A stretch of 64,000 nucleotides of DNA from positions 15,314,110 to 15,378,109 of the forward strand of contig NC_134030.1 in the NCBI RefSeq assembly GCF_964204645.1, in the 5' to 3' direction. The translations under genes were made by a program, and so were the position numbers. The first letter of the stretch is position 1. Every line of letters begins with the position of its first letter. The notes below the pieces were generated by a model. The model ran no database searches. It saw only the letters and a list, made by a program, of their open reading frames with translations, and had not been told where the DNA came from. This document shows positions 1-64,000 of this stretch, piece by piece. This DNA is from Tubulanus polymorphus. Its lineage: Eukaryota; Animalia; Nemertea.

Positions 1-899
1 CTCGTAAACCTGTAGGACTCGCGAACGCCGGACTCGTGAAGTCTTGGACTCGGACCTGATATTCTCGGAGCATTCCTCTTTTGGACGAATTATCGGTACA
101 TGTGCATTCAGGTTCAATTCTTTATTGACAGTAACCTAATAACTAATTTTAAGTTTCAAATAGGATAGAAAATACATTTAGAAAATCTGCTGGTTCAGAG
201 AGACCGTAATTACAGTATCAATGTACACCGTGGATTACCCGTGGCTGGATCGAGGGACTACGAGTATGTTGGTTTGTCGGTATGTCGGTTTGTTGGTTTG
301 TCTTGAAAAGTACGCTGCCGAATCACTTCTTTTCTAAAAATGTATCTTTGAGCGGGGAACTATTCCACACTATACTGGACTTGAACCCAAATAATAAAGG
401 AAAACGGAATTTGATAAACTAAATGTATTAAGAATTATAAATATATACAAGACCGAAAATAATATAGTATATGATACCTAAAATTAGCCTAAATTACTGA
501 AGGAAAGTCCTGGAAATTATACTTTACCCAGGTTAACTGAGAATAACTGAGGTCCGGGTCCGGTACGATCAAGAGTGCCTGGTCCGTGAATGCATGGCCA
601 TTTATAGGGGCCACGCTACCAAGCACTGTTAATCCGACACGGATAAATGGTTCCCAATAGTTGCTGGTCGAGAAAAAAAAACTGGAAAACAACCATCTCC
701 CTGTCATAAATATGCCATACTTGAATAAAGCAACCTTCTTCCCAGAAACTAACTGAATTGTGGGACTGTTTTTAGTGTCAAAAATTAAGTCAAATTTTTT
801 TAATGACATGTACACATGTGGGTACAACGTCCTCTTAGAAAATTGCTAAAGGACACGATTTTGTTTGCCCACTTCATCAAATCTTAAATCATATGAAAG

Positions 900-1050
900 T
901 GTAACCGGCTGGTTGTTGTATCGGCAGGCTGGCGGGGGAACTAGCATTTACGCCAGCGGTACAGGATTCCATCCATCAGGAACAACAAGGCAGTTAAACC
1001 TTATATGTACAATCTTTATTGCATCCCGGAATGAGAATGGTTATCATAAC
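900..1050. repeat. Dispersed repeat, possibly an LTR end (second copy at 8695-8843)
   Basis: About 150 bp shared between two loci. Both begin TGTAAC; AATAAA lies on the minus strand. No TSD seen. Confidence 0.6.
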
Positions 1051-1542
1051 TTAACGTAGTCTTTATATACAGAATCATGAGTATAATGTGAGAACTAGGT
1101 GTCAGACAAGTTGTAGACATCAGGACTCACAAACAAACACCTAGTGACATGGTTGAGAGACATTAATTAATAATCGATGACCACTGACTATAGCTAATTA
1201 CTGTGAATACATATTGAGTAGTCTGACATGTTGATAATGATAAAGCACATATTGACACTATAGTCATAAGTTATATTACATTATATTATTATTATTATTA
1301 TTGTCATTATTATTAATATGTAGTAGAGCTATGAAATATTATGAACTGTTCGATATGGCATTGTAGATCTATATGATTATAAAATATGCGTTTTATATCA
1401 GGGTGACAAAAGCCTTGACTATTTACTTCAAATAATACAAACTTGTTATACATGAAGATAAACTGAGAATGAGCTATTCTGTATCCTTATGAATTTGGAT
1501 TTTCCCATGAAATTCCTGCGGAGTAATAGACACTACGTAGTG

Positions 1543-1782
1543 AGATAAATGAAGAAAATCCCACACTTTGAATTTAGAATTATGCGATCAAATTTATTAT
1601 TATGAAACCACAACATTTCGGCTGTTGACTAACAGCCATCATCAGGTGGAATGACCAGAAAAACAAGTAACAAAGCATATATACTCACAGGATCTAAAAT
1701 AGAAGCAGTGTGTCAAAACTAAAGATAAACAGACCAAGCAATAAAAACATCAAGAAGAACCATAGAAACCTGAGCAATTCTA
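1543..1782 (-). mobile_element. Solo Penelope-like pseudo-LTR fragment
   Basis: Closely similar to 18691-18928. Contains a variant hammerhead-like motif at 1608-1649. Confidence 0.75.
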
Positions 1783-1919
1783 CGTAGTACCTAGTAGTTC
1801 CTGAGTACTTAGGCTATAGGTTAAAGATGTATAAATCAGATGATAATCAAAACCCAGGTACAAACATAGCATTCTGGGCTTAAATATGATCCTCCTTGGA
1901 TCTCTTGTCATAATTCTAG

Positions 1920-2032
1920 GGAGAATTGATAGCTTTAACACAAATTGCTACAGGATTAATGGCAGAAGAACTGAGATTCCAAAGATTAGACGTGGACGCA
2001 TCTCTTGCAGTCGACATGTTCAAGGATAACCA
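1920..2032 (+). CDS. MRPL39: MRPL39-like gene, internal coding exon (first visible)
   Basis: ttctag acceptor, gtgagt donor. Translates GELIALTQIATGLMAEELRFQRLDVDASLAVDMFKDN(Q), resembling the LPFETLEV..ALEIF region of mL39. Ends in phase 2, matching the next exon. Confidence 0.8.
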
Positions 2033-2599
2033 GTGAGTATCTTGAAAATGTTAAAGTATGAATTTGTTGATCTTCATTGTTTTAATTTTGAATCTAGCAA
2101 CGTATTTGAAACACGATGAAATTTTATTGCCATTGAAACTTGTGAGAAGGGTGTATTTGTGGTTAGATTTGGTGGCTCCAAAATTTATGTATAATACTCA
2201 TACCTGTTTACATACGACCCGTGTTAAAAACACAGTAACACAGTTGTAACAAATTTTGGGCGCAGATGCCATGGCATTATGAATTTATTTGTTTATTTAT
2301 TTATTTCAGTATTAAATCGTAACAATGTGTACAATGTGAGAAATAAAACATAATGTTGTTATATAAAACTGGGGTTTCAGAAAATTCAAGGCTTGTTAAA
2401 ATTGAAACCTTGAAAAGGAATGCTTTATATATAAAATGTAGTGGTTTGCTGATAGAGAACTACTTTTCAAAATTAACTGCCATAAATACAGAAATATTTA
2501 AATACCCTAGTATGTTGAATGAATATAGCAGCTAAAAGTGAAAGAACAAAAGAGAAATATAGCTGTAAAGCAGCGATTACGGGTTTCTGCCTTGCTGGA

Positions 2600-4394
2600 T
2601 AAGGTGTGCCACCTAGGGGGTCAGCTGATAACATGGTTATGTTGATTCACATGGGCAACTACGCGAAAAGTTCTTATGTACCAAGGTTAGGGGAAATGAC
2701 ACCGAGAATAACGAAGATACGGTACTTTTACCATGCCCAAGCGGCAGTTGTATCAACTAATTTTGCCGGTTAGGATACTACTGAATTACAATCGACAAAA
2801 TGGATGCTTCAATGAGTTTTCAACATTTAGGCCCCTAGTGGTTAGAATAGGAACTAATTTTGTTAGGGGTTCGTTTTATCTTATATCCAGGTACATGTAT
2901 ATCAATTCTCATAGCAATCCCTTCATCTGCCCAGTAAATATCAATGAAAATGCATTTCCCACAACTTGTAGGTGGCGCTACTGAAGCACCATATGAGTTA
3001 CCTACTTAAACCATACATCAATACAAGTGTCTTGTAAAGGGCTACTAACCACACATTGCAACCTCGATTCTATCACCAACGGTTAAGGACCTAGGAGCAA
3101 AAATCGTTGTTTTCACTGTCCCCTGGTGGCAGTTGTATGAACTAATCATGCAGGTTGGCATATTACACACATGTCTTTGTACATATACCAAGTTTTGTGA
3201 TTTTCGAAAAAAACAGACCGCATTACATGCAAAAAATTGTTGCTGAAATTAGTTTTCAAAATATACGCCCCTTAGAGAGGGGTTCATTGTATTTTGTAGC
3301 CAGGTACATGCGTATCAATTTTAATAGAAATCCCAATATTCGCTTAGTCGATATAGATGAAAATGCGTTTTCCAGCTTCTTATAGTTGACGCTACTGGAG
3401 AACCATATGAGTAACATAGTTAACCCATACATCATTCTCACACAGCACTTTTTGGATGTCAGAATTTTCAAAAGTAAAACACACCCCTGGTGGGTATCGA
3501 GGTCCCCAATTAAAGAGCCATTAGACTTACCTCAAGGCACCAGTGTTCTGACATCTCACGTAAGTTTCAAGTAAATCCGTCAAGCAATATTCTTGTTTCT
3601 AGCCAAATTCGTATTAAAGCCTATATATAATCATCCTCCCCCGGCAGGGATTCGAACCTGATGGCATCGAGATTGCCACGGCACGAAACCCTGCCATAAT
3701 CGACCGTGTGCGCAGATACATGCGCAGTTCAGATGATGTGATTTTAAGCCAATCAGAAATCCCGTTTTATTTAAGCCTGGGTTTTCCCATTTATAGTTCT
3801 TCCTTGAAATTTGCCTCAACGATTATACAACGAGCAATCGGATTGGTGCCGCCAGTTTTCTTTCGGAAAGCTGCGCATGTACCTGCGCACCCGGTCTACT
3901 GATGCAGGGGTTCGTGCCGTGGCTGAGTGTAGCGATGCCATCAGGTTCGAGTCCCTGCAGAGGAAGGATGATATATAATGCTCACTTACTTGTGTTGCCG
4001 AATTCAAAGCTATATATGATGCTCTCTAACTTGTGTATACGGCACAAACACAAACAAGGCTGTCAAGAACAACTTTCGTGCTCGGCCGAAGCAGAAAACT
4101 CAAAGACAAAAATTTTTCTCACACTGACTTTTCGATGTCAGAATTTTCAAAAGTAAAACGCCCCCTGGTGGGTGAGCAGGGTCCCCAATCAAAGATTTCG
4201 ACTTACCTCAAGGTACCTGTGTTCCGTACATCTCACGAAAGTTTCATGTAAATCTGTCGAGGAATATTGCAATGCTAGCAGAATATAGTCATTCAGGCTC
4301 TCACATATAGATAGCTGCATTCATTAGCTCTATCCAGGGAAGTTACTGCAAGGATGCTATTGCTTGTATGCGGCACAAACAAGGCTATAAAAAT
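2600..4394. repeat. Degenerate composite repeat with internal duplicated blocks, Helentron/HINE-like
   Basis: About 2820-3010 resembles 3260-3430, and about 3432-3580 resembles 4110-4258. GCGGCACAAAC-AAGGCT motifs recur. Boundaries approximate. Confidence 0.45.
3631..3971. mobile_element. Palindromic MITE
   Basis: About 100-bp imperfect inverted arms (TCATCCT..GCAGGGATTCGAACCTGATGGCATCG / CGATGCCATCAGGTTCGAGTCCCTGC..AGGATGA) flanked by TA runs. Confidence 0.7.
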
Positions 4395-4399
4395 TCCTC

Positions 4400-4570
4400 A
4401 GTTGCATTCACTCGAGACTGACCTCATTCAGTGCGCCACCTATATAGTAGCAAAGATGAAAAATACTAAAAAACTACAGATGTAGTTGCATTCACTCGAG
4501 ACTGACCTCATTCAGTGCGCCACCTATATAGTAGCAGAGATGAAAAATACTAAAAAACTACAGATGTAGT
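4400..4570. repeat. Tandem duplication, about 84-bp unit x2
   Basis: AGTTGCATTCACTCGAGACTG...CTACAGATGT repeated. Confidence 0.9.
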
Positions 4571-4858
4571 ACACAGCTCTATCACTGCTTATAGGGACAC
4601 TGACACGAACACACGTACTGACGCGCTGTGGGAATGGCACGTAGGCAATACACATACGTAGATGGATACTGTTTGAATCGGGCTTAAATTTCGCTGTTTA
4701 GAGGCTCACAGTGAGTAAACAGTGCAATTCTGATTAATATTATATACAGTATTTGTCAATGCAGCGTAGTACTTGTGATACAGAATGGTTTCACCGACAG
4801 TGAAAGTAAGTTGCAGTTGTTTATATCCTTTCAGTAAGATCCAGTGTGAAAAAGAATA

Positions 4859-4869
4859 TAATAATGATG

Positions 4870-4909
<40 letters not shown>

Positions 4910-4921
4910 TAATAATAATAA
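4859..4921. repeat. (TAA)n microsatellite
   Basis: Seen directly. Confidence 0.95.
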
Positions 4922-7626
4922 ATAAAAATATTCAAAATATTCAAACTTTTAAAAATTTTTAAACTTTTAAAGGTTTTTATTGACTGACTTATTTGATTCC
5001 AAAGTTTGGGACCCTTTACTCCCAGTGGAAATCTTTAAACATTAGTATAGTAATAACTCAAACAGAGATTAGTCCTAGATCTAGTATGTTGATTATGAAT
5101 TGATGCATTTTACTCAAAAAGATCAGTGAACCTGTGGGGTAGAAGGTTGATCATTGTGGAGATTTGATTTTTCCAGTTTAGTTTTTGGCGAACCGTAGGT
5201 TTGCCTATGCAAACCGTCTGGTGAAGCAGTTTTCATTGAAAATGAATAGAGTACCGGTGTGTCAGCAAGGCACAAACATAGGCTGTTGAACCAATAGTGT
5301 TGATTTTCGGTACCATGGTTTGGCTTAATGAGTTCTCGAGCCCACAAAGATTTCATAATGATCGAGTTATTTTTAGGGGACTTATTCTTGAAAAACACGT
5401 AAAAACCCTGCGTTTTAGCACTAAGTAATGGCATGTTTTCACATATGAGAATTTGCATACTTGGAATTGAAATATATAAAAGTTCAATCCTTCCTGGAAG
5501 TCTGGATGTACTTTTCGACCAACAGGCCCTCACTTTATATTCGACCAACAGGCCCTCACTTTGTAAACGCCCTAAACTTTCTCGCTTCTATTTTTCTGAG
5601 TTGACCTTGTTACCTGAGCTACATTGAACGTGATTGGCTGTTTGTTGGATATATGGGAAATTCCGGGATCTTCTGATGTAATTGGGAAACCCATTGGAAA
5701 ACCCAATGTGGAAACCAAAACAAAATGGCGAGCATTTCATTTGACTAGGTATCGTATGTTCGCTTATAATTTGTTCGGTGTTACGAATATAACCGAGTAG
5801 GCTATTCAATTCAGTATCCAATCTAGCAAGTATGGCGATTCCAATGGAGTTTTGGCTTAGATTTGTCTTGTCAATGCCTTAAAGACCTGCTAACCTGTAT
5901 GGTTTAACCGCAGTCGTCGGCTTTTTGTGAACAGTGTTACTGCTCTACTCTATTCAATTTTAGTACGTTCTTTGGTGGAATTGTGAGCGGTGATAAATTA
6001 ATAATGGACTAAATAGTCTGTAGACAATAGCGGGCAGTTGAATGCTCTCAGCTTTTCATCGAATCAACAGTCAGCTTTTTCAACTGATTTAGAGGTGGGA
6101 GCTAATCTACACACATATACCCTTATATATATATATCGCTATCGTACTATGAAAATCCGTGCAAAGCGATCCATAGAGAATGTACACAAACACAGATGAG
6201 ACTGGGAGAAGTGGAGCATTGGGCGCGTATTTTAATTTAATTCAAGGATGAAAAAGTTTGGAAATTGCGAGTATAATAATATCTTGTATGTATTAATCGA
6301 GTAATAAAGGGCTAAGAATTAATGAAGTGATTAGATTTAGAATAAAATATTGTTGTTTTAAGAGTTTGTTCAGCATATCGTCAGTTGATGGTCTTAATTC
6401 GGTGATCTATTCTACATTCGATTGCAATCCAAATTGATCTATAGTTAGTATAATATTTTTGACAATATACACTCAATGATTTGATGGTGAGCCACAGGGC
6501 CATTGGACCTTTATTCATCAATTTGAGCGCCTTAAAACTTTATATCTTGAACCCACCCTGGTTAGGGATTTAGCATCTACAAACAAGTTCATTGGGATAT
6601 TACAATGTCTTCTGTTTACCACAATGTAGTATGTTTTTTAAAAGATTTAACGAAATGAAATGAAACATATATGAAGTTAAGTTGCTCCTATGCTGTATCC
6701 TATTCTCATTAATAACGCAGTACATCTGAAAAATGTAAGGGCTTAGCATCAATTTATTCTCATAACTGTAGAAATCTTAACTGATTTGATGAATGGCTGA
6801 ATAAGTTTATCCTTTTCAATGCTGCCAAATGTTAACCATAAGTGCTGGAGATATTTTGAAATTCCACCCCAGTACCTCAGTGACATTTTTTTTTCTTTGA
6901 ATACCACATTTTTGAAGAAATTAAGTAAATTCGCCGTCGCAATATTTAGAATCTGTCCAAAATCGACATTTGGTCGCGGCAATCAAAAATTGCTTCCAAC
7001 GCCCCTGTATCTTGAGTAGACTAGTGGTTTACTCTACTTCCCGGCCAGATGTTGTGGTTAGCAGTTGGAAAACTAGACAAAAATCTAGATAACTAAATTT
7101 CTTTCGAGATTTTAGCCCCACACACATTAGATTAAACACATCATGTTTCTGGATGAGTGTGGATTGGTTTTAACTGGTTTGCTGCGCAGGCTCTTGCACT
7201 ACCAGTGTGTATTGCATTTGGGTAGCTTCTGCAGCCAGCCCTACATTGGAAGAGTTTGTCAAGACTTTCAATATTCAGCCACCCTCTAATTGGCAATATA
7301 TGAATGTTATCTGAATATTTCTCATATTGTGAAAAATATTCTTCCAAAAAATAAAATAGTTTCCCCACCTACCTGTACCCTACCTTAAATGTCTATTTTT
7401 ATGGACTTTCGCTTTGGCTGGTCCATTTTGCTATCGCATATGAAACTTTCTTCCTTTGGTACAAGATAACTTTCAAACGAGGCTTAGTTTCTCTTTGGAA
7501 CTTTCAAAACATTCAATGCAGTAATAAAATCTCTAACCCTATTGAATTTCATCAGAATCCATTGCTTATTTATTAATTTAGTTACTTATTTGTTGTTGGA
7601 ACTATATTTCGTTTCGGAAGAACACA

Positions 7627-8626
7627 CCCAGCTAGCACACAACGTTCATACAACATTCGGAAACGTTCGTGAAAGTTGTGTGATTTTCTAAACATTGTCA
7701 TCCAAGAGCCTGCAGCAAATTATTAGTTAAGTCAGATATCATCAATATAGCCCGTTTTAAGCAAATCCCGACGTGGATTCCTATGGTTTAATACCATTGG
7801 AAAGCAAGATTCAAACTTTCGGGAGTAAAGAAAAATATGGGATTCGAAACTGATGGATATCGTGACATATCAAAACAGGAAGTGTTCGCCATTGTTCAGC
7901 AATCAGCTTTAAGCGGCGTGTTTAAGGGATTTAAGAATCATTTATTTACTAAGGTACGTTATTCAATCCACAAATTTTGATACTTTCAATATATGGAAAA
8001 ATACCAATAGAATGTTTTTGAAACAATCTTTTATGTAGAAACCCACGTTAGAGACCTTTTCGTCGGGTTTTATATCAATGAAATGACCTAAACTGTTGTT
8101 CTCCAATAACAAGCATAACAATCCCTGTATGTATGGATGAAATGAACTTCAAGGCTTAACACAACTGTGAAAATAAAAGTTTCTATATTATTTCCTTTTT
8201 ATTTTAGGAATCACAAAGGCTGCCAGCTACGCTGTAACCACGACGAGTGGTGCACTGGAGAACTAACTTACGAGTGAATAATTTCGATATTATACATGTA
8301 TATATACGTAGTTACAAAATAAAAGTTAGGTAAAATAATTCAAATATTAGTTAGTTGAAAGGGATTTATTCGAGATCATGAAAGAGGACATCATGGTTAT
8401 AATGTAACGTCATATGAACATTATTAGAACGTTTTTATCAAGCTCAATGGTTGCAGAGAGGTTGTGAAGTAACGTTCAGTCAACGTTATCAAAAACGTTC
8501 TGTGAACCTTAAATACATTTACAAAAAAACGTTCTACAAACGTTGCACGAACGTTCAACATTAACGTTAAAACGTTAGTGAAAAACTTTTAGAAAACGTT
8601 CTTTGGACGTTTTTTTGTTAGCTGGG
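7627..8626. mobile_element. Non-autonomous TIR element (CCCAG termini, CMC/EnSpm-like)
   Basis: CCCAGCTAGCA ... TGTTAGCTGGG, with clustered AACGTT subterminal repeats at both ends. TSD not clear. Confidence 0.6.
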
Positions 8627-8694
8627 CCTGCCCTTTTACATATATTCATGCTTCACACACGTGCGTGATACATTATACTTGCTGCTTTGTGGTG

Positions 8695-8843
8695 TGTAAC
8701 CGGCTGGTTTGTTGTATCGGCAGGCTGGTTGGGAACTAGCATTTACACCAGCGGTGCAGGATTCCATCCATCAGGAACAACAAGGCAGTTAAACCTTTTA
8801 TGTACAATCTTTATTGCATCCCGGAATAAGAATGATTATCATA
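8695..8843. repeat. Second copy of the 900-1050 repeat
   Basis: Direct sequence similarity. Confidence 0.65.
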
Positions 8844-10116
8844 ATGAAAAGTCACAGATGGTTTTTATGCTGGACGCCAAATATCACAATAAATCTATCA
8901 ACTAAAACTGGGCGAGTGGCTCAGTTACTATGATGGTTGTCTATTTTTAGAGAAACTGACGACGACCTACGCACTGAAGAGAATGAATGCATGAACAACT
9001 TACATGCAATTTTTTTAGAAAATAAAGCGAGACGATTTTGAAGAGTAAAGTCTATTTCGATGAAATCAAATGGGACATATTAGATAAGATATTTTACAAG
9101 CAACAGCGCCGAGGCAGCGTGGCGTGTAGTGAGAAGAACATGCCTCAATACGTGGCTTAGTTGTAGTTTTTCAGGAAACCAGGTACTTGGCACTTGGCCA
9201 GGGATATGAATACAATGTCACACTCACGTTGAGGCTGACTATCACTGCTACATATAATTTTTTTGATGTGTTACCTTTACTCAGCTCAAAAAAAATCCTG
9301 CTAGATATTATATGACACAATATCAATGATGCAGTCAACAAAAATGTATATAAACTTCATTTGCGCATGCATTTATTGATGATCCTCCGACGCTAAACAA
9401 ACGTTATTGATCAGAGACACGTGCCATATGCAGTGAGCGCTCTCGTAGATATTGATAGTAGGCTCCGAACACTGAGCTGCCAATCATTCTAGAGACCGCC
9501 GTTATCTTAGAAGTTGGCTACGTTCCAACTACTAGAACATTTCACGCATCCGATTTCATAACTTTGTAGGCACATCTTGTTGATTTAGCTTCCCGTAAAT
9601 TACGCATACCACAACGAAACCGAAAAAAATTTAAGCAGGGCAGTAAAAAACATTAGGCAGGGCGCTGAGATTTTAGCATGGTAGCATTAAATTTTAGCAG
9701 GGCGACCCGCCCTGCTAAAACAGCCCGTGGAGAACACTGACTTTCATCTTGGGCTTTTTGATTACTTGGAGCACGGATTCTCTGAAATTCTGCAAAAAAT
9801 CTTTGAATATAGGTATTCATTTCCATTCATAATTTGAAAAAAGAGATTTTTTCTTCATATTTTCTGTCCTTATTTTCGATCTTATTGTCTGTAAAAAGTC
9901 AGTTTTCTCCCATCATTTGGATTCAATCCATTTCACTCTTTTTCATTTGTTCTGCTTAATAGTGTTACAATTTAATTTTGATGCTGATTAAACATAGACT
10001 CATGTAAGTTTAGGAAAGTCCATAATAAGAAATGTGTTTCTTGTTAACCTTTTTTGACTACAAAATAATTAATTGAAATAGATGAAATAGAACTTTGATC
10101 TCAAGAATTGTAAAGA

Positions 10117-11376
10117 TTTTTAGCCCACTTGGGACTTTAGTCGTCCGCCCGTCCGTAGACGGAATCCAGTTATTTTGGGAAGTTTTGAAGACGCTTCTAG
10201 GTAATGTCTTGATATTTGGTTTATACTTGTATCTACCCTAGACACATCTTCAGCCCGAAAAAACTGGCCCTGTCAGAATCAAGATGGCCGACTGGCAGCC
10301 ATTGTTGTTCGCCAAAATCCGCACTTATTACACGTTTTTGAACTTTTTGAGGGAAATTTTGAAGAAGCCTTGATCAATTACCTTGATCCTTTGTATATAT
10401 TTGTATATATCAGCATAACAAAAATTGGGTTGATCGGACTCAAGATGGTCGTCCTAAGACCTTTTAAGTTCCCAAAAATGTTAATTTTGGCCCGAATTCT
10501 GAGTCCTGTAGCTTCCTACTGGTTTGCCATTTCTCATTGCAATTGCTGATGGGTATTCTTTGTAAATGGATGTTTTATACCTGAGACAGGTATTTTTGAT
10601 CAGCCAATTATGACGCAATTGGCGGCCATCTTGGTGTCATTAGTACTCATTCGTAGCTGGGAAAAAGTTTTTTGATACCTTACCTTTTGATACATTATAT
10701 TGATACCTAAGCATATTTTGTTACAACAATGAATTAGAATGTTGTAGCTTATAACGTGTTCTATGATTGTGATGAGTTTCAAGTTCATTGGCCACCAGGG
10801 GGCATTGAATAATACAATATCTTAGTATTTCTATATTATATTTGTACCAATACATATTTCGTTACCACAATCAATTGCAAAGTTGTAGCTCATGACATCG
10901 TCTATGATTGTGGTGAGTTTTAAGGAAATAAGTTATTCTATATGGTCACCAGGGGGCGTTGAATAGTAGAATAACCTAGTATTTCCTTATTATATTGGTA
11001 CCTAGGCATATTTTGTTACCATGATCAATTGCAAAGTTGTAGTTCATGATATGTTCTACAATTATGGTGAGTTACAAGGTTATTGGGTTTTGAATATGGT
11101 CACCAGAGGGCGTTGAATAGTAGAATAACTTAGTATTTCCATATTAAATTGGTAACGAGGCATATTTTGTTATCACAATCAATTACAAAATCGTAGCTGC
11201 TGAAATGTTTTATGATTGTGGTGAGTTTCAAGGTCATTGGTTTTTGTGGGCATGGTGTCCCTGGACCCCTAGTTCATAAATGCCCTTGCCAAACAAGCTC
11301 CAGTTTTCAAGGTAAACCACTTTGCCCATGGGCTATTTATTCATTCTTTATCACAGTCGGTGGACTTATTTTTTTT
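10117..11376 (+). mobile_element. Helentron-associated non-autonomous element (HINE-like)
   Basis: Starts TTTTTAGCCCAC followed by a GTCC-type microrepeat. Internal tandem array of about 150-bp units (GGTCACCAGGGGGCG), a distal TGGGCTA inverted motif and a T-rich end. Confidence 0.55.
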
Positions 11377-11543
11377 ACTACGCTTATTAAAGATTTCAAG
11401 TGGTCACTTTTTACCGTGGGTCTGTCAGGTAACAGGAAACAATTTTTTTAGGCCTAGCTGCTACTGAGTAGAGCAGGCTCATTCACAATTTGGCAGCTGA
11501 CAAGAATGTCGATCAAGATAACATCTTTGTTATAATTTTTCAG

Positions 11544-11691
11544 ATATAAATCTCAACAGATTCCTGCAATCGCTGCTAAATCGGAGACTGGTAATAATGT
11601 AACGCTCTACAGGGTGAAAGATCATATAGATATCAGTAATGGACCTATGATTAGTAATACATCTCAAATAGGGAGATATAGCATAGTTGGC
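11544..11691 (+). CDS. MRPL39: MRPL39-like gene, coding exon
   Basis: ttttcag/gtaagt splice sites. YKSQQIPAIAAKSETGNNVTLYRVKDHIDISNGPMISNTSQIGRYSIVG resembles the mL39 motif V.LHRIGDFIDVSEGP.I..TS. Confidence 0.88.
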
Positions 11692-11835
11692 GTAAGTTCA
11701 TTAATTGTGACATAGGCATATCGTTGAAGGGGGGTACGTGTAACTTAATTCAGATGAGTCATGCATCCCTTTCTTTCACATGTAAACCCCTTTCATTCAG
11801 GTTATCTTATGAATGATTATAATTTTTTTTATTAG

Positions 11836-11910
11836 GTAAATCCTATAGACACCCCAGATTATGGCTGTTTGTTTCGAATACAAGGCCTATCAACTCCGAA
11901 ACAGCTCTGG
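11836..11910 (+). CDS. MRPL39: MRPL39-like gene, coding exon
   Basis: attag/gtaagt; 25 codons VNPIDTPDYGCLFRIQGLSTPKQLW (compare RFQGVSLP of mL39). Confidence 0.85.
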
Positions 11911-12541
11911 GTAAGTTAAGTCAGATTCCGTAAAATAACGAGTGTGGTAATTTAGAGACATCCCTTTCAGTAAAAACTATCATGTTTTCTGCGCCCCGGG
12001 GTGGCTATGAAAATTTTGACAATCATCTGGATACATTAATTCTACCCAAATTGAATTCAGAAAAAAGTTATCATCCATCTAGGTATGTGCAACATGAATC
12101 GACATTAAACCGATCCGGATTCGATTAAGATCAATGCATCTACAGCGTTAGCAAAGGCAAAAGGATTTCTCTGTTTTTGTTTGAATTTTTGATTAACATG
12201 TTTTTCTGTGGACCTTCTACCCTTTGATCATTACTAGGAGTTTTACCATCTTAGGGCTTCCTCCTACAGGGAGGGTTTCAAACCATTTACCGCTCAGAAA
12301 TTGACTTAACTGATTGCTTCTTGTATTATCATTTGTCTTGGCAATTCACAGATAGAAATGATTGGAATTAAATTCGCAGATAGAAATAATTGGAATTATG
12401 CAGGATAGAATTAAGTCAATTTCTGATGGCTGCCAGTGTCATCACATCAAAGCTGGCTATGTGTACGGTGTATAGTTGACAGGTGTTCGGTGATAGTTTT
12501 TCATACCATGTTATTAATGCCAAAATTGTATCGTTTTCTAG

Positions 12542-12589
12542 GTTGATTGGTGGACATGGGACATTCTACTTGAAAGAGCGGCTAAATTG
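12542..12589 (+). CDS. MRPL39: MRPL39-like gene, coding exon
   Basis: ttctag/gtaagt; VDWWTWDILLERAAKL (compare W.KLLERSRK of mL39). Confidence 0.85.
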
Positions 12590-13027
12590 GTAAGTTATGC
12601 AATGGAACTAACTTAAATAAAGATCATCTCATACTCATCTGGTTGAGGGGAAATGCAGATAAGTCCTATTCTAATACCCGGTTGATTTTGCCAATAGAAA
12701 GATAGCAATTGTTTCTGAACTCTGCGCAGGTTCTGAATATCTTAAAAAGCAAAAACATAGGCTATTTCTAAGCTCCATCAGTAAAATGAATCAAGTGAAC
12801 TTGTCCATGGACTACCTTGTGGATCATGGATTGGAAATAGAGATTCTGGAAAATATTTCGTCAACTTTGCCTATTATTGAACTTTTCAATTTACATTAGA
12901 TGTATCGCTTGATCAATTATCTTCATAATCTTGCCTTGAAAAAAGCCCCCAATATGAAGAAAAACCCAATTGAATTGAACTTATTGAACATTGGCGATAT
13001 ATTCAACCATATATCCTACAAGAAATA

Positions 13028-13498
13028 CCGTAAAAACCAGCGTATAAGTCGAGTTTTTGATCCTTGATTTTACCACTAAATTGTTGACCTCGACTGAGTA
13101 CCGTTTTCTACTAAGTATTTTCAGGTCACAAGAAATATTGATTCTACCAGACAAAACAATTCATTTAAAACGATGTATTCATATATGCGCGCTCATAGCA
13201 GCGCTTAATACATTAGGCTATATATAGCCTGTGACTCGCACTACTGTATCACTGTATGGTAGTGTATTATACCTTAGTGTGAGTGTAACAGTCTATTGAT
13301 TAACACACAGCAGGAATCAGGCCGACGCGCGGCGGCGTGCGTGAAGGCGCACATCGTTATCAAAACAAACTATTCAATATAATGATACAAGTAATTATTC
13401 TTCTAAGAGAAGGGACTCGACTTATAAGCCGGATATATGTTAAAATCATGAAATGTAGGTCTAAAAATCGTCCTCGACTTATACGCCGGTTTTTACGG
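13028..13498. mobile_element. Tc1/mariner-pogo-type MITE
   Basis: TA|CCGTAAAAACCAGCGTATAAGTCGAG ... CTCGACTTATACGCCGGTTTTTACGG|TA. Confidence 0.85.
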
Positions 13499-14351
13499 TA
13501 TACCCTATGCTTTGTTTTTTGCCGATATTCTCTGAATTTGGGTCCATCACCACTGATTTTTTCATACGATACCCTGGAATTGCGGTGTTGAGTTTAGCCA
13601 CCAGCAATATCTGCCATCTTTTCTGTCTGGTGTACTGGAACAAACGTGTTTGGATAATCACCCAATCACTTTGGGATTTTGGGTAAGAGAGGCTAGATGC
13701 TCTCTAAACGACGAGTCTGCTTGGTTTGGGGTTTTTTCTTTCACATCGTCATTAGCTGGCAATAACGTTGCTGTCGTATAATTAGCTATCCCATAATATT
13801 TCTCCTTGGCTTCTTGCTATGGTGTGTGTGTGTAGCTAGTTAATAGTATAGTTTCAATTGAAACTCTCCAGACTCGATATACAGCCCCTTGGACTGATGC
13901 TAAGGGCAGTCAAGGCTGCTTTAACCGAGAAACGCCTTTTCTTTTCTTCTGGACCCAGCCTTCCAGTTTTCCTAGATCCTTCTGATTAGTTATGTCATTC
14001 ATCGCTTCTGCGCAATATCTTGTAAAAGTTTGGTTTGGCCCTTTATGTAAGTGCTATTGCAGCAGGCAATCTTTTCCAGATACAGACCTTTGCCAAATTG
14101 TTATTGGAAAACTTCTATGAAACTTTGCTGGTATATTGTAAGGTTTTAATGATGACAGGACTAGAGTGAGTCACTGGGAAATCAGTACCATGTATCAATC
14201 ATGCAGTCCTATAGTGCTTATCGCAGTCCATGGCTCAACGTCACAACAATGTTTTTAGCATTGGTTGACGTCTATGACAACATGCCAATGCTAGTAAAAT
14301 GGATCAAAAGTTTTGGCAAAAAAGCGCCGACACTTCTCATTTTCATAGTAT

Positions 14352-17300
14352 GGCCACCTCAAAAGAAAACCCTGTTTCTCGGGGCCCGAGCAACCCGATA
14401 TTTCGTCGTTTTAAATAACCATTTTCCGAATAATATATAATTGCCTACCGGCCCTTTTTCAAAATTCTGGGTGGAATAACCTTTTTAAAAAATATGTATA
14501 AAGCCGACCGACTACCTAACTCTCCATTCTCGTAATTTTTGGCTCAAGTTAGCGAGCCTATGTTAACGGTCTGGCCGATTGGTATGTTTAAAACACTAAG
14601 CTCAAAGCTATTTTAGCATTCTCAAACGCAATTTCAGTAGCCTGTAATTTCACTACTAATGGCAGGAATGAAAATCTTCTGACCATAGACGGATTTCCGA
14701 CCTTTTCTAACATTTTCTTCATTCCTGAGAACAGTGTAAATCACCTCAATCGCTTTAATCACCTCAATCGCGGGCGTCCCATCAGACATCAGAGCGCTCC
14801 GTAGTTAGGAGTGCTCCTTAAGATGGTTTTCGGCAGTTGTTAGCACAACTGTGGAGTCGGAGAAACCAATATGGCGTCTCATTCAAAAAGCGGCTCTAAT
14901 TGAGGCCCAAACTATTAACATTTTGACCAAAAGGAAGTAAGTTTTTTGGCTAAAAGTTACTGATTTTTGTTCCCCAAAAAAATTCTTTTTTTTGAAAACA
15001 TTTTCCAACTTTTTCAATATGAGCCGTTTTCATCCCTGTAATGGGCGAATTGAATGGTTTAAGCAAAAATATATTTTGTAATTTGTTTTTCTTTATGAAG
15101 CACAAAGTTGAAAGCTGTGGGTTTCATAGTTTTTGAGAAATTAACCAAAAAGTGTCAAAAATTCGATTTATTTGAGCACGTTTTTTTATGCAGAATCTTT
15201 AACTGTCCAAAATAACACATATGAAAATTCAATGCTATCTGTTTCGAAAGAACTTCATATCGCCAAGATCCGATGCTTTGTTCGGTAGTTATGGGCTTTC
15301 AAAGACAAAACCCCCCAAAATCTTGGTTATGTATAATTTGTGTTGACCCAGTTTTGACTTCCATAATGACGTCATAACATTGAATGAGGAGGATCAGCTG
15401 GTGCGCGTTATTTCACAAACAAAATGGCGGCACGATTGATTAGGTTGATATTCATCATTGCTAGCGCGAATACTGATATTCAAGGCGTATGATATAATGA
15501 TTTATTGTGTGCGATATGTTCAATGATTCATCCAGTTTTGATATCCCGTGCGTAAGGTAACGTTGCATCAAGATATCTGACAAAAATGTGGTTTCAAAAT
15601 GCGGAAATTTACTTCCGTGGTCGCCACACGGCTGATTTACTGATAGCATCGAATTTTCATGGGCTTGCAAGCATGCAAGCCCATATCGCTATCACATGGA
15701 TTGATAACTTGCTGTAATAAAATCTAGGTTCCTTTCGTATACTGGCTATATCGGTTGTTGTTTTCATTGTTTTACAAGGTATGCAGCGCATTGATCAGTC
15801 TCGAAATTGGTATTCATGCGCGGCATAGTGCTGCTGATAATTCAATTCATTATTTATTGACACAAAATTTCACAAAACATTTACTTTCACGTTTTAAAAA
15901 ATTCTTTGAATTTTCTTTTACTTTCATTGGGTGCTTGCGTTAGCAGCCATTTGTAAAATCTCTGTATGAATATTTATATTTTTCAGTTTAAATATCTAAA
16001 ACTTAAGAACTGCTTTTCAGTAAAATAAATTCTGAATTGACTGGTTCCGTCTCTTCAAAGAGCCAGGGGGCGGTAGCCTATGGTGGCAATAAACTTTATA
16101 GGATGATCGTAGTGGATTGTCATTTGAAGGAAATGTAACTTTGTTAACTGCGGCACAGCGATTAGCGTTCGCGTTGAAAACAGTCGTGTACAGTTGCGTA
16201 GGCAATATCGCCTTATACTCTCGTGTTCACTGCGTGTTTTTCTCAGATATAGAGTACGCACACAAAGATGTAGGTTGCGCGTAACACTGATTTGTCTGAG
16301 TGAAGATGTAAGCTATGTAAAGAAATCCTATCGTGAAATTATCAAAAATGGTGTCAGTCGGTAAACTTTGTTTCGTCAGTAACCGGCACTGGCCTCAAAA
16401 TTGAAGAACTTGGGAGCTTCTGTCCTGATTGGTCCGTATGATGATGAAACCCAGGCTCTCACCTAGTTTTAACCGTATATTATCGGTTTACATCATTCAA
16501 GGGACGTATTTAAATTATGAACATTTGTTCAGACAAAAGGCCCATATCACTTTTTCGAAGATTAAATTCTCGTTAAATAAAAGTCAGTTATCATTAGAAG
16601 TTCGCACTGACCAAAATTGAGTGCTTTTTTATATATATTTTTCTCTTGTTTGATTTTCAATGAAATGAATTTTTGCGTACCGGTAGCCTACGTGACAGAT
16701 TTTTTACTTCACACCAATTTGGCGAGCCACTGGTCAATTGGTCCTTTATTTTTTTCTTTTTAATCAAATCATGATGTTGGCACTGAGATCAACATCATTA
16801 AAAATATTTCATTACATCGGATTTAACAATTTGATTCTGGAAATGATGCAGCCATGCTTAGACAACTTTGCCCATCGGACATTGCTGGCAGCCTTGGATT
16901 GTAAAATTCCAGGAATTCCGTGAAATATGTTCAAAATATAGTTTTTTTTTATAGGTAATTGTATACAAACACATCAATTTCATTATAGATTTTTATCATT
17001 GTGGTCTACTAGCTGTTAATCATATTCCTCACTAAAAATTTGGTCCTGTAAAAAGTATTTACGGCGACCTACCCCCATTCTTATAAGTATACCCAAAATT
17101 GTTTTTCTAGAAAAAGAAAAAAAATTCCCTACCTACCTACCCATATTGTAGTCAGTAACCTGTCTGTGGTTTAGTTTCACGATCGGATATTTTCACAAAC
17201 CACAGTCAGGAATGGGAAGGTCATTTTTGTATGCAATCTTCGTCAGCCAATTTGACTGACGAGTTATTTGCCTGGCATTTCATTGTCTCTAAAGATATCT

Positions 17301-18014
17301 GTCTAATTTTTGTTGTAATCAACGCACAACAGATTCGTAGTTTGTCTGATGCCTATAACACCTCACCTGATGATCTTAATCCATGTGCAAATCGGCCGTA
17401 AAGTGAGAGTAAATTTCCATCGAGTCAACAGCTGCCATTTGGAAAATTACTGGAGGGTGCTGGCACCTGTGAACTGAGGCCAGGACAACAGCACAAACTA
17501 ACGAAGCGAAACGACGAAATTGAAAAAATTAAGAAATCAATACTTATTCACATTTTTCTTTTACCAGAATTTATTATTTCATTATTTATTATGGAAAACA
17601 CGAAGATTTGAAATATAAGTTGAAAAACCATCAAAAATAAAAATTGTAGGTCCCCTTGTCTTATCATGCCACATGTGCAATACAGAGAAATGGCGGCCAA
17701 TGGCGAAATTTGTGGAGAAATTAATTAATTTCTCAAAATAATGTTGATTAATCACTCGAAACATACATAAAATTGGATTATTTCGAAAGGTACCTGTGTT
17801 AGTTTGTGAATTAAGCCATTAATTGTGGACTGAAGTGAATAGAAAGTATATTTTTGAAATGTTACTTTTTTCAACCGTGTTTTGGCCCTTGTCATCCCTA
17901 ACGTTGGCATAAGCCCATCCGATTATAAAAAGCTTACCACCATCGATTAGGTAACCAACTACCCATATTGGTGATTGCCCTCCCCGAGAGACAGGATTTT
18001 TTTTCGGTGTGGCC
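14352..18014. mobile_element. Degenerate TIR DNA transposon (GG termini, possibly Zator-like)
   Basis: GGCCACCTCAAAAGAAAACCCTGTTTCTCGGGG matches the reverse complement of CCCCGAGAGACAGGATTTTTTTTCGGTGTGGCC. Flanks TAT/TAA. No transposase recognised. Confidence 0.45.
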
Positions 18015-18261
18015 TAACTTCAAATTAAAACTCTGTTCACCTTAAACATTGAGACACAGCCCAAAATGACTCCACATAATGTTTTGATTACTCCCTAAAA
18101 CATAGCATCGCCAGATTTATGATTTAATGGTCCAAAAAGTTATATATATCGCATTTTGCTCGCATAGTGATCATTCCTACGGTTATTATAATAGACTAGC
18201 CAACATCATCAGATCAATAAAGAATCGCTTTATTAAAGACTCATGTTTAGAGACGACCATA

Positions 18262-18267
18262 TGTATA

Positions 18268-18322
<55 letters not shown>
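18262..18322. repeat. (TA)n microsatellite
   Basis: Seen directly. Confidence 0.95.
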
Positions 18323-18324
<2 letters not shown>

Positions 18325-18401
18325 TTAATCTATTTAGCAATCATCATTGTTTGCAAAAAATATACATTGAAAAAGTACATTGTATCTACAATTTCTTTCA
18401 G

Positions 18402-18482
18402 AATAAGTCAACATACCCGTCGCTGATTGGTTTTGAATCCAGACAATCATTGCCTGACACAGTGAAGGACAATCGGAGCTGA
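18402..18482 (+). CDS. MRPL39: Probable terminal coding exon of the MRPL39-like gene
   Basis: tttctttcag acceptor; phase 0 gives NKSTYPSLIGFESRQSLPDTVKDNRS*. Phase-compatible, but the C-terminus is poorly conserved. Confidence 0.55.
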   Translation, partial: NKSTYPSLIGFESRQSLPDTVKDNRS

Positions 18483-18754
18483 TTAGAATATTCAATTTGA
18501 TAATTGGCTACATTTACGTTTTGAAAGTTACCTTACATCAATCAAAAAGTATATGATATAATTTTAGACTGGAATTATATGCAGTAAACCCCCACTTATA
18601 TCAGTTCATATGGAATTTGGATTGGACATCATTGGACATTTTATGTACATCCAGAGTTGTCGAATAAACACTATAATCCGTGTAAACTGTAGATAAATGA
18701 AGAAATCCCACACTTCGAATTTGAAATTATACTATCAAATTTATTATTACGAAA

Positions 18755-18796
18755 CCACAACGTTTCGGCTGTTGACTAACAGCCATCATCAGGTGG
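18755..18796 (-). ncRNA. Minimal hammerhead-like motif, inverted copy
   Basis: Exact reverse complement of 19823-19864. Confidence 0.7.
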
Positions 18797-19011
18797 AATG
18801 ACCAGAAAAACAAGTTACAAAGCATATAAACTCACAGGATCTAAAATAAAAGCAGTGTGTCAAAACTTAAGATAAACAGACCAAGCAATAAAACATCAAG
18901 GGGTACCGTGGAAACCACAGCAATTCTAAACAGTTCAGAGTAAAACCAAATTATGTAACTAAGTGAAGTGGACTGAAGAGGGTGGCGATAACAGAGTGAC
19001 ACATAGTGACA

Positions 19012-19352
19012 TCAACCCAAATCTAATAAAGAGTTGATGTGTCTGGATAATAATTGATTAAAACCAGTATTTAAATTAGTAGATAAATTGGATTTCGAAA
19101 GTTTACATATAAGGGCTGATTCCACTATGTGTCTCTTATGAATATCTTTACAAGGATAAATAGGTTTCGAATTCTTAAAGTCAAATTGGTGATTGGTTGT
19201 AAAGACATGATTCGCTATTCCACTCTCAGGCTTTTGGTTGCGGATATCTATTTTGTGTTCTTTAATACGCTGACTGAGATTACGTCCCGTTTCGCCGATG
19301 TACATCATATTACAGTCTTTACATGGTATCTTATAGACCCCAGACTCAATTA
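19012..19352 (-). pseudogene. Penelope GIY-YIG endonuclease C-terminal fragment
   Basis: GVY-(x)-YIGETGR motif with CxxC and downstream His residues. Confidence 0.85.
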
Positions 19353-19822
19353 GCTCACTGTAGGTATCCGCAACCAAAAGCCTGAGAGTGGAATAGCGAA
19401 TCATGTCTTTACAACCAATCACCAATTTGACTCTCAGAATTCGAAACTTATTTATCCTTGTAAAGATATTTATGAGAGACACATAGTGGAATCAGCCCTT
19501 ATATGTAAACTTTCGAAATCCAATTTATCTACTAATTTAAATACTGGTTTTTCTCCCCATAACCAATTATTATCCAGACACATCAACTCTTTATTAGATT
19601 TGGGTTGATGTCACTATGCGTCACTCTGTTATCGCCACCCTCTTCAGTCCACTTCACTTAGTTACATAATTTGTTTTTACTCTGAACTGCTTAGAATTGC
19701 TGTGGTTTCCACGGTACCCTTGATGTTTTATTGCTTGGTCTGTTTATCTTAAGTTTTGACACACTGCTTTTATTTTAGATCCTGTGAGTTTATATGCTTT
19801 GTAACTTGTTTTTCTGGTCATT

Positions 19823-19864
19823 CCACCTGATGATGGCTGTTAGTCAACAGCCGAAACGTTGTGG
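19823..19864 (+). ncRNA. Minimal hammerhead-ribozyme-like motif in Penelope pLTR
   Basis: CCAC-CTGATGA-T-GGCTGTT-AGTC-AACAGCC-GAAACGTT-GTGG: core boxes, stem II, short stem I and palindromic ACGT in place of stem III. Confidence 0.7.
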
Positions 19865-20260
19865 TTTCGTAATAATAAATTTGATAGTATAATTTCAAAT
19901 TCGAAGTGTGGGATTTCTTCATTTATCCAGAGTTGCCACTTCTCCAGAATTCCCAATTTTTAAATTGCTAATTTAGAAGTCCGGATTTTCCAGATATTGA
20001 CGAAATTCATTTTCAGCGCTGTTATAAAAGTAAACTCATTAATAAACACACTCATTTGTTGCTTGCACATTCATTCCTTCCCGTGCATCATTCGTTTGCT
20101 TCTAAAGGTAGACCACCATCCTAGTTACTGAGCCACTAACCTAGTTTTCCTTACACTGCTAACATGCTACTGAAGTGTAATACATGTATGACTATGTCGT
20201 TTATTGATATTATATGTTATTAGTGGCCAGCATTAAGCATGGTGACTTTTCATTAATTTC

Positions 20261-20400
20261 AGTGTGATTGTTGGCTATTTTTTAAAGCCTCAGGTGCTCT
20301 GATAGGGCTTTTAATTAGAAAATGTTTTCAAGTGTGATTGTTGGCTATTTTATATAGCCTCAGGTGCTCTGATAGGGCATCAAATTAGAAAATCTTTTCA
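20261..20400. repeat. Tandem duplication, 70-bp unit x2
   Basis: AGTGTGATTGTTGGCTATTTT... repeated. Confidence 0.9.
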
Positions 20401-20643
20401 TTTGCAGAAGTGGCAACTCTATACCTATTAGTTTACCTGTGGACAAAAGATAATATCTGCTGTAGGGTGTGGGGTGTGCTTTTCCACCAAGGTCTGTTAT
20501 CATTCCAGTATTCAACTGGCGGCAGCATGTTTATGAAGAAAATACACTATATCAAGCCCAATTTCTTGATTATGCCAAATTCCGTGTTCTGAAAACACCA
20601 GCAAAGGAATAATAAAAGACTGTATTCGATGTATTCTACCTTA

Positions 20644-20981
20644 AGGGAGCATCTAAAAATTTCAATAGTTCTGTCAATTAGAATTACTGTCCAATTGGTT
20701 TTAGACACATGCCAAAACTGGAACTATTGATTTTCTAATGAGAGACCACAGACAAAGATAAGACATTCTCACAAGTGTATTTCGATCTCAACTTTTAAAT
20801 GAAAAATAAATTAGCAAAATTACAAGTGGAAAACCAATTAAACTCTAAATATGCTATCTTTATTGCACCAAAATAAATCGATAGTTTGGCAGTCGAGATG
20901 AATCCGTGGGAGGCCTTAACCCCCACCACCTTCCGCGAGTTATTCTAATTGAAGTAACTATCGAAATTTTGAGATGCTCCC
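20644..20981. mobile_element. MITE
   Basis: AGGGAGCATCTAAAAATTTCAATAGTT / AACTATCGAAATTTTGAGATGCTCCCT inverted ends. Confidence 0.75.
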
Positions 20982-21721
20982 TACCTAATGTAAGGATCAT
21001 GTTATAGTCAATGTTTTGAATGAAAAAAGAAAATTTGTAAAAAGAATTAGCTGAAATTGTATTATCATTGTTTTAGTGTATGAGAATAGACTCTTGGTTC
21101 ACTCAGTAGCATTGGAAGGGTATTTTTCCATTGAATTTAGAATCAATTAACAAATGGAAGTATTCCCGTCAGAAAACGTTCCCTGTACTGACATAATAGC
21201 CAAGTTGCTTTAGACAACTGGCGCCCGCCATAAACGACTTTTAGAGTAAGCCAACCATCAGCTGTCGCCACCTTCCCTACTCATCTTTGTTTTATGGCGC
21301 GTAGAAAGATGGTCGTCATCGACTAACTTTACTGGCTAAATCGACATTTTTACAGGTGAGAGCGATCCATCGATCGTCCCTTTTTATTACAATCTTTTTC
21401 GGTCGTAGTCGTGCCCACTTATATAAATTTAATTTTTAGTTAATTCGGCCTTTTTTCGTTTACCTCCTCGACGGTGCGTAGGGGTGTGGTTTCACGTTTC
21501 TAAGTGACAGCGGCTTATTCAACGCACGTGGCTGTTCATCGTTTTATTGTTCAGGTCATGTAGGCCATTTATTATCTCCCGATTCCCTATTATAGTTACT
21601 CTAGGGACTGCAAAGGGTGTTATTGTATCGGTAGAGGAGTTATTATTACAAGTAAGTAATACCGTATTCAATTTTATTTTGAATTATAATAGATTTTATA
21701 GTTGCAGATTATTAATTTCAG

Positions 21722-23221
21722 ATGTCCGATCAAGGACAGGGACGTTGTGTGGTGCGCTCTTGCCCCTTTTTTGGGGGGGAGGGGACTCACAAAATCTGTC
21801 GTGCTTGCCGAAAGGCTAAGCGGGGCACCAGCTGCAACCACTCCGCCCCCTGCGGGGAATGCATGGAGTGGTCGGAGGAATCATGGACTCGACTGGACAA
21901 ACCACAGACCCATAAGTCTAAGTCAAGCTATATTCCTCCACGCAGCTTAGACCAGAGCGAAGCTCAGGCGCAGCTTCAGTCCGGTGCCCAGGACCGACAG
22001 GCTAGTCTGGACCCACCCGCCGGTGATGGGTCTCAGATGAAGAAGGCCGCCTAAGATTGGGCTCGCGAGAGATCCCGGACCCCGGTTCGCTCGAAACCCG
22101 GCCCGGCCCCAAGTTCTGCGCGTAGATCCCGGTCCCCTCAGGGGTCACGGAGGTCTACCCGAGGACGGACCCGCTCGCGTTCGAGTTCCTCTGACGTCTC
22201 ATCGTCAGGGAATGCCTCATCACGGAGGTCAGGGGATTCCTCTTCCGAGGGCCTTAGGTCCCGCAGGTACAGAGGGAGGTACAATGTTGCACTAGTAGGC
22301 GATCACGTAGGTCACGTCTGCGAGCTCTCAGGTTCATAGAACCTGGAGGGATTATCGTCCCTATAAAGAAGGGCCCCGAGCACACGGACGTAGTAGGTCC
22401 CGGTCTAGATCGCGATCACCGGTTAGGACCCAGTGCGCCATAAAGGTCAGCCTAGGGATCCTACTCCACAGCCTCTGCCTCCGCCGCTGTCTGCTGGAAC
22501 ATCGGGGGACAGGGATTTATCGCAGATTTGTGATTTTTTCAAGGCGGAGTTGAACTGGCTCAGAGCTAAAATCCAGCAGGGAAAATCTCGCTCCCAGGAG
22601 ACTGAGCCCCACCCCGAATCGCTCTCGGAAGAGGACGAGGAGCAAGGGGATTGATTGTCGATAGGCAACGTCAACGATTTTGAAAACGAGCCCTCCGAGA
22701 AAGAAGGGCTTTTCAGGATCAGGCTAATCGTAGCACCGTTTTGTCGGGTTCAGCTGCGGTTTTCAGGCCGTAGGCCTAGGGGCTCCTCGCCTTCACTATC
22801 TGATGTGCACGATGCGAGGATTACGGGTGACATGCCTTATAAGGAGCTCATTACGGACGTTCTTTCAAAATATGGGGGAACCGTCCCAAAGCCTCGGGTC
22901 ACCCAACATAGGGGCTCCTGTGCGAAGATTTTTAAAGCCCCAGACGACCCGTATGCAGTGGTTCTCGCTCCACATCCCGATTACGCTTCGGAATGGAAGG
23001 AAGCATTAGACCCGGCTGTGTGGGGTGAGGCCTGGGCTTCCGAGGCTTGGACATGGCCGCCCTTGGAATTGGGCATAAAAGATTTTAGATTTTTCACGCC
23101 CCAGGATCCGAAAATTCTGGGTTTTAGGCCGGTTTATTATAATACCCCCACCGCGTCATTTAAGCCACAGAGCCGTATAGACACAGATTTTGATCAGCTG
23201 GGCTTGCCAACCTCGCAGCCC
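21722..23221 (+). pseudogene. DIRS-like retrotransposon gag/ORF1 remnant
   Basis: GC-rich island. N-terminal Cys/His motif C..C...H..C..CR...C.....C.EC..W....W followed by an RS-rich low-complexity tract, with stops and frameshifts. No RT or tyrosine recombinase in the window. Confidence 0.55.
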
Positions 23222-23225
23222 TTAA

Positions 23226-24567
23226 AGGGTAACTGACTCTTTTTTAAAGATTTTCTACTTTTTACACTAAACGATATATTATAGTATACAATAAGGCTAG
23301 GTGATTTCATAATTGGAAAAATCTTTTCAATCTAGTCAGAATTGATGATTTTGATGTTCGCGCACCTGTACAGTGTATACATTGCTTCTGCTGAACGCGT
23401 GGTACTGCGTCTGTTAATAGAAGTACGTCACGAAAGTAACGGTTCGTATAGATGTTCGTATAGAAATGAATAGGAAATAAGCTACAAGAGCAATTCAACT
23501 TAATTGTATACCTATTTGGCATTCGAATTGAGAAAAAATGCCTCTTGATTTTGAAAGTCTACATATTAATGATTATAATTAGCTGTTGAACGGACCATAT
23601 CCGTTCAAACTAAGCGCAAAAATAGGATTTGAAAAGCAATCCATGGCATTTTCTAGTAGACAGCAAGGAACACGGATGTTTAAATCATCGTTTTGTATTA
23701 TCATTTAGTGATAGTAAGATCATGGTTAGATCTAAGAATATTTTGACTTATGAACTGATGAAACTTAGACAGAATTAGCCGCAAGAACAATTCAATTGTT
23801 TTCTTGAAATATACTTCGTATTGGTTGTGGCTGTGGTCACAAAATTAGAATATTTCCTCATCCATCCTATTTTAAAACTTAGAAATAATGTTTGTGAAGA
23901 TTTGTGATGTAATCTATCGAAACTCTTCTGCATCGTGAAACTTTAATCGAAAAATATTATTCCTTTGAATATTTGTTGTAAAGGCTGTAGAAATTTATCT
24001 GTAGAAATTTAAGTTTTTGTAGAATTTTGAAGTGTTAGTTTTCAAACTACTTAGTCTTAAATGACTATGAAAAATAGTAAATAGTAAAAAATATGAATCT
24101 ATTTGTTCTTTTGTGAGATCGAAATCTGTGAACGCTTGTAAGACGCTGTATGTGTAGTATGCTTGTGGTGCTGAACTATAGGTGAACTATGCAGCAGCAG
24201 TAACCGTGCTGAGAGCTTAGCATAGTGTACTTTAATAGCTTCAGCGGATTGAAATCTGCATCTTCAATTTATCGATTTAGCTGATTCAAATCACTCATTG
24301 ATTCTTTGAAATAGGTTTATGCAATAGACAATAGATCCTTTTACCTCCCTGGCCAGTTTCAAAGCTGTAAAACAATCTGGCATTGAGATATAACAGAAAA
24401 TACACGCAGTTTCCTCAAAATTCAACGCATTTCTATAGAAGCTATTTCTCAGCTCTGCCTGTAATGCCGTTGCAGAGCGCACCTGCTGATTTAGCCGACG
24501 CTGAACAGTAAGCATGTAAACAACGAAATGAGGTTAAAAAGCTTGTTAAAATCACAAATTACGCGTT
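23226..24567. mobile_element. Possible left part of a Kolobok-like element, interrupted by Polinton copy A
   Basis: Abrupt composition switch at TTAA|AGGGTAACTGAC. The matching right end is not seen in the window. Confidence 0.35.
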
Positions 24568-24760
24568 AGTAATAGGGGTAATGGGCTTTCAGATCAAAGG
24601 TCGAACGGTCGAGAAATTTTCCAAATGTGAAAATAACAATAATTTCTACTTGAATTAGTCGCGTACACACCTAATTCAAGTAGAAATTATTATTATTTTA
24701 CATTTGGAAAATTTCTCAACCTCTCAACCTTTAACCTGAAAGCCCATTACCCCTATTACT
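24568..24760. repeat. Terminal fold-back palindrome of copy A
   Basis: AGTAATAGGGGTAATGGGCTTTCAG...TTGAATTAG [about 12-nt loop] CTAATTCAAG...CTGAAAGCCCATTACCCCTATTACT. Confidence 0.95.
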
Positions 24761-25015
24761 CTTAAAATATTCATATATAAACATAATTTACATGAATAAC
24801 ATATAAATTGATAGATTATTCAATCTAAAAGTAACGAGTAATTAACGAGCTCTTATAGAATAGATATATAGATATATTTTAAACATATTTGAATATTTAT
24901 ATTTGTATGAGTTAGATTTTTAAACATTAAAAGTGTTAGTAAAGTGTGATTGAAATAATTCATATTTAAATCATTGAACTTCTAAAATCAATTTTAAAAA
25001 AAATTTAGTATTAAA

Positions 25016-28000
25016 ATGGAAGCGAATAAGTACTACTGTCCAACATGTAATATCAATATAGATAAATCCCAAAAATCAAGACACAATAAAACTAAAACAC
25101 ATTTAGAGAATAAATTGAAATTAGAATATAAAGATGATATATTAGAAACTAAATTAGAAGAATTAAAGAATGAAAAAGAAACATACAAATGTGATACATG
25201 TAATCAATCATTCAGTGATAAAAGATATTATAAAGAACATTTAAAATCTAAAAGTCATATTGGAAATATGAATAATGATATTTTAGGTGAAGATTATTTT
25301 GATAATGATAAAGATAATAAACATAAGACAATTAAAAGAATAAGAAATAAATTAAACAATAAAAGACCATACATGGAAGATGAAAGAAATTATATTAATT
25401 CATTAGATAATAAAAAAGATATAGAGATAACCGAAGCATTTAAAAGTGATATTGGTCCAGCAGCTATCGAGTTTAAATTTCATAAAGGAAAAACATTAGA
25501 AGAAAATAAAAAACATTTAGAAAATATGAAAAATATTATAAAAATAATTACAGATGTTGAATACCCTAAAATTAGTATATCTTCTAAAGTAAAGTTTATA
25601 AAATCTGAAGATAAACCAATATATAATATAAATTCTCATTCACAACATATTATATCTAAACAACATATAGATGATAAATAAGATAAATGTTATAATGAAG
25701 TAAAAACTAAAATAGAAGAGAAATATTTTGAAGGATCTGGTTTAATATTTGATGAGATAATATTTATGACTTTACATGTGTATAACACAAAATATAATCA
25801 GTTAACTAAATCAAAACCAATTGATGAAAATAATTTATCATATTATAAAGAACCAGATATTGAAGCATCGAGTTATATTAAACTACCATTTAAAACTAAT
25901 GCTGCAATAAATGTACAAAATTTTGATGATAAATGTTTTCTATGGGCTATAATTAGTTGCTTACATCCTGCAACTGATAATATTTGTAGATTAACTCATT
26001 ATAAACCATTTGAAAATAATTATAAGATAGATAAGTATCCTGTTAGAATTAAAAACATCCCAAAAATAGAAAGAGATAATAATATAAAGATAAATGTGTT
26101 TGATTTACTCAAATTACCAAATACAAAAGGTAACAATATAAAACATTATACATTAGAACCTTTATACCTATCAGAAGATTATGATTCAAATGATGTTATA
26201 GATATACTATATTATGAAAATCCTTATATGTGGATTTAACAAATCGATTTATTTTTTAAATCAGAAAATGATCACCATAAAATATATCTTTGTAGAAAAT
26301 GTTTACATAGATTCAGTAATGAAAGAACGTTATTAAATCATAAACAATTATGTGAAAATCATGATTATTGTAAATTAGTTTTACCAAATGAAAAAGATAA
26401 AATATTAGAATTCAAAAAATATGATTACAAAAATAAAGTACCATTTGTTATATATGGAGATTTTTAATCATTAAATAAAGAACTAACTGATCGAGATAGA
26501 AAAGAAATATATTATAAAAGAAAGAAATTAAATTCTAATGAAAATGATTTTTCAGATGAACCCCCAAAAAAACAAATACAATTAAAAAGATTCATCAATC
26601 AGCCGCAGCTTTCGGGTTATATATAAAATCTGATTATCCAGAACTAATTGAAAGTGAATATTATGATTATAGAAATGAAAATGTTATCAATCATTTTTGT
26701 GACTTATTAATTGAATATGAAATAAGATTTAGTAAATTATTGAATACAAATAAAGAAATAATTATGACAGAAGAAGATAAAGAAGAATTTGTGTTTGCAG
26801 GTAAATGTTATTATTGTGAAAAGATATTTAATTATAAAGATAAAAAAGTTAGAGACCATGATCATTTGAATGGAAAGTTTAGAGGCGCTGCACATGAGAA
26901 TTGTAACTTACAAGCCAAGAAAATCAATTTTGTACCAGTTATATTTCATAATCTATCAGGATATGACGCACATTCATTTATCAAACAGCTATGCCATAAA
27001 ATAGAAGAAATCAATAATGAAATAGAAAGATTGAATTCAAATAGATCAAAAGATAAAATACCAACTTATAAATTTAAAATGTTAGCTAAAACATCTGAGA
27101 ATTATATATCATTCCAATTTGGGTGTTTAAGATTTATAGATTCATATAGATTTTTAAATAGTTCATTAGATAACTTATCAAAATCATTAGTTGATGATGA
27201 ATTAAGAATATTAAAACAACACTATCCAAATAATGATGATTTCCAATTAATGAGATATAAAGGCGCAATTCCATATTCTTTCTATAAAAATCATAATGAT
27301 TTTAACATAACTGAATTATTAAAAGATGAAGTATATAATAGAACATTGAATATTTGGAATCATTTCAAAATAGAAAATCATGGGCAATTAGTAGATTTAT
27401 GTTTAAAATCAGATGTATTATTATTAACTGATATATTTGAAAGGTTTAGAGATGTAAACCTAAAATATTTTAACATTGATCCTTGTCATTGTTATTCTTG
27501 TCCAGGTTTAACATAGGATTGTGGTTTAAAATTTACAGATATAAAAATGGATTTGTTAACAAATATAGATCAATTATTATTATTTGAAAAATCTATAAGA
27601 GGAGGAGTTTCAGGTGTATTAGGCGATAGATATTTCAATGTAAATGATAACCCTGGATATAAGTTATTATATATAGATGCAAATAATTTGTATGGTTGGG
27701 CAATGATGGAACCACAACCTTATGGAGTATTTGAAATAAGTGAAGTTTTACACAATAAAATAATGACAAATTTGATTGGAAGAAAAGAATCCTAGATATT
27801 GCAGATGATTCAGATACTGGTTACTTCTTTGTTGTAGATTTAGAATATCCTGAACATATTAAATTTAAATCTAGAAATCTAGCATACTGTCCCGAACATA
27901 AAACTGTAACTCATGAAGAATTATCAAATTATCAAAAAAGAATTAAACCCGAAAATCATACAGGAAAGTTAATGGTAACTCAAGAAGATAAATATAATTA

Positions 28001-29003
28001 TGTAGTACATTATAGAATGTTAAAGTTTTATCTAAAACAAGGAATGATCCTAAAAAAAGTACATAGATATATTTCATTTAGTCAATCTAAATGGTTAGAA
28101 AAATATATAGATTTTAACACCAAACAGAGAACTGAAGCTAAAACTGATTTCGAGAAAGATTTCTTCAAGTTAATGAACAATGCATTCTATGGTAAGACTT
28201 GTGAAAATATTAGAAATAGAAATGATATTGAGTTAGTAAGTAATGGTAAAAGGATAAGGCATTTACAAACATACCCTAAATTTATAGGTAACAGAATATT
28301 TGATGAAAATTTAGCTGCAGTTAAGATGAGAAGAACATCAATGAAATTTAATAAACCAATTTATGTTGGTGCATCAGTTTTAGAAATAGCAAAGCTATTA
28401 ATGTATAAATTCTATTTTAATGTATTACAACCTCATTTTGGAGAAAAGCATATAGAAATCTTATATTTTGATACTGACAGTTACATATTAAAGATAAAAA
28501 CTAATAACATAACTGATGATTTAAAAACATTAAAACATCATTTTGATTTCAGCAATTATCCTAAAAATCATGAATTGTTCAGCAATGATAATAAAAAAGT
28601 TCCTGGTAAATTCAAAGATGAATTAGGTGGTGAAGAAATGATAGAGTTCATAGGTATTAGATCTAAAATGTATTCATATAGAACTAAAGAACATGAAGCT
28701 AAAAAGTTAAAAGGAATAACCAAAAGTATAGTAGAAAAGAATATTCATTTCAAAGATTACATCAATTGTATTTTCAATGAAGAAGTTAGAAAACATAAAA
28801 TGAGATGTTTAAGATCTGAAGATCATGAAATGTTCATTGAAGAGATAGAGAAGATAAGTCTAAACCCATTTGATGATAAAAGATATATTTTAGATGATGG
28901 AATTCATACAGTTGCTTATGGTTGCAATTTAGATGAATACTTAAAATTTAAAAGAGAAGAAACAAAAGAGAACGCGATAATGAAAAGAATTCTAACGTGT
29001 TAA
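25016..29003 (+). pseudogene. Protein-primed family B DNA polymerase, copy A (disrupted)
   Basis: Fragments carry IFHNLSGYD, LLYIDANNLYGWAM, KLMNNAFYGK, YFDTDS. Confidence 0.93.
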
Positions 29004-29032
29004 TCAAATTTTAATAGAAATATGTATTATAA

Positions 29033-29386
29033 ATGGAGAGTAAACAAGCAAACAGTGAGAACAACAAATTATTTCTAGATAGAATAAAAAATACTTCAAA
29101 TGTCAAATCAGTAGATTATAAATTTAAGAAGTTAAAAGAATTAATAATCCATAAGAAATATCTAATTACAAATATTGATACAATTACCAACAAATATGGA
29201 GATAAATTAGTTATACACTTAGAATATGAAGGATTAAAAGGAAATACATATACATTCAGAACATATTTACCAGATAGATTTCATAGATTATCAAGTGAAG
29301 ATCTAGAATAATTATGTTCTGGAGATTTCTATTTCGTATACAAAGGTAAGAATGAAAAAGGGTATCATGAAATAGATTTCGAATAA
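29033..29386 (+). pseudogene. Small conserved protein, copy A (premature stop at 29311)
   Basis: Homolog of 45073-45426. Confidence 0.8.
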
Positions 29387-29403
29387 GAAAATATGTAAAA
29401 TAA

Positions 29404-32400
29404 ATGGTAGAATTTAAAGAATACAGAATATTTGTTGATTCTAGAAAACTTACAAATTATAAATCTCATAATTTACTAGTACAATTAGATAGAGAATTCA
29501 AGAATTGTGTTGATTTAAAATCAGTTAATATAAGTTTATGTAATTCTTTTTATAATATATCGGATAAAACTTTTGAACAAAGAGGGTTTATGATTTATAT
29601 GCACGACGGTACGAGTAAAGGCAAATGCGACCATGTCGAACGTTATGACGTAGCGCGTCACTATTGGTTAAATTGATTGTTGCGCTAAAAATAGCTTCGA
29701 ATAGCTGGGATTCGAACCGAAACATATCTAAAACGAAATTATACGTGTTTTAGCGTTTAGCTATGTTCCAGTTTTCTCAACTTTCGCCATATTAATTTCC
29801 CAGGGCGGCGCTGAAAACCAGGAAGTAATTTTGTCATTTTGCTGGTTTTGGGCCTCCGAAATCTCAAAGTTTTGGAAGAATTTAAGGTAGAATAGACAGT
29901 TAAGTCATCCAAATACCCAATAGTATTAAAACCCATCTAAAAACGAATCGAATGATACCTTATATGTCTATATGGCTTTGGAAATAAGTGAGATATTCCC
30001 AGTTTCTCGTACTACTTCAAAACTAATTTTATGAGCTAGCGTTTTTACCTTATTAATTTTGATGACTTTTACCCGAATATAATTGGGTTCATTCGAAATC
30101 TGAAAACATACGTAATTAGATCTTGTTCTCCTGTCAATTTTGATATATAGAATGTGTACTCCCTATTACGAGTTGACTTAGAATTTGCGTCATCAAGTTA
30201 GGCCTAATCGTAAACTGCGGACCAAATTCGAAAATTATTGTAATTGGACTAGTGCCACAGTCTATAAAACACATACTGAGACTTATTGAATCCTGAAATG
30301 AAGGACTGTTATGAGAATAATCATTTGGCATAAGGAAATATTGAATTCGTTGCGTAATATGCCTAAACTAGGATTTTCCACGAGAAAGGCTTAAAAGCGC
30401 AGGCAATACCTCAATTTTGGCTCTGACACAGAAATTTGTGTGCAGGTCTTCGGGTGGTGGGGCCATTTTTGTAGGGGATTTCCCTGAAAATTCTGACTAA
30501 TTACTGCGCTGTCACAGTAAACAATTGATTAATACAGACTCGAAAATGTGTGTCTGTCCTGTCCAACAGTGCCGCACCCTTGTTGTGGAAACGGCTAAAG
30601 GGAAATAAATTTGATTGATCTGTTTCTGGTGGAAAACCAGCCTTTGGTTCATTTTCACGCATCTCACATCTAATGTCGAATTCAGTTTTGTTTGAAAGGA
30701 TATCAGGTTGTCTGGCTCAGTTAGTGTTTAGCGTAGGCCTACTAGGGACCTACTAGGGACTATGTATTGGAAGATTGCCAAAAATCTTTGAATTGTTAAT
30801 TTTATTTTAAAGATAATATTTTTTTTTTTTTATAGGATTCGTCAGTTATTTGTCAGACATAGCAGATATTTTATAACCGATTTTTCCCATTCAAATGTAA
30901 GTTGTATCAAGCAGAAATTTGCATTTTTTTTCATATTTATTTGTTTATAACATAATATTGACATTTGTTTATTTCAGGTAGATGGCAAGTAGCGTGCATT
31001 TGGTTCTGATGGTACCCATGGAATTCAGCAGTTGGCCTTCCATATCATATCAATACATTTTACAAATTAGTAACCGCAATTGCTCAAATGGCTTGTTGCA
31101 TTCAAACCTTCTGTCTCATTGTTTTAGGTTGGAAATAAAAGATTGATGTACTTTCAATTTGCTTCTTTTTCTGACTGCGATATATATTACCACGTCTACA
31201 GCTCGTTGAACCCGGGTTTCAAAGTATGCGGGTTCATATAAACCCAGCGTTTGCAGGGCTGCATCTACACTTAATTTAGCTCCAGTAACTGAATCCACAT
31301 CTGGTCTCAGTTTCACAAAAAAGTTAAACTCAAATTTTTGGTGTGATTGCTATTGGGTACTTCATGTTTTGAATGAGGACAACAATTCAAACTTAACCGT
31401 TTTAGGCTTAAACTTTTTCGTGAAACTGGGCCCTGTAGAGTTTTTCGTGAACATAGGTTCAATTCTCAATAGGTTATATAACTCCTTTTTCAAAAACCTG
31501 GCTTTTTGCATTCAACCCGTGTTTCGAGCTTAGTGTAGACGCATAACTTCGGTATAAGATGCAAGTGTAGACGAAGCTTCTCTTATTTTCTTCTGTTAGT
31601 AGGAATGAATAGGAATTCACGACTTCAAGAATACGCATAAGAAAAAGCTCTTTTATATGTTTAGATTTATTCTAACATCAAAGTGAAAAGATGGAAACAA
31701 GTAAAATCTTGACAATCCCCAGTTTAAAGATTCAACTTCATGCCCTTGTACTTGATATCTGCATCACCTAAAGATGAATAAAAGCAAACAAAAAAATCAA
31801 TTGATTGCTGAAAGTTAAATGATTCAATACAGCAGCGATGACTACAGATGATGTATTTACCATTCAGTCAGTGAGGCCTACTCACTTTTTATCATCTCCA
31901 ATCCTGTAAACCTGGCTTATCTAGTCACAAGTTGACCTCTAAATTAGCATTGTTCGGGTTCCTGTAACAGGCTGAACTCTCTAAAAAAAAAACATTGCCT
32001 TTGAAATAGAAAAATTGCATGTGGAAATTTATTTCAAGACTTCATAGTTATGTAAATAAATGACATGAATAGCCTACCGTCTTACGACTCTAAGAGGCCT
32101 AGGCCTACTTTTCGGGTCCATGGAAAAATCATTCGACACTAGTAGATAGGTGGTCTGTCAAAAATGTTTCCTAAAAATAAGATAAGTAGCAGTGAGTACA
32201 CTACCTACAGAATAGATTTTAGATCCTTCCACGCGCGTATCGCGAGACCGCGCGGTGTTGTTTATTTAGAGTATTATGACGTCATAACAACATTCGCGCA
32301 CCTAGATAGTTCACGTGTTTGGTGTCAAGGTCGCTGAGAGTTACGGCTCTGTACCTTCGTGTATGAGAAATAAAGATAAATGGTTTCATATATTTTTAAA

Positions 32401-32923
32401 ACCAGGATTATATAATTTAGAATCATTAGCGCAGGAAATTAATAGAAGAGCTCGGTTGAAAATCGGGGGTACTTCTGTATTTGAAATTAAATTCAATAAA
32501 ATTGATAGTACTAATAAAATAAGAATAAAGATTTCTAATGAACAACATACATTTATGGTAAACGAACCACTGGCTAAAATGTTAGGAATTAAACCGCTTA
32601 CAGTTACTGGAAACGCAGAAGGCATCTCAAATATAATACCTTTTACACACTTTTATATTTATTGCGATTTAATCGATCCTACAAAAACTTTCGAAGCAAC
32701 TAAAGAAACAATTTGTAGTTCTAGTATACTAAATATTTTACCGCTAAAAAATTTTAAACAATTTGGAACACAAATAAATTATAATTTAACAGAATGTGAT
32801 TTTAAACCTTGCATTCCTAAATTTAATAATTTTAAATTAGAAATAAGAAATCATAATGGATATTTAATTGATTTGAATAACTTTCCTGTGATATATGAAT
32901 TAGTTGTAAGATGTAGAGAGTAA
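29404..32923 (+). pseudogene. Minor capsid (penton) gene, copy A, split by a transposon
   Basis: The two halves rejoin to match 45441-46190. Confidence 0.85.
29602..32361. mobile_element. Non-autonomous DNA transposon, Chapaev-like (CAC...GTG ends, 4-bp TSD)
   Basis: TATG|CACGACGGTAC ... GTACCTTCGTG|TATG. The empty site GATTTATATGAGAAAT is present in copies B and C. Confidence 0.85.
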
Positions 32924-32939
32924 TTTTTTCATTATATAA

Positions 32940-35900
32940 ATGAATATAACTGTTGGACCGAGTATATGTGTTGGGTTTGATTTTAAACATGAGAAAAAAA
33001 TGAAATTTAACATTAATGATGTAATTATACATATTAAAAATATTGCATTTTCTAATGAAACAACATTTGAGTATGAAACAACAATAGATAAAGAAACTTT
33101 AAATGTAGAAAAGATTACTAATTTAATAAGAGAATCTTTAGGATTTTATGAATTAGATGAAGATTTTATCATAGATGATATTAAAAACATATTAACCAAA
33201 ATATATGATAATCATAAAAGTAGTAATGAAATAAATGTTGAATTAATCATCACTAAGATAACTAAATATTTTGAAGATAGTAATTTTTTTGATAAATAAA
33301 TGAGTGATAATAAGTGGATAATAACTGGATTATATAATGGAGCATTACTATCAGTTGGAACTGTTGGTTATTCAATGGTATTAAAAAAGGTATTTAAAAT
33401 GGGAAGTGTTAATGTTGATAGATTTGATATCAATGATATTTTAAAATTAACAGCAGTAACTAATCTAATTTAACAATTGATTATTTAGAAAAACAAAAAT
33501 ATATTCCTCCCATATAAATGTTTAATTATTTTACTAAATAAATGGCTTCTGCAGTTATAACTATTATAGGATCGGCAATTGTTAACGCTTTAGCATTTAC
33601 TGGGGACGGCTATTTATTTAAACATATTGATAAAAATGGTTCATTATCAGAACAAAAAAGACATAACTTAGTATTAGAGAAATACAATAAAGCAGCAGAA
33701 GAATATAGAGAAAAGAGACAAAACTATGTGGATTATATTAACAAGGAATTATATGATCAGAAGATTTCACACAGAGATTTTCAATCAGTTGATGATGCAA
33801 TGAGTTTATATAACGCGGTAACAAATAAAGAAAAATTACATCTACATAAACCTACAATATCAGATTATTATACCCCAAGTAATGAACAGAAGAAATATGA
33901 AATAATTTGGATTTTAGGGGGAACAGTTATTGTTATATTTGTTGCTTATAAATTTACTAATTAGTAATTTTTTTTGCTAAATAAATGGAAGATAAAGTTG
34001 ATAATATTGATATTATTCCTCATGATATCAGTAAAACTAAATTAAAAATATATTTAGAAAAACAAATATTAGAATTTGAAAGTGACTTAAAAGTTAAAAA
34101 GAAAAAATATTTAAAAAGTAAAATTATATATTATTTTATGATTAGTGGTTCGGTTACAATTAGTTCTGTAATAACACGTCTAGCAATATTCAGTCCATTA
34201 ACACCTTTAGCTATATCAATTGGTGTGTTAGGATTAAGTTCAAGTGTTTACCGGAATAAGTTCAAAATTAAATATAAAAAGTAATAAAGAAAAAAATTAA
34301 AACTAATATAAAAGAAATTAATAAATTAAAGAATACACTAGATTATATAATGAGTTTAAATGGTAATATTACAGTTGAAGAACAAGATAAATTATTAAAA
34401 GAATTAATAAATTATTAATTTTTTAATTGTATAAATGGCAGTTAGTTTTCCAAAAGCTTTCCAATATAATAAATCAATTAAATATAATATTCCTGCAATA
34501 GATTTCAATAAAGATATTACATATAGAAATGAAGTTTTAAATTCATAAATTGATTTATATATTTATGTTACTGAAAGTAATAATTTTCATGTAAAGATGG
34601 AAAATATATCCAATGTTTATGAAATTAATTTCAAAAATTTAAATGAGGCAAAACTATGGCTATTAAAATCTAATATGAAGTATTGGCAGAACCAATTAAA
34701 TTTTGCTGTTTATTGCGCAACAACAGGATGTGGAATTAGTTGGAATGATCATTTGAATAAACCAAGTTTACCATTGATGTTATCACTTTTTAGATTTCAT
34801 ACTTATTTTCAAATAAAATTAATATTAGATGAATTAGAATGTCCTTTACCAGGTTCAAAATATTTTAAAGAATTGAATAATAATGTTAATTTTTCTAAGT
34901 TTTATAAAATATGTAATGAATTTAATATTAATTCAAATAAAGATTTTAGAGCAGAAATTGGTACAATGGGTGGATTAGGAATATTATATACTACAGAATT
35001 TGGAAAAATAATGACAAATTCAGATATAAGAACACTAAATTGGAATAAATTACCAAAATATTATAATAATATTATACAACAACAAAATAATAATGGTTGG
35101 GTTAATTTCATTTTAGAAAATGGTGAAGGTTTTACAAAATCAGGTATACAAAGAATAAATCAATCTATTAGAACTTATTTGATATGTATTTTAGGTGCAC
35201 AAGTTGAAACAAGATCACCAATAGTTGGAAATGATAACACTTCATTCGATGAGCAGAAACAATTTAAAGTATTATTTGAAGATTCCATTCATAATGATAA
35301 AAATAGATCGATTCCAGAAAACATTGTAAGATATCAAAATTATTTAGATAAATCTCATGTAAGACTAAATTATTGTATAGGCCCTAATCCATAATAAATT
35401 ATTTCTAATGATTTAGTTTTAAAAATGGAAAATATAATTGGTTACAATAATCTAATTAAAACTGCAACAATAAATAATTCATTTGGAATAAATAATATAG
35501 ATAAAAAGATTATTACTGCTCCAAAATTAATGGAAGGTGAAAAAAATAAAAAACATATTCAATCAACAGAAACTAAAACTAAGAATATTAAATTAAATAA
35601 TGATTCTAAAATAAAAGATTACAATACTACAGAAAATATTAAAACTGATAATATTCAACATGAAATAATTAAACTAAATGATGATAATAAATCCCATGAA
35701 AATGCTAAATTAGCTTTTACTTGTATAGGAATTGTAATCGGAGGAATATTATATTTTAAATGTTAATTTTTTTATTATGTAAATGGAAGAAGGTGGAGAA
35801 GATTATGAAATTGGAGAAATGGGAAATAATAATGAAGGGTATATTGATGATGATTATAATGATGCCGAAACTAATATTGATGATGATAATTCATCAGCGC

Positions 35901-37214
35901 GTAATTCTAATTAAGCAGATAGTGGTTCTGAAGGCCCATCAACAGATGAATTTGATAGAAGAACTAGATCGAGAATAAATCCTGAAAATGAAAATCAAGG
36001 TTTATTAAAGCAAAATTTAGAATATAATGAATATATTTATAATTTCAAACATGTATTTGAAAAATCTGGATATAATATCAATGATAGAGGCGCCAGACTT
36101 TTAGTACAAGATTTAAAATATTTTGATGGTGAATATTATTATAATTTGAAAGATGATTATTATATTGATATATCTTATAAAAAACAAGACAAAATATTAG
36201 CGGAATCAACTTTGCTTAAGTTAGCTATCTAGAATTAACAGAATAAGAAATAGTAATGAAATAGAAGATGTAACACAAGAAGAAATTATCAAAAATGAAA
36301 GAGTATTTAAACAAAGAATTAATAAATTATTTGAAACAATCGATAATAATTTAGAACCAGAAACAACTTCTGGTAAACTTAAATCAAATAAAGTTCCAAT
36401 TGAAAAACTTTTACCAAATGGATTACTTGATGCAACAGATCAAGAATTAGAGGATTTAGATATATTTTCTGATAAAGCAATTAGAGAAATTATTAGTATA
36501 AGACTTGCATCTGATAAAATTGCACATGATAAAAGTATAAGAGTTTTTAAAATAAGAACTTTGGAAAAAGAATTAACTAATGCAAATAAAAAAATAGAAC
36601 AACTAAAGTCTGATTTAGATCATCAAGTAATTGATGAAATAGAATATAGGCAAAAAGAATTACGTTTAGAAAAAGAAAAAGATGATTTAGAATATAACAT
36701 AGAATTACAAAGAGAAGAAATTAAATTATTATTAAAATCATATGATTATAATATTAATAGATTAAAAGTTATTTTTAAAGAGTTAATAATAAAACCAGAT
36801 TCTGAAATATCATTGAATGATAGAATAAAATTATTATTTAAGTTAGAAGGAATAACAATTCTTTCAATTCTAACAGCTGTAACTATGTTATTCACAACAA
36901 TAGGTTTAGCAATATCAAATTCATTTAAATCTACACCTACACCCAATAAACCAGATAAACCCCCGAATGATAATAATTCTATACAAGATAAAGTTAAAGA
37001 TGGTTTAAAGAAATTAGCAAAATATTTATGGGAACTACCTAAAAAATCTGCTGCAGCATTGCCAGGAGTTATTGCATCAATTGTTGCTTTTATATTGAAA
37101 TCTGCAGGAAACATTATTAACTTTGCTGCTGAACATATTATTTTATTTTTAATTACAGTTGTAAGTGCAATTATTTTTGGGTCAGTGAATATGATATCAA
37201 AAGATATCAAGTAA
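32940..37214 (+). pseudogene. Block of six unknown, mostly membrane-protein genes, copy A (starts 32940, 33300, 33542, 33985, 34435, 35783)
   Basis: Colinear with 46207-50579. 32940 and 33542 are intact; the others are broken. Confidence 0.8.
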
Positions 37215-37244
37215 ACATAAATAATTAATTTTTTTGTTAAATAA

Positions 37245-37619
37245 ATGAGTGGGAGTTATATCAATCCTAAGAATCATAGAATATCTAATGCTATTAAAGC
37301 AGAAAGATCGCATCATATAATTACTCATAACCCTTCTAATATTAATCCTGATGAAACTTTATATGTTAGAATTCCTCGATTAACACAAAATACTTTTTAT
37401 GTTCCAAATAGTATTTATTTATCAGCCGATATAAAAGTAACCGGTAATAATAATAATTATGTTGTTGATAATGTTGGAAGATATTTGATTAAAAAATTAA
37501 CAATAAAGATTGGTCCAGAAACGGTCTTCTCATTAGATGATTATAATTTATTTATGCATTATAAAGATTTATGGTTAACTAATGAAAATAGAAATAATAT
37601 GATATTTCAAGGAATCCAA
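37245..37619 (+). pseudogene. Major capsid protein 5' fragment, copy A
   Basis: Matches 50646-51024, then homology jumps to the 52868-52960 region. Confidence 0.8.
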
Positions 37620-37731
37620 ATACATAGGTATATAATACATAGGTATATAAATGGTTATTTTATAAATTTATATTCATAGGGAAATTGAAACCTAAGTAAT
37701 AATTTTGAACCTTTATTATTCTTTAATTAAT

Positions 37732-40603
37732 AAGATGTAAGAAATTATATTAATTCATTAGATAATAAAAAAGATATAGAGATAACCGAAGCATTTAAAA
37801 GTGATATTGGCCCAGCAGCTATTGAGTTTAAATTTCATAAAGGAAAAACATTAGAAGAAAATAAAAAACATTTAGAAAATATGAAAAATATTATAAAAAT
37901 AATTACAGATGTTGAATACCCTAAAATAAGTATATCTTCTAAAGTTAAATTCATAAAATCTGAAGATAAACCAATATATAATATAAATTCTCATTCACAA
38001 CATATTATATCTAATCGTTTTAATGAAGTAAAAACTAAAATAGAAGAGAAATATTTTGAAGGATCTGGTTTAATATTTGATGAAATAATATTTATGACTT
38101 TACATGTGTATAACACAAAATATAATAAGTTAACTAAATCAAAACCAATTGATGAAAATAATGTATCATATTATAAAGAACCAGATATTGAAGCATCGAG
38201 TTATATTAAACTACCATTTAAAACTATTGCTGTAATAAATGTACAAAATGAAGTTGATAAATGTTTTCTATGGACAATTATAAGTTGCTTACATCCAACA
38301 GAAGATATTACACATACTTTTAGATTAACACATTATAAACCATTTGAAAATAATTATAAGATAGATAAGTATCCTGTTAGAATTAAAAATATCCCAAAAA
38401 TAGAAAGAGATTTAAGAATAAATGTATTTGATTTAATCAAATTGCCAAATACAAAAGGTAACAATATAAAACATTATACATTAGAACCTTTATACCTATC
38501 AAAAGATTATGATTCAAATGATGTTATAGTTATACTATATTATGAGAATCATTATATGTGGATTAAAAGAATTGATTTATTTTTTAAATCAGAAAATGAT
38601 TTTGATAATAAAATATATCTATGTAGAAAATGTTTACATAAATTCAGAACTGAGAGTGCATTATTAAATCATAAAAAATTATGTGAAAATCATGATTATT
38701 GTAAATTAGTTTTACCAAATGAAAAGGATAAAATATTAGAATTAAAAAAATATGATTACAAAAATAAAGTTCCATTTGTCATATATGGAGATTTTGAATC
38801 ATTAAATAAAGAATTAACTGATCAAGATAGAAAAGAAATATATTATAAAAGAAAGAAATTAAATTCTAATGAAAATGATTTTTCAGATGAACCACCAAAA
38901 ACAAATACAATTAAAAAGATTCATCAATCAGCTGCAGCTTTCGGGTTATATATAAAATCTGGTTATCCAGAACTAATTGAAAGTGAATATTATCATTATA
39001 GAAATGAAAATGTTATCAATCATTGTTGTGACTTATTAATTGAATATGAAATAAGATTTAGTAAATTATTGAATACAAATAAAGAAATTATAATGACAGA
39101 AGAAGATAAAGAAGCATTTGTGTTTACAGGTAAATGTTATTATTGTGAAAAGATATTTAATTATAAAGATAAACAAGAAAATTAATTTTTTAAAATTATT
39201 TGACGCCTGCGAAAAAATGTAGAATTTCTGGGGTAAGCTAATGTGGAATTGCAAATTTGAAATTGAAGTTTTAAGAAATTTGGGAAATTATGAGATTTGG
39301 CGATTGGGTAGATGATACAGGTCTTCGACTCTAGTAGTGGTTTAATTTTTTTTATTGAAAATTCTCAATAATTGGATCGTGTGGCCTAGCCAGCCGGCCC
39401 GGGCCACGGTATTGGCTGTCACTCGATATCCTAGAGTCTTGAGTCTGGGTTTAAGTAGACATTGTCATATAAAATAATATGTTTGTGTTATTCTGTATGA
39501 ACTACCCGTTTGTCATGTATGTTGTATTTTCTTATTTTAAAATTTATATTTATTGAATTTGGGAATTTTATCCCGGAATTTCAATGGAATAAGGATCAAT
39601 AAAGAATTGAATTGAATTGTCACCTAATACACATGCCATCAGAGGACGCGGAGCCGTATATGACAGCTATGCTATTATAAATTGCTAATCTCACGAAACC
39701 TGCATACCCCTAATATCGAACATATTTTCTAAAACATTATATGTTTCCTTATGTTTACACATTTTCATATCGACCACTTGTAGCCGCCGATGAAATTCAC
39801 GCCGGCCCTACACAGATCGTAGATAGCTTCGTCATTCCGCCAGCATCCCCATGTCAGGGTCTGACTTTTGAATCAGACTTCCGCATCGTGTATACATCCG
39901 CCATTTAACCGAATAATCTGATTTACTTATCATTTCTATTTATGCCTGCCGCTTCTGATATAGTCATACATCCATTACTATTACAATACGTCTTCTAATG
40001 ATATTCAATGCAATATAACATTTCGACGTTCAAATATAGGTCATTATATAATCACAGGAAGCCATTCTACATCTATGTCAATTATATTTTGCCAAGTAGC
40101 TTAATTGTGTACACATAGACCTGTGACGTTTTGCATATCGATTTACGGTTGTCGTTTGTAAAATGACGCTGAATGGCTAACATTGTTTAGGTTTCATAAT
40201 GGTAACGTTTTAAAAGGCGTCAAAAAAGTAAGAGACCATGATCATTTGAACGGAAAGTTTAGAGGCACTGCACACGAGAATTGTAACTTACAAGCTAAGA
40301 CAATTAACTTTGCACCAGTTATATTTCATAATCTATCAGGATATGATGCTCATTTATTTATCAAACAGTTATGCCATTAAATAGAAGAAATTAATAATGA
40401 AATAGAAAGATTAAATTCAAATAGATCAAAAGATAAAATACCAACTTATACATTTAAAATGTTAGCTAGAACATCTGAGAATTATATATCATTCCAATTT
40501 GGTTGCCTAAGATTTATAGATTCATATAGATTTTTAAATAGTTCATTAGATAACTTATCAAAATCATTAGTTGATGATGAATTAAAAATATTAAAGCAAC
40601 ACT
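37732..40603 (+). mobile_element. Polinton copy B, left portion (5'-truncated pPolB)
   Basis: pPolB homology restarts at AAGATGTAAGAAATTAT. Interrupted at about 39172 and at 40603. Confidence 0.9.
39172..40224 (-). mobile_element. Helentron/HINE-like insertion in pPolB of copy B
   Basis: Inserted in the A6 run of GATAAAAAAGTAAGA with no clear TSD. Asymmetric sub-TIRs TTTGACGCCT (39199) / AGGCGTCAAA (40215), stem-loop TAATTTT-TT-AAAATTA, minus-strand end CTTGTT. Confidence 0.75.
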
Positions 40604-41127
40604 AGTAATAGGGGTAATGGGCTTTCATACCAAAGGTCGAACGGTCGAGCCCATTAAAAAACAAAACATTAAAAGTAATTAAAAACTATAATATATTTTC
40701 ATAACCGCGTGCATTTTATATTAAAACTAAATATTTATTCTAAGATATCAATAATTTACAATACACAAATTCATATAATCAAATATATTCAAATAATAAT
40801 GATTATTCTATTATTCAACTGAAATGCACGCGGTTATGAAAATATATTATAGTTTTAAATTACTTTTAATGTTTTGTTATTAATGAGCTCGACCATTCAA
40901 CCTTTGATATGAAAGCCCATTACCCCTATTACTCTTAAAATATTCATATAAATGAATAACATTTAAATCATTGAACTTCTAAAATCAATTTTAATAAAAA
41001 ATTTATTATTAAAATGGAAGCAAATAAGTACTACTGTCCAACATGTAATATCAACATAGATAAATCCCAAAAAGCAAGACACAATAAAACTAAAACACAT
41101 TTAGAGAATAAATTGAAACTAGAATAT
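40604..41127 (+). repeat. Left TIR of copy C (40604-40933 self-palindromic)
   Basis: Reverse complement of 58422-58946 with a few differences. Confidence 0.96.
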
Positions 41128-44100
41128 AAAGATGATATATTAGAAACTAAATTAGATGAATTAAAGAATGCAAAAGAAACATACAAATGTGATACATGTA
41201 ATCAATCATTCAGTGATAAAAGATATTATAAAGAACATTTAAAATCTAAAAGTCATATTGGAAATATGAATAATGATATTTTAGGTGAAGATTATTTTGA
41301 TAATGATAAAGATAATAAACATAAGACAATTAAAAAATAAATTAAACAATAAAAGACCATACATGGAAGATGTAAGAAATTATATTAATTCATTAGATAA
41401 TAAAAAAGATATAGAGATAACCGAAGCATTTAAAAGTGATATTGGTCCAGCAGCTATCGAGTTTAAATTTCATAAAGGAAAAACATTAGAAGAAAATAAA
41501 AACATTTAGAAAATATGAAAAATATTATAAAAATAATTACTGATGTTGAATATCCTAAAATAAGTATATCAGTTAAAGTAAAGTTTATAAAATCTGAAGA
41601 TAAACCAATATATAATATAAATTCTCATTCACAACAAATTATTTCAAAACAACATGTAGATGATAAATTAGATAAATGTTATAATGAAGTAAAAACTAAA
41701 ATAGAAGAGAAATATTTTGAAGGATCTGGTTTAATATTTGACGAAATAATATTTATGACTTTACATGTTTATAACACAAAATATAATAAGTTAACTAAAT
41801 CAAAACCAATCGATGAAAATAATGTATCATATTATAAAGAACCAGATATTGAAGCATCGAGTTATATCAAACTACCATTTAAAACTAATGCTGTTATAAA
41901 CGTACAAAATTTTGATGATAAATGTTTTCTATGGGCTATAATAAGTTGTTTACATCCAACAGAAGATATTACACATAGTTTTAGATTAACTCATTATAAA
42001 CCATTTGAAAATAATTATAAGATAGATAAGTATCCTGTTAGAATTAAAAACATCCCAAAAATAGAAAGAGATAATAATATAAAGATTAATGTATTTGATT
42101 TAATCAAATTACCAAATACAAAAGGTAACAATATAAAACATTATACATTAGAACCTTTATATCTATCAAAAGATTATGATTCAAACGATGTTATAGATAT
42201 ACTATATTATGAGAATCATTATATGTGGATTAAACAAATCGATTTATTTTTCAAATCAGAAAATGATCACCATAAAATATATCTTTGTAGAAAATGTTTA
42301 CATAGATTCAGTAATGAAAGAACGTTATTAAATCATAAACAATTATGTGAAAATCATGATTATTGTAAATCAGTTTTACCAAATGAAAAAGATAAAATAT
42401 TAGAATTCAAAAAATATGATTACAAAAATAAAGTACCATTTGTAATATATGGAGATTTTGAATCATTAAATAAAGAATTAACTGATCAAGATAGAAAAGA
42501 TATATATTATAAAAGAAAGAAATTAAATTCTAATGAAAATGATTTTTCAGATGAACCACCAAAAACAAATACTATTAAAAAGATTCATCAATCAGCTGCA
42601 GCTTTCGGGTTATATATTAAATCTGATTATCCAGAACTAATTGAAAGTGAATATTATAATTATAGAAATGAAAATGTTATCAATCATTTTTGTGACTTAT
42701 TAATTGAATATGAAATAAAATTTAATGAAAAGTTAAATAAAAATATAGAAATTATAATGACAGAAGAAGATAAAGAAGCATTTGCGTTTGCAGATAAATG
42801 TTATTATTGTGAAAAGATATTTGATTATAAAGATAAAAAAGTAAGAGACCATGATCATTTGAATGGAAAGTTTAGAGGCGCTGCACATGAGAATTGTAAC
42901 TTACAAGCTAAGAAAATTAACTTTGTACCAGTTATATTTCATAATCTATCAGGATATGATGCACATTTATTCATCAAACAGTTATGCTATAAAATAGAAG
43001 AAATCAATAATGAAATAGAAAGATTAAATTCAAATAGATCAAAAGATAAAATACCAACTTATAAATTTAGAATGTTAGCTTAAACATCTGAGAATTATAT
43101 ATCATTCCAATTTGGTTGCCTAAGATTTATAGATTCATATAGATTTTTAAATAGTTCATTAGATAACTTATCAAAATCATTAGTTGATGATGAATTGAAA
43201 ATATTAAAGCAACACTACCCAAATAATGATGATTTTCAATTAATGAGATATAAAGGAGCAATTCCATATTCTTTCTATAAAAATCATAATGATTTTAACA
43301 TAACTGAATTATTAAAAGAACAATTCTATGATGAATTAAAAAATGAATATGTTAAAGATGAAGTCTATAATAGAACATTGAATATTTGGAATCATTTCAA
43401 AATGAAAAATCATGGGCAATTAGTAGATTTATATTTAAAATCAGATGTATTATTATTAACCGATATATTCGAAAGGTTTAGAGATGTAAACCTAAAATAT
43501 TTTAATATTGATCCTTGTCATTGTTATTCATCACCAGGATTGACATGGGATTGTGGATTAAAATTTACAGATATAAAAATGGATTTGTTAACAAATATAG
43601 ATCAATTATTATTATTTGAAAAATCTATAAGAGGAGGAGTTTCAGGTGTATTAGGTGATAGATATTTCAATGTAAATGATAATCCTGGATATAAGTTATT
43701 ATATATAGATGCAAATAATTTGTATGGTTGGGCAATGATGGAACCACAACCTTATGGAGTATTTGAATTAACTGAAGTTTTACAGAATGAAAATAATGAT
43801 AAATTTGATTGGAAGAAAAGAATTCTAGATATTGCAGATGATTCAGATACTGGTTACTTCTTTGTTGTAGATTTAGAATATCCTGAACATATTAAATTTA
43901 AATCTAGAAATCTAGCATACTGTCCCGAACATAAAACTGTAACTCATGAAGAATTATCAAATTACCAAAAAAGAATTAAACCTGAAAATCATATTCATAC
44001 AGAAAAGTTAATGGTAACTCAAGAAGATAAATATAATTATGTAGTACATTATAGAATGTTAAAGTTTTATTTGAATCAAGGAATGATTCTAAAAAAAAGT

Positions 44101-45043
44101 ACATAGATATATTTCGTTTAGTCAATCTAAGTGGTTAGAAAAATATATAGATTTTAACACCAAACAGAGAACTGAAGCTAGAACTGATTTCGAAAAAGAT
44201 TTCTTCAAGTTAATGAATAATGCATTCTATGGTAAGACTTGTGAAAATATTAGAAATAGAAATGATATTGAGTTAGTTAGTAATGGTAAAAGAATTAGAC
44301 ATTTACAAACATAGCCTAAGTTCATTGGTAACAGAATATTTGATGAAAATTTAGCCGCAGTTAAGATGAGAAGAACATCAATGAAATTTAATAAACCAAT
44401 CTATGTTGGCGCTTCAGTTTTAGAATTATCAAAATTACTAATGTATGAATTCTATTATAATGTATTACAACCACTTTTTGGAGAAAAACATATAGAAATA
44501 TTATATTTTGATACTGACAGTTACATATTAAAGATAAAAACTGATAACATAACTGATGATTTAAAAACATTAAAACATCATTTTGATTTTAGTAACCGTC
44601 CTAAAGATCATGAATTGTTTAGCAATGATAATAAAAAAGTTCCCGATAAATTCGAAGATGATTTAGGCGGTGAAGAAATGATTGAATTCATAGGTATTCG
44701 ATCTAAAATGTATTCATATAAAACTAAAGAACATGAAGCTAAAAAGTTAAAAGGAATAACCAAAAGTGTAGTAGAAAAGAATATTCATTTCAAAGATTAC
44801 ATCAATTGTATATTCAATGAAGAAGTTAGAAAACATAAAATGAGATGTTTAAGATCTGAAGATCATGAAATGTTTATTGAAGAGATAGAAAAGATAAGTC
44901 TAAACCCATTTGATGATAAAAGATATATTTTAGATGATGGAATTCATACAGTTGCTTATGGTTGCAATTCAGATGAATACTTAAAATTTAAAAGAGAAGA
45001 AACAAAAGAGAACGAGATAATGAAAAGAATTCTAACGTGTTAA
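41014..45043 (+). pseudogene. Protein-primed DNA polymerase B polyprotein, copy C (C2H2 fingers, TP-like region, vOTU-like protease, exonuclease with EndoVII-like insert, polymerase)
   Basis: CPTC..H..H fingers; KCFLWAI...ENHY; VIYGDFES; CYYC..RDHDHLNGKFRGAAHENCN; motifs A/B/C. Broken near 41335, 41500, 43081, 44095 and 44311. Confidence 0.95.
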
Positions 45044-45072
45044 TCAAATTTTAATAAAAATATGTTATTAAA

Positions 45073-45426
45073 ATGGAGAGTAAACAAGCACACAGTGAGA
45101 ACAACAAATTATTTCTAGATAGAATTAAAGATATAACAAATGTAAAATCTGTAGATCATAAATTCAAAAAGTTGACAGAATTAACAATCCATAAGAAATA
45201 TCTAATTACAAATATTGATACAGTTGCTAACAAACATGGAGATAAATTAGTTATACACTTAGAATATGAAGGATTAAAAGGAAATACATATAAATTCAGA
45301 ACATATTTACCGGATAGATTTCATAGATTATCAGGTGAAGATTTAGAAGAATTATGTTCTGGAGATTTCTATTTCGTATACAAAGGTAAGAATGAAAAAG
45401 GGCACCATGAAATAGATTTCGAATAA
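45073..45426 (+). CDS. 117-aa protein, possibly OB-fold ssDNA-binding
   Basis: Intact, conserved in three copies, directly after pPolB, beta-rich pattern. Function is inferred. Confidence 0.55.
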   Translation: MESKQAHSENNKLFLDRIKDITNVKSVDHKFKKLTELTIHKKYLITNIDTVANKHGDKLVIHLEYEGLKGNTYKFRTYLPDRFHRLSGEDLEELCSGDFYFVYKGKNEKGHHEIDFE

Positions 45427-45440
45427 AATATGTAAAATAA

Positions 45441-46190
45441 ATGGTGGAATTAAAAGAATACAGAATATTTGTTGATTCTAGAAGACTTACAAATTATAAA
45501 TCACATAATTTACTAGTACAATTAGAATTTAAGAATTGTGTTGATTTAAAGTTAGTTAATATAAGTTTATGTAATTCTTTTTACAATGTATCGGATAAAA
45601 CTTTTGAACATAGAGGGTTTATGATTTATATGAGAAATAAAGATAAATGGTTTCATATATTTTTAAAACCAGGATTATATAATTTAGAATCATTAGCGCT
45701 GGAAATTAATAGAAGAGCTCGGTTGAAAATCGGGGGCACTTCTGTATTTGAAATTAAATTTAATAAAATTGATAGTACTAATAAAATTAGAATAAAGATA
45801 TCTAATGAACAACATAAATTTATGGTAAACAAACCACTGGCTAAAATGTTAGGAATTAAACCGCTTACAGTTACTGGAAATGCAGAAGGCAGCTCAAATA
45901 TAATACCTTTTACACACTTTTATATTTATTGCAATTTAATCGAGCCTACAAAAACTTTCGAAGCAACTAAAGAAACAATTTGTAATTCTAGTATACTAAA
46001 TATTTTACCGCTAAAAAATGTTAAACAATTTGGAACTCAAATAAATTATAATTTAACAGAATGTGATTTCAAACCTTGTATTCCAAAATTTAATAATTTT
46101 AAGTTAGAAATAAGAAATCACAATGGATATTTAATTGATTTGAATAACTTTCCTGTGATATATGAATTAATTATAAGATGTAGAGAGTAA
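45441..46190 (+). CDS. Minor capsid protein (penton, single jelly-roll)
   Basis: IFVDSR..., PGLYNLESL..EIN, FYIYCNLI, LEIRNHNGYLIDLNNFPVIYELIIR pattern typical of Polinton/virophage pentons. Confidence 0.8.
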   Translation: MVELKEYRIFVDSRRLTNYKSHNLLVQLEFKNCVDLKLVNISLCNSFYNVSDKTFEHRGFMIYMRNKDKWFHIFLKPGLYNLESLALEINRRARLKIGGTSVFEIKFNKIDSTNKIRIKISNEQHKFMVNKPLAKMLGIKPLTVTGNAEGSSNIIPFTHFYIYCNLIEPTKTFEATKETICNSSILNILPLKNVKQFGTQINYNLTECDFKPCIPKFNNFKLEIRNHNGYLIDLNNFPVIYELIIRCRE

Positions 46191-46206
46191 TTTTTTCATT
46201 ATATAA

Positions 46207-46564
46207 ATGAATATAACTGTTGGACCGAGTATATGTTTTGGGTTTGATTTTAAACATGAGAAATAAATGAAATTTAACATTAATGATGTAATTACACATA
46301 TCAAAAATATTGCATTTTCTAATGAAACAACATTTGAGTATGAAACAACAATAGATAAAGAAACTTTAAATGTAGAAAAGATTACTAATTTAATTAGAGA
46401 ATCTTTAAGATTTTATGAATTAGATGAAGATTTTATCATCGATGATATTAAAAAAAATAATAATTGAAATATATACAAATGAAACTAGTAATGAAATAAA
46501 TGTTGAATTAATCATAAATAAGATAACTAAATATTTTGATGATAGTAATTTTTTGGATAAATAA
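46207..46564 (+). pseudogene. Unknown 118-aa protein (broken here; intact at 32940 and 63283)
   Basis: Comparison between copies. Confidence 0.75.
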
Positions 46565-46786
46565 ATGAGTGATAATAAGTGGATAATAACTGGATTATAT
46601 AACGGCGCATTACTATCAGTTGGAACTGTTGGTTATTCAATGGTATTAAAAAAAGTATTCAAAATGGGAAGTGTTAATGTTGATAGATTTGATATAAATG
46701 ATATTTTAAAATTAACATTAGCAGTTACTTTATCTAATTTAACTATTGATTATTTGGAAAAACAAAAATATATTCCTCCCATATAA
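46565..46786 (+). CDS. 73-aa hydrophobic protein
   Basis: Also intact at 63640; two hydrophobic stretches. Confidence 0.75.
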   Translation: MSDNKWIITGLYNGALLSVGTVGYSMVLKKVFKMGSVNVDRFDINDILKLTLAVTLSNLTIDYLEKQKYIPPI

Positions 46787-46811
46787 ATGCATAATTTTTT
46801 ATGCTAAATAA

Positions 46812-47234
46812 ATGGCTTCTGCAATTATAACTATTATAGGATCGGCAATTGTTAACGCTTTAGCATTTACTGGTGGTGGATATTTATTTAAACATATTGA
46901 TAAAAATAGTTCATTAGGAGAACAAAGAAGACATAACTTAGCGTTAGAGAAATATAATAAAGCTGCAGAAGAATATAGAGAAAAGAGACAAAACTATATG
47001 GATTACATCAATAAAGAATTATATGATCAGAAGATTTCACATAGAGATTTTCAATCAGTTGATGATGCAATGAGTTTATATAACGCGGTAACCAATAAAG
47101 AAAAATTACATCTATACAAACCTAAATTATCAGATTATTATACCCCAAGTAAAGAACAACAGAAATATGAAATAATATGGATTTTAGGTGGAACTGTTAT
47201 TGTTATATTTGTTGCTTATAAATTTACTAATTAG
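46812..47234 (+). CDS. 140-aa predicted membrane protein
   Basis: Hydrophobic N-terminus and C-terminal IIWILGGTVIVIFVAY; intact in three copies. Confidence 0.8.
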   Translation: MASAIITIIGSAIVNALAFTGGGYLFKHIDKNSSLGEQRRHNLALEKYNKAAEEYREKRQNYMDYINKELYDQKISHRDFQSVDDAMSLYNAVTNKEKLHLYKPKLSDYYTPSKEQQKYEIIWILGGTVIVIFVAYKFTN

Positions 47235-47254
47235 TAATTTTTTTTGCTAAATAA

Positions 47255-47689
47255 ATGGAAGATAAAGTTGATAGTATTGATATTATTCCTCATGATATAA
47301 ATAAAACTAAATTAAAAACATATTTAGAAAAACAAATATTAGAATTTGAAAATGACTTAAAAGTTAAAAAGAAAAAATATTTAAAAAGTAAAATTATATA
47401 TTATTTGATTATAAGTGGTTCGGTTACAATTAGTTCTGTAATAACATTTTTAGCAATATTCAGCCCATTAACACCTTTAGCTATATCAATTGGTGTGTTA
47501 GGATTAAGTTCAAGTGTTTTAACTGGTATAAGTTCAAAATTAAATATAAAAAGTAATAAAGAAAAAATTAAAACTAATATAAAAGAAATTAATAAATTAA
47601 AGAACACACTAGATTATATCATAAGTTTAAATGGTCATATAACAGTTGAAGAACAAGATAAATTATTAAAAGAATTAATAAATTATTAA
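47255..47689 (+). CDS. 144-aa predicted two-TM protein
   Basis: Central hydrophobic hairpin flanked by Lys-rich helices. Confidence 0.75.
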   Translation: MEDKVDSIDIIPHDINKTKLKTYLEKQILEFENDLKVKKKKYLKSKIIYYLIISGSVTISSVITFLAIFSPLTPLAISIGVLGLSSSVLTGISSKLNIKSNKEKIKTNIKEINKLKNTLDYIISLNGHITVEEQDKLLKELINY

Positions 47690-47705
47690 TTTTTTAATTA
47701 TATAA

Positions 47706-49094
47706 ATGGTAGATAGTTTTCCAAAAGCTTTCCAATATAATAAATCAATTAAATATAATATTCCAGCAATAGATTTTAATAAAGATATTACATATAGAAA
47801 TGAAGTTTTAGATTCATTAACTAATTTAGAAATTTATGTTACTGAAACTAATAATTTTAATGCAAAGATGGAAAATATATTTCATGTATATTTAATTAAT
47901 TTTAAAAAATTGAAAGATGAAAAACAATGGTTATTAAAATCTAATATGAAGTATTGGCAGAACCAATTAAATTTTGCTGTTTATTGTTCAACAACAGGAT
48001 GTGGAATAAGTTGGAATGATCATTTGAATAATTCTAAATATAAACTAATTCAAAAATTATTTAGATTTCATACATACTTTCAAATCAGAATAATATTAAA
48101 TGAATTAGAGTGCGCTTTACCAGGATCAAGATATTTTAAAGAATTAGATAATAATAATAATTTATCTAAGTTTTATAAAATTTGCAATGAATTTAATATA
48201 GATATAAATAATTCTGATTTTAGAACAAAAATTGGAACAATAAGATCACTTCCTTGCCCTAAAAAGATTGCAGAATATTTTTACTTCCCATACCATCTAA
48301 TAGCTTTTATAATATCTATAATAATAAATTAGGTTATGGTAAAATAGAAACTAAGGATTTAGAAACATTAAATTTCAATAAATTACCGAAATGTTATGAT
48401 CATTTAAAACAAGAAAACAATAATGGTTGGGTTTATTTTATTTTAGAAAATAGTGAAGGTTTTACTAAATCAGGTATAGAAAGAATAAATCAATCTATTA
48501 GAACTTATTTGATTTGTATTCTAGGATCACAAGTTGAAACAAGATCACCGATAATTGGAAATTTGAATACATCATTTGATACACAGAAACAATTTAAAGT
48601 TTTATTTGAAGATTCCATTCATAATGATAAAATAGATCGATTCCAGAAAACATTATAAGATATCAAAATTATTTAGATAAATCTCATATAAGACTTAATT
48701 ATTATATAGGCCCTAATCTATTAATTATTTCTAATGATTTAGTATTAAAGATGGGAAACATAATTGGTTATAATAATCTAATTAAAACTGCAACAATAAA
48801 TAATTCATTTGGGTTAAATGATATAAATAAAAAGATTATCACTGCTCCAAAATTAATGGAAGGTGTAAAAAATAAAAAAAACACATTCAATCAACAGAAA
48901 CTAAAACTAATAATATCAAATTAAATAATGATTCTAAAATAAAAGATTACAATACATCAGAAAATAATAGAACTGATATTATTCAACATGATATAATTAA
49001 ACTAAATGATGATAATAAATCCCATGAAAATGCTAAATTAGCTATAACTTGTATAGGAATTGTAATCGGAGGAATATTATATTTTAAATTTTAA
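47706..49094 (+). pseudogene. Unknown protein with C-terminal TM anchor (disrupted)
   Basis: Homolog of 34435-35766; WQNQLNFAVYCxTTGCGIS conserved. Confidence 0.7.
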
Positions 49095-49110
49095 TTTTTT
49101 TGTTATGTAA

Positions 49111-50579
49111 ATGGATGTAGAAGGTGGAGAAGATTATGAAATGGAAAACATGGGAAATAATGATGATGCCAATACTAACAATGATGATTATATGACTGCT
49201 GATACTAATATTGATAATGATAATGATACAACATGTAATTCTAATTTAGCAGATAGTGGTTCTAAAGTCCCATCAACAGATGAATTTGATAGAAGAACTA
49301 GATCGAGAATAAATCCTGAAAATGAAAATCCATATTTAATAAGACAAGATTTAGAAAATATAAACCAAGCGCGTAGATTACAACATATATTTGAAAGATC
49401 TTAATATAATATAAATTTTAGAGACGCCAGAATTTTAGCACAAAATTTAGAATTTTTAGATGATGAATATTATTATCATTTGACTGGTGATTATTATATT
49501 GATATCTCTTATAAAAAAACAAAACAAAATATTAAAAGAATCAACTTTGCTTAAGTTAGACCTATCTAGAATTAAAAGAATAAGAAATAGTAATGAAATA
49601 GAAAATGTAACACAAGAAGAAATTATTAAAAATGAAAGAGTATTTAAACAAAGACTTAATGAATTATTTGAAACAATCAAAAATAATTCAAAAACAGAAA
49701 CAACTTCTGAACACAATAAAACATCCAAAACTAGTAAAATTAAATCAAACGAAGTTCAAACTGAAAAACTTTTACCGAATGGATTACTTGATGCAACAGA
49801 TCAGCAATTAGAAGATTTAAATATATTTTCTGATGAAGCAATTAGAGAAATTATTAGTATAAGAAATGAAGCTGATAAAATTGCACATAATAAAAGTATA
49901 AGAGATCAAAAAATTATGTATTTGGAAAAAGAATTAACTAATGCAAATAAAGAAATAGAACAAATAAAGTCTGATTTAGATCATCAAGTAATTGATGAAA
50001 TAGAATATAGGCAAAAAGAATTACGTTTAGAAAAAGAAATTAATAATTTAAAAGATAATTTAGAAGTACAGAAAGAAGAAATTAAATTATCATTAAAATC
50101 ATATGATTATAATATTAATAGATTAAAAGTTATTTTTAAAGATTTGTTGATTAAACCAAATTCTGAAATATCATTAAAAGATAGAATAAAGTTATTATTT
50201 AAATTAGAAGGAATAACAATTCTTTCAATTCTAACAGCTGTAACTATGTTATTTACAACAATAGGTTTAGCTATATCAAATGCTTTAAAATCTACTCCTA
50301 CTCCCACTCCCAATAAACCAGATAAACCTCCAGGTAATAATTCTATACAAGATAAAGTTAAGGATGGTTTAAAGAAATTAGCAAAATATTTATGGGAACT
50401 ATCTAAAAAATCTGCTGCAGCATTTGCCAGGAGTTATTGCATCAATTGTTGGTTTTATATTGAAATCTGCAGGAAACATTATTAACTTTGCTGCTGAACA
50501 TATTATTTTATTTTTAATTACAGTTGTAAGTGCAATTATTTTTGGTTTAGTAAATATAATATCAAAAAATATCAAGTAA
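49111..50579 (+). pseudogene. Acidic/coiled-coil protein with C-terminal TM segments (disrupted)
   Basis: Homolog of 35783-37214. Confidence 0.7.
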
Positions 50580-50645
50580 CCATGATATCAAAAGATATCA
50601 AGTAAACCTGATCAAAAATAAATAATTAATTTTTTTGTTAAATAA

Positions 50646-51893
50646 ATGAGTGGGAGTTATATCATTCCTTCGAAGAATCATAGAATATCTAATGCTATTA
50701 AAGCAGAAAGATCACATCGTATAATTACTCATAACCCTTCAAATATTAATCCCGATGAAACTTTATACGTTAGAATCCCTCGATTAACAAAAAATACTTT
50801 TTATGTTCCAAATAGTATTTAATTATCGGCCGATATAAAAGTAATCGGTAACAATAATAATTATGTTGTTGATAATGTTGGAAGATATTTGATTAAAAAG
50901 TTAACAATAAAGATTGGTCCAGAAACAGTTTTCTCATTAGATGATTATAATTTATTTATGCATTATAAAGATTTATGGTTAACTAAAGAAAATAGAAATA
51001 ATATGATATTTCAAGGCATCCAATCAGAAAACCAAAATAAATTAAGATCAGAAGCTAATAGCGCAATATTAACTAATGCTGTAGATAAATTGATAAAAAG
51101 TATATATGGAAGCAAATATAAAATTCCATTAGACTTTGAATTGATAAATAATAATGCACCTTTATATAAATACGCAATTCAAGAAGACGTTATATTCGAG
51201 ATAACATTTGCTCCTGTAAATGAAATTGTATTATCTAGCGTTAATAAAGATATGAGTTATAAATTATCGAATATATGTTTAGAATATGACACAGTAACTG
51301 ATGAAAATATTTCAAGTATAATTCAAACTAAATACAATCAAGGATTTTCATTATTATATGATTATATTGATAAATTTAAAACTGTAACTATTAATGCAAA
51401 TGATGAAATAATTAATGAGAATATTAACTTCCCAAGAAGATCTATTAAAGGTATATTAATATTTTTTACCATTGCAACATATACTAATGGCGCAATAAAT
51501 GTTGATAATTATTATAATCCTGAAATAACAAAAGTAGAAATAACTATCGAAGGAATAGCAAATAAAATATTTTGTCAAGGAATAAGAATGATTGATCAAT
51601 GGCCAGAAATTAGAAAACATTTTATGAATGAAAAAGTGAAATCATCTGAAAATTGTAACATTAATCAAATTGATTATTATACCGGCAATAGATATGCATT
51701 ATGGTTAGATTTTAGAACAACAGAGGATAATTCATTACATGGTTCTGGAAAAAAACTACAGAACACTAAAGATGGAATACAATTATTCATGACAAAGAAT
51801 AAAGGAATCAAAAATTTTAAAATGCACATTTATATTATATCTGACGCGCAATTAAATATTGTAAATTCACAATTAGATAGTGTTATGTATTAA
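50646..51893 (+). pseudogene. Major capsid protein (double jelly-roll), one premature stop at about 50820
   Basis: About 415 codons in one frame. Beta-strand-rich pattern (LYVRIP, LIKKLTIKIG, YKIPLDFEL, ICLEYD, YALWLDFR), size and position fit. Confidence 0.75.
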
Positions 51894-51925
51894 AATTTTA
51901 ACTTTAATAAAGATATATATAATAA

Positions 51926-52756
51926 ATGGAAGGAGGTAAAGTATATAAACATATTCCATACATCGATACACATGAAAATAATGATGGTTTATATTATGTA
52001 ATACCTTGTAATATAGCTTTGATATTTGATCCTATTTTCAAAATTTATAAAACTAAACTAACAGAAATCGATAATAATAAAAGTGAAGTTGTTGATAATT
52101 TAAGTAATGTAATTGATAATAATGTAATACCTTTTACAGTAATACCTACTACATCTAATAATGTTATACCTACTACATCTAATAATGTAATACCTTCTAC
52201 ATATAATAATGCAATAATATTAAATGTTAGTAAAAATAGAAATTATTGTGATTATTGTAAAGGTGAATTTTCAAACGCTCCATCAAATTGGAATAAACAT
52301 ATGAATATAAAGGTACATATTACTAATGTTATAGAACGTGTTGGTTTAAAAGAATTTATAGAACACCCATTTAGATATGTTACAAAATTTGTTTCAAATC
52401 AAAAAGTAAATGGTAAAGAATTATATAAAGATTTATTATTAGCAACACCTAATAAAGATGAATTAGATCTAACCGATGCTAATGAAATATTAGAATCAAA
52501 CACTGAAAATGAAATATTAGGAGCAAACACTAATAAAGATGATAATGAAAATACAGGAAAGCGCATTGATAATAAAGATTCTATGAAACTTAAATCAGAA
52601 AATAAAGATATAGTTGAGCTGCCTAATAAGTATATCAATAAACCAATTATTTATGAAGATACGGTAGAGCATTTGAATAAATTGTTAGGGCCTGATAATG
52701 AATTGGAGAGTGATGATGAAAGTGATTCAGAAATTAATTATCTAACAATCAAATAA
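51926..52756 (+). CDS. 276-aa unknown protein with C2H2-type finger and NNVIPTTS repeats
   Basis: CDYC...HMNIKVH; 24-bp tandem units at about 52118-52210; TAAATG start. Confidence 0.7.
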   Translation: MEGGKVYKHIPYIDTHENNDGLYYVIPCNIALIFDPIFKIYKTKLTEIDNNKSEVVDNLSNVIDNNVIPFTVIPTTSNNVIPTTSNNVIPSTYNNAIILNVSKNRNYCDYCKGEFSNAPSNWNKHMNIKVHITNVIERVGLKEFIEHPFRYVTKFVSNQKVNGKELYKDLLLATPNKDELDLTDANEILESNTENEILGANTNKDDNENTGKRIDNKDSMKLKSENKDIVELPNKYINKPIIYEDTVEHLNKLLGPDNELESDDESDSEINYLTIK

Positions 52757-52888
52757 TAATAAAGGTTGAAAATTGTATAAACTAATAGTAAATAAAAAAG
52801 GGGGTTTTAAGTATTTAAGGTATCTAATAGGGTATCAGGTATTAGGGTATCAGGTATTAGGGTATCTAATACATAGTCATATAAATAG

Positions 52889-53500
52889 TTATTTTATAAA
52901 TTTATATTCATAGGGAAATTGTAGTCTCAGTAATAATTTTGAACCTTTATTATTCTTTAATTTATTCATTTATTCATCATGTAATTCAGTAGGTATAATT
53001 TGATTTTCTTCCAATGATTGTTGCATAGATTTTTTATATTTGTTATAAAATAAAACTAGAAATCTAATGTTTTCTCTAAAGTCTTTAACAATTGTATCAT
53101 ATTTTTGATTTAAAACCCAAGTTGTTATCCCAAAATGTCTCCCAGAGAAAGCTAAATAACATAACTCACTTTCTCTCACTTTTGAATCATGTAAATTTGC
53201 GCAATCATCTACAATGAATAATGTATTTGATCCTTTATAAGTATCAATTGCTATTTTTATACAATTATCTAAATTTTCTTTTACTGTTTTAGGATCTAAT
53301 ATAATAAACTTTTTCATCTTAACTATATCTCTATTATATGTTTTATTCATTTCATAAGTAGGACAAAATAATATTATATTATCAAAATGATTCTTATAAA
53401 TAGTTTCTAACAAGTCTAATATGAAATGTGTTTTACCACAATTGGTTACTCCAGTAACTAACATATTATGCGGTTCAAATATAAATAAATCTTTATTCAT
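52889..53500 (-). pseudogene. A32/FtsK-like genome-packaging ATPase (premature stop at 52970)
   Basis: Walker A GVTNCGKT, Walker B FIVDD, GRHFGITTWVLNQ motif. The frame continues past the stop to 52889. Confidence 0.9.
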
Positions 53501-54578
53501 TTATTCTTTTAATTTTGCTAGATAAAATCCATTCATTAAATTTATCATCGTATCCTTTATATTTAACCAAAGAATACTTTTTTCCTTTAAGAGATTTTGT
53601 TTTCAATACTTTTTCTATTTTGTATTCTATTTCATCTGGGTTTGGTACAAGTGATAATTCTTGTTCATAGAAATAACCTAATATTTCTTCATCTTTTAGA
53701 TCTTCTAATTTATAAACAAAAGGTTTAGTTAATATTATCTTTTTAATTTTAAATATTTCTTCAGTAAAATTTGGGGTATAACCTTTATAAAAGGGTTTTC
53801 TATATTTAGATATTCTTACGTGTTGTCCAATTTTTAATCTAGGTTCACCGAAAGCATGTGTAACAAACGCACCATATAAATTATTCCAAACTATTTCTGA
53901 ATTATCTTCTTTTCTAGCTTGTATAGGTTTCATATTTATAGAACTATGTTTAGAATTATTATAACCTTTCACCAAATCATCTAACACATCGATATATTTA
54001 TATGTTTCATTAGCAGTAAAATATTTCCACATTCTAGTTTTCAATGTTTTATTAAATCTTTCTATAATAGATGCTTTTTTATCTGAGTGTGTTGAAAAAT
54101 ATTTTACATCGTTATCAGATAATAGTTTTTTGAAATGTTTGTTATAAAATTCCTTACCTTCATCAAATTGTATCTTATCTGGAATAGCTTCTTTAAATAT
54201 AGATTTAAAAGCATTTGTTACTTCTATTCCAGTTTTATTTTTGATTGGAATTGACCATGCGTATCGACTGAATATGTCTATAACATTCAGTATCCAGAAA
54301 TATCCTTTGTTGTATTCTTCTAAGTTCTTCATGTCAATTAAATCTGCTTGCCATTGTTGATCGATATATGAAACCATAACTTTTCTTGTTAAATAAGTTT
54401 TATCCATTTTCTTGTGGATTTGATATGTTGGTTGATTTTGTAACCATGATTTTAATTCACTATATTTTATATTGCTATTATCAGATTTAATTTTATTCCA
54501 TAATTCTGAAACGTTAGAATATGATACTTCACTCTCTGGGTTATAATATAAATCTCTAAGATATTGTTCTTTTTTCAT
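53493..54578 (-). CDS. Retroviral-like (RVE) integrase with C-terminal chromodomain
   Basis: WQADLID, IQFDEGKEF, IIERFNKTLK (DDE triad); YKIEKVL...VKYKGYDDKFNEWI chromodomain. Confidence 0.95.
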   Translation of the reverse strand: MKKEQYLRDLYYNPESEVSYSNVSELWNKIKSDNSNIKYSELKSWLQNQPTYQIHKKMDKTYLTRKVMVSYIDQQWQADLIDMKNLEEYNKGYFWILNVIDIFSRYAWSIPIKNKTGIEVTNAFKSIFKEAIPDKIQFDEGKEFYNKHFKKLLSDNDVKYFSTHSDKKASIIERFNKTLKTRMWKYFTANETYKYIDVLDDLVKGYNNSKHSSINMKPIQARKEDNSEIVWNNLYGAFVTHAFGEPRLKIGQHVRISKYRKPFYKGYTPNFTEEIFKIKKIILTKPFVYKLEDLKDEEILGYFYEQELSLVPNPDEIEYKIEKVLKTKSLKGKKYSLVKYKGYDDKFNEWILSSKIKRINE

Positions 54579-54752
54579 CTTCTTTTAATCCATTAATAAT
54601 AATTTAGAATTAGTTTCAATGGTTTTATGATTTGACTTATTCTGGTATAATAGGTTTACTGTCCGGATAACTAAGTTTCCGATTATAATTGGAATCATTA
54701 TTGTTATAATCAGATTTATACTTATATTTATATATTACACCGGATAATATAA

Positions 54753-54983
54753 TTATAATAATATAATAACTGTTACTAATCCAATTGTAATATATAATTT
54801 ATAATTACTTCCAGCATTAGAAGAATCAGATGGATTATTATTTGAATCAATATCAGATAATTCATTTATATCGGTTAATTTCTTTTTCTTAGCTTTTTTT
54901 AATTCTGAGGATCTTTTACCTAATTCTCTTGCCCATTTAATTTGTTTCTCGGATCTAGCCTTTTTCTTAACGCTATCACTCAT
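54753..54983 (-). CDS. 76-aa basic protein with C-terminal hydrophobic tail
   Basis: TAAATG start, Lys-rich N-terminus, LYITIGLVTVIILL. Confidence 0.6.
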   Translation of the reverse strand: MSDSVKKKARSEKQIKWARELGKRSSELKKAKKKKLTDINELSDIDSNNNPSDSSNAGSNYKLYITIGLVTVIILL

Positions 54984-55578
54984 TTATTTTACTTAATTTT
55001 TGTCTTGATTCATTTTCTGTTTCGACGTTTGGTTGTAGTACATCTGTTTCGTTCTTACCTGATTTATATTCCATAGGCTTGATGTTCGAAAATGTTATGA
55101 CGCCAGTAGAAATTAATGTCATAACCGATCCTAATTGAAATGAAGCATAACCAACCCATTTTTTTAATTCAGTCATAACTAAGTAGTCATTTTTTAAATC
55201 ACTATATAATTTATTTTCATCATCAATTGGTATTAACTGGTTACATAACTTAGAGTAACATTTGACAATACCATCTGAAATAGAATCATTTATTCGGGCT
55301 AATCTAGCTTCTTCATAAATCTTAAAATATTTTATTACTTTATCTGGTTTCATAGAGTCTAGTTCTTGAAAAGTAATGATTCTATTTAAAAACTCCTTAG
55401 TTTTTCCACCGGCAATCAATAGTTCTAGATGATGCTTACAATATAAATAGTATTCATAATCTATATTACAATTAACTTGAGCACAATTGGTTACAACTGT
55501 ATCTTTATTATCACTTATACCCAAATCATCTAATGTCTTTTCAATATCAATACTATTCTTATTAGATTTCTTTGACAT
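54976..55578 (-). CDS. 200-aa unknown protein
   Basis: Intact ORF with T-run/TAAATG start; overlaps the next gene. Confidence 0.7.
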   Translation of the reverse strand: MSKKSNKNSIDIEKTLDDLGISDNKDTVVTNCAQVNCNIDYEYYLYCKHHLELLIAGGKTKEFLNRIITFQELDSMKPDKVIKYFKIYEEARLARINDSISDGIVKCYSKLCNQLIPIDDENKLYSDLKNDYLVMTELKKWVGYASFQLGSVMTLISTGVITFSNIKPMEYKSGKNETDVLQPNVETENESRQKLSKINE

Positions 55579-55979
55579 TTATATTAGAGAAAAAAAGCAA
55601 AAAAATATTATAAGTATTCTTCAAATGATACTAGTATCTCTTTAGGTTAATACTAAATTGACTAGGTTAGTTAAAGTTAAAGAATTTCTATTCAAAATCT
55701 ATTCAATCTAATGTCAATTAGAATTACCAAAAGAAAATATTAAAAATATAATAGAATTCACTAGCTAGTTGAAGTTATTGTTTTTTTATTATATTTTATT
55801 TAAATTAGGATTTAGATTATCTCACTACTATTGTTTATCTATAGGAGCAGTAACTATAACTGTCCAGATAAGTCATTTCGGATTCTCGATAATAAATCCT
55901 AAAACTGAAAATAAATTCAAAGAAACGACTGGTGGAAATATTATTTCATAAACACATATATTTATTATGTAAATTTTAG

Positions 55980-56332
55980 CGATCGATAATAGAACAATGG
56001 AGAACAATAGAAATGCGGTCCAATCGGACCAGTTATTGCGCAATACACAGTTATATTTTTATTCTGTAAACTACAACATTCAAACATAGAACTGTAACCA
56101 ATCAATATTGAGCAGCTGTTTCAGTCAACAACGATCAATAGTAGAACAACGGAGAACAATAGAAAAGCGGTTCAATCGGACCGGTTATTGCGCAATACAC
56201 AGTTAACAGTAAACAATCAATACAGAACAACCGCCGCCATTAACAACGATCAATAATAGAACAATGGAGAACAATAGAAAAGCGGTTCAATCGGACCGGT
56301 TATTGCGCAATACTTAGTTAACAGTAAACAAT
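55980..56332. promoter_or_regulatory. Three-copy direct-repeat array (about 75-90-bp core), candidate enhancer or origin
   Basis: Each unit carries AGAACAA(T/C)GG-AGAACAATAG and the palindrome TATTGCGCAATA. The repeat is seen directly; the function is inferred. Confidence 0.6.
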
Positions 56333-56409
56333 ACAATATTAAAACAGATATATACAATCGAGATTACATTTTTGATATCTATATTACAAAGACCTTCAGT
56401 GTTATAATT

Positions 56410-57132
56410 TATAATTTTGTCCAGAATTCTTTAATTACTGGATTGTTTCCAATCATTTCTTCAATTTCTGGTAAATATCTGACTACTTCACTAAATGCTA
56501 ATCCTAATATTTTGAATTTTTCATATTTTATTAATCTACTACCCTTCTCAGTTTTCTTTCAAAACCGGCACTGATATCTATGTTCTTTTTAACCCACAGC
56601 CCCCAAGAAATCCCCTCAGTTTCTTTATCAAACATTGAAAACCCTATATTTAGATAACCCCCGAAAATGATGTGGTCCCATAGGTGATTTGCTTTTCTAT
56701 TTAATATGGTGTTATAACTTTTTTTTAAGATATCAGTAATTTCAGCAAATGAAATAACTTCTACACTTTGTATTTCCGGAAAGTTTAAATGTTCTGTGTC
56801 AATGATTAATTTAGATTTTAAAAACTCGTTCAACTCTTCTCCACTCATTTTCTTAGTTTTCGATTCTTTGAGCCCCAACAGCAATTTGAGTCGCGTTGCT
56901 GGTAATTTTGGTAATTGTAGTTCGCGCGGTAATTGTTTATAATGTATTACATCACTCAGAATTTTCACCATTTCTTGATGATAGTCCAAATGTTCTTGTA
57001 ATTTTTGTGAAGTTTGTTCGTCAATTACGAGAGTTTCATCCTCCATTTCTATTGATTCCTGAGTTTCACTATCCAGCAGCAATCGTTCTCATCCGTTGGT
57101 TGGCTTAGAATTGGTTGATCTTTGTGTTCCAT
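56410..57132 (-). pseudogene. Unknown protein (core ORF 56531-57082, probably frameshifted at both ends)
   Basis: TAAAATG start at 57132; coding-like continuation to about 56410. Confidence 0.55.
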
Positions 57133-57553
57133 TTTAATCTAAAAGATATCGTGAAAATGAATTACTGTACTTAAATATGTTTAAAGGTTTCCCTACTTCA
57201 TAATAACTACAAAAAACGGTACTTACATTTAGATTTAGAACTGTAAACTGTGTTTTGAGAGAGAATATCCAATACGTACTATGTATGTGAAAGTTGATTT
57301 CTAACTGCCGACGTGGCGCACGTTCGACCAAACTAATTACTTCTGCATGTTTGCATGGATTGTAACAGATGTTCCTTTGTGATGTAATTGATTAATCCTT
57401 TTCAACTGAAATAGCACATTCGATCAATATTCAAATGAGGTGCGCCCCATTCAACTGAATATGAAGTACGGCACAGATGTTTTTGTAAACAACCTAATAC
57501 AATTACATATAGGCGGTTTGACATAGATCGAGAGTAACCGGTTTTCTAAGCGT

Positions 57554-58204
57554 TTAACATTCAACGTATTTTTCATTATGTGTTGAGTTCCATAATTCAA
57601 CAAATGTCTTTGCTTTATGCAGTTGATCTAAATATAACTGTATATCTAGTTTATTAGATTTAATTATATTTTCTTTCTTTTCAAGAGGCCTTAAATTTCT
57701 CCAACCCCAAATAAGTTTTTTATTGTATTCATCATTCATGTTAAATTTAGAAATCGGCAACACATGATCAATATGAAAGTATTCACCATAATTATCTATA
57801 TTCATTTTATCGTCGAATTGATATATTATCCATGATTTTAAGAATTCATCTGAACAACCCAATAAATTAGATAGTGTTTTTGAATGCGTTTCTTTGTTGA
57901 ATAATTGTGTTAATCTAGATCTTAAACACTGTTTCAATCTAAAATTAAGATCTGTTTGATATCTTTCTCTCATATATTCTGCCATATAATAATTATAATG
58001 TTCTATATTATCTTCTCGGTATTGTTTGGTATATAGTTTAGTGCAAGTTTTACAACAATATTGAAAACCATCTTTGCTAATCTTACGCTTACTAAATTCT
58101 GTTAATGATTTATCTAATTCACATTTAGAACACTTCTTGTAGTATATGTTTATAACGCCAGTGTTATTTGTAATATTGATAATTTGTGGTTGTTCTGGTT
58201 CCAT
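57554..58204 (-). CDS. HNH endonuclease with N-terminal Cys4 zinc ribbon
   Basis: CSKC..CKTC; FHIDHVLPISKF...NLRPLEKKENIIKSNK. Confidence 0.85.
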   Translation of the reverse strand: MEPEQPQIINITNNTGVINIYYKKCSKCELDKSLTEFSKRKISKDGFQYCCKTCTKLYTKQYREDNIEHYNYYMAEYMRERYQTDLNFRLKQCLRSRLTQLFNKETHSKTLSNLLGCSDEFLKSWIIYQFDDKMNIDNYGEYFHIDHVLPISKFNMNDEYNKKLIWGWRNLRPLEKKENIIKSNKLDIQLYLDQLHKAKTFVELWNSTHNEKYVEC

Positions 58205-58283
58205 TTATTATACCTATTTTTTTACTAAATTGGTTAATAATTTTAGAATCCTCTTCCATTTCTTCGACCAACGTCATCCTTTT

Positions 58284-58535
58284 TCATTCCTCGCTGCTTT
58301 TGATAAGTTGTTTCGATTCCTTGATATCAAATTCCTCAACGTATTGTTCATTATTTGGATCATTATTCCATAATTCAATAAATTTCTTTCCCTTTGTTAA
58401 CTGTTCTGAATATAACTGTAAATATTCTAGTTTCAATTTATTCTCTAAATGTGTTTTAGTTTTATTGTGTCTTGCTTTTTGGGATTTATCTATGTTGATA
58501 TTACATGTTGGACAGTAGTACTTATTTGCTTCCAT
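58284..58535 (-). CDS. TIR-borne duplicate of the pPolB N-terminal zinc finger fused to an HNH-like tail
   Basis: First 38 aa are identical to the start of the 41014 ORF. Confidence 0.65.
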   Translation of the reverse strand: MEANKYYCPTCNINIDKSQKARHNKTKTHLENKLKLEYLQLYSEQLTKGKKFIELWNNDPNNEQYVEEFDIKESKQLIKSSEE

Positions 58536-58946
58536 TTTAATACTAAATTTTTTATTAAAATTGATTTTAGAAGTTCAATGATTTAAATGTTATTCATTTA
58601 TATGAATATTGTAAGAGTAATAGGGGTAATGGGCTTTCATATCAAAGGTTGAATGGTCGAGCCCATTAAAAAACAAAACATTAAAAGTAATTAAAAACTA
58701 TAATATATTTTCATAACCGCGTGCATTTCAGTTGAATAATAGAATAATTATTATTATTTGAATATATTTGATTATATGAATTTGTGTATTGTAAATTATT
58801 GATATCTTGGAATAGATATTTAGTTTTAATATAAAATGCACGCGGTTATGAAAATATATTATAGTTTTTAATTACTTTTAATGTTTTGTTTTTTAATGGG
58901 CTCGACCGTTCGACCTTTGGTATGAAAGCCCATTACCCCTATTACT
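58422..58946 (-). repeat. Right TIR of copy C (58616-58946 self-palindromic)
   Basis: Reverse complement of the left TIR. Confidence 0.96.
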
Positions 58947-61900
58947 AACACTACCCAAATAATGATGATTTCCAATTAATGAGATATAAAGGCGCAATTC
59001 CATATTCTTTCTATAAAAATCATAATGATTTTAACATAACTGAATTATTGAAAGAACAATTCTATGATGAATTAAAAAATGAATATGTTAAGGATGAAGT
59101 ATATAATAGAACATTGAATATTTGGAATCATTTCAAAATAGAAAATCATGGACAATTAGTAGATTCATATCTAAAATCAGATGTTTTATTATTAACCGAT
59201 ATATTCGAAAGGTTTAGAGATGTAAACCTAAAATATTTCAATATTGATCCTTGTCATTGTTATTCTAGTCCAGGTTTAACATGGGATTGTGGATTAAAAT
59301 TTACAGATATAAAAATGGATTTGTTAACAAATATAGATCAATTATTATTATTTGAAAAAATCTATAAGAGGAGGAGTTTCAGGTGTATTAGGGGATAGAT
59401 ATTTCAATGTAATTGATAACCCTGCATATAAATTATTATATATAGATGCAAATAATTTGTATGGTTGGGCAATGATGGAACCACAACCTTATGGAGTATT
59501 TGAAATAAGTGAAGTTTCACAACATGAAAATAATGATAAATTTGATTGGAAGAAAAGAATCCTAGATATCGCAGATGATTCAGGTACTGGTTACTTCTTT
59601 ATTGTAGATTTTGAATATCCTGAACATATTAAATTCAAATCTAGAAATCTAGCATACTGTCCAGAACATAAAACTGTAACTCATGAAGAATTATCAAATT
59701 ATCAAAAAAGAATTAAACCCGAAAATCATATTCATACAGGAAAGTTAATGGTAACTCAAGAAGATAAATATAATTATGTAGTACATTATAGAATGTTAAA
59801 GTTTTATCTAAAACAAGGAATGATCCTAAAAAAAGTACATAGTTATATTTCATTTAGTCAATCTAAGTGGTTAGAAAAATATATAGATTTTAACACCAAA
59901 CAGGGAACTGAAGCTAAAACTGATTTTGAGAAAGATTTCTTCAAACTAATGAACAATGCATTCTATGGTAAGACTTGTGAAAATATTAGAAATAGAAATG
60001 ATATTGAGTTAGTTAGTAATGGTAAAAGGATAAGGCATTTACAATCATATCCTAAGTTTTTAGTTAACAGAATATTTGATGAAAATTTAGCTGCAGTTAA
60101 GATGAGAAGAACATCAATTAAATTTAATAAACCAATCTATGTTGGTGCTTCAGTTTTAGAATTATCAAAATTACTAATGTATGAATTCTATTATAATGTA
60201 TTACAACCACTTTTTGGAGAAAAACATTTAGAAATCTTATATTTTGATTACTGACAGTTACATATTAAAGATAAAAACTAATAACATAACAGATGATTTA
60301 TAAACATTAAAACATCATTTTGATTTCAGTAATTATCCTAAAAATCATGAATTGTTTAGCAATGATAATAAAAAAGTTCCTGGTAAATTCAAAGATGAAT
60401 TAGGTGGCGAAGAAATGATTGAATTCATTGGTATTAGATCTAAAATGTATTCATATAAAACTAAAGAACATGAAGCTAAAAAGTTAAAAGGAATAACCAA
60501 AAGTGTAGTAGAAAAGAATATTCATTTCAAAGATTACATCAATTGTATATTCAATGAAGAAGTTAGAAAACATAAGATGATATGTTTAAGATCTGAAGAT
60601 CATGAAATGTTTATTGAAGAAATTGAAAAGATAAGTCTAAACCCATTTGATGATATAAGATATATTTTAGATGATGGAATTCATACAGTTGCTTATGGTT
60701 GTAATTAAGATGAATACTTAAAATTTAAAAGAGAAGAAACAAAAGAGAACGAGATAATGAAAAGAATTCTAACGTGTTAATCAAATTTTAATAAAAATAT
60801 GTATTATAAATGGAGAGTAAACAAGCGCACAGTGAGAACAACAAATTATTTCTAGATAGAATAAAAGATACTTCAATTGTCAAATCAGTAGATTATAAAT
60901 TTAAGAAGTAAAAAGAATTAATAATCCATAAGAAATATCTTATTACAAATATTGATACAGTTACTAACAAATATGGACATAAATTAGTTACACACTTAGA
61001 ATATGAAGGATTAAAAGGAAATACATATAAATTCAGAACATATTTACCGGATAGATTTCATAGATTATCAAGTGAAGACCTAGAAGAATTATGTTCTGGT
61101 GATTTCTATTTCGTATATAAGGGTAAGAATGAAAAAGGGCACCATGAAATAGATTTCGAATAAGAAAATATGTAAAATAAATGGTAGAATTAAAAGAATA
61201 CAGAATATTTGTTGATTCTAGAAGACTTACAAATTTTAAATCACATAATTTACTAGTACAATTAGTTAGATAATTCAAGAATTGTGTTGATTTAAAATTA
61301 GTTAACATAAGTCTATGTAATTCTTTTTATAATATATCGGATAAAACTTCTGAACATAGAGGGTTTATGATTTATATGAGAAATAAAGATAAATGGTTTC
61401 ATATATTTTTAAAACCAGGATTATATAATTTAGAATCATTAGCGCAGGAAATTAATAGAAGAGCTCGGTTGAAAATCGGGGGCACTTCTGTATTTGAAAT
61501 AAAATTGATAGTACTAATAAAATTAGAATAAAGATATCTAATGAACAACATAAATTTTTGGTAAACAAACCACTGGCTAAAATGTTAGGAATTAAAGCGC
61601 TTACAGTTACTGGAAACGGAGAAGGCAGCTCAAATATAATACCTTTTACACACTTTTATATTTATTGCAATTTAATCGAGCCTTCAAAAACTTTCGAAGC
61701 AACTAAAGAAACAATTTGTAGTTCTAGTATACTAAATATTTTACCGCTAAAAAATTTTAAACAATTTGGAACACAAATAAATTATAATTTAACAGAATGT
61801 GATTTTAAACCTTGCATTCCTAAATTTAATAATTTTAAATTAGAAATAAGAAATCATAATGGATATTTAATTGATTTGAATAACTTTCCTGTGATATATG

Positions 61901-63092
61901 AATTAGTTGTAAGATGTAGAGAGTAATTTTTCATTATATAAATGAATATAACTGTTGGACCGAGTATATGTGTTGGGTTTGATTTTAAACATGAGAAAGA
62001 AATGAAATTTAACATTAATGATGTAATTATACATATTAAAAATATTGCATTTTCTAATGAAACAACATTTGAGTATGAAACAACAATAGATAAAGAAACT
62101 TTAAATGTAGAAAAGATTACTAATTTAATAAGAGAATCTTTAGGATTTTATGAATTAGATGAAGATTTTATCATAGATGATATTAAAAACATATTAACCA
62201 AAATATATGATAATCAGTAATGAAAAGTAGTAATGAAATAAATGTTGAATTAATCATCACTAAGATAACTAAATATTTTGAAGATAGTAATTTTTTTGAT
62301 AAATAAATGAGTGATAATAAGTTGATAATAACTGGATTATATAATGGAGCATTACTATCAGTTGGAACTGTTGGTTATTCAATGGTATTAAAAAAGGTAT
62401 TTAAAATGGGAAGTGTTAATGTTGATAGATTTGATATCAATGATATTTTAAAATTAACAGCAGTAACTAATCTAATTTAACAATTGATTATTTAGAAAAA
62501 CAAAAATATATTCCTCCCATATAAATGTTTAATTATTTTACTAAATAAATGGCTTCTGCAGTTATAACTATTATAGGATCGGCAATTGTTAACGCTTTAG
62601 CATTTACTGGGGACGGCTATTTATTTAAACATATTGATAAAAATGGTTCATTATCAGAACAAAAAAGACATAATTTAGTATTAGAGAAATACAATAAAGC
62701 AGCAGAAGAATATAGAGAAAAGAGACAAAACTATGTGGATTATATTAACAAGGAATTATATGATCAGAAGATTTCACACAGAGATTTTCAATCAGTTGAT
62801 GATGCAATGAGTTTATATAACGCGGTAACAAATAAAGAAAAATTACATCTACATAAACCTACAATATCAGATTATTATACCCCAAGTAATGAACAGAAGA
62901 AATATGAAATAATTTGGATTTTAGGGGGAACAGTTATTGTTATATTTGTTGCTTATAAATTTACTAATTAGTAATTTTTTTTGCTAAATAAATGGAAGAT
63001 AAAGTTGATAATATTGATATTATTCCTCATGATATCAGTAAAACTAAATTAGAAATATATTTAGAAAAACAAATATTAGAATTTGAAAGTGA
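58947..63092 (+). mobile_element. Polinton copy B, right portion (pPolB 3' half to 60780, then downstream genes)
   Basis: Resumes exactly where 40603 stopped; colinear with about 43211-47350; multiple lesions. Confidence 0.93.
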
Positions 63093-64000
63093 AATGTTAA
63101 ACAATTTGGAACTCAAATAAATTATAATTTAACAGAATGTGATTTTAAACCTTGCATTCCTAAATTTAATAATTTTAAGTTAGAAGTAAGAAATCATAAT
63201 GGATACTTAATTGATTTAAATAACTTTCCTGTGATATATGAATTAGTTATAAGATGTAGAGAGTAATTTTTTCATTATATAAATGAATATAACTGTTGGA
63301 TCGAGTATATGTTTTGGGTTTGATTTTAAACATGAGAAAGAAATGAAATTTAACATTAATGATGTAATTACACATATTAAAAATATTGCATTTTCTAATG
63401 AAACAACATTTGAGTATGAAACAACAATAGATAAAGAAACTTTAAATGTAGAAAAGATTACTAATTTAATTAGAGAATCTTTGAGATTTTATGAATTAGA
63501 TGAAGATTTTATCATCGATGATATTAAAAAAATGATAATTGAAATATATACCAATGAAACTAGTAATGAAATAAATGTTGAATTAATCATAAATAAGATA
63601 ACTAAATATTTTGAAGATAGTAATTTTTTTGATAAATAAATGAGTGATAATAAGTGGATACTAACTGGATTATATAATGGAGCATTACTATCAGTTGGAA
63701 CTGTTGGTTATTCAATGGTATTGAAAAAAGTATTTAAAATGGGAAGTGTTAATGTTGATAGATTTGATATAAATGATATCTTAAAATTAACATTAGCAGT
63801 TACTTTATCTAATTTAACTATTGATTATATGGAAAAACAAACATATATTCCTCCCATATAAATGCGTAATTATTTTTCTAAATAAATGGCTTCTGCAATT
63901 ATAACTATTATAGGATCGGCAATTGTTAACGCTTTAGCATTTACTGGTGGTGGATATTTATTTAAGCATATTGATAAAAATGGATCATTAACAGAACAAA
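63092..64000 (+). mobile_element. Polinton segment D (restart inside the penton gene; runs off the window)
   Basis: Homology jumps back to about 46017 (AAATGTTAAACAATTTGG). ORFs 63283-63639 and 63640-63861 are intact. Confidence 0.9.

Follow-up and report, generated by a model that had tools for sequence, protein, structure and literature searches.

The terminal inverted repeats (TIRs) of a Maverick element in the nemertean Tubulanus polymorphus begin with a fold-back, in which a constant 46-bp frame encloses a palindromic interior that appears to be exchangeable. We studied these ends in a window of 64,000 nucleotides (contig NC_134030.1), the whole stretch of DNA analysed, to which all coordinates refer, and in raw reads. 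The anatomy stands on solid ground: the fold-back is a real, inherited and multi-copy feature of the Maverick ends. While the outer frame is constant, the interiors come in at least two unrelated, repeated versions, and probably in three, a pattern suggesting that it is the fold, not the sequence, that matters. Its function we infer: the chances appear about even that a fold-back of the 3′ strand aids terminal-protein-primed re-initiation or end repair, with the interior being swapped as a block by fold-back copying.

Three Maverick copies in one window

Host DNA of about 36% G+C fills positions 1–24567 of the window and is followed by A+T-rich DNA consisting of three related copies of one element (Table 1). 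Copy C is a Maverick/Polinton: it has 524-bp TIRs (left 40604–41127, right 58422–58946, differing at 8 sites) with a 6-bp AACACT duplication, and codes for a protein-primed PolB (pPolB), an integrase and a packaging ATPase. The long TIRs, target duplication of 5–8 bp and length of 13–25 kb by which Mavericks/Polintons are recognized are all found in it. It lies within the polymerase gene of copy B and is cleanly flanked there by the 6-bp duplication. The coding DNA of A and C, which a first-pass annotation of the sequence had described as highly similar, is indeed so, with 4.1–5.1% substitutions.

Copy B starts without a left end directly after the truncation of copy A (junction 37731/37732). 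A and B differ by 1.0% at 32362–34085/61375–63092 and by 4.5–5.2% in other parts, and the closer tract points to recombination or conversion between copies. Copy B also has an internal duplication of about 0.9 kb (61752–62663 and 63092–64000, 93% alike). The insertions that interrupt A (2.8 kb) and B (1.0 kb, 39181–40221) have a higher G+C than the element and are probably host transposons. The first 114 bases of the polymerase gene lie inside the TIR (41014–41127, 58422–58535), and hence the right end of C carries a copy of that start. Within the host DNA, positions 18685–19934 form a 1.25-kb, 92% inverted repeat that spans an ORF with a GIY-YIG match and whose ends match 1543–1796.

Table 1. 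Features of the Maverick copies and their terminal fold-backs in the 64-kb window.
Feature	Coordinates	Strand	Remarks
Maverick copy A, left part only	24568..37731	+	Interrupted at 29602-32361; self-alignment, Pfam
Maverick copy B, without left end, runs off the window	37732..64000	+	Self-alignment
Interruptions of copy B	39181-40221, plus copy C		
Maverick copy C, both ends present	40604..58946	+	18.3 kb (18,343 bp); genes partly broken
Left target-site duplication of C	40598..40603	+	AACACT
Right target-site duplication of C	58947..58952	+	AACACT
A-type terminal fold-back, left end of copy A	24568..24760	.	193 bp, 90-bp arms, 12-nt loop
Outer 46-bp arm of A, common with C	24568..24613	+	44/46
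Outer side of mismatch patch in A	24593..24610	+	TIR positions 26-43; CpG at 35, 39, 43
A-type interior, palindromic stem and loop	24614..24714	.	Loop 24659-24670
Inner 46-bp arm of A	24715..24760	-	Bears the inner side of the patch
Inner side of patch in A	24718-24735		6 differences from outer arm, 0 CpG left
Long spacer of A behind hairpin, absent from C	24778..24952	+	Most reads skip it
C-type terminal fold-back, left	40604..40933	.	330 bp; outer part of TIR 40604-41127
C-type terminal fold-back, right	58616..58946	.	331 bp; outer part of TIR 58422-58946
Protein-primed PolB gene of C	41014..45426	+	Five ORF pieces
A32-like packaging ATPase	52970..53500	-	PF04665, E 5.7e-12
Retroviral-type integrase with chromodomain	53493..54578	-	PF00665, E 1.3e-9

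Terminal fold-backs with a constant frame

A terminal 23-mer occurs six times in the window (0 of 100 shuffles gave six matches), and its copies form three inward-facing pairs, at 24568/24760, 40604/40933 and 58616/58946. The predicted fold has −71.8 kcal/mol in A (z −19.2; 0 of 200 shuffles as good), −106 kcal/mol at the left end of C (z −22.4) and −126.1 kcal/mol at the right end of C (z −27.8). Folding confirms a difference already noted from the letters, namely between the short hairpin of A with its small loop and the longer one of C. The latter measures 330/331 bp at the two ends and has arms of 113 bp around a loop of some 104 nt that is not palindromic. In each case the TIR extends further inward than the hairpin, which forms just its outer part. 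The strand with the terminal 3′ end is predicted to pair to its last base, and at all three ends it folds 6–10 kcal/mol better than the other strand.

The layout of the ends is modular: a 46-bp arm, a variable palindromic interior, a second 46-bp arm, 17 shared bases, a variable spacer and then conserved DNA leading into the polymerase start. The first 24 bp are identical across all six arms. The first-pass annotation had held that A and C share only about 46 bp before passing into different stems; the outer arms do match at 44 of their first 46 positions and then diverge, and 12 tests over pairs and orientations of the A and C interiors and spacers showed no homology, the best score being reached by 20 of 500 shuffles. 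The spacer behind the hairpin is about 175 bp longer in A than in C. No donor for either interior was found in the window or in the body of C. The reported contrast between an outer motif and a mismatched inner arm is likewise borne out, each of the three outer arms carrying GGTCGAACGGTCGAG and each of the three inner arms being mismatched to it. The hairpin has the same orientation at each of the three ends (patch-intact arm outside), an agreement that has a chance of 1 in 4.

Joint evolution of the arms outside a mismatch patch

Outside a patch at TIR positions 26–43, the two arms of a hairpin differ at 2 of 72 sites in A, at 0 of 95 at the right end of C and at 4 of 95 at its left end, the last four being private to that end. 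For A and the right end of C together, this amounts to 2 of 167 sites, which is below the 5% divergence between A and C (p = 0.009). Moreover, the two arms of A agree on G at position 25, and those of C agree on T. Thus, the few differences outside the patch and the pattern at position 25 indicate that the arms evolve together. Within the patch, there are six differences in A and three in C, the same three at both ends of C. As these two ends carry the same hairpin, in the same orientation and with the same three mismatches, these features predate the insertion of C. The p values for the patch (0.0006 in A, 0.003 at the right and 0.08 at the left end of C) are optimistic, its limits having been set after seeing the data.

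CpG dinucleotides are poorly kept between A and C (35 of 89, versus 95 of 154 for GpC); in the C stem they are intact on all four arms, whereas the patch has lost them only on the inner arms. Judging from these counts, CpG decay can explain much of the patch. All nine independent arm transitions give G–T pairs on the strand with the terminal 3′ end (p = 0.004), a bias that deamination-type change (C>T, A>G) of a single strand would account for just as well. The outer arms differ at 2 of 46 sites versus 4–6.5% in the body of the element, and an identical 15-mer would be expected in them 36–46% of the time; the outer motif is conserved no better than the body, and selection on outer binding sites is at most a possibility. 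The inner arms differ at 6 of 46 sites, a borderline value (p = 0.03–0.08 against background, 0.27 against the outer arms).

Multiple copies of the A-type interior in reads

We mapped the raw-read run X6, which may come from another individual, to positions 24000–25200 (about 12 in 100 of the run read; 10,773 reads placed), along with three of the four contig sets of the same organism label. Summed depth reached 2435 and 1465 for the two shared arms and about 1600 for the downstream TIR, compared with 595–753 for the A interior. This gives about 2.4 shared arms per downstream TIR, and hence most ends carry the fold-back; by read depth, A-like loops make up 39–47% of the ends. The first-pass annotation had staked its reading on the A-type hairpin occurring more than once, and the A-like interior turns out to be multi-copy and varied. 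Among the best 40 of 303 variant entries, differences within it were found at 24664 (170 of 454 reads), 24723 (151 of 284) and 24669 (814 of 820), the last being a position where most reads differ from the window's own letter. Such common variants imply many diverged A-like copies. Given a genome of at least 219 million letters (X2 contigs), a single copy would have less than 9-fold depth and A-like interiors would number at least about 65.

Departures of reads from the reference were counted among the best 24 of 494 entries. At least 1612 reads leave at 24613 and at least 584 at 24724 toward a C-type stem (matched by eye), at least 351 turn off at 24699 into sequence resembling neither A nor C, and at least 1391 run into varied flanks at 24568. 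The departures at 24699 probably represent a third type sharing the centre of A. In two runs, contigs depart from the window at 24548 and extend into sequence lacking the element; in another two, contigs span the loop. The host flank belongs to a repeat as well (depth 106–572), and the flanks are pooled over hairpin types. Two observations on the third type were discarded as proof that both of its arms had changed: a 53-read opposite-strand joint (24628/24724) and a symmetric contig at 24630–24698 are both expected from the mapping and the graph topology of any palindrome.

The spacer at 24778–24952 is variable in the reads, with about 700 of them skipping 184–205 bases and the depth falling to 184; spacer and hairpin type may reassort.

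The first-pass annotation had further proposed that selection acts on the fold-back and on the outer binding sites. The former part is consistent with the fold-back at all three window ends and with the ratio of arms to TIRs in the reads; the latter is not supported, as the outer sites are at background. However, the matched arms would need no pair-by-pair selection, because fold-back copying would make both in one step. Its suggestion that hairpin variants define origin types finds no support, and copies A and B appear to recombine.

Genes of the element

The polymerase gene is fragmented in the window copies. In C, the domain order of its product comprises zinc fingers, a predicted terminal-protein domain, a vOTU domain, an exonuclease with an EndoVII-like insert, and the polymerase; exonuclease and polymerase motifs are present and the PolB family is matched in Pfam (PF03175, E 8.7e-8). 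Across 32 aligned proteins, the vOTU Cys/His and the Cys, Asp, His and Asn residues of the EndoVII-like insert are kept in all, and 30 have a Ser in the loop that joins the last helix of the N-terminal domain to its last strand. This Ser is part of a conserved Ser-Gly loop, and its position fits the structure model. Residues 1–89 of the model resemble Y-family little-finger domains (Z 4.9–5.5, all <8), residues 103–244 a viral OTU (Z up to 7.5, <8) and the insert a beta-beta-alpha-Me nuclease (Z 6.3); Foldseek returned no match at E ≤ 0.001. Together with the kept residues, these weak fold matches suggest that the polymerase keeps terminal-protein and vOTU features, with protein priming predicted. 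A little-finger-type plus vOTU architecture has been described for Polinton terminal proteins, and nuclease inserts in such polymerases are regarded as homing-endonuclease invasions (PMC11161782). The EndoVII-like domain was considered as a hairpin-specific partner and rejected: it is widespread in this polymerase group, with PF02945 present in many of at least 120 matches, and occurs also where no hairpin is seen.

The integrase has 1845 homologues at E ≤ 1e-20, and for both integrase and polymerase the named relatives belong to invertebrate animals and a lancelet. A weak Capsid_N match in Pfam (37245–37679, E 0.0011) is below the cut-off, 50889–51893 has no match in Pfam or PDB sequences, and no protease match was obtained among the ORFs scanned. 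The Pfam scan of 40 ORFs of 100 aa or more recovered no family of HUH/Rep nickases with an SF3 helicase at E ≤ 0.01.

Relatives outside the window

The end motif has no exact match in viral contigs; six single matches in metagenome contigs come with no partner arm and no further similarity and were put down to chance. Single-protein scans of viral contigs yielded no close relative, and alignment scans returned 67 loci (5 + 34 + 28), all of them distant (27–53% in the best segment). When self-aligned, none of the 67 displayed a target-site-bounded terminal hairpin; most are short or without ends, and three (L047, L060 and L068) have apparent ends and no hairpin. Short-read contigs tend to break at palindromes. 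As few of the loci reach true termini, and such contigs tend to break where a hairpin would lie, this absence is weak evidence; going by these loci, Mavericks of this polymerase group can apparently do without such a hairpin.

The palindromes of L011, L035, L045 and L059 were inspected and are not comparable ends, and an 11-letter likeness to the outer motif at the start of contig L064 led nowhere. The palindrome of L059 (4657–4840; 184 bp, 75%) lies between divergent genes just upstream of pPolB and has AGTAGT-type motifs pointing outward; it is not a bounded end. Thirty-four contigs in prokaryote genome bins (L012–L045), 17 of them from one bin, encode Maverick-type integrases; these are likely eukaryotic DNA in prokaryote bins.

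A proposed role for the fold-back and its alternatives

In protein-primed replicons, strand-displacement copying from the ends frees single strands. Such copying would leave a free single-stranded intermediate of the Maverick, whose 3′ end can pair with the inner arm because that arm ends in the same terminal motif. The folded 3′ end would become double-stranded without the far TIR, and might serve terminal-protein re-initiation or the repair of a shortened end. A 3′ end that snaps back and copies itself would make both matched arms of a new interior in one step; any interior that folds would be tolerated, and hence several types could spread. Priming would stay protein-based, and the end would be copied without inversion, preserving the asymmetry of outer and inner arms. 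Non-inverting copying fits both the single orientation of the three ends and the persistence of the patch, which may mostly be decay tolerated on the inner arm and possibly also marks that arm as “not the end”. All of the data come from integrated copies, and no free or single-stranded form was seen among them.

It is conceivable, though on the unlikely side, that the fold is a functionless by-product: the palindrome would have arisen once by snap-back, its interior would occasionally have been re-made by the same error, the TIRs would have been copied from each other, and the patch would reflect CpG decay or deamination. The background-level conservation of the outer arms, the strong CpG decay and the three relatives with apparent ends and no hairpin are what one would expect in this case, and the accessible part of a preprint offers accidental annealing as an alternative for elements of Halocafeteria (bioRxiv 10.64898/2026.07.28.741278). 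However, the reads suggest that nearly all ends keep the fold-back across at least two unrelated interiors, the arms stay matched beyond the divergence of A and C, and the patch has lost CpGs only on its inner side while the C stem retains its CpGs on both arms. Long palindromes are usually unstable, so that retention is not the default. A single template switch in copy A after its insertion is a far more remote prospect and is largely refuted. The A interior does occur once in the window, where the right end of A is missing, and co-amplification with the repetitive host flank is conceivable; yet the depth and common variants of A-like interiors, with most reads departing from the window's letter at 24669, together with the contigs that pass 24548 without the element or span the loop, stand against a lone event.

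Self-priming of the parvovirus or poxvirus kind, in which the 3′ hairpin itself primes, an EndoVII-like nuclease nicks or resolves the closed end, and the patch is akin to the MVM bubble or the mismatches of the vaccinia telomere, we regard as unlikely. It would accord with the predicted pairing of the 3′-terminal strand to its last base, with the fully kept residues and nuclease-like fold of the insert, with the account of the vaccinia hairpin as one whose structure rather than sequence matters and whose mismatches are essential (PMC8956199), and with the same model having been proposed for the Halocafeteria elements (bioRxiv 10.64898/2026.07.28.741278). Nevertheless, the terminal-protein and vOTU features are kept, the insert is common in the polymerase group irrespective of hairpins, the 40 ORFs scanned include no HUH/Rep gene, and none of the three ends is inverted, the last being a weak point given its 1 in 4 chance. 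A doubtful, more far-reaching reading would have hairpin-ended animal Mavericks combine a terminal protein with a parvovirus-like 3′ fold-back, the patch marking the true end, the EndoVII-like domain resolving the fold, and the interior being a module that turns over faster than the genes. If it were true, the Polinton replication intermediate, never yet seen, would gain a concrete and testable structure.

Aid to protein-primed ends by the 3′ fold-back, the reading that we prefer, can be set against these alternatives in the genome itself. A high-copy family with a lasting fold-back and a changing interior provides a natural experiment: hundreds of ends in one assembly, scored for orientation, arm symmetry and age, would tell protein priming, self-priming and by-product apart without bench work. 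To our knowledge, the exit of a Maverick from the chromosome, the copying of its ends and its re-entry have never been observed. The removal of the terminal protein before integration is likewise described as unexplained (PMC11161782).

Comparison with known systems

Animal Mavericks/Polintons are 13–25 kb long, with TIRs of 100–1500 bp, a 6-bp target duplication and an AGT-type end (PMC8097293; bioRxiv 10.1101/2023.08.22.554363; PMC11161782). The element presented here resembles them in these respects and in its pPolB with predicted terminal-protein and vOTU domains, its integrase and its packaging ATPase, and differs from those described in that the outer 190–330 bp of its TIR fold back on themselves almost perfectly and have exchangeable interiors. 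Neither “hairpin” nor “palindrom” is used in the main text of the Maverick surveys of nematodes and vertebrates (PMC8097293; bioRxiv 10.1101/2023.08.22.554363), and the accessible parts of PMC11296320, bioRxiv 10.1101/2022.05.25.493380 (protein hairpins only) and bioRxiv 10.64898/2026.10.13.758929 hold nothing relevant to hairpin ends. In the literature outside Repbase, the 2006–2007 founding papers and supplements, no pPolB Maverick with exchangeable hairpin interiors came to our notice, and we met with terminal palindromes of this group only in the accessible part of the Halocafeteria preprint.

Among more distant systems, the telomeres of Streptomyces unite priming by a terminal protein with a 3′ strand that folds, and their truncated ends are repaired on the fold-back (PMC5449611). 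The folded 3′ terminal strand with terminal-protein priming that we propose would be analogous; the bacterial telomeres differ, going by that source, in having several short conserved palindromes, dedicated Tap/Tpg proteins and an internal origin, and we claim no sequence relation. Parvovirus and vaccinia telomeres share with the Maverick ends a long terminal hairpin with fixed mismatches (PMC1185569; PMC8956199), and in vaccinia the native hairpin can be exchanged for a foreign one (PMC8956199). As these sources present them, they are self-primed or covalently closed and need NS1/Rep or a resolvase, whereas the Maverick shows no HUH gene among the ORFs scanned and no flip/flop in the three ends seen.

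The closest parallel is offered by the protist Halocafeteria seosinensis, whose virophages (subtypes 1, 2, 5 and 6) and PLV subtype 4 have terminal palindromes, for which both hairpin priming and an accidental origin have been proposed (bioRxiv 10.64898/2026.07.28.741278). There, as here, the palindrome lies inside the TIR beside the target duplication. In the part of the preprint available, it measures 52 nt in the figured case and is found preferentially in elements with non-pPolB replication genes, whereas the fold-backs of the nemertean element measure 193–331 bp and accompany a pPolB; several interior types and an inherited mismatch patch are seen here only, none being described for the Halocafeteria elements in that part. 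Thus, terminal palindromes are extended from protist elements mostly without pPolB to a standard pPolB Maverick.

Follow-up and report, generated by a model that had tools for sequence, protein, structure and literature searches.

The 64,000-nucleotide stretch of Tubulanus polymorphus DNA analysed here (the window) carries three related element copies, A, B and C, which are about 89-98% alike depending on the segment compared. Copy C is a Polinton of 18,343 bp (40604-58946) bounded by a 6-bp TSD: the same hexamer lies at 40598-40603 and 58947-58952, and it is present once each at the two empty homologous sites in the window, near 27218 and 43211. The TIRs of copy C, of 524 bp (40604-41127 versus 58422-58946), are 98.3% identical. 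The features needed for the argument are these:

40598..40603, plus strand: left TSD of 6 bp; the target is the pPolB gene of the related copy B
40604..40716, plus strand: outer arm of the left fold-back, the true terminus; its first ~46 bp are common with copy A
40717..40821, no strand: AT-rich spacer of 105 bp, variable among subfamilies
40822..40933, minus strand: inner arm, which repeats the terminus in inverted form and closes with an exact copy of the 24-nt end motif
40934..41127, plus strand: rest of the left TIR, non-palindromic, holding the first 38 codons of the pPolB reading frame
41014..45043, plus strand: pPolB, split into four ORFs, with zinc fingers, a TP-like domain, a vOTU, an exonuclease with an EndoVII-like insertion, and the polymerase
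52970..53500, minus strand: A32-like packaging ATPase (Pfam Pox_A32, E 5.7e-12)
53493..54578, minus strand: rve integrase with chromodomain (Pfam rve, E 1.3e-9; Chromo, E 1.8e-4)
57554..58204, minus strand: stand-alone HNH/endonuclease VII-like ORF, adjoining the right TIR (phrog_1035, E 5.3e-18)
58422..58946, minus strand: right TIR, of which 58616-58946 is the fold-back part
58947..58952, plus strand: right TSD, a hexamer match to the left TSD
24568..24760, plus strand: left end of sister copy A, a fold-back of 193 bp with arms of about 91 bp, a loop of about 12, the same 46-bp core and another interior

By the features tested (pPolB, rve integrase, packaging ATPase, long TIRs, 6-bp TSD and AG...CT ends), copy C is a Polinton/Maverick. 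The polymerase is matched by Pfam DNA_pol_B_2 (E 2.2e-7), and its gene is broken in the window's copies. The ORF at 50823..51893 on the plus strand, which has no Pfam or PHROG match, is a candidate that we take to resemble the major capsid protein. An adenovirus-like maturation protease gave no Pfam match in the 18 element ORFs scanned; it may be missing, or too decayed or diverged to be recognised. The right end encodes an 83-aa ORF (58284-58535) with the same zinc-finger N-terminus as pPolB, because the TIR includes the pPolB start.

The pPolB gene of copy B is interrupted by copy C, at a site homologous to 43211-43217 in copy C itself. Copy B thus occupies 37732-40603 and 58947-64000; it is without a left TIR. 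Copy A (24568-37731) is truncated and abuts copy B. Secondary insertions with short inverted ends, of about 2.8 kb in copy A (29602-32361) and 1.0 kb in copy B (39181-40221), are probably DNA transposons. Elsewhere in the window, an unrelated 1.25-kb foldback element (18680-19939), about 92% self-complementary with a 110-bp loop, contains a GIY-YIG-like ORF at 19012-19404 and has a partial copy at 1543-1796. Host DNA at 3624-3977 forms an imperfect 350-bp inverted repeat, whose arms hold what is presumably a tRNA B-box-like motif.

Within each TIR of copy C the terminus is duplicated in inverted form. The left arms (40604-40716 and 40822-40933) are inverted copies identical in 106 of 113 columns, on either side of the 105-bp spacer, which has a counted G+C content of about 14%; the arms of the right-end fold-back (58616-58946) are identical in 110 of 113. 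Since the left TIR is 524 bp long, the fold-back makes up its outer 330 bp, leaving 194 bp of ordinary TIR on the inner side. The initial annotation had described arms of about 113 bp around a spacer of about 105 bp at the left TIR, a like structure at 58616-58946, four terminus motifs in copy C and ends able to snap back, and each of these points holds. A 24-nt end motif occurs six times in the window with no mismatch in any of them, copy C holding four and copy A two, and not at all in 100 shuffles. Taken alone, the exact preservation of the inner 24 nt does not reach significance (~0.23 at 6% divergence). Folded as DNA, the copy C unit reaches -113.6 kcal/mol (z -27; none of 100 shuffles equally stable) and the copy A fold-back -82.3 kcal/mol (z -22.6; none of 200). 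At all three element ends in the window the fold-back begins at the first base of the element. At the left end of copy C the 3'-terminal base pairs with 40933 and points into 40934. Both copy C spacers have the same orientation (alignment score 195 in the same sense versus 25 flipped). The first ~46 bp of the terminus are likely to be the core used as origin and for integrase attachment.

Two observations go beyond the initial annotation: the fold-back at the left end of copy A and the strand polarity of the arm mismatches. The copy A arms are identical in 83 of 91 columns. Copies A and C have in common the first 46 bp and 17 bp past the inner end, and the arm interior is not common to them. 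From one subfamily to another the core stays the same and the interior is replaced symmetrically in the two arms, and the fold-back layout is a family trait, kept in sister lineages despite replaced interiors. That the structure belongs to the family, as first supposed, is confirmed by copy A's own fold-back and by further interiors in raw reads. These come from run X6, made from the same species in a separate study, of which about 12% was sampled; 14,195 reads of 150 nt were placed at 90% likeness. A joint from 40648 to 40889 is present in 33 reads and, where the letters are listed, holds a short self-complementary insert; another, from 40650 to 40896, is present in 20. Both short interiors are known as read joints alone. 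About 450 reads have an insertion at 40754-40758, with two loose ends that appear to be mutually reverse-complementary, which suggests that the spacer of a common subfamily contains a second hairpin nested within it. The reads cover the arms, the spacer and the inner junction, and the three ends differ from one another; an assembly artefact is therefore unlikely and was rejected.

Several paired positions in the arms are variable. At offset 47 (40651/40886) both outer arms of copy C differ from the read majority but just one inner arm does; at offset 104 (40708/40830) both paired positions vary in about 70% of reads; and at offset 24 copies A and C differ in both arms. These may be signs of arm-to-arm copying. 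At 40623, 329 reads have a variant end sequence after a partly shared flank (agreement 0.69).

Of the two ends of the fold-back, just the outer one is observed at insertion sites. In the X6 reads, 1,724 reads at the outer end have unlike flanks, indicating many insertion sites. At the inner end there is no TSD at 40934, the listed unlike flanks all belong to the outer end, and 40933 is not the position of any of the six loose ends with most support (the lowest of the six has 329 reads). Summed X6 depth is about 2,660 over the first 50 bp, 1,000 in the spacer, 1,800 at the inner end, 1,500 in the distal TIR and 550-810 within the element. This profile implies that an inner end usually lies before C-like TIRs, and that the unit is not an over-represented free MITE. 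The possibility that most members have plain TIRs, which had been named as one that would count against the structure, was therefore not borne out. The excess depth at the tip implies that some ends belong to elements not resolved here, whilst an inner-end depth that is not below that of the distal TIR makes loss of the inner arm look rare in C-like copies.

The mismatches between the arms are polarised by strand. The window has nine distinct arm transitions; every one produces a G-T pair on the 3'-terminal strand and none does so on the other (offsets 26, 34, 38 and 47 in copy C, and 25, 27, 37, 42 and 69 in copy A, the shared offset 34 being counted once); three transversions and two indels lie outside this count. 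The majority variants in reads at offsets 46, 63 and 108 (n=3), judged among the variants listed and with the outer partner assumed unchanged, have the same polarity, making 12 of 12. Against an expected share of about 0.5 (0.39-0.58 across models), the two-sided p is 0.004 for 9/9 and 0.0005 for 12/12, values that assume independent sites where independence is partial (shared ancestry, CpG context). As a control, substitutions in the pPolB region that are private to one of the three copies (C>T 30, G>A 33, A>G 43, T>C 47) have no strand bias. The 3' strand folds 6-10 kcal/mol better than the other strand at all three ends. We infer that selection has acted on how well the 3'-terminal strand, or an outward RNA, can fold. 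CpG decay, being symmetric, should affect both strands and was for that reason set aside as an explanation of the polarity.

The polymerase appears to keep the equipment for protein priming. An AlphaFold model of the unbroken ORF at 41515-43083 (96-row alignment, mean pLDDT 85) places at residues 13-88 an N-terminal TP-like alpha/beta domain, with Ser71 in a Gly-flanked loop between a long helix and the last strand; this position is Ser in 86 of 90 aligned rows. PMC11161782, the source of the TP/vOTU criteria, places the linking residue in a matching loop position. At residues 120-244 of the model, OTU proteases take the top 10 structural ranks (best Z 7.6, rmsd 3.4, 102 aligned), and the predicted catalytic residues are conserved, Cys137 in 94 of 95 rows and His235 in 96 of 96. 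No solved terminal protein matched residues 13-88 structurally, and a Foldseek structure search gave no match at E 0.001 or better. The domain is thus called TP-like on its topology and conserved Ser, and the best OTU Z is below 8; on the model, pPolB retains a terminal-protein-like domain and the vOTU catalytic residues.

The EndoVII-like insertion in pPolB (Pfam Endonuclease_7, E 5e-5, 23.5 bits against a cut-off of 23.6) is common among the 120 pPolB relatives listed, and occurs in L096, which has an AGTAGT-like end without fold-back. As a specific partner of the fold-back it was dropped, because it is widespread among relatives. Such nuclease domains are read in PMC11161782 as homing-nuclease or intein relics.

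Named relatives of the polymerase are mainly from oyster, cnidarians and insects. Among 104 related pPolB loci surveyed, 88 reach a contig end on the pPolB side, and a fold-back is present at that end in one of the 88, L028 (score 96; next best 38; copies C and A 89-90); this is no estimate of frequency, because most ends are assembly breaks and short-read contigs collapse at palindromes. L028 is a distant Polinton-like contig with a 249-bp fold-back at its start (3-251), with 77-bp arms and a tandem-repeat spacer, lying 330 bp before an unbroken 1,342-aa pPolB ORF. Its fold-back is unrelated in sequence to that of copy C, and none of its six mismatches has the G-T polarity (one is opposite and five are transversions). 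L012, L019 and L096 have AGTAGT-like contig ends without fold-back, and in L025, the closest relative (72% aa), the contig begins within the TIR at a point beyond the fold-back. The fold-back is thus neither universal nor unique among relatives. In the viral contig set, the 18-nt end motif had no matches and the integrase no relatives. A bacterial promoter scan gave results at chance level and is not relevant here.

The reading that we prefer, with a probability of roughly 40%, is that folding of the 3'-terminal strand provides a duplex origin at which protein priming can start. The 3' end would pair with the inner arm, either while replication proceeds by strand displacement or on a single strand released by excision. 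Each end would then have its own local duplex origin and would not depend on the long-range TIR-TIR panhandle that the standard model invokes (for which see the Fig. 4 legend in 10.64898/2026.07.28.741278). New strands would restart at the outer end, so that the orientation of the spacer would be kept. A nascent strand that snaps back may rejoin its template within the inner 46-bp core, giving mirror-image interiors. Folding in vivo and use of the fold as an origin are what we infer from these features. The polarity does not single out this model, because hairpin self-priming and an outward RNA hairpin predict it equally, and the L028 fold-back, without such polarity, speaks against its generality. 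Nor does protein priming need a fold-back, because the three relatives with AGTAGT-like contig ends have none.

There is a precedent for protein priming on a folded 3' end in the Streptomyces telomeres (PMC4513846). As that source describes them, typical telomeres of the Tpg/Tap kind are likewise protein-primed, with a 3' strand that folds back by complementarity between terminal and internal sequences. They differ in using unrelated proteins, in patching the ends after internal initiation and in not involving integration; the pairing is one of 13 nt among several small palindromes, compared with a stem of 91-113 bp here.

The main alternative is that the folded end primes by itself. The 3' end would fold back and prime inward, as in AAV/densovirus ITRs, and a later nick would restore the end. 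AAV/densovirus ITRs and poxvirus telomeres have a long terminal palindrome within an inverted terminal repeat, imperfectly paired; they occur in flip and flop forms and rely on Rep/NS1 nicking or covalently closed ends. The AAV ITR consists of a palindrome and then a non-palindromic part, which the TIR of copy C resembles in layout. The geometry is also exact, since the self-complementary terminus puts a 3'-OH, paired with 40933, on the internal template at 40934; the G-T polarity falls on the strand that would be primed, and two HNH/EndoVII-like nucleases are encoded. Hairpin priming of this sort has been proposed for virophages/PLVs in 10.64898/2026.07.28.741278.

In copy C, however, the TP Ser and the vOTU Cys and His are retained, no loose end lies at 40933 among the six best supported in X6, and a HUH Rep/NS1 nickase gave no match among the 18 element ORFs scanned with Pfam, HNH/EndoVII-like domains being present instead. 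AAV-type resolution inverts the palindrome, so that both forms are expected and polarity is erased, yet one polarity is kept at all three ends in the window and in the majority read alleles. Flip-compatible reads number just 10 (6 starts, one mate direction); they join the paired positions 40682 and 40856 on opposite strands, amount to less than 1% of local depth, and would be given equally by a flipped spacer, a homogenised inner arm or a library chimera. Flip/flop spacers, for which the initial annotation had proposed to look among copies, thus look rare: one orientation dominates in the integrated copies covered, with the limited power of 150-nt reads. Because the TP Ser and vOTU Cys/His are kept and flipped spacers look rare, the hairpin-primed, parvovirus- or poxvirus-like mode put forward in the initial annotation is not favoured. 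We regard self-priming as unlikely, though quite conceivable, and a scheme of resolution in a single orientation remains compatible with it. Copy C passes neither as a rolling-hairpin replicon nor as a MITE.

It is rather unlikely that the fold-back is a neutral by-product, in which one ancient snap-back template switch was spread by TIR homogenisation and later switches remodelled the interior without function. Protein-primed strand displacement could well give copy-back products, there are relatives without fold-back, the interiors vary freely, and accidental annealing is named as an alternative in 10.64898/2026.07.28.741278. The one-sided polarity (12/12) is not what such a history predicts, however; deamination of displaced strands would be expected to mark the opposite side. 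The inner-end depth of about 1,800, not below the 1,500 or so of the distal TIR, also makes loss of the inner arm look rare.

The fold-back could in theory serve excision rather than replication. The chromosomal palindrome would extrude as a cruciform, with a four-way junction at the boundary between host and element, and a junction nuclease would free the exact end. T4 EndoVII resolves cruciforms, and copy C has both the Pfam Endonuclease_7 match in pPolB (E 5e-5) and the EndoVII-like ORF adjoining the right TIR; the start of the fold-back at the first base of the element, in 3/3 ends, also fits an excision guide. But the EndoVII-like insertion is common in relatives, including L096 without fold-back, and PMC11161782 reads such domains as relics of homing nucleases or inteins. 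A 105-bp spacer should moreover hinder extrusion, and a cruciform alone does not explain the polarity, so that we consider an excision guide improbable.

More improbable again is a role in RNA, with an outward TIR transcript folding with G-U pairs into a source of small RNA or a decoy. It predicts the same polarity, and the outward sense folds 21-26 kcal/mol better as RNA, but it leaves unexplained why the arms should line up exactly with the DNA terminus, and no Rfam family came near threshold (best 32 bits against 139.7). The MIR2606 match in Rfam, far below threshold, was set aside as a generic hairpin match.

The remaining idea, a host- or Polinton-derived MITE inserted at both ends, is largely refuted and almost certainly wrong: the 330-bp unit does look like a miniature element with its own inverted ends, and its outermost 50 bp are deeper in reads (~2,660) than the distal TIR (~1,500), but the unrelated MITE with its own TSD that had been raised against the structure was not borne out, as the inner end has no TSD, no second terminus behind it and no listed spread of flanks (unlike flanks being listed at the outer end only), the inner junction is common to A and C, and the spacer depth (~1,000) is below that of the distal TIR.

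Copy C shares with canonical Polintons/Mavericks, as these are described in PMC8097293 and PMC10748475, the pPolB, rve integrase and ATPase, TIRs of several hundred bp, a 6-bp TSD, 5'-AGT...ACT-3' ends and a size within 13-25 kb. It is unlike the canonical elements of those descriptions in that its end is not an (AGT)2 or (AG)3 repeat and that each TIR holds two copies of the end. The strings 'hairpin' and 'palindrom' have no occurrences in the available text of PMC8097293, PMC8502044, PMC11131425 and PMC10748475.

Terminal palindromes as such have already been reported for the virophage/PLV group. The one paper with this feature that the literature searched yielded, a bioRxiv preprint of July 2026 (10.64898/2026.07.28.741278), describes TIR palindromes next to the TSD in Halocafeteria seosinensis virophage subtypes 1, 2, 5 and 6 and PLV subtype 4, mostly with non-pPolB replication genes, and proposes hairpin priming as a hypothesis. 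Those elements are like copy C in having palindromes within TIRs that adjoin the TSD, and rve integrases. According to the same preprint, the palindrome is of 52 nt in subtype 5 and the host is a protist, whereas copies C and A have arms of 91-113 bp, a duplication of the whole terminus and a TP/vOTU pPolB. Subfamily-variable interiors and strand-polarised mismatches are found here, and neither is reported for Halocafeteria in section 7 of that preprint. The novelty first claimed for palindromic ends therefore stands in part: palindromes and hairpin priming had already been proposed for virophages/PLVs, and what was not found in the literature searched is the fold-back on a TP/vOTU-bearing Polinton, with its replaced interiors and 3'-strand bias, though an earlier mention for Polintons is possible.

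Polinton replication and excision have so far been modelled from sequence. The published palindromes are read as an alternative to protein priming; here a palindrome lies on an element that keeps the protein-priming domains, and differs from the AAV/densovirus/poxvirus ends in the dominance of one orientation. The family has many genomic copies, and its fold-back gives a defined substrate with clear predictions (a 5' protein cap, a single orientation and folding of the 3' strand). If the preferred reading of a folded origin for protein priming is extended, the end may be a hybrid terminus, protein-primed, with an inner copy that folds on the 3' strand and also marks the boundary between host and element, from which an EndoVII-like or host junction nuclease could excise the provirus with full-length ends. 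It is unclear, according to PMC11161782, how the terminal protein is removed before integration. The hybrid terminus is quite unlikely. If true, it would explain, in a form open to testing, how integrated Polintons come to have exact free ends again, and the presence of similar fold-backs, such as that of L028, would make this a recurrent solution.

Follow-up and report, generated by a model that had tools for sequence, protein, structure and literature searches.

It is an open question by what route a Polinton leaves its integrated state, begins protein-primed copying and loses its terminal protein, and the available text of one study calls the last of these steps unclear (PMC11161782). In the locus considered here, a 64,000-nucleotide stretch of the Tubulanus polymorphus genome (the window), Polinton polymerases carry an endonuclease VII (EndoVII)-type domain and elements end in palindromes. 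A preliminary description of the DNA had proposed the domain as a candidate resolvase for these ends. AT-rich Polinton/Maverick copies are clustered in the window from 24.5 kb onward, nested or partial (24568-64000). One of them, element C, is complete:

40598-40603, no strand: left copy of the 6-bp target-site duplication (TSD)
40604-58946, no strand: element C, complete Polinton/Maverick of 18.3 kb, delimited by terminal inverted repeats (TIRs) and rejoining flanks
40604-41127: left TIR of C
41026-45040, forward strand: pPolB of C, broken, recognised from domain and motif matches
41719, forward strand: EGSG motif of pPolB, predicted terminal-protein region (from motifs and PMC11161782)
41914 and 42211, forward strand: predicted OTU-like motifs of pPolB (from motifs and PMC11161782)
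42448, forward strand: Exo I (YGDFES)
42940, forward strand: Exo II (HNLSGYD)
43432, forward strand: Exo III
43702, forward strand: Pol A
50823-51893, forward strand: likely major capsid protein (weak Pfam Capsid_N, E 0.012; homologues in related elements)
52970-53500, reverse strand: A32-type packaging ATPase (Pox_A32, E 6e-12)
53493-54584, reverse strand: rve integrase with chromodomain
57554-58204, reverse strand: second, stand-alone His-Me nuclease ORF, intact, beside the right TIR (PHROG 1035, E 5e-18)
58422-58946: right TIR of C
58947-58952, no strand: right copy of the 6-bp TSD

Element C interrupts the polymerase gene of element B/D, which the flanks on either side rejoin. Its TIRs (~525 bp) are 98% identical and its 6-bp TSD is perfect. 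Polintons/Mavericks have TIRs of 100-1500 bp, TSDs of 5-8 bp and lengths of 13-25 kb according to the available text of PMC10748475; C lies within all three ranges and encodes both pPolB and an rve integrase. It also has a packaging ATPase and a capsid gene that is weakly matched but shared with relatives, and no maturation protease was found among the 20 ORFs scanned (short or broken frames fell outside the scan). The pPolB of C carries zinc fingers, and the named polymerase homologues come from corals, a hydrozoan and insects. All polymerase gene copies in the window are disrupted by stops, frameshifts or insertions. The stand-alone His-Me nuclease has nine homologues, the closest (58%) in locus L024, and L024 is the only one of loci L001-L104 in which it is present. 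Elsewhere in the window, copy A stops short in its capsid gene near 37620, a 2.76-kb insert occupies 29601-32362, and a ~0.9-kb duplication begins at 63092. A MITE-like palindromic repeat of 1.25 kb lies at 18685-19934, with a partial copy at 1543-1796, and a short inverted repeat with tRNA-like arms at 3624-3977 is possibly SINE-derived.

The nuclease core sits between Exo I and Exo II of element C, where the preliminary description had placed it, and recurs in two further copies:

26806-26907, forward strand: EndoVII-type core of copy A, the same as C apart from the spacer
39135-40287, forward strand: EndoVII-type core of copy B, split, with motif parts at 39135 and 40222-40287
42760-42912, forward strand: EndoVII-type beta-beta-alpha-Me core of copy C, with Zn ligands C-C-H-C and a D-H...N triad

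The motif proper spans 42799-42900 in copy C. Copy B is broken by an insertion of ~1.04 kb (about 39175-40221) and reads GTAH where A and C read GAAH. The spacer, earlier given as nine residues, is ten. Assignment to the T4 EndoVII-type His-Me family is borne out by Pfam PF02945 (E 6.5e-6 on copy A; E 5e-5 on copy C, at 23.5 bits against a cut-off of 23.6), by PHROG 423 endonuclease VII (E 1.3e-6) and by intact equivalents of D40, H41 and N62, the catalytic residues of the T4 enzyme (PMC2699513, PMC5481773). The D-H...N triad, the zinc knuckle and a fold match of modest Z are together those of a beta-beta-alpha-Me nuclease.

Such inserts had been ascribed to one pPolB lineage. In an unbiased search, the query was only the region downstream of Exo II, that is, without the nuclease domain; among the 150 best representatives (50% identity), 12 had no Exo II match and 19 started too near Exo II, leaving 119 assessable. 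The insert, scored by HMM count, is present in 112 of these 119 relatives, found without use of the motif. Among the other seven, it is absent from P0152 and degenerate in P0252, and five are apparently misplaced or fragmentary; L011, too, has a lost or degenerate insert. The general-base His is kept in 109/112 and the metal-binding Asn in 108/112, in proteins ~40% identical, and the 110 scorable triads read D-H-N (79), H-H-N (20), N-H-N (6) or E-H-N (3), with two lost (108/110 kept). A search biased toward the motif recovered it in full in 118 of the best 120 of 466 matches to the region, and PF02945 is precomputed on most of the 120 listed homologues. Of 101 polymerase loci, 88 were assessable, with the insert scored in 87 and seen by eye in L102; all 35 loci reachable only through Pol A, not the motif pattern, have it (one by eye).

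A "Recombination endonuclease VII" domain was annotated in Maverick PolB in 2018 (Sf Mavericks 1 and 2; PMC5803895), and nematode pPolB1 has no such nuclease in the available text of PMC10748475. Given the 112/119 presence, the published annotation, and an HNH insert that, by figure label order, is a different insertion at another site (Jeong et al. 2023; PMC10748475), the EndoVII insert is a known, class-wide and near-universal feature of this pPolB class. Seventy loci (L106-L175) in prokaryotic MAGs encode pPolB of the same class, and several long ones resemble eukaryotic host contamination. In L110, L171 and L174, the core in the Exo I-Exo II interval is apparently duplicated, the first copy being degenerate and the second motif-bearing.

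The proposed resolvase role fares less well than the family assignment. T4 gp49 aligns with the family profile over residues 8-65 of 157 (probability 59%, E 1e-4), and D40, H41, H43 and N62 are kept in the profile; residues 66-157 have no counterpart, so that the long helix H2 and the C-terminal regions are absent. Exo II starts 9 residues past the catalytic Asn here, this distance is 9-10 residues in 86/110 proteins, and an AF2 model (57 sequences, pLDDT 86.6) has only 6 residues of His-Me helix before Exo II. Among nuclease folds, Hpy99I matches best (Z 5.7, rmsd 2.4, 60 residues), T4 EndoVII is not among the fold matches listed, Foldseek returned E 0.14 with no match at E <= 0.001, and a phmmer search of the core against the PDB gave nothing relevant. 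In the available text, T4 EndoVII forms dimers and its helix H2 penetrates the junction (PMC5481773), and monomeric beta-beta-alpha-Me enzymes are known (PMC2699513). Because the T4 match is limited to residues 8-65 and Exo II begins 9 residues past the Asn, a dimeric junction resolvase role of the polymerase insert is unlikely: the insert is the catalytic core alone, with no space left for the remainder of gp49. A single active site in each polymerase points to nicking, and we infer that a tethered nickase fits better than a dimeric resolvase. T4 EndoVII also cuts mismatches and bulges.

The palindromic ends attributed to these elements are confirmed, each TIR of C opening with a 330-bp palindrome:

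24568-24760, no strand: left terminal palindrome of copy A, 193 bp
40604-40933, no strand: left terminal palindrome of C, with 113-bp arms and a ~104-nt loop, the first part of the left TIR
58616-58946, no strand: right terminal palindrome of C, of the same polarity, with three arm mismatches (positions 27, 35 and 39)

The stem base of the C palindromes is the element-host boundary. The fold of 40604-40933 has z = -22 and -27 on the two strands, with 0/100 shuffles as good. The A and C palindromes have their outer 46 bp in common, and their inner palindromes are unrelated and near-perfect. Arm decay ranges from three mismatches in the least decayed C end to seven substitutions plus a bulge in A. 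The resulting G.T pair falls on the 3'-end strand at 8/8 distinct transition-mismatch sites (A-left and C-right), a bias with a two-sided binomial of about 0.008 for sites that are not fully independent, and the strand with its 3' end at the terminus forms the more stable fold (-113.6 vs -106.0 and -82.3 vs -71.8 kcal/mol). Either wobble selection or deamination of the 3'-end strand would produce this pattern, and both imply that the strand is sometimes exposed as single-stranded DNA.

Arm polarity can be followed in the raw reads of run X6 (about 12% of the run covered). At inner site 40907, 26/355 reads show the base of the outer arm, where flip/flop would give about half, and the variants listed include none at 40899. 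Depth drops there from 337 to 257, so that clipping could hide up to a quarter of reads. In three other variants, the loose ends have the inner-arm base at site 35. Run X6 also shows high depth and many loose ends inside the palindrome, indicating that the family is high in copy number and that its interior exists in several variants. IMG/VR does not contain the terminal 19-mer.

IMG/VR and metagenome loci seldom extend to true ends; complete relatives were taken from host-derived contigs in MAGs. One of these, G002:C67, carries the EndoVII insert and a 247-bp inverted pair. At each of its ends lies a 159-bp palindrome, the two being of one polarity; its TSD is low-information, inside an ATT repeat. 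Another, G002:C9, is bounded by a perfect 6-bp TSD and has a 221-bp TIR, with 174-bp palindromes at both ends, each with a single C/T mismatch at position 29 that gives G.T on the 3'-end strand. No EndoVII lies between Exo I and Exo II of G002:C9, by eye or by HMM. Instead, its polymerase has another nuclease-like domain upstream of Exo I (PHROG 13076 "endonuclease", E 2.7e-5), with a putative VSR-like motif; VSR nicks at G.T. A PDB search with this domain was empty, and no relatives of the polymerase were found in IMG/VR. The end sequences of C, G002:C67 and G002:C9 are unrelated, and in all three the arm polarity is the same at both ends. Between G002:C67 and G002:C9, capsids are 92% identical while polymerases and TIRs are unrelated, and from sequence the replication module and the ends appear to swap together. 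At L215 (169-290), the insertion point of the G002:C9 element is 8 bp from a palindromic end that belongs to another Polinton family, and Polintons may target one another.

The co-occurrence of EndoVII with palindromic termini, noted earlier, extends to other elements such as G002:C67, but each feature also occurs without the other. Hairpin ends lacking an accompanying EndoVII are seen in G002:C9. In G005:C156, EndoVII is present and the 164-bp inverted ends are non-palindromic and do not fold, although these ends are doubtful and no TSD accompanies them. Single terminal-type palindromes lie upstream of EndoVII-bearing pPolB in L123, L171 and L174, and two further ACACAC-type palindromes occur in C9 and C50. 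A 1-nt bulge at position 19-20, absent from the arm taken as outer, is found in C67, C9 (169-282), C50, L174 and L123; besides L123, the palindromes that keep it are four with ACACAC ends and differing interiors. L171 has a bulge at 26. L123 has one mismatch giving G.T on the 3'-end strand, L174 has a single transition in each direction, and strand preference is slight or absent in two ACACAC palindromes.

Palindromes occur in 5/43 loci with 1.2 kb upstream of pPolB (four of terminal type), ~1.9-fold the density elsewhere (17 in 499 kb), a count that is weak either way because gene order varies and most contigs end before the element does. The available TIR parts of L002 and L017, which may stop short of the true ends, hold no palindrome, and no TIR pair was found in ten further contig stretches (G003, G004 and G005:C217). 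Palindromes that may be either element ends or host repeats lie at L032, L038, L126 and L164. Those at L049/L083 and L086 were rejected as element ends, as they resemble host repeats.

Fixed polarity (no flip/flop in the reads), conserved mismatches or bulges near positions 20-40 and a fold that is mostly best on the 3'-end strand point to terminal palindromes that are single-strand hairpins rather than cruciforms. We favour, tentatively and with a little less than even confidence, the reading that the insert is a zinc-stabilised His-Me core, standard in its pPolB class, that likely serves as a polymerase-carried single-strand nickase and probably acts on the end hairpins. Integrated or replicating DNA would become transiently single-stranded, and the strand ending 3' at the terminus could fold back. 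The tethered nuclease would then nick this hairpin, either at the base of its stem or at the mismatch or bulge that is conserved. A 3' end would thereby become available, or be restored, for priming by the terminal protein, and strand displacement would then copy out the element with its orientation unchanged. The hairpins of G002:C9 without EndoVII and the unfolding ends of G005:C156 count against this reading, as does a G.T bias equally explicable by deamination of the 3'-end strand. Also against it are the palindrome-free TIR parts of L002 and L017, the low count of palindromes upstream of pPolB, the slight or mixed strand preference in L174 and two ACACAC palindromes, and nematode pPolB1 without such a nuclease. 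Cutting of the ends could also be the work of the second His-Me ORF or of the integrase. A broader proposal, which we regard as doubtful but worth stating, is that many pPolB Polintons have hairpin ends, with a mismatch or bulge programmed 20-40 nt from the tip, and that the polymerase carries a matching nickase (mostly EndoVII-type, VSR-like where the stem has a single G.T). Hairpin and nickase would together make up an exchangeable module for end processing, serving to release the integrated element or to renew its ends.

The nuclease might instead be active in general replication, acting on branched strand-displacement intermediates or on mismatches beside the proofreading site, with the hairpins serving as origin, panhandle, integrase recognition or end protection. 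This alternative is a serious possibility, if an unlikely one. The domain is near-universal whereas palindromic ends are shown in few elements, G005:C156 keeps EndoVII without a hairpin, and HNH or VSR domains were acquired at different positions in further pPolB lineages (available text of PMC10748475). It accounts less readily for the other nuclease-like insert in the sole palindromic-end element that lacks EndoVII, or for conserved arm asymmetries, which suggest a recognised site.

Improbable, in our view, is the resolvase reading of the preliminary description in a form where two polymerases dimerise via the insert and, in the manner of T4 EndoVII, resolve a cruciform extruded at either end. 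T4 residues 66-157 are without counterpart, the junction-penetrating helix H2 is cut to about 6 residues, the one-strand mismatch bias brings a cruciform no gain, and G002:C9 has its hairpin ends without EndoVII; these points stand against the EndoVII sequence family, palindromes long enough for extrusion with their base at the element boundary, and a fixed polarity compatible with resolution followed by strand displacement. Quite improbable as well is that the insert is a domesticated homing endonuclease or intein relic, now only binding DNA or stabilising the exonuclease domain. Intein origins have been suggested for such inserts (available text of PMC11161782), and the domain is lost or degenerate in P0152, P0252 and L011, but the catalytic His and Asn are retained at ~40% protein identity, and no intein splice motifs are seen at the insert borders. 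That the palindromes are MITEs landed at the ends by chance is highly improbable, and largely refuted for C and G002:C9 by TIR position and TSD: host palindromic repeats are common in the examined loci, but these palindromes begin at the terminal AG/AC motif within both TIRs in the same polarity, and in C and G002:C9 they abut the TSD.

The nuclease domain itself is already known; what has been little described is a hairpin end that recurs, keeps a fixed polarity and has programmed imperfections. Terminal palindromes are not reported in the available text of PMC11161782, PMC8502044 and PMC11131425, and polarity-fixed, conserved-imperfect hairpin ends recurring in unrelated pPolB end families were not found in the literature searched, which excluded subscription papers, RepBase and bioRxiv supplements. 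Taken together, hairpin ends and core provide a defined substrate and enzyme, and the release question becomes testable.

Comparison with T4 EndoVII (gp49) shows helix H1, the zinc knuckle, D40-H41-D42-H43 and N62 in alignment; C58 is His here, and residues 66-157 are absent. The T4 enzyme is free-standing, whereas the Polinton core is embedded in an exonuclease domain. Parvovirus/AAV termini likewise offer a fold-back hairpin that could be nicked. Unlike AAV-type ends, those described here show no flip/flop isomers (26/355 reads; the same polarity at both ends in three elements), and no Rep/HUH gene is recognised, the polymerase having predicted terminal-protein features instead.

Sf Mavericks 1 and 2 have the same domain call in a Maverick polymerase, along with an integrase with chromodomain and an A32 ATPase (PMC5803895), and their polymerase class is probably the Alpha class of PMC8502044. 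The available text on the Sf Mavericks proposes no function for the domain and has no match to "palindrom" or "hairpin" (PMC5803895). The HNH and VSR inserts of pPolB2 are also endonuclease domains inside a Polinton polymerase. By figure label order (supplementary Figs 1 and 9), HNH lies between Exo III and Pol A and VSR after Pol A, whereas the core here lies between Exo I and Exo II; the pPolB2 HNH is PacI-like and limited to oomycetes and nematodes (available text of PMC10748475). Halocafeteria virophages and PLVs share palindromes inside TIRs beside the TSD, and a hairpin role is proposed for them (10.64898/2026.07.28.741278). Those palindromes, 52 nt in subtype 5, occur mainly with non-pPolB replication genes in the available text of that study, whereas the Polinton palindromes described here are 114-330 bp long, accompany pPolB and have conserved asymmetries.

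Follow-up and report, generated by a model that had tools for sequence, protein, structure and literature searches.

The genes of an 18.3-kb Polinton-type provirus start predominantly at the hexamer TAAATG, which probably, though by no means certainly, signals the start of transcription to a poxvirus-type post-replicative RNA polymerase; this enzyme would come in trans from a co-infecting pox-like virus. We infer that the element is likely a satellite of such a virus. Promoter function and helper dependence had both been proposed in a sequence-only reading of the window (the whole 64-kb stretch of DNA that was analysed). They gained from conservation of the motif across a clade of related loci, GC-richer ones included, from head-to-head genes 14-30 nt apart, from a T at a fixed upstream distance and from the lack of an RNA polymerase gene, but a helper was not found: searches of Pfam, PHROGs and PDB, and for homologues, turned up no helper virus or pox-derived transcription gene in the window or the related loci. 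No RNA polymerase gene was recognised in the element or in 22 related loci, with sensitivity limited for small genes without assignment. The deoxynucleoside kinase of one related locus, L001, had only 4 relatives at E<=1e-20.

Structure of the provirus

The decayed provirus occupies positions 40604-58946 and is inserted within a sibling copy, whose gene for pPolB, the protein-primed DNA polymerase B, runs over 40222-40604 and resumes from 58947 onward. It is a Polinton/Maverick in the broad sense, with long terminal inverted repeats (TIRs) flanked on both sides by a 6-bp target duplication, and with a gene set that includes pPolB, an rve integrase, an A32 ATPase and a double-jelly-roll (DJR) capsid. 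Its GC content is 21-25%, the sibling copies in the window are broken, and tRNA and Rfam searches gave no matches. The features are as follows.

24568..39177 (+), sibling copy A and fragments (TIR, pPolB through capsid N-terminus), with like start motifs
40597..40603, 6-bp left target-site duplication, AACACT, adjoining the terminus and lying in the sibling's pPolB gene
40604..41145 (+), left TIR, about 545 bp, 97% to the right TIR; a near-perfect palindrome makes up its first 330 bp (fold z=-22)
41014..45043 (+), pPolB with N-terminal zinc finger and endonuclease VII-like stretch (Pfam DNA_pol_B_2 2e-7, Endonuclease_7 5e-5), split over several frames; start TAAAATG, A-tract, inside the TIR
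45073..45426 (+), 117-aa gene, product without assignment; TAAAATG, A-tract (TAAATG in two sibling copies)
45441..46190 (+), 249-aa gene whose size and position alone suggest a minor capsid protein; TAAATG, A-tract
46207..46564 (+), gene of about 119 aa, broken here, homologue in L001, intact siblings at 32940-33299 and 63283-63639; T6-N7-TAAATG
46565..46786 (+), conserved small protein, 73 aa; TAAATG, T-tract
46812..47234 (+), conserved protein, 140 aa; TAAATG, T-tract
47255..47689 (+), predicted membrane protein, 144 aa, weak SLATT match below cut-off; TAAATG, T-tract
47706..49094 (+), conserved gene, broken in this copy and 442 aa long in L001, fold model uninformative (pLDDT 34); TAAATG, T-tract
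49111..50579 (+), long gene of coiled-coil-like type, broken in this copy, 485 aa in L001; TAAATG, T-tract
50646..51893 (+), major capsid protein, predicted double jelly roll, premature stop; T7-N6-TAAATG
51926..52756 (+), 276-aa gene, product without assignment; TAAATG, A-tract
52970..53500 (-), A32-type packaging ATPase (Pfam Pox_A32 6e-12), 176 aa vs. 204 aa in relatives; TAAATG, A-tract
53493..54578 (-), rve integrase with chromodomain (Pfam rve 1e-9, Chromo 2e-4); ATG without TAAATG, TAAA a few nt upstream
54753..54983 (-), 76-aa ORF (129-177 aa in relatives); TAAATG, A-tract
54976..55578 (-), lineage-specific protein, 200 aa; T7-N8-TAAATG
56531..57132 (-), broken gene, product without assignment; TAAAATG, a start without homologue backing
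57554..58204 (-), HNH/endonuclease VII-like nuclease (PHROG 1035, E=5e-18); TAAATG, A-tract
58404..58946 (-), right TIR, same terminal palindrome as the left
58947..58952, right target-site duplication AACACT
58953..64000 (+), rest of the sibling copy that hosts the insertion, plus a partial duplicate

The starts at 46207, 49111, 50646 and 57132 belong to genes broken in this copy, and for 46207 and 50646 sibling or related genes lend support. By structure modelling, the product of the capsid gene at 50646 is a DJR fold: the model, built on the L001 relative (73% identical), has a pLDDT of 85, and Foldseek matched it to iridovirus and PBCV-1 capsids at E~1e-15.

TAAATG at gene starts

All 13 starts previously read as TAAATG, from 45441 to 58204, were confirmed, as were the three TAAAATG starts (41014, 45073 and 57132), and the example of T6-N7-TAAATG at 32924-32942 is exact. 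Against internal ATGs the motif is strongly enriched at true starts, also with an AT-matched background. Of 17 curated starts 13 read TAAATG, as do 26 of the 414 remaining ATGs on the sense strand (Fisher p=6e-12), and with TAAAATG included the counts are 16/17 and 31/414 (p=5e-16). Non-start ATGs with an upstream AT content of at least 0.80, 0.85 or 0.90 carry the motif in 12/270, 2/75 and 1/25 cases, about 3-4%, and in the host flank (1-24500) it is present at 26 of 910 ATGs. A T lies nine bases before the motif, i.e. ten before its first A, at 13/13 starts in the window, and the base at -3 is T in 13 of the 17.

Other claims about these starts held in part. An upstream T-run had been noted for many genes; a strict T6 is found at 8/17 starts, but most of the remaining ones have an A-tract. 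Gaps between genes had been put at about 0-70 bp, and 12 of 13 measured same-strand gaps (-8 to 66 nt) agree, but the integrase gap was scored as 174 nt, probably inflated by truncation of the ORF upstream. The starts at 55578 and 57132 also depart from this pattern, with about 950 and 420 nt upstream, the former without a same-strand gene over the whole distance. The integrase had been named as an exception to the motif, which is true in the element copy and in L008, but the integrases of L001 and L002 start at TAAATG; a deliberate exception was thus rejected, as it is not conserved among relatives.

Conservation among related loci

Starts in the relatives were scored by a motif-blind rule. 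In the main group of 15 loci, which was picked after the first data had been seen, TAAATG is found at 60/68 starts vs. 41/1214 internal ATGs; for all 22 loci the values are 60/94 and 44/1429. Some of the loci are near-duplicates (L002/L003, L006/L007 and L011/L013). The curated start list holds 68 TAAATG and 3 TAAAATG among 75 starts, and the upstream T is present at the fixed distance in 92% of 60 starts in the relatives. The 15 loci extend to a capsid identity as low as 35% and a GC content as high as 44%, and in the GC-richer L004, L005 and L010 (36-44% GC) the motif is found at 9 of 11 starts and at 0 of 158 internal ATGs. It is missing (0/8) from L014/L015, which have 29-30% GC and are the loci from which its absence elsewhere is taken. 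The 18 positions scored without a match in L018-L022 (0/18) are not true starts and come from decayed fragments. A search for control DNA from other Polintons gave none in viral-contig or phage collections, and one contig-edge ATPase fragment in genome contigs.

These distributions bear on whether the motif arises as an artefact from AT richness, Kozak bias and the packing of stops against starts, which we consider extremely improbable. The element is AT-rich and true stop-start is found at 3/46 same-strand junctions (two as scored, plus the g119-g73 junction, which a broken frame made look like a 17-nt gap and which is abutting in two intact siblings). Against it stand the low AT-matched background, the retention of the motif at 36-44% GC and its loss in L014/L015. 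Kozak bias was ruled out by the T at -3, and stop-start coupling by the small number of such junctions; none of the sequence-level objections raised beforehand (AT content, Kozak, stop-start) accounts for TAAATG.

A further possibility, which we regard as unlikely, is that host RNA polymerase II starts at an AT-rich initiator and leaves hardly any 5' UTR, or that TAAATG is a clade-specific translation signal for leaky scanning or reinitiation. Polintons integrate in the nucleus, very short leaders are used by some eukaryotes, and AATAAA, which could terminate an upstream transcript, is found in the upstream window (around -30) at 43/75 starts; the three stop-start junctions would also fit. However, T at -3 is a poor context for scanning, and among seven head-to-head gene pairs, six of them with 14-30 nt between the ATGs, all 14 starts keep TAAATG with no same-strand gene upstream. 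Also, coding frames do not avoid AATAAA (103 vs. 109.5 expected in 28 frames, 28.8 kb, a comparison without a nuclear-gene control). No AG is found within 12 nt of the ATG at 12/17 starts, including all 8 with a T-tract, and the motif is therefore not a splice acceptor, as AG within that distance is confined to 5/17 starts and to none of the T-tract class.

Comparison with poxvirus promoters

The vaccinia promoter consensus was taken from reviews. According to the available part of one of these (PMC11980589), TAAAT(G) lies across the start codon in vaccinia late promoters, with a T conserved at ten bases upstream, and intermediate promoters are A-rich and said to lack the upstream T. As in vaccinia intermediate and late promoters, to the extent that the accessible text describes them (PMC11980589, PMC4542343, PMC5294985), TAAAT in the element overlaps the start codon, a T with flanking Ts lies about 10 bases upstream, intergenic gaps are very short and the packaging ATPase has an A-rich variant; vaccinia A32L is an intermediate gene. 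Unlike in vaccinia, the putative promoters are located on an integrating Polinton-type element without a recognised RNA polymerase. The T is at -9 counted from the motif T and at -10 from the first A, and the one-base difference from vaccinia in its position may be a matter of numbering.

The likeness to intermediate promoters is partial. Tract type is linked to gene family across loci (eta2 0.55 vs. 0.28 shuffled, p=0.004, n=49) and the ATPase start has an A-tract in 6/6 copies, yet the A-tract starts retain the upstream T, unlike vaccinia intermediate promoters as described in the text at hand. Because of this, and because g117, g119 and HNH change tract type from locus to locus, two strict promoter classes are not established.

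A link to poxvirus concatemer resolution had also been suggested. The vaccinia resolution site adjoins the hairpin ends, in the part of PMC8956199 that covers it, and here T6-N7-9 matches are found at 8 internal gene starts and at 0 positions in the terminal repeats, which gives this function no support. For the other suggestion of that reading, integrated copies acting as an inducible defence, evidence emerged neither for nor against; the copies in the window are broken.

A helper from outside the Poxviridae, i.e. another cytoplasmic large DNA virus (e.g. of an undescribed sister group) whose late initiator is TAAAT by chance, seems very unlikely. In its favour, the host is apparently not a known poxvirus host, close relatives of poxviruses have been newly described in a paper without promoter data, and a related TAAAT has been reported upstream of ranavirus polymerase genes. 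The reviews, in the sections available, describe TAAAT(G) fused to the start codon for poxviruses, as opposed to TATA in ASFV and TCTA in CroV, which speaks against such a helper.

Related virus-like elements

Yeast pGKL elements use a protein-primed polymerase, and to our knowledge they have no capsid and do not integrate. Like the element they are AT-rich with compact genes and a TAAAN initiator, and they produce 5' poly(A) leaders, as given in the available part of PMC6211774. They raise the prospect, to which we give a small probability, that a pox-related RNA polymerase is encoded on a companion cytoplasmic element or by a larger sibling, in the way that pGKL2 serves pGKL1, and that no poxvirus is needed. 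However, pGKL elements bring a polymerase and a capping enzyme of their own and, in the same excerpt (PMC6211774), need an upstream conserved sequence akin to pox early promoters, whereas the motif here is of late type, with T-tract and ATG overlap. Neither an RNA polymerase nor a capping enzyme was found among the element or related ORFs searched by Pfam, and a polymerase-like gene is absent from the 18.3-kb element and all 22 loci.

Supply by a helper virus has parallels, as virophages and Gezel-14T are described, in the available parts of PMC8547959 and 10.1101/2022.07.28.501842, as sharing promoter motifs with their helpers. Like the element, Mavirus/EMALEs, Sputnik and Gezel-14T are integrating or satellite DJR viruses; in the text available, their upstream motifs match helper promoters and distinct element types bear distinct motifs. 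They differ in having protist hosts, Mimiviridae-type helpers and other motifs (TCTA, AAAATTGA), and their dependence is experimental whereas that of the element is proposed from sequence. With virophage-type satellites the element shares the lack of a recognised RNA polymerase of its own, and its motif matches the published vaccinia consensus.

Polinton-like viruses (PLVs) have been found in entomopoxvirus occlusion bodies, and foreign plasmids accumulate in vaccinia factories (PMC1079961, available part). AHEV_PLV1/2, CBEV_PLV1 and Ca_PLV1 are small DJR viruses proposed as poxvirus parasites, one of them integrated in an insect chromosome (PMC11296320, in part). According to the same part they are about 12 kb with a cysteine protease, and two with PolB lack a detected integrase while others have a tyrosine recombinase. 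The element differs in its rve integrase, the lack of a detected protease and its other gene set, in a comparison made on gene content. The words 'promoter', 'motif' and 'TAAAT' are absent from the main text of PMC11296320.

With Mavericks/Polintons and Aquintoviricetes-allied animal elements (10.64898/2026.06.19.733378, PMC8502044) the element shares, as far as the accessible text goes, a size of 15-20 kb, TIRs, pPolB, rve, A32 and a DJR capsid. It differs in that no protease was found: the adenovirus-type cysteine protease, a Maverick group 1 trait, had no Pfam match in 25 ORFs or 20 related ORFs, several of these genes being without assignment. The word 'promoter' is absent from the available text of both papers. 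The capsid has a weak Capsid_N match, no DJR_capsid Pfam match and 39% identity to a bivalve protein, and thus may fall outside Maverick groups 1 and 2, a placement to be read with a capsid tree that holds no reference capsids of these groups.

Proposed mode of expression

If the element depends on a pox-like helper, its DNA, once excised or brought in by a virion, would arrive in the cytoplasmic factory of the helper. Transcription there would be left to the post-replicative (intermediate and late) machinery alone, from one promoter per gene. Initiation would occur within AAA, a poly(A) leader would arise at the 5' end through slippage, and the poor T at -3 would then never be part of the mRNA. 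The A-tract promoters (polymerase, packaging ATPase) might, as a weak suggestion, act earlier than those with a T-tract (capsid, most small genes). The integrase would maintain copies in the host genome, those in the window having since decayed.

Such dependence would predict hidden pox-like viruses in the hosts of the clade, make start motifs a means to assign helpers to endogenous elements, and bear on the ways in which Polintons of animal genomes come to be transcribed and mobilised; for animal Polintons no virions have been seen, according to the available part of one recent paper. Our literature search, which covered open sources and one supplement (PMC11296320) with subscription journals outside its scope, gave no report of poxvirus-type promoters in Polintons. 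A bolder version, possible but somewhat doubtful, is that the whole clade consists of true poxvirus virophages whose programme has two steps, intermediate and late, run on a poxvirus-type polymerase, and marks undiscovered host poxviruses. The sister lineage L014/L015, with TATA-like starts, is perhaps tuned to an asfarvirus-type helper, in which case the promoter would name the helper.

In the same 28 coding frames TTTTTNT is depleted (8 vs. 26.9 expected), which would favour the poxvirus-type reading; A6 runs are also depleted (ratio 0.58), and the deficit may therefore reflect a general avoidance of runs.

Element architecture and start motif

From 24.5 kb on, where GC content is 21-25% as against ~36% before that point, the window is filled by several nested copies of one element, broken up by host-like DNA at 29601-32362 and 39180-40220. 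The copies are 88-98% identical to one another, so activity was rather recent. The most complete one is the following:

40604-58946: element B, a Polinton-type provirus, most complete copy in the window

Its terminal inverted repeats (TIRs) are 545 bp long and 97% identical, and its insertion site, marked by a 6-bp duplication (40597-40603 and 58947-58952), lies in a sibling copy's polymerase gene. It encodes a DNA polymerase B of the protein-primed kind (pPolB), a chromodomain-bearing rve integrase and an A32 packaging ATPase (all Pfam), an HNH nuclease (PHROG match) and a major capsid protein. Several genes are broken and this copy is therefore decayed. The capsid protein has relatives at 73% identity in the metagenomic locus L001 and at 39% in a bivalve protein; the L001 relative is, in its structural model, a double jelly roll nearest to iridovirus and chlorovirus capsids.

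The sequence-only reading had described a poxvirus-late-promoter-like TAAATG or TAAAATG fused to the start codons, and on re-examination all starts it listed read as described. The motif is enriched over internal ATGs and an AT-matched background: TAAATG stands at 13 and TAAAATG at 3 of the 17 curated starts; of the 414 remaining sense ATGs, 26 read TAAATG (p=6e-12), as do 3-4% of AT-matched non-start ATGs and 26 of 910 ATGs in the host flank.

Conservation across related loci

By capsid alignment we fetched 22 related loci from metagenome assemblies and called starts without regard to the motif, taking the first ATG that follows a stop in non-nested ORFs of 70 aa or more. TAAATG was found at 60/68 starts and 41/1214 internal ATGs in 15 loci, a grouping made after a first view of the loci and including three near-duplicate pairs; over all 22 loci it stands at 60/94 starts. 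That the motif is an artefact is hardly credible to us, as at 36-44% GC it still marks 9 of 11 starts and none of 158 internal ATGs. It was kept down to 35% capsid identity (L017, 3/3 starts). The integrase, previously singled out as an exception, is one in the window copy and in L008 but not lineage-wide, since the L001 and L002 integrases carry TAAATG.

No scored start carries the motif in the decayed fragments L018-L022 (0/18) or in the sister lineage L014/L015 (0/8; capsid identity 45%); in the latter, TATA or TATAG lies ~15 nt or less from the ATG at most starts, resembling the ASFV late initiator. A quick tree of 36 capsids placed the 13 TAAATG-scored rows on one side of a branch and L014 on the other, with modest support (SH-aLRT 88), 22 of the 36 rows lacking DNA and L017 forming a long branch. 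A deoxynucleoside kinase gene in L001 (10340-10981) has a T7-N6-TAAATG start. Several assemblies that bear the label Bartonella sp. also include short contigs with capsid relatives (54% identity, protein cluster of P0020), which probably reflects contamination from a eukaryote.

Sequence context of the motif

Upstream of TAAATG the sequence is A-rich from -15 to -13 and then passes into Ts. A T at -9, the tenth base counted from the first A of the motif, is present at 92% of the 60 related starts and at 13/13 window starts. A run of at least four Ts stands 6-8 nt before the motif in 35 of the 49 cases that have one and is lacking at 26 of 75 starts. Vaccinia late promoters are described in a review (PMC11980589) as having TAAAT(G) over the start codon, the tenth base upstream being a conserved T, whereas intermediate promoters have TAAA and an A-rich upstream region without that T. 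A helper virus from outside the poxviruses that shares this initiator could also account for the motif, and we regard this as quite improbable.

T-tracts precede the capsid, 200-aa, 144-aa, 442-aa and 73-aa genes, and A-tracts the ATPase (6/6), the 276-aa gene (3/3), the putative penton (2/2) and pPolB. Gene family explained the tract score better than within-locus shuffles did (eta2 0.55 vs 0.28, p=0.004, 49 starts), and vaccinia A32L is an intermediate gene. Since three families change tract type between loci and A-tract starts retain the upstream T, two temporal promoter classes are only a hypothesis.

Ordinary explanations and proposed mechanism

Transcription by host Pol II, or a role in translation, could instead underlie the motif. 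Kozak bias was ruled out, as base -3 is T in 13/17 starts, the opposite of the Kozak preference. Stop-start coupling, named beforehand as a possible refuter, occurs at just 3/46 same-strand junctions and does not account for the motif. Seven head-to-head gene pairs have TAAATG at 14/14 starts and in six of them the ATGs are 14-30 nt apart, which cannot accommodate two ordinary promoters with leaders. Splice acceptors were rejected, none of the T-tract starts having an AG nearby. In poxviruses, slippage on the motif is reported to give the mRNA a poly(A) leader at its 5' end (PMC6211774 among the sources), and with such a leader the T at -3 would drop out of the mRNA. In 28 coding frames AATAAA is not avoided (103 vs 109.5, with codon shuffles as the sole comparison), which would fit cytoplasmic transcription; TTTTTNT is depleted (8 vs 26.9), though the same holds for A6 runs. 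Taken together, we consider a host or translational origin unlikely.

We lean towards the element being a satellite whose genes would be transcribed by a post-replicative polymerase of poxvirus type, which a co-infecting virus would provide. Poxvirus early transcription takes place in the core, and intermediate/late-type promoters throughout, pPolB included, would be expected for DNA arriving outside the helper core. Vaccinia factories are reported to accumulate foreign plasmids (PMC1079961). Profile searches (Pfam/PHROG) recognised neither an RNA polymerase nor a protease among the ORFs of element B or the related loci, and no pox-derived genes were found in the window or these loci. A companion element bearing the polymerase could likewise provide transcription, and we give this little weight.

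It is established that protist virophages, and likewise Gezel-14T, have promoter motifs in common with their helpers (PMC8547959, 10.1101/2022.07.28.501842). The 2024 description of PLVs associated with poxviruses (PMC11296320) includes no analysis of promoters, and in the literature searched pox-type promoters are not reported for Polintons. The element may work like a virophage of a poxvirus and is a candidate for that lifestyle.

Termini and minor observations

The T6-N7-9 pattern had also been linked to concatemer resolution. This did not hold: its 8 matches in element B lie at internal starts and none in the TIRs, so that by position it fits the proposed promoter and not a resolution site; the vaccinia site is described as adjoining the hairpin ends (PMC8956199). 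A long palindrome opens each TIR: it measures 330 bp in element B (40604-40933, 58616-58946), and in the sibling copy A (24568-24760) it is 193 bp long and centred differently. The terminal 24-mer is present six times. The palindrome looks like an end that could extrude as a cruciform or form a hairpin, which one would not expect where replication is protein-primed. By eye, a short inverted repeat is visible at both ends of the interval (52753-52955) that separates the converging 276-aa and ATPase genes.

The host flank is rich in repeats, which together with the bivalve capsid relative points to an animal as host. A GIY-YIG fragment (19012-19491, Pfam 1e-5), probably Penelope-like, lies inside a long inverted repeat (18680-19939). 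A GC-rich (57%) island at 21716-23236, with Cys-rich and RS-rich frames and zero Pfam matches, is possibly a retroelement gag remnant.
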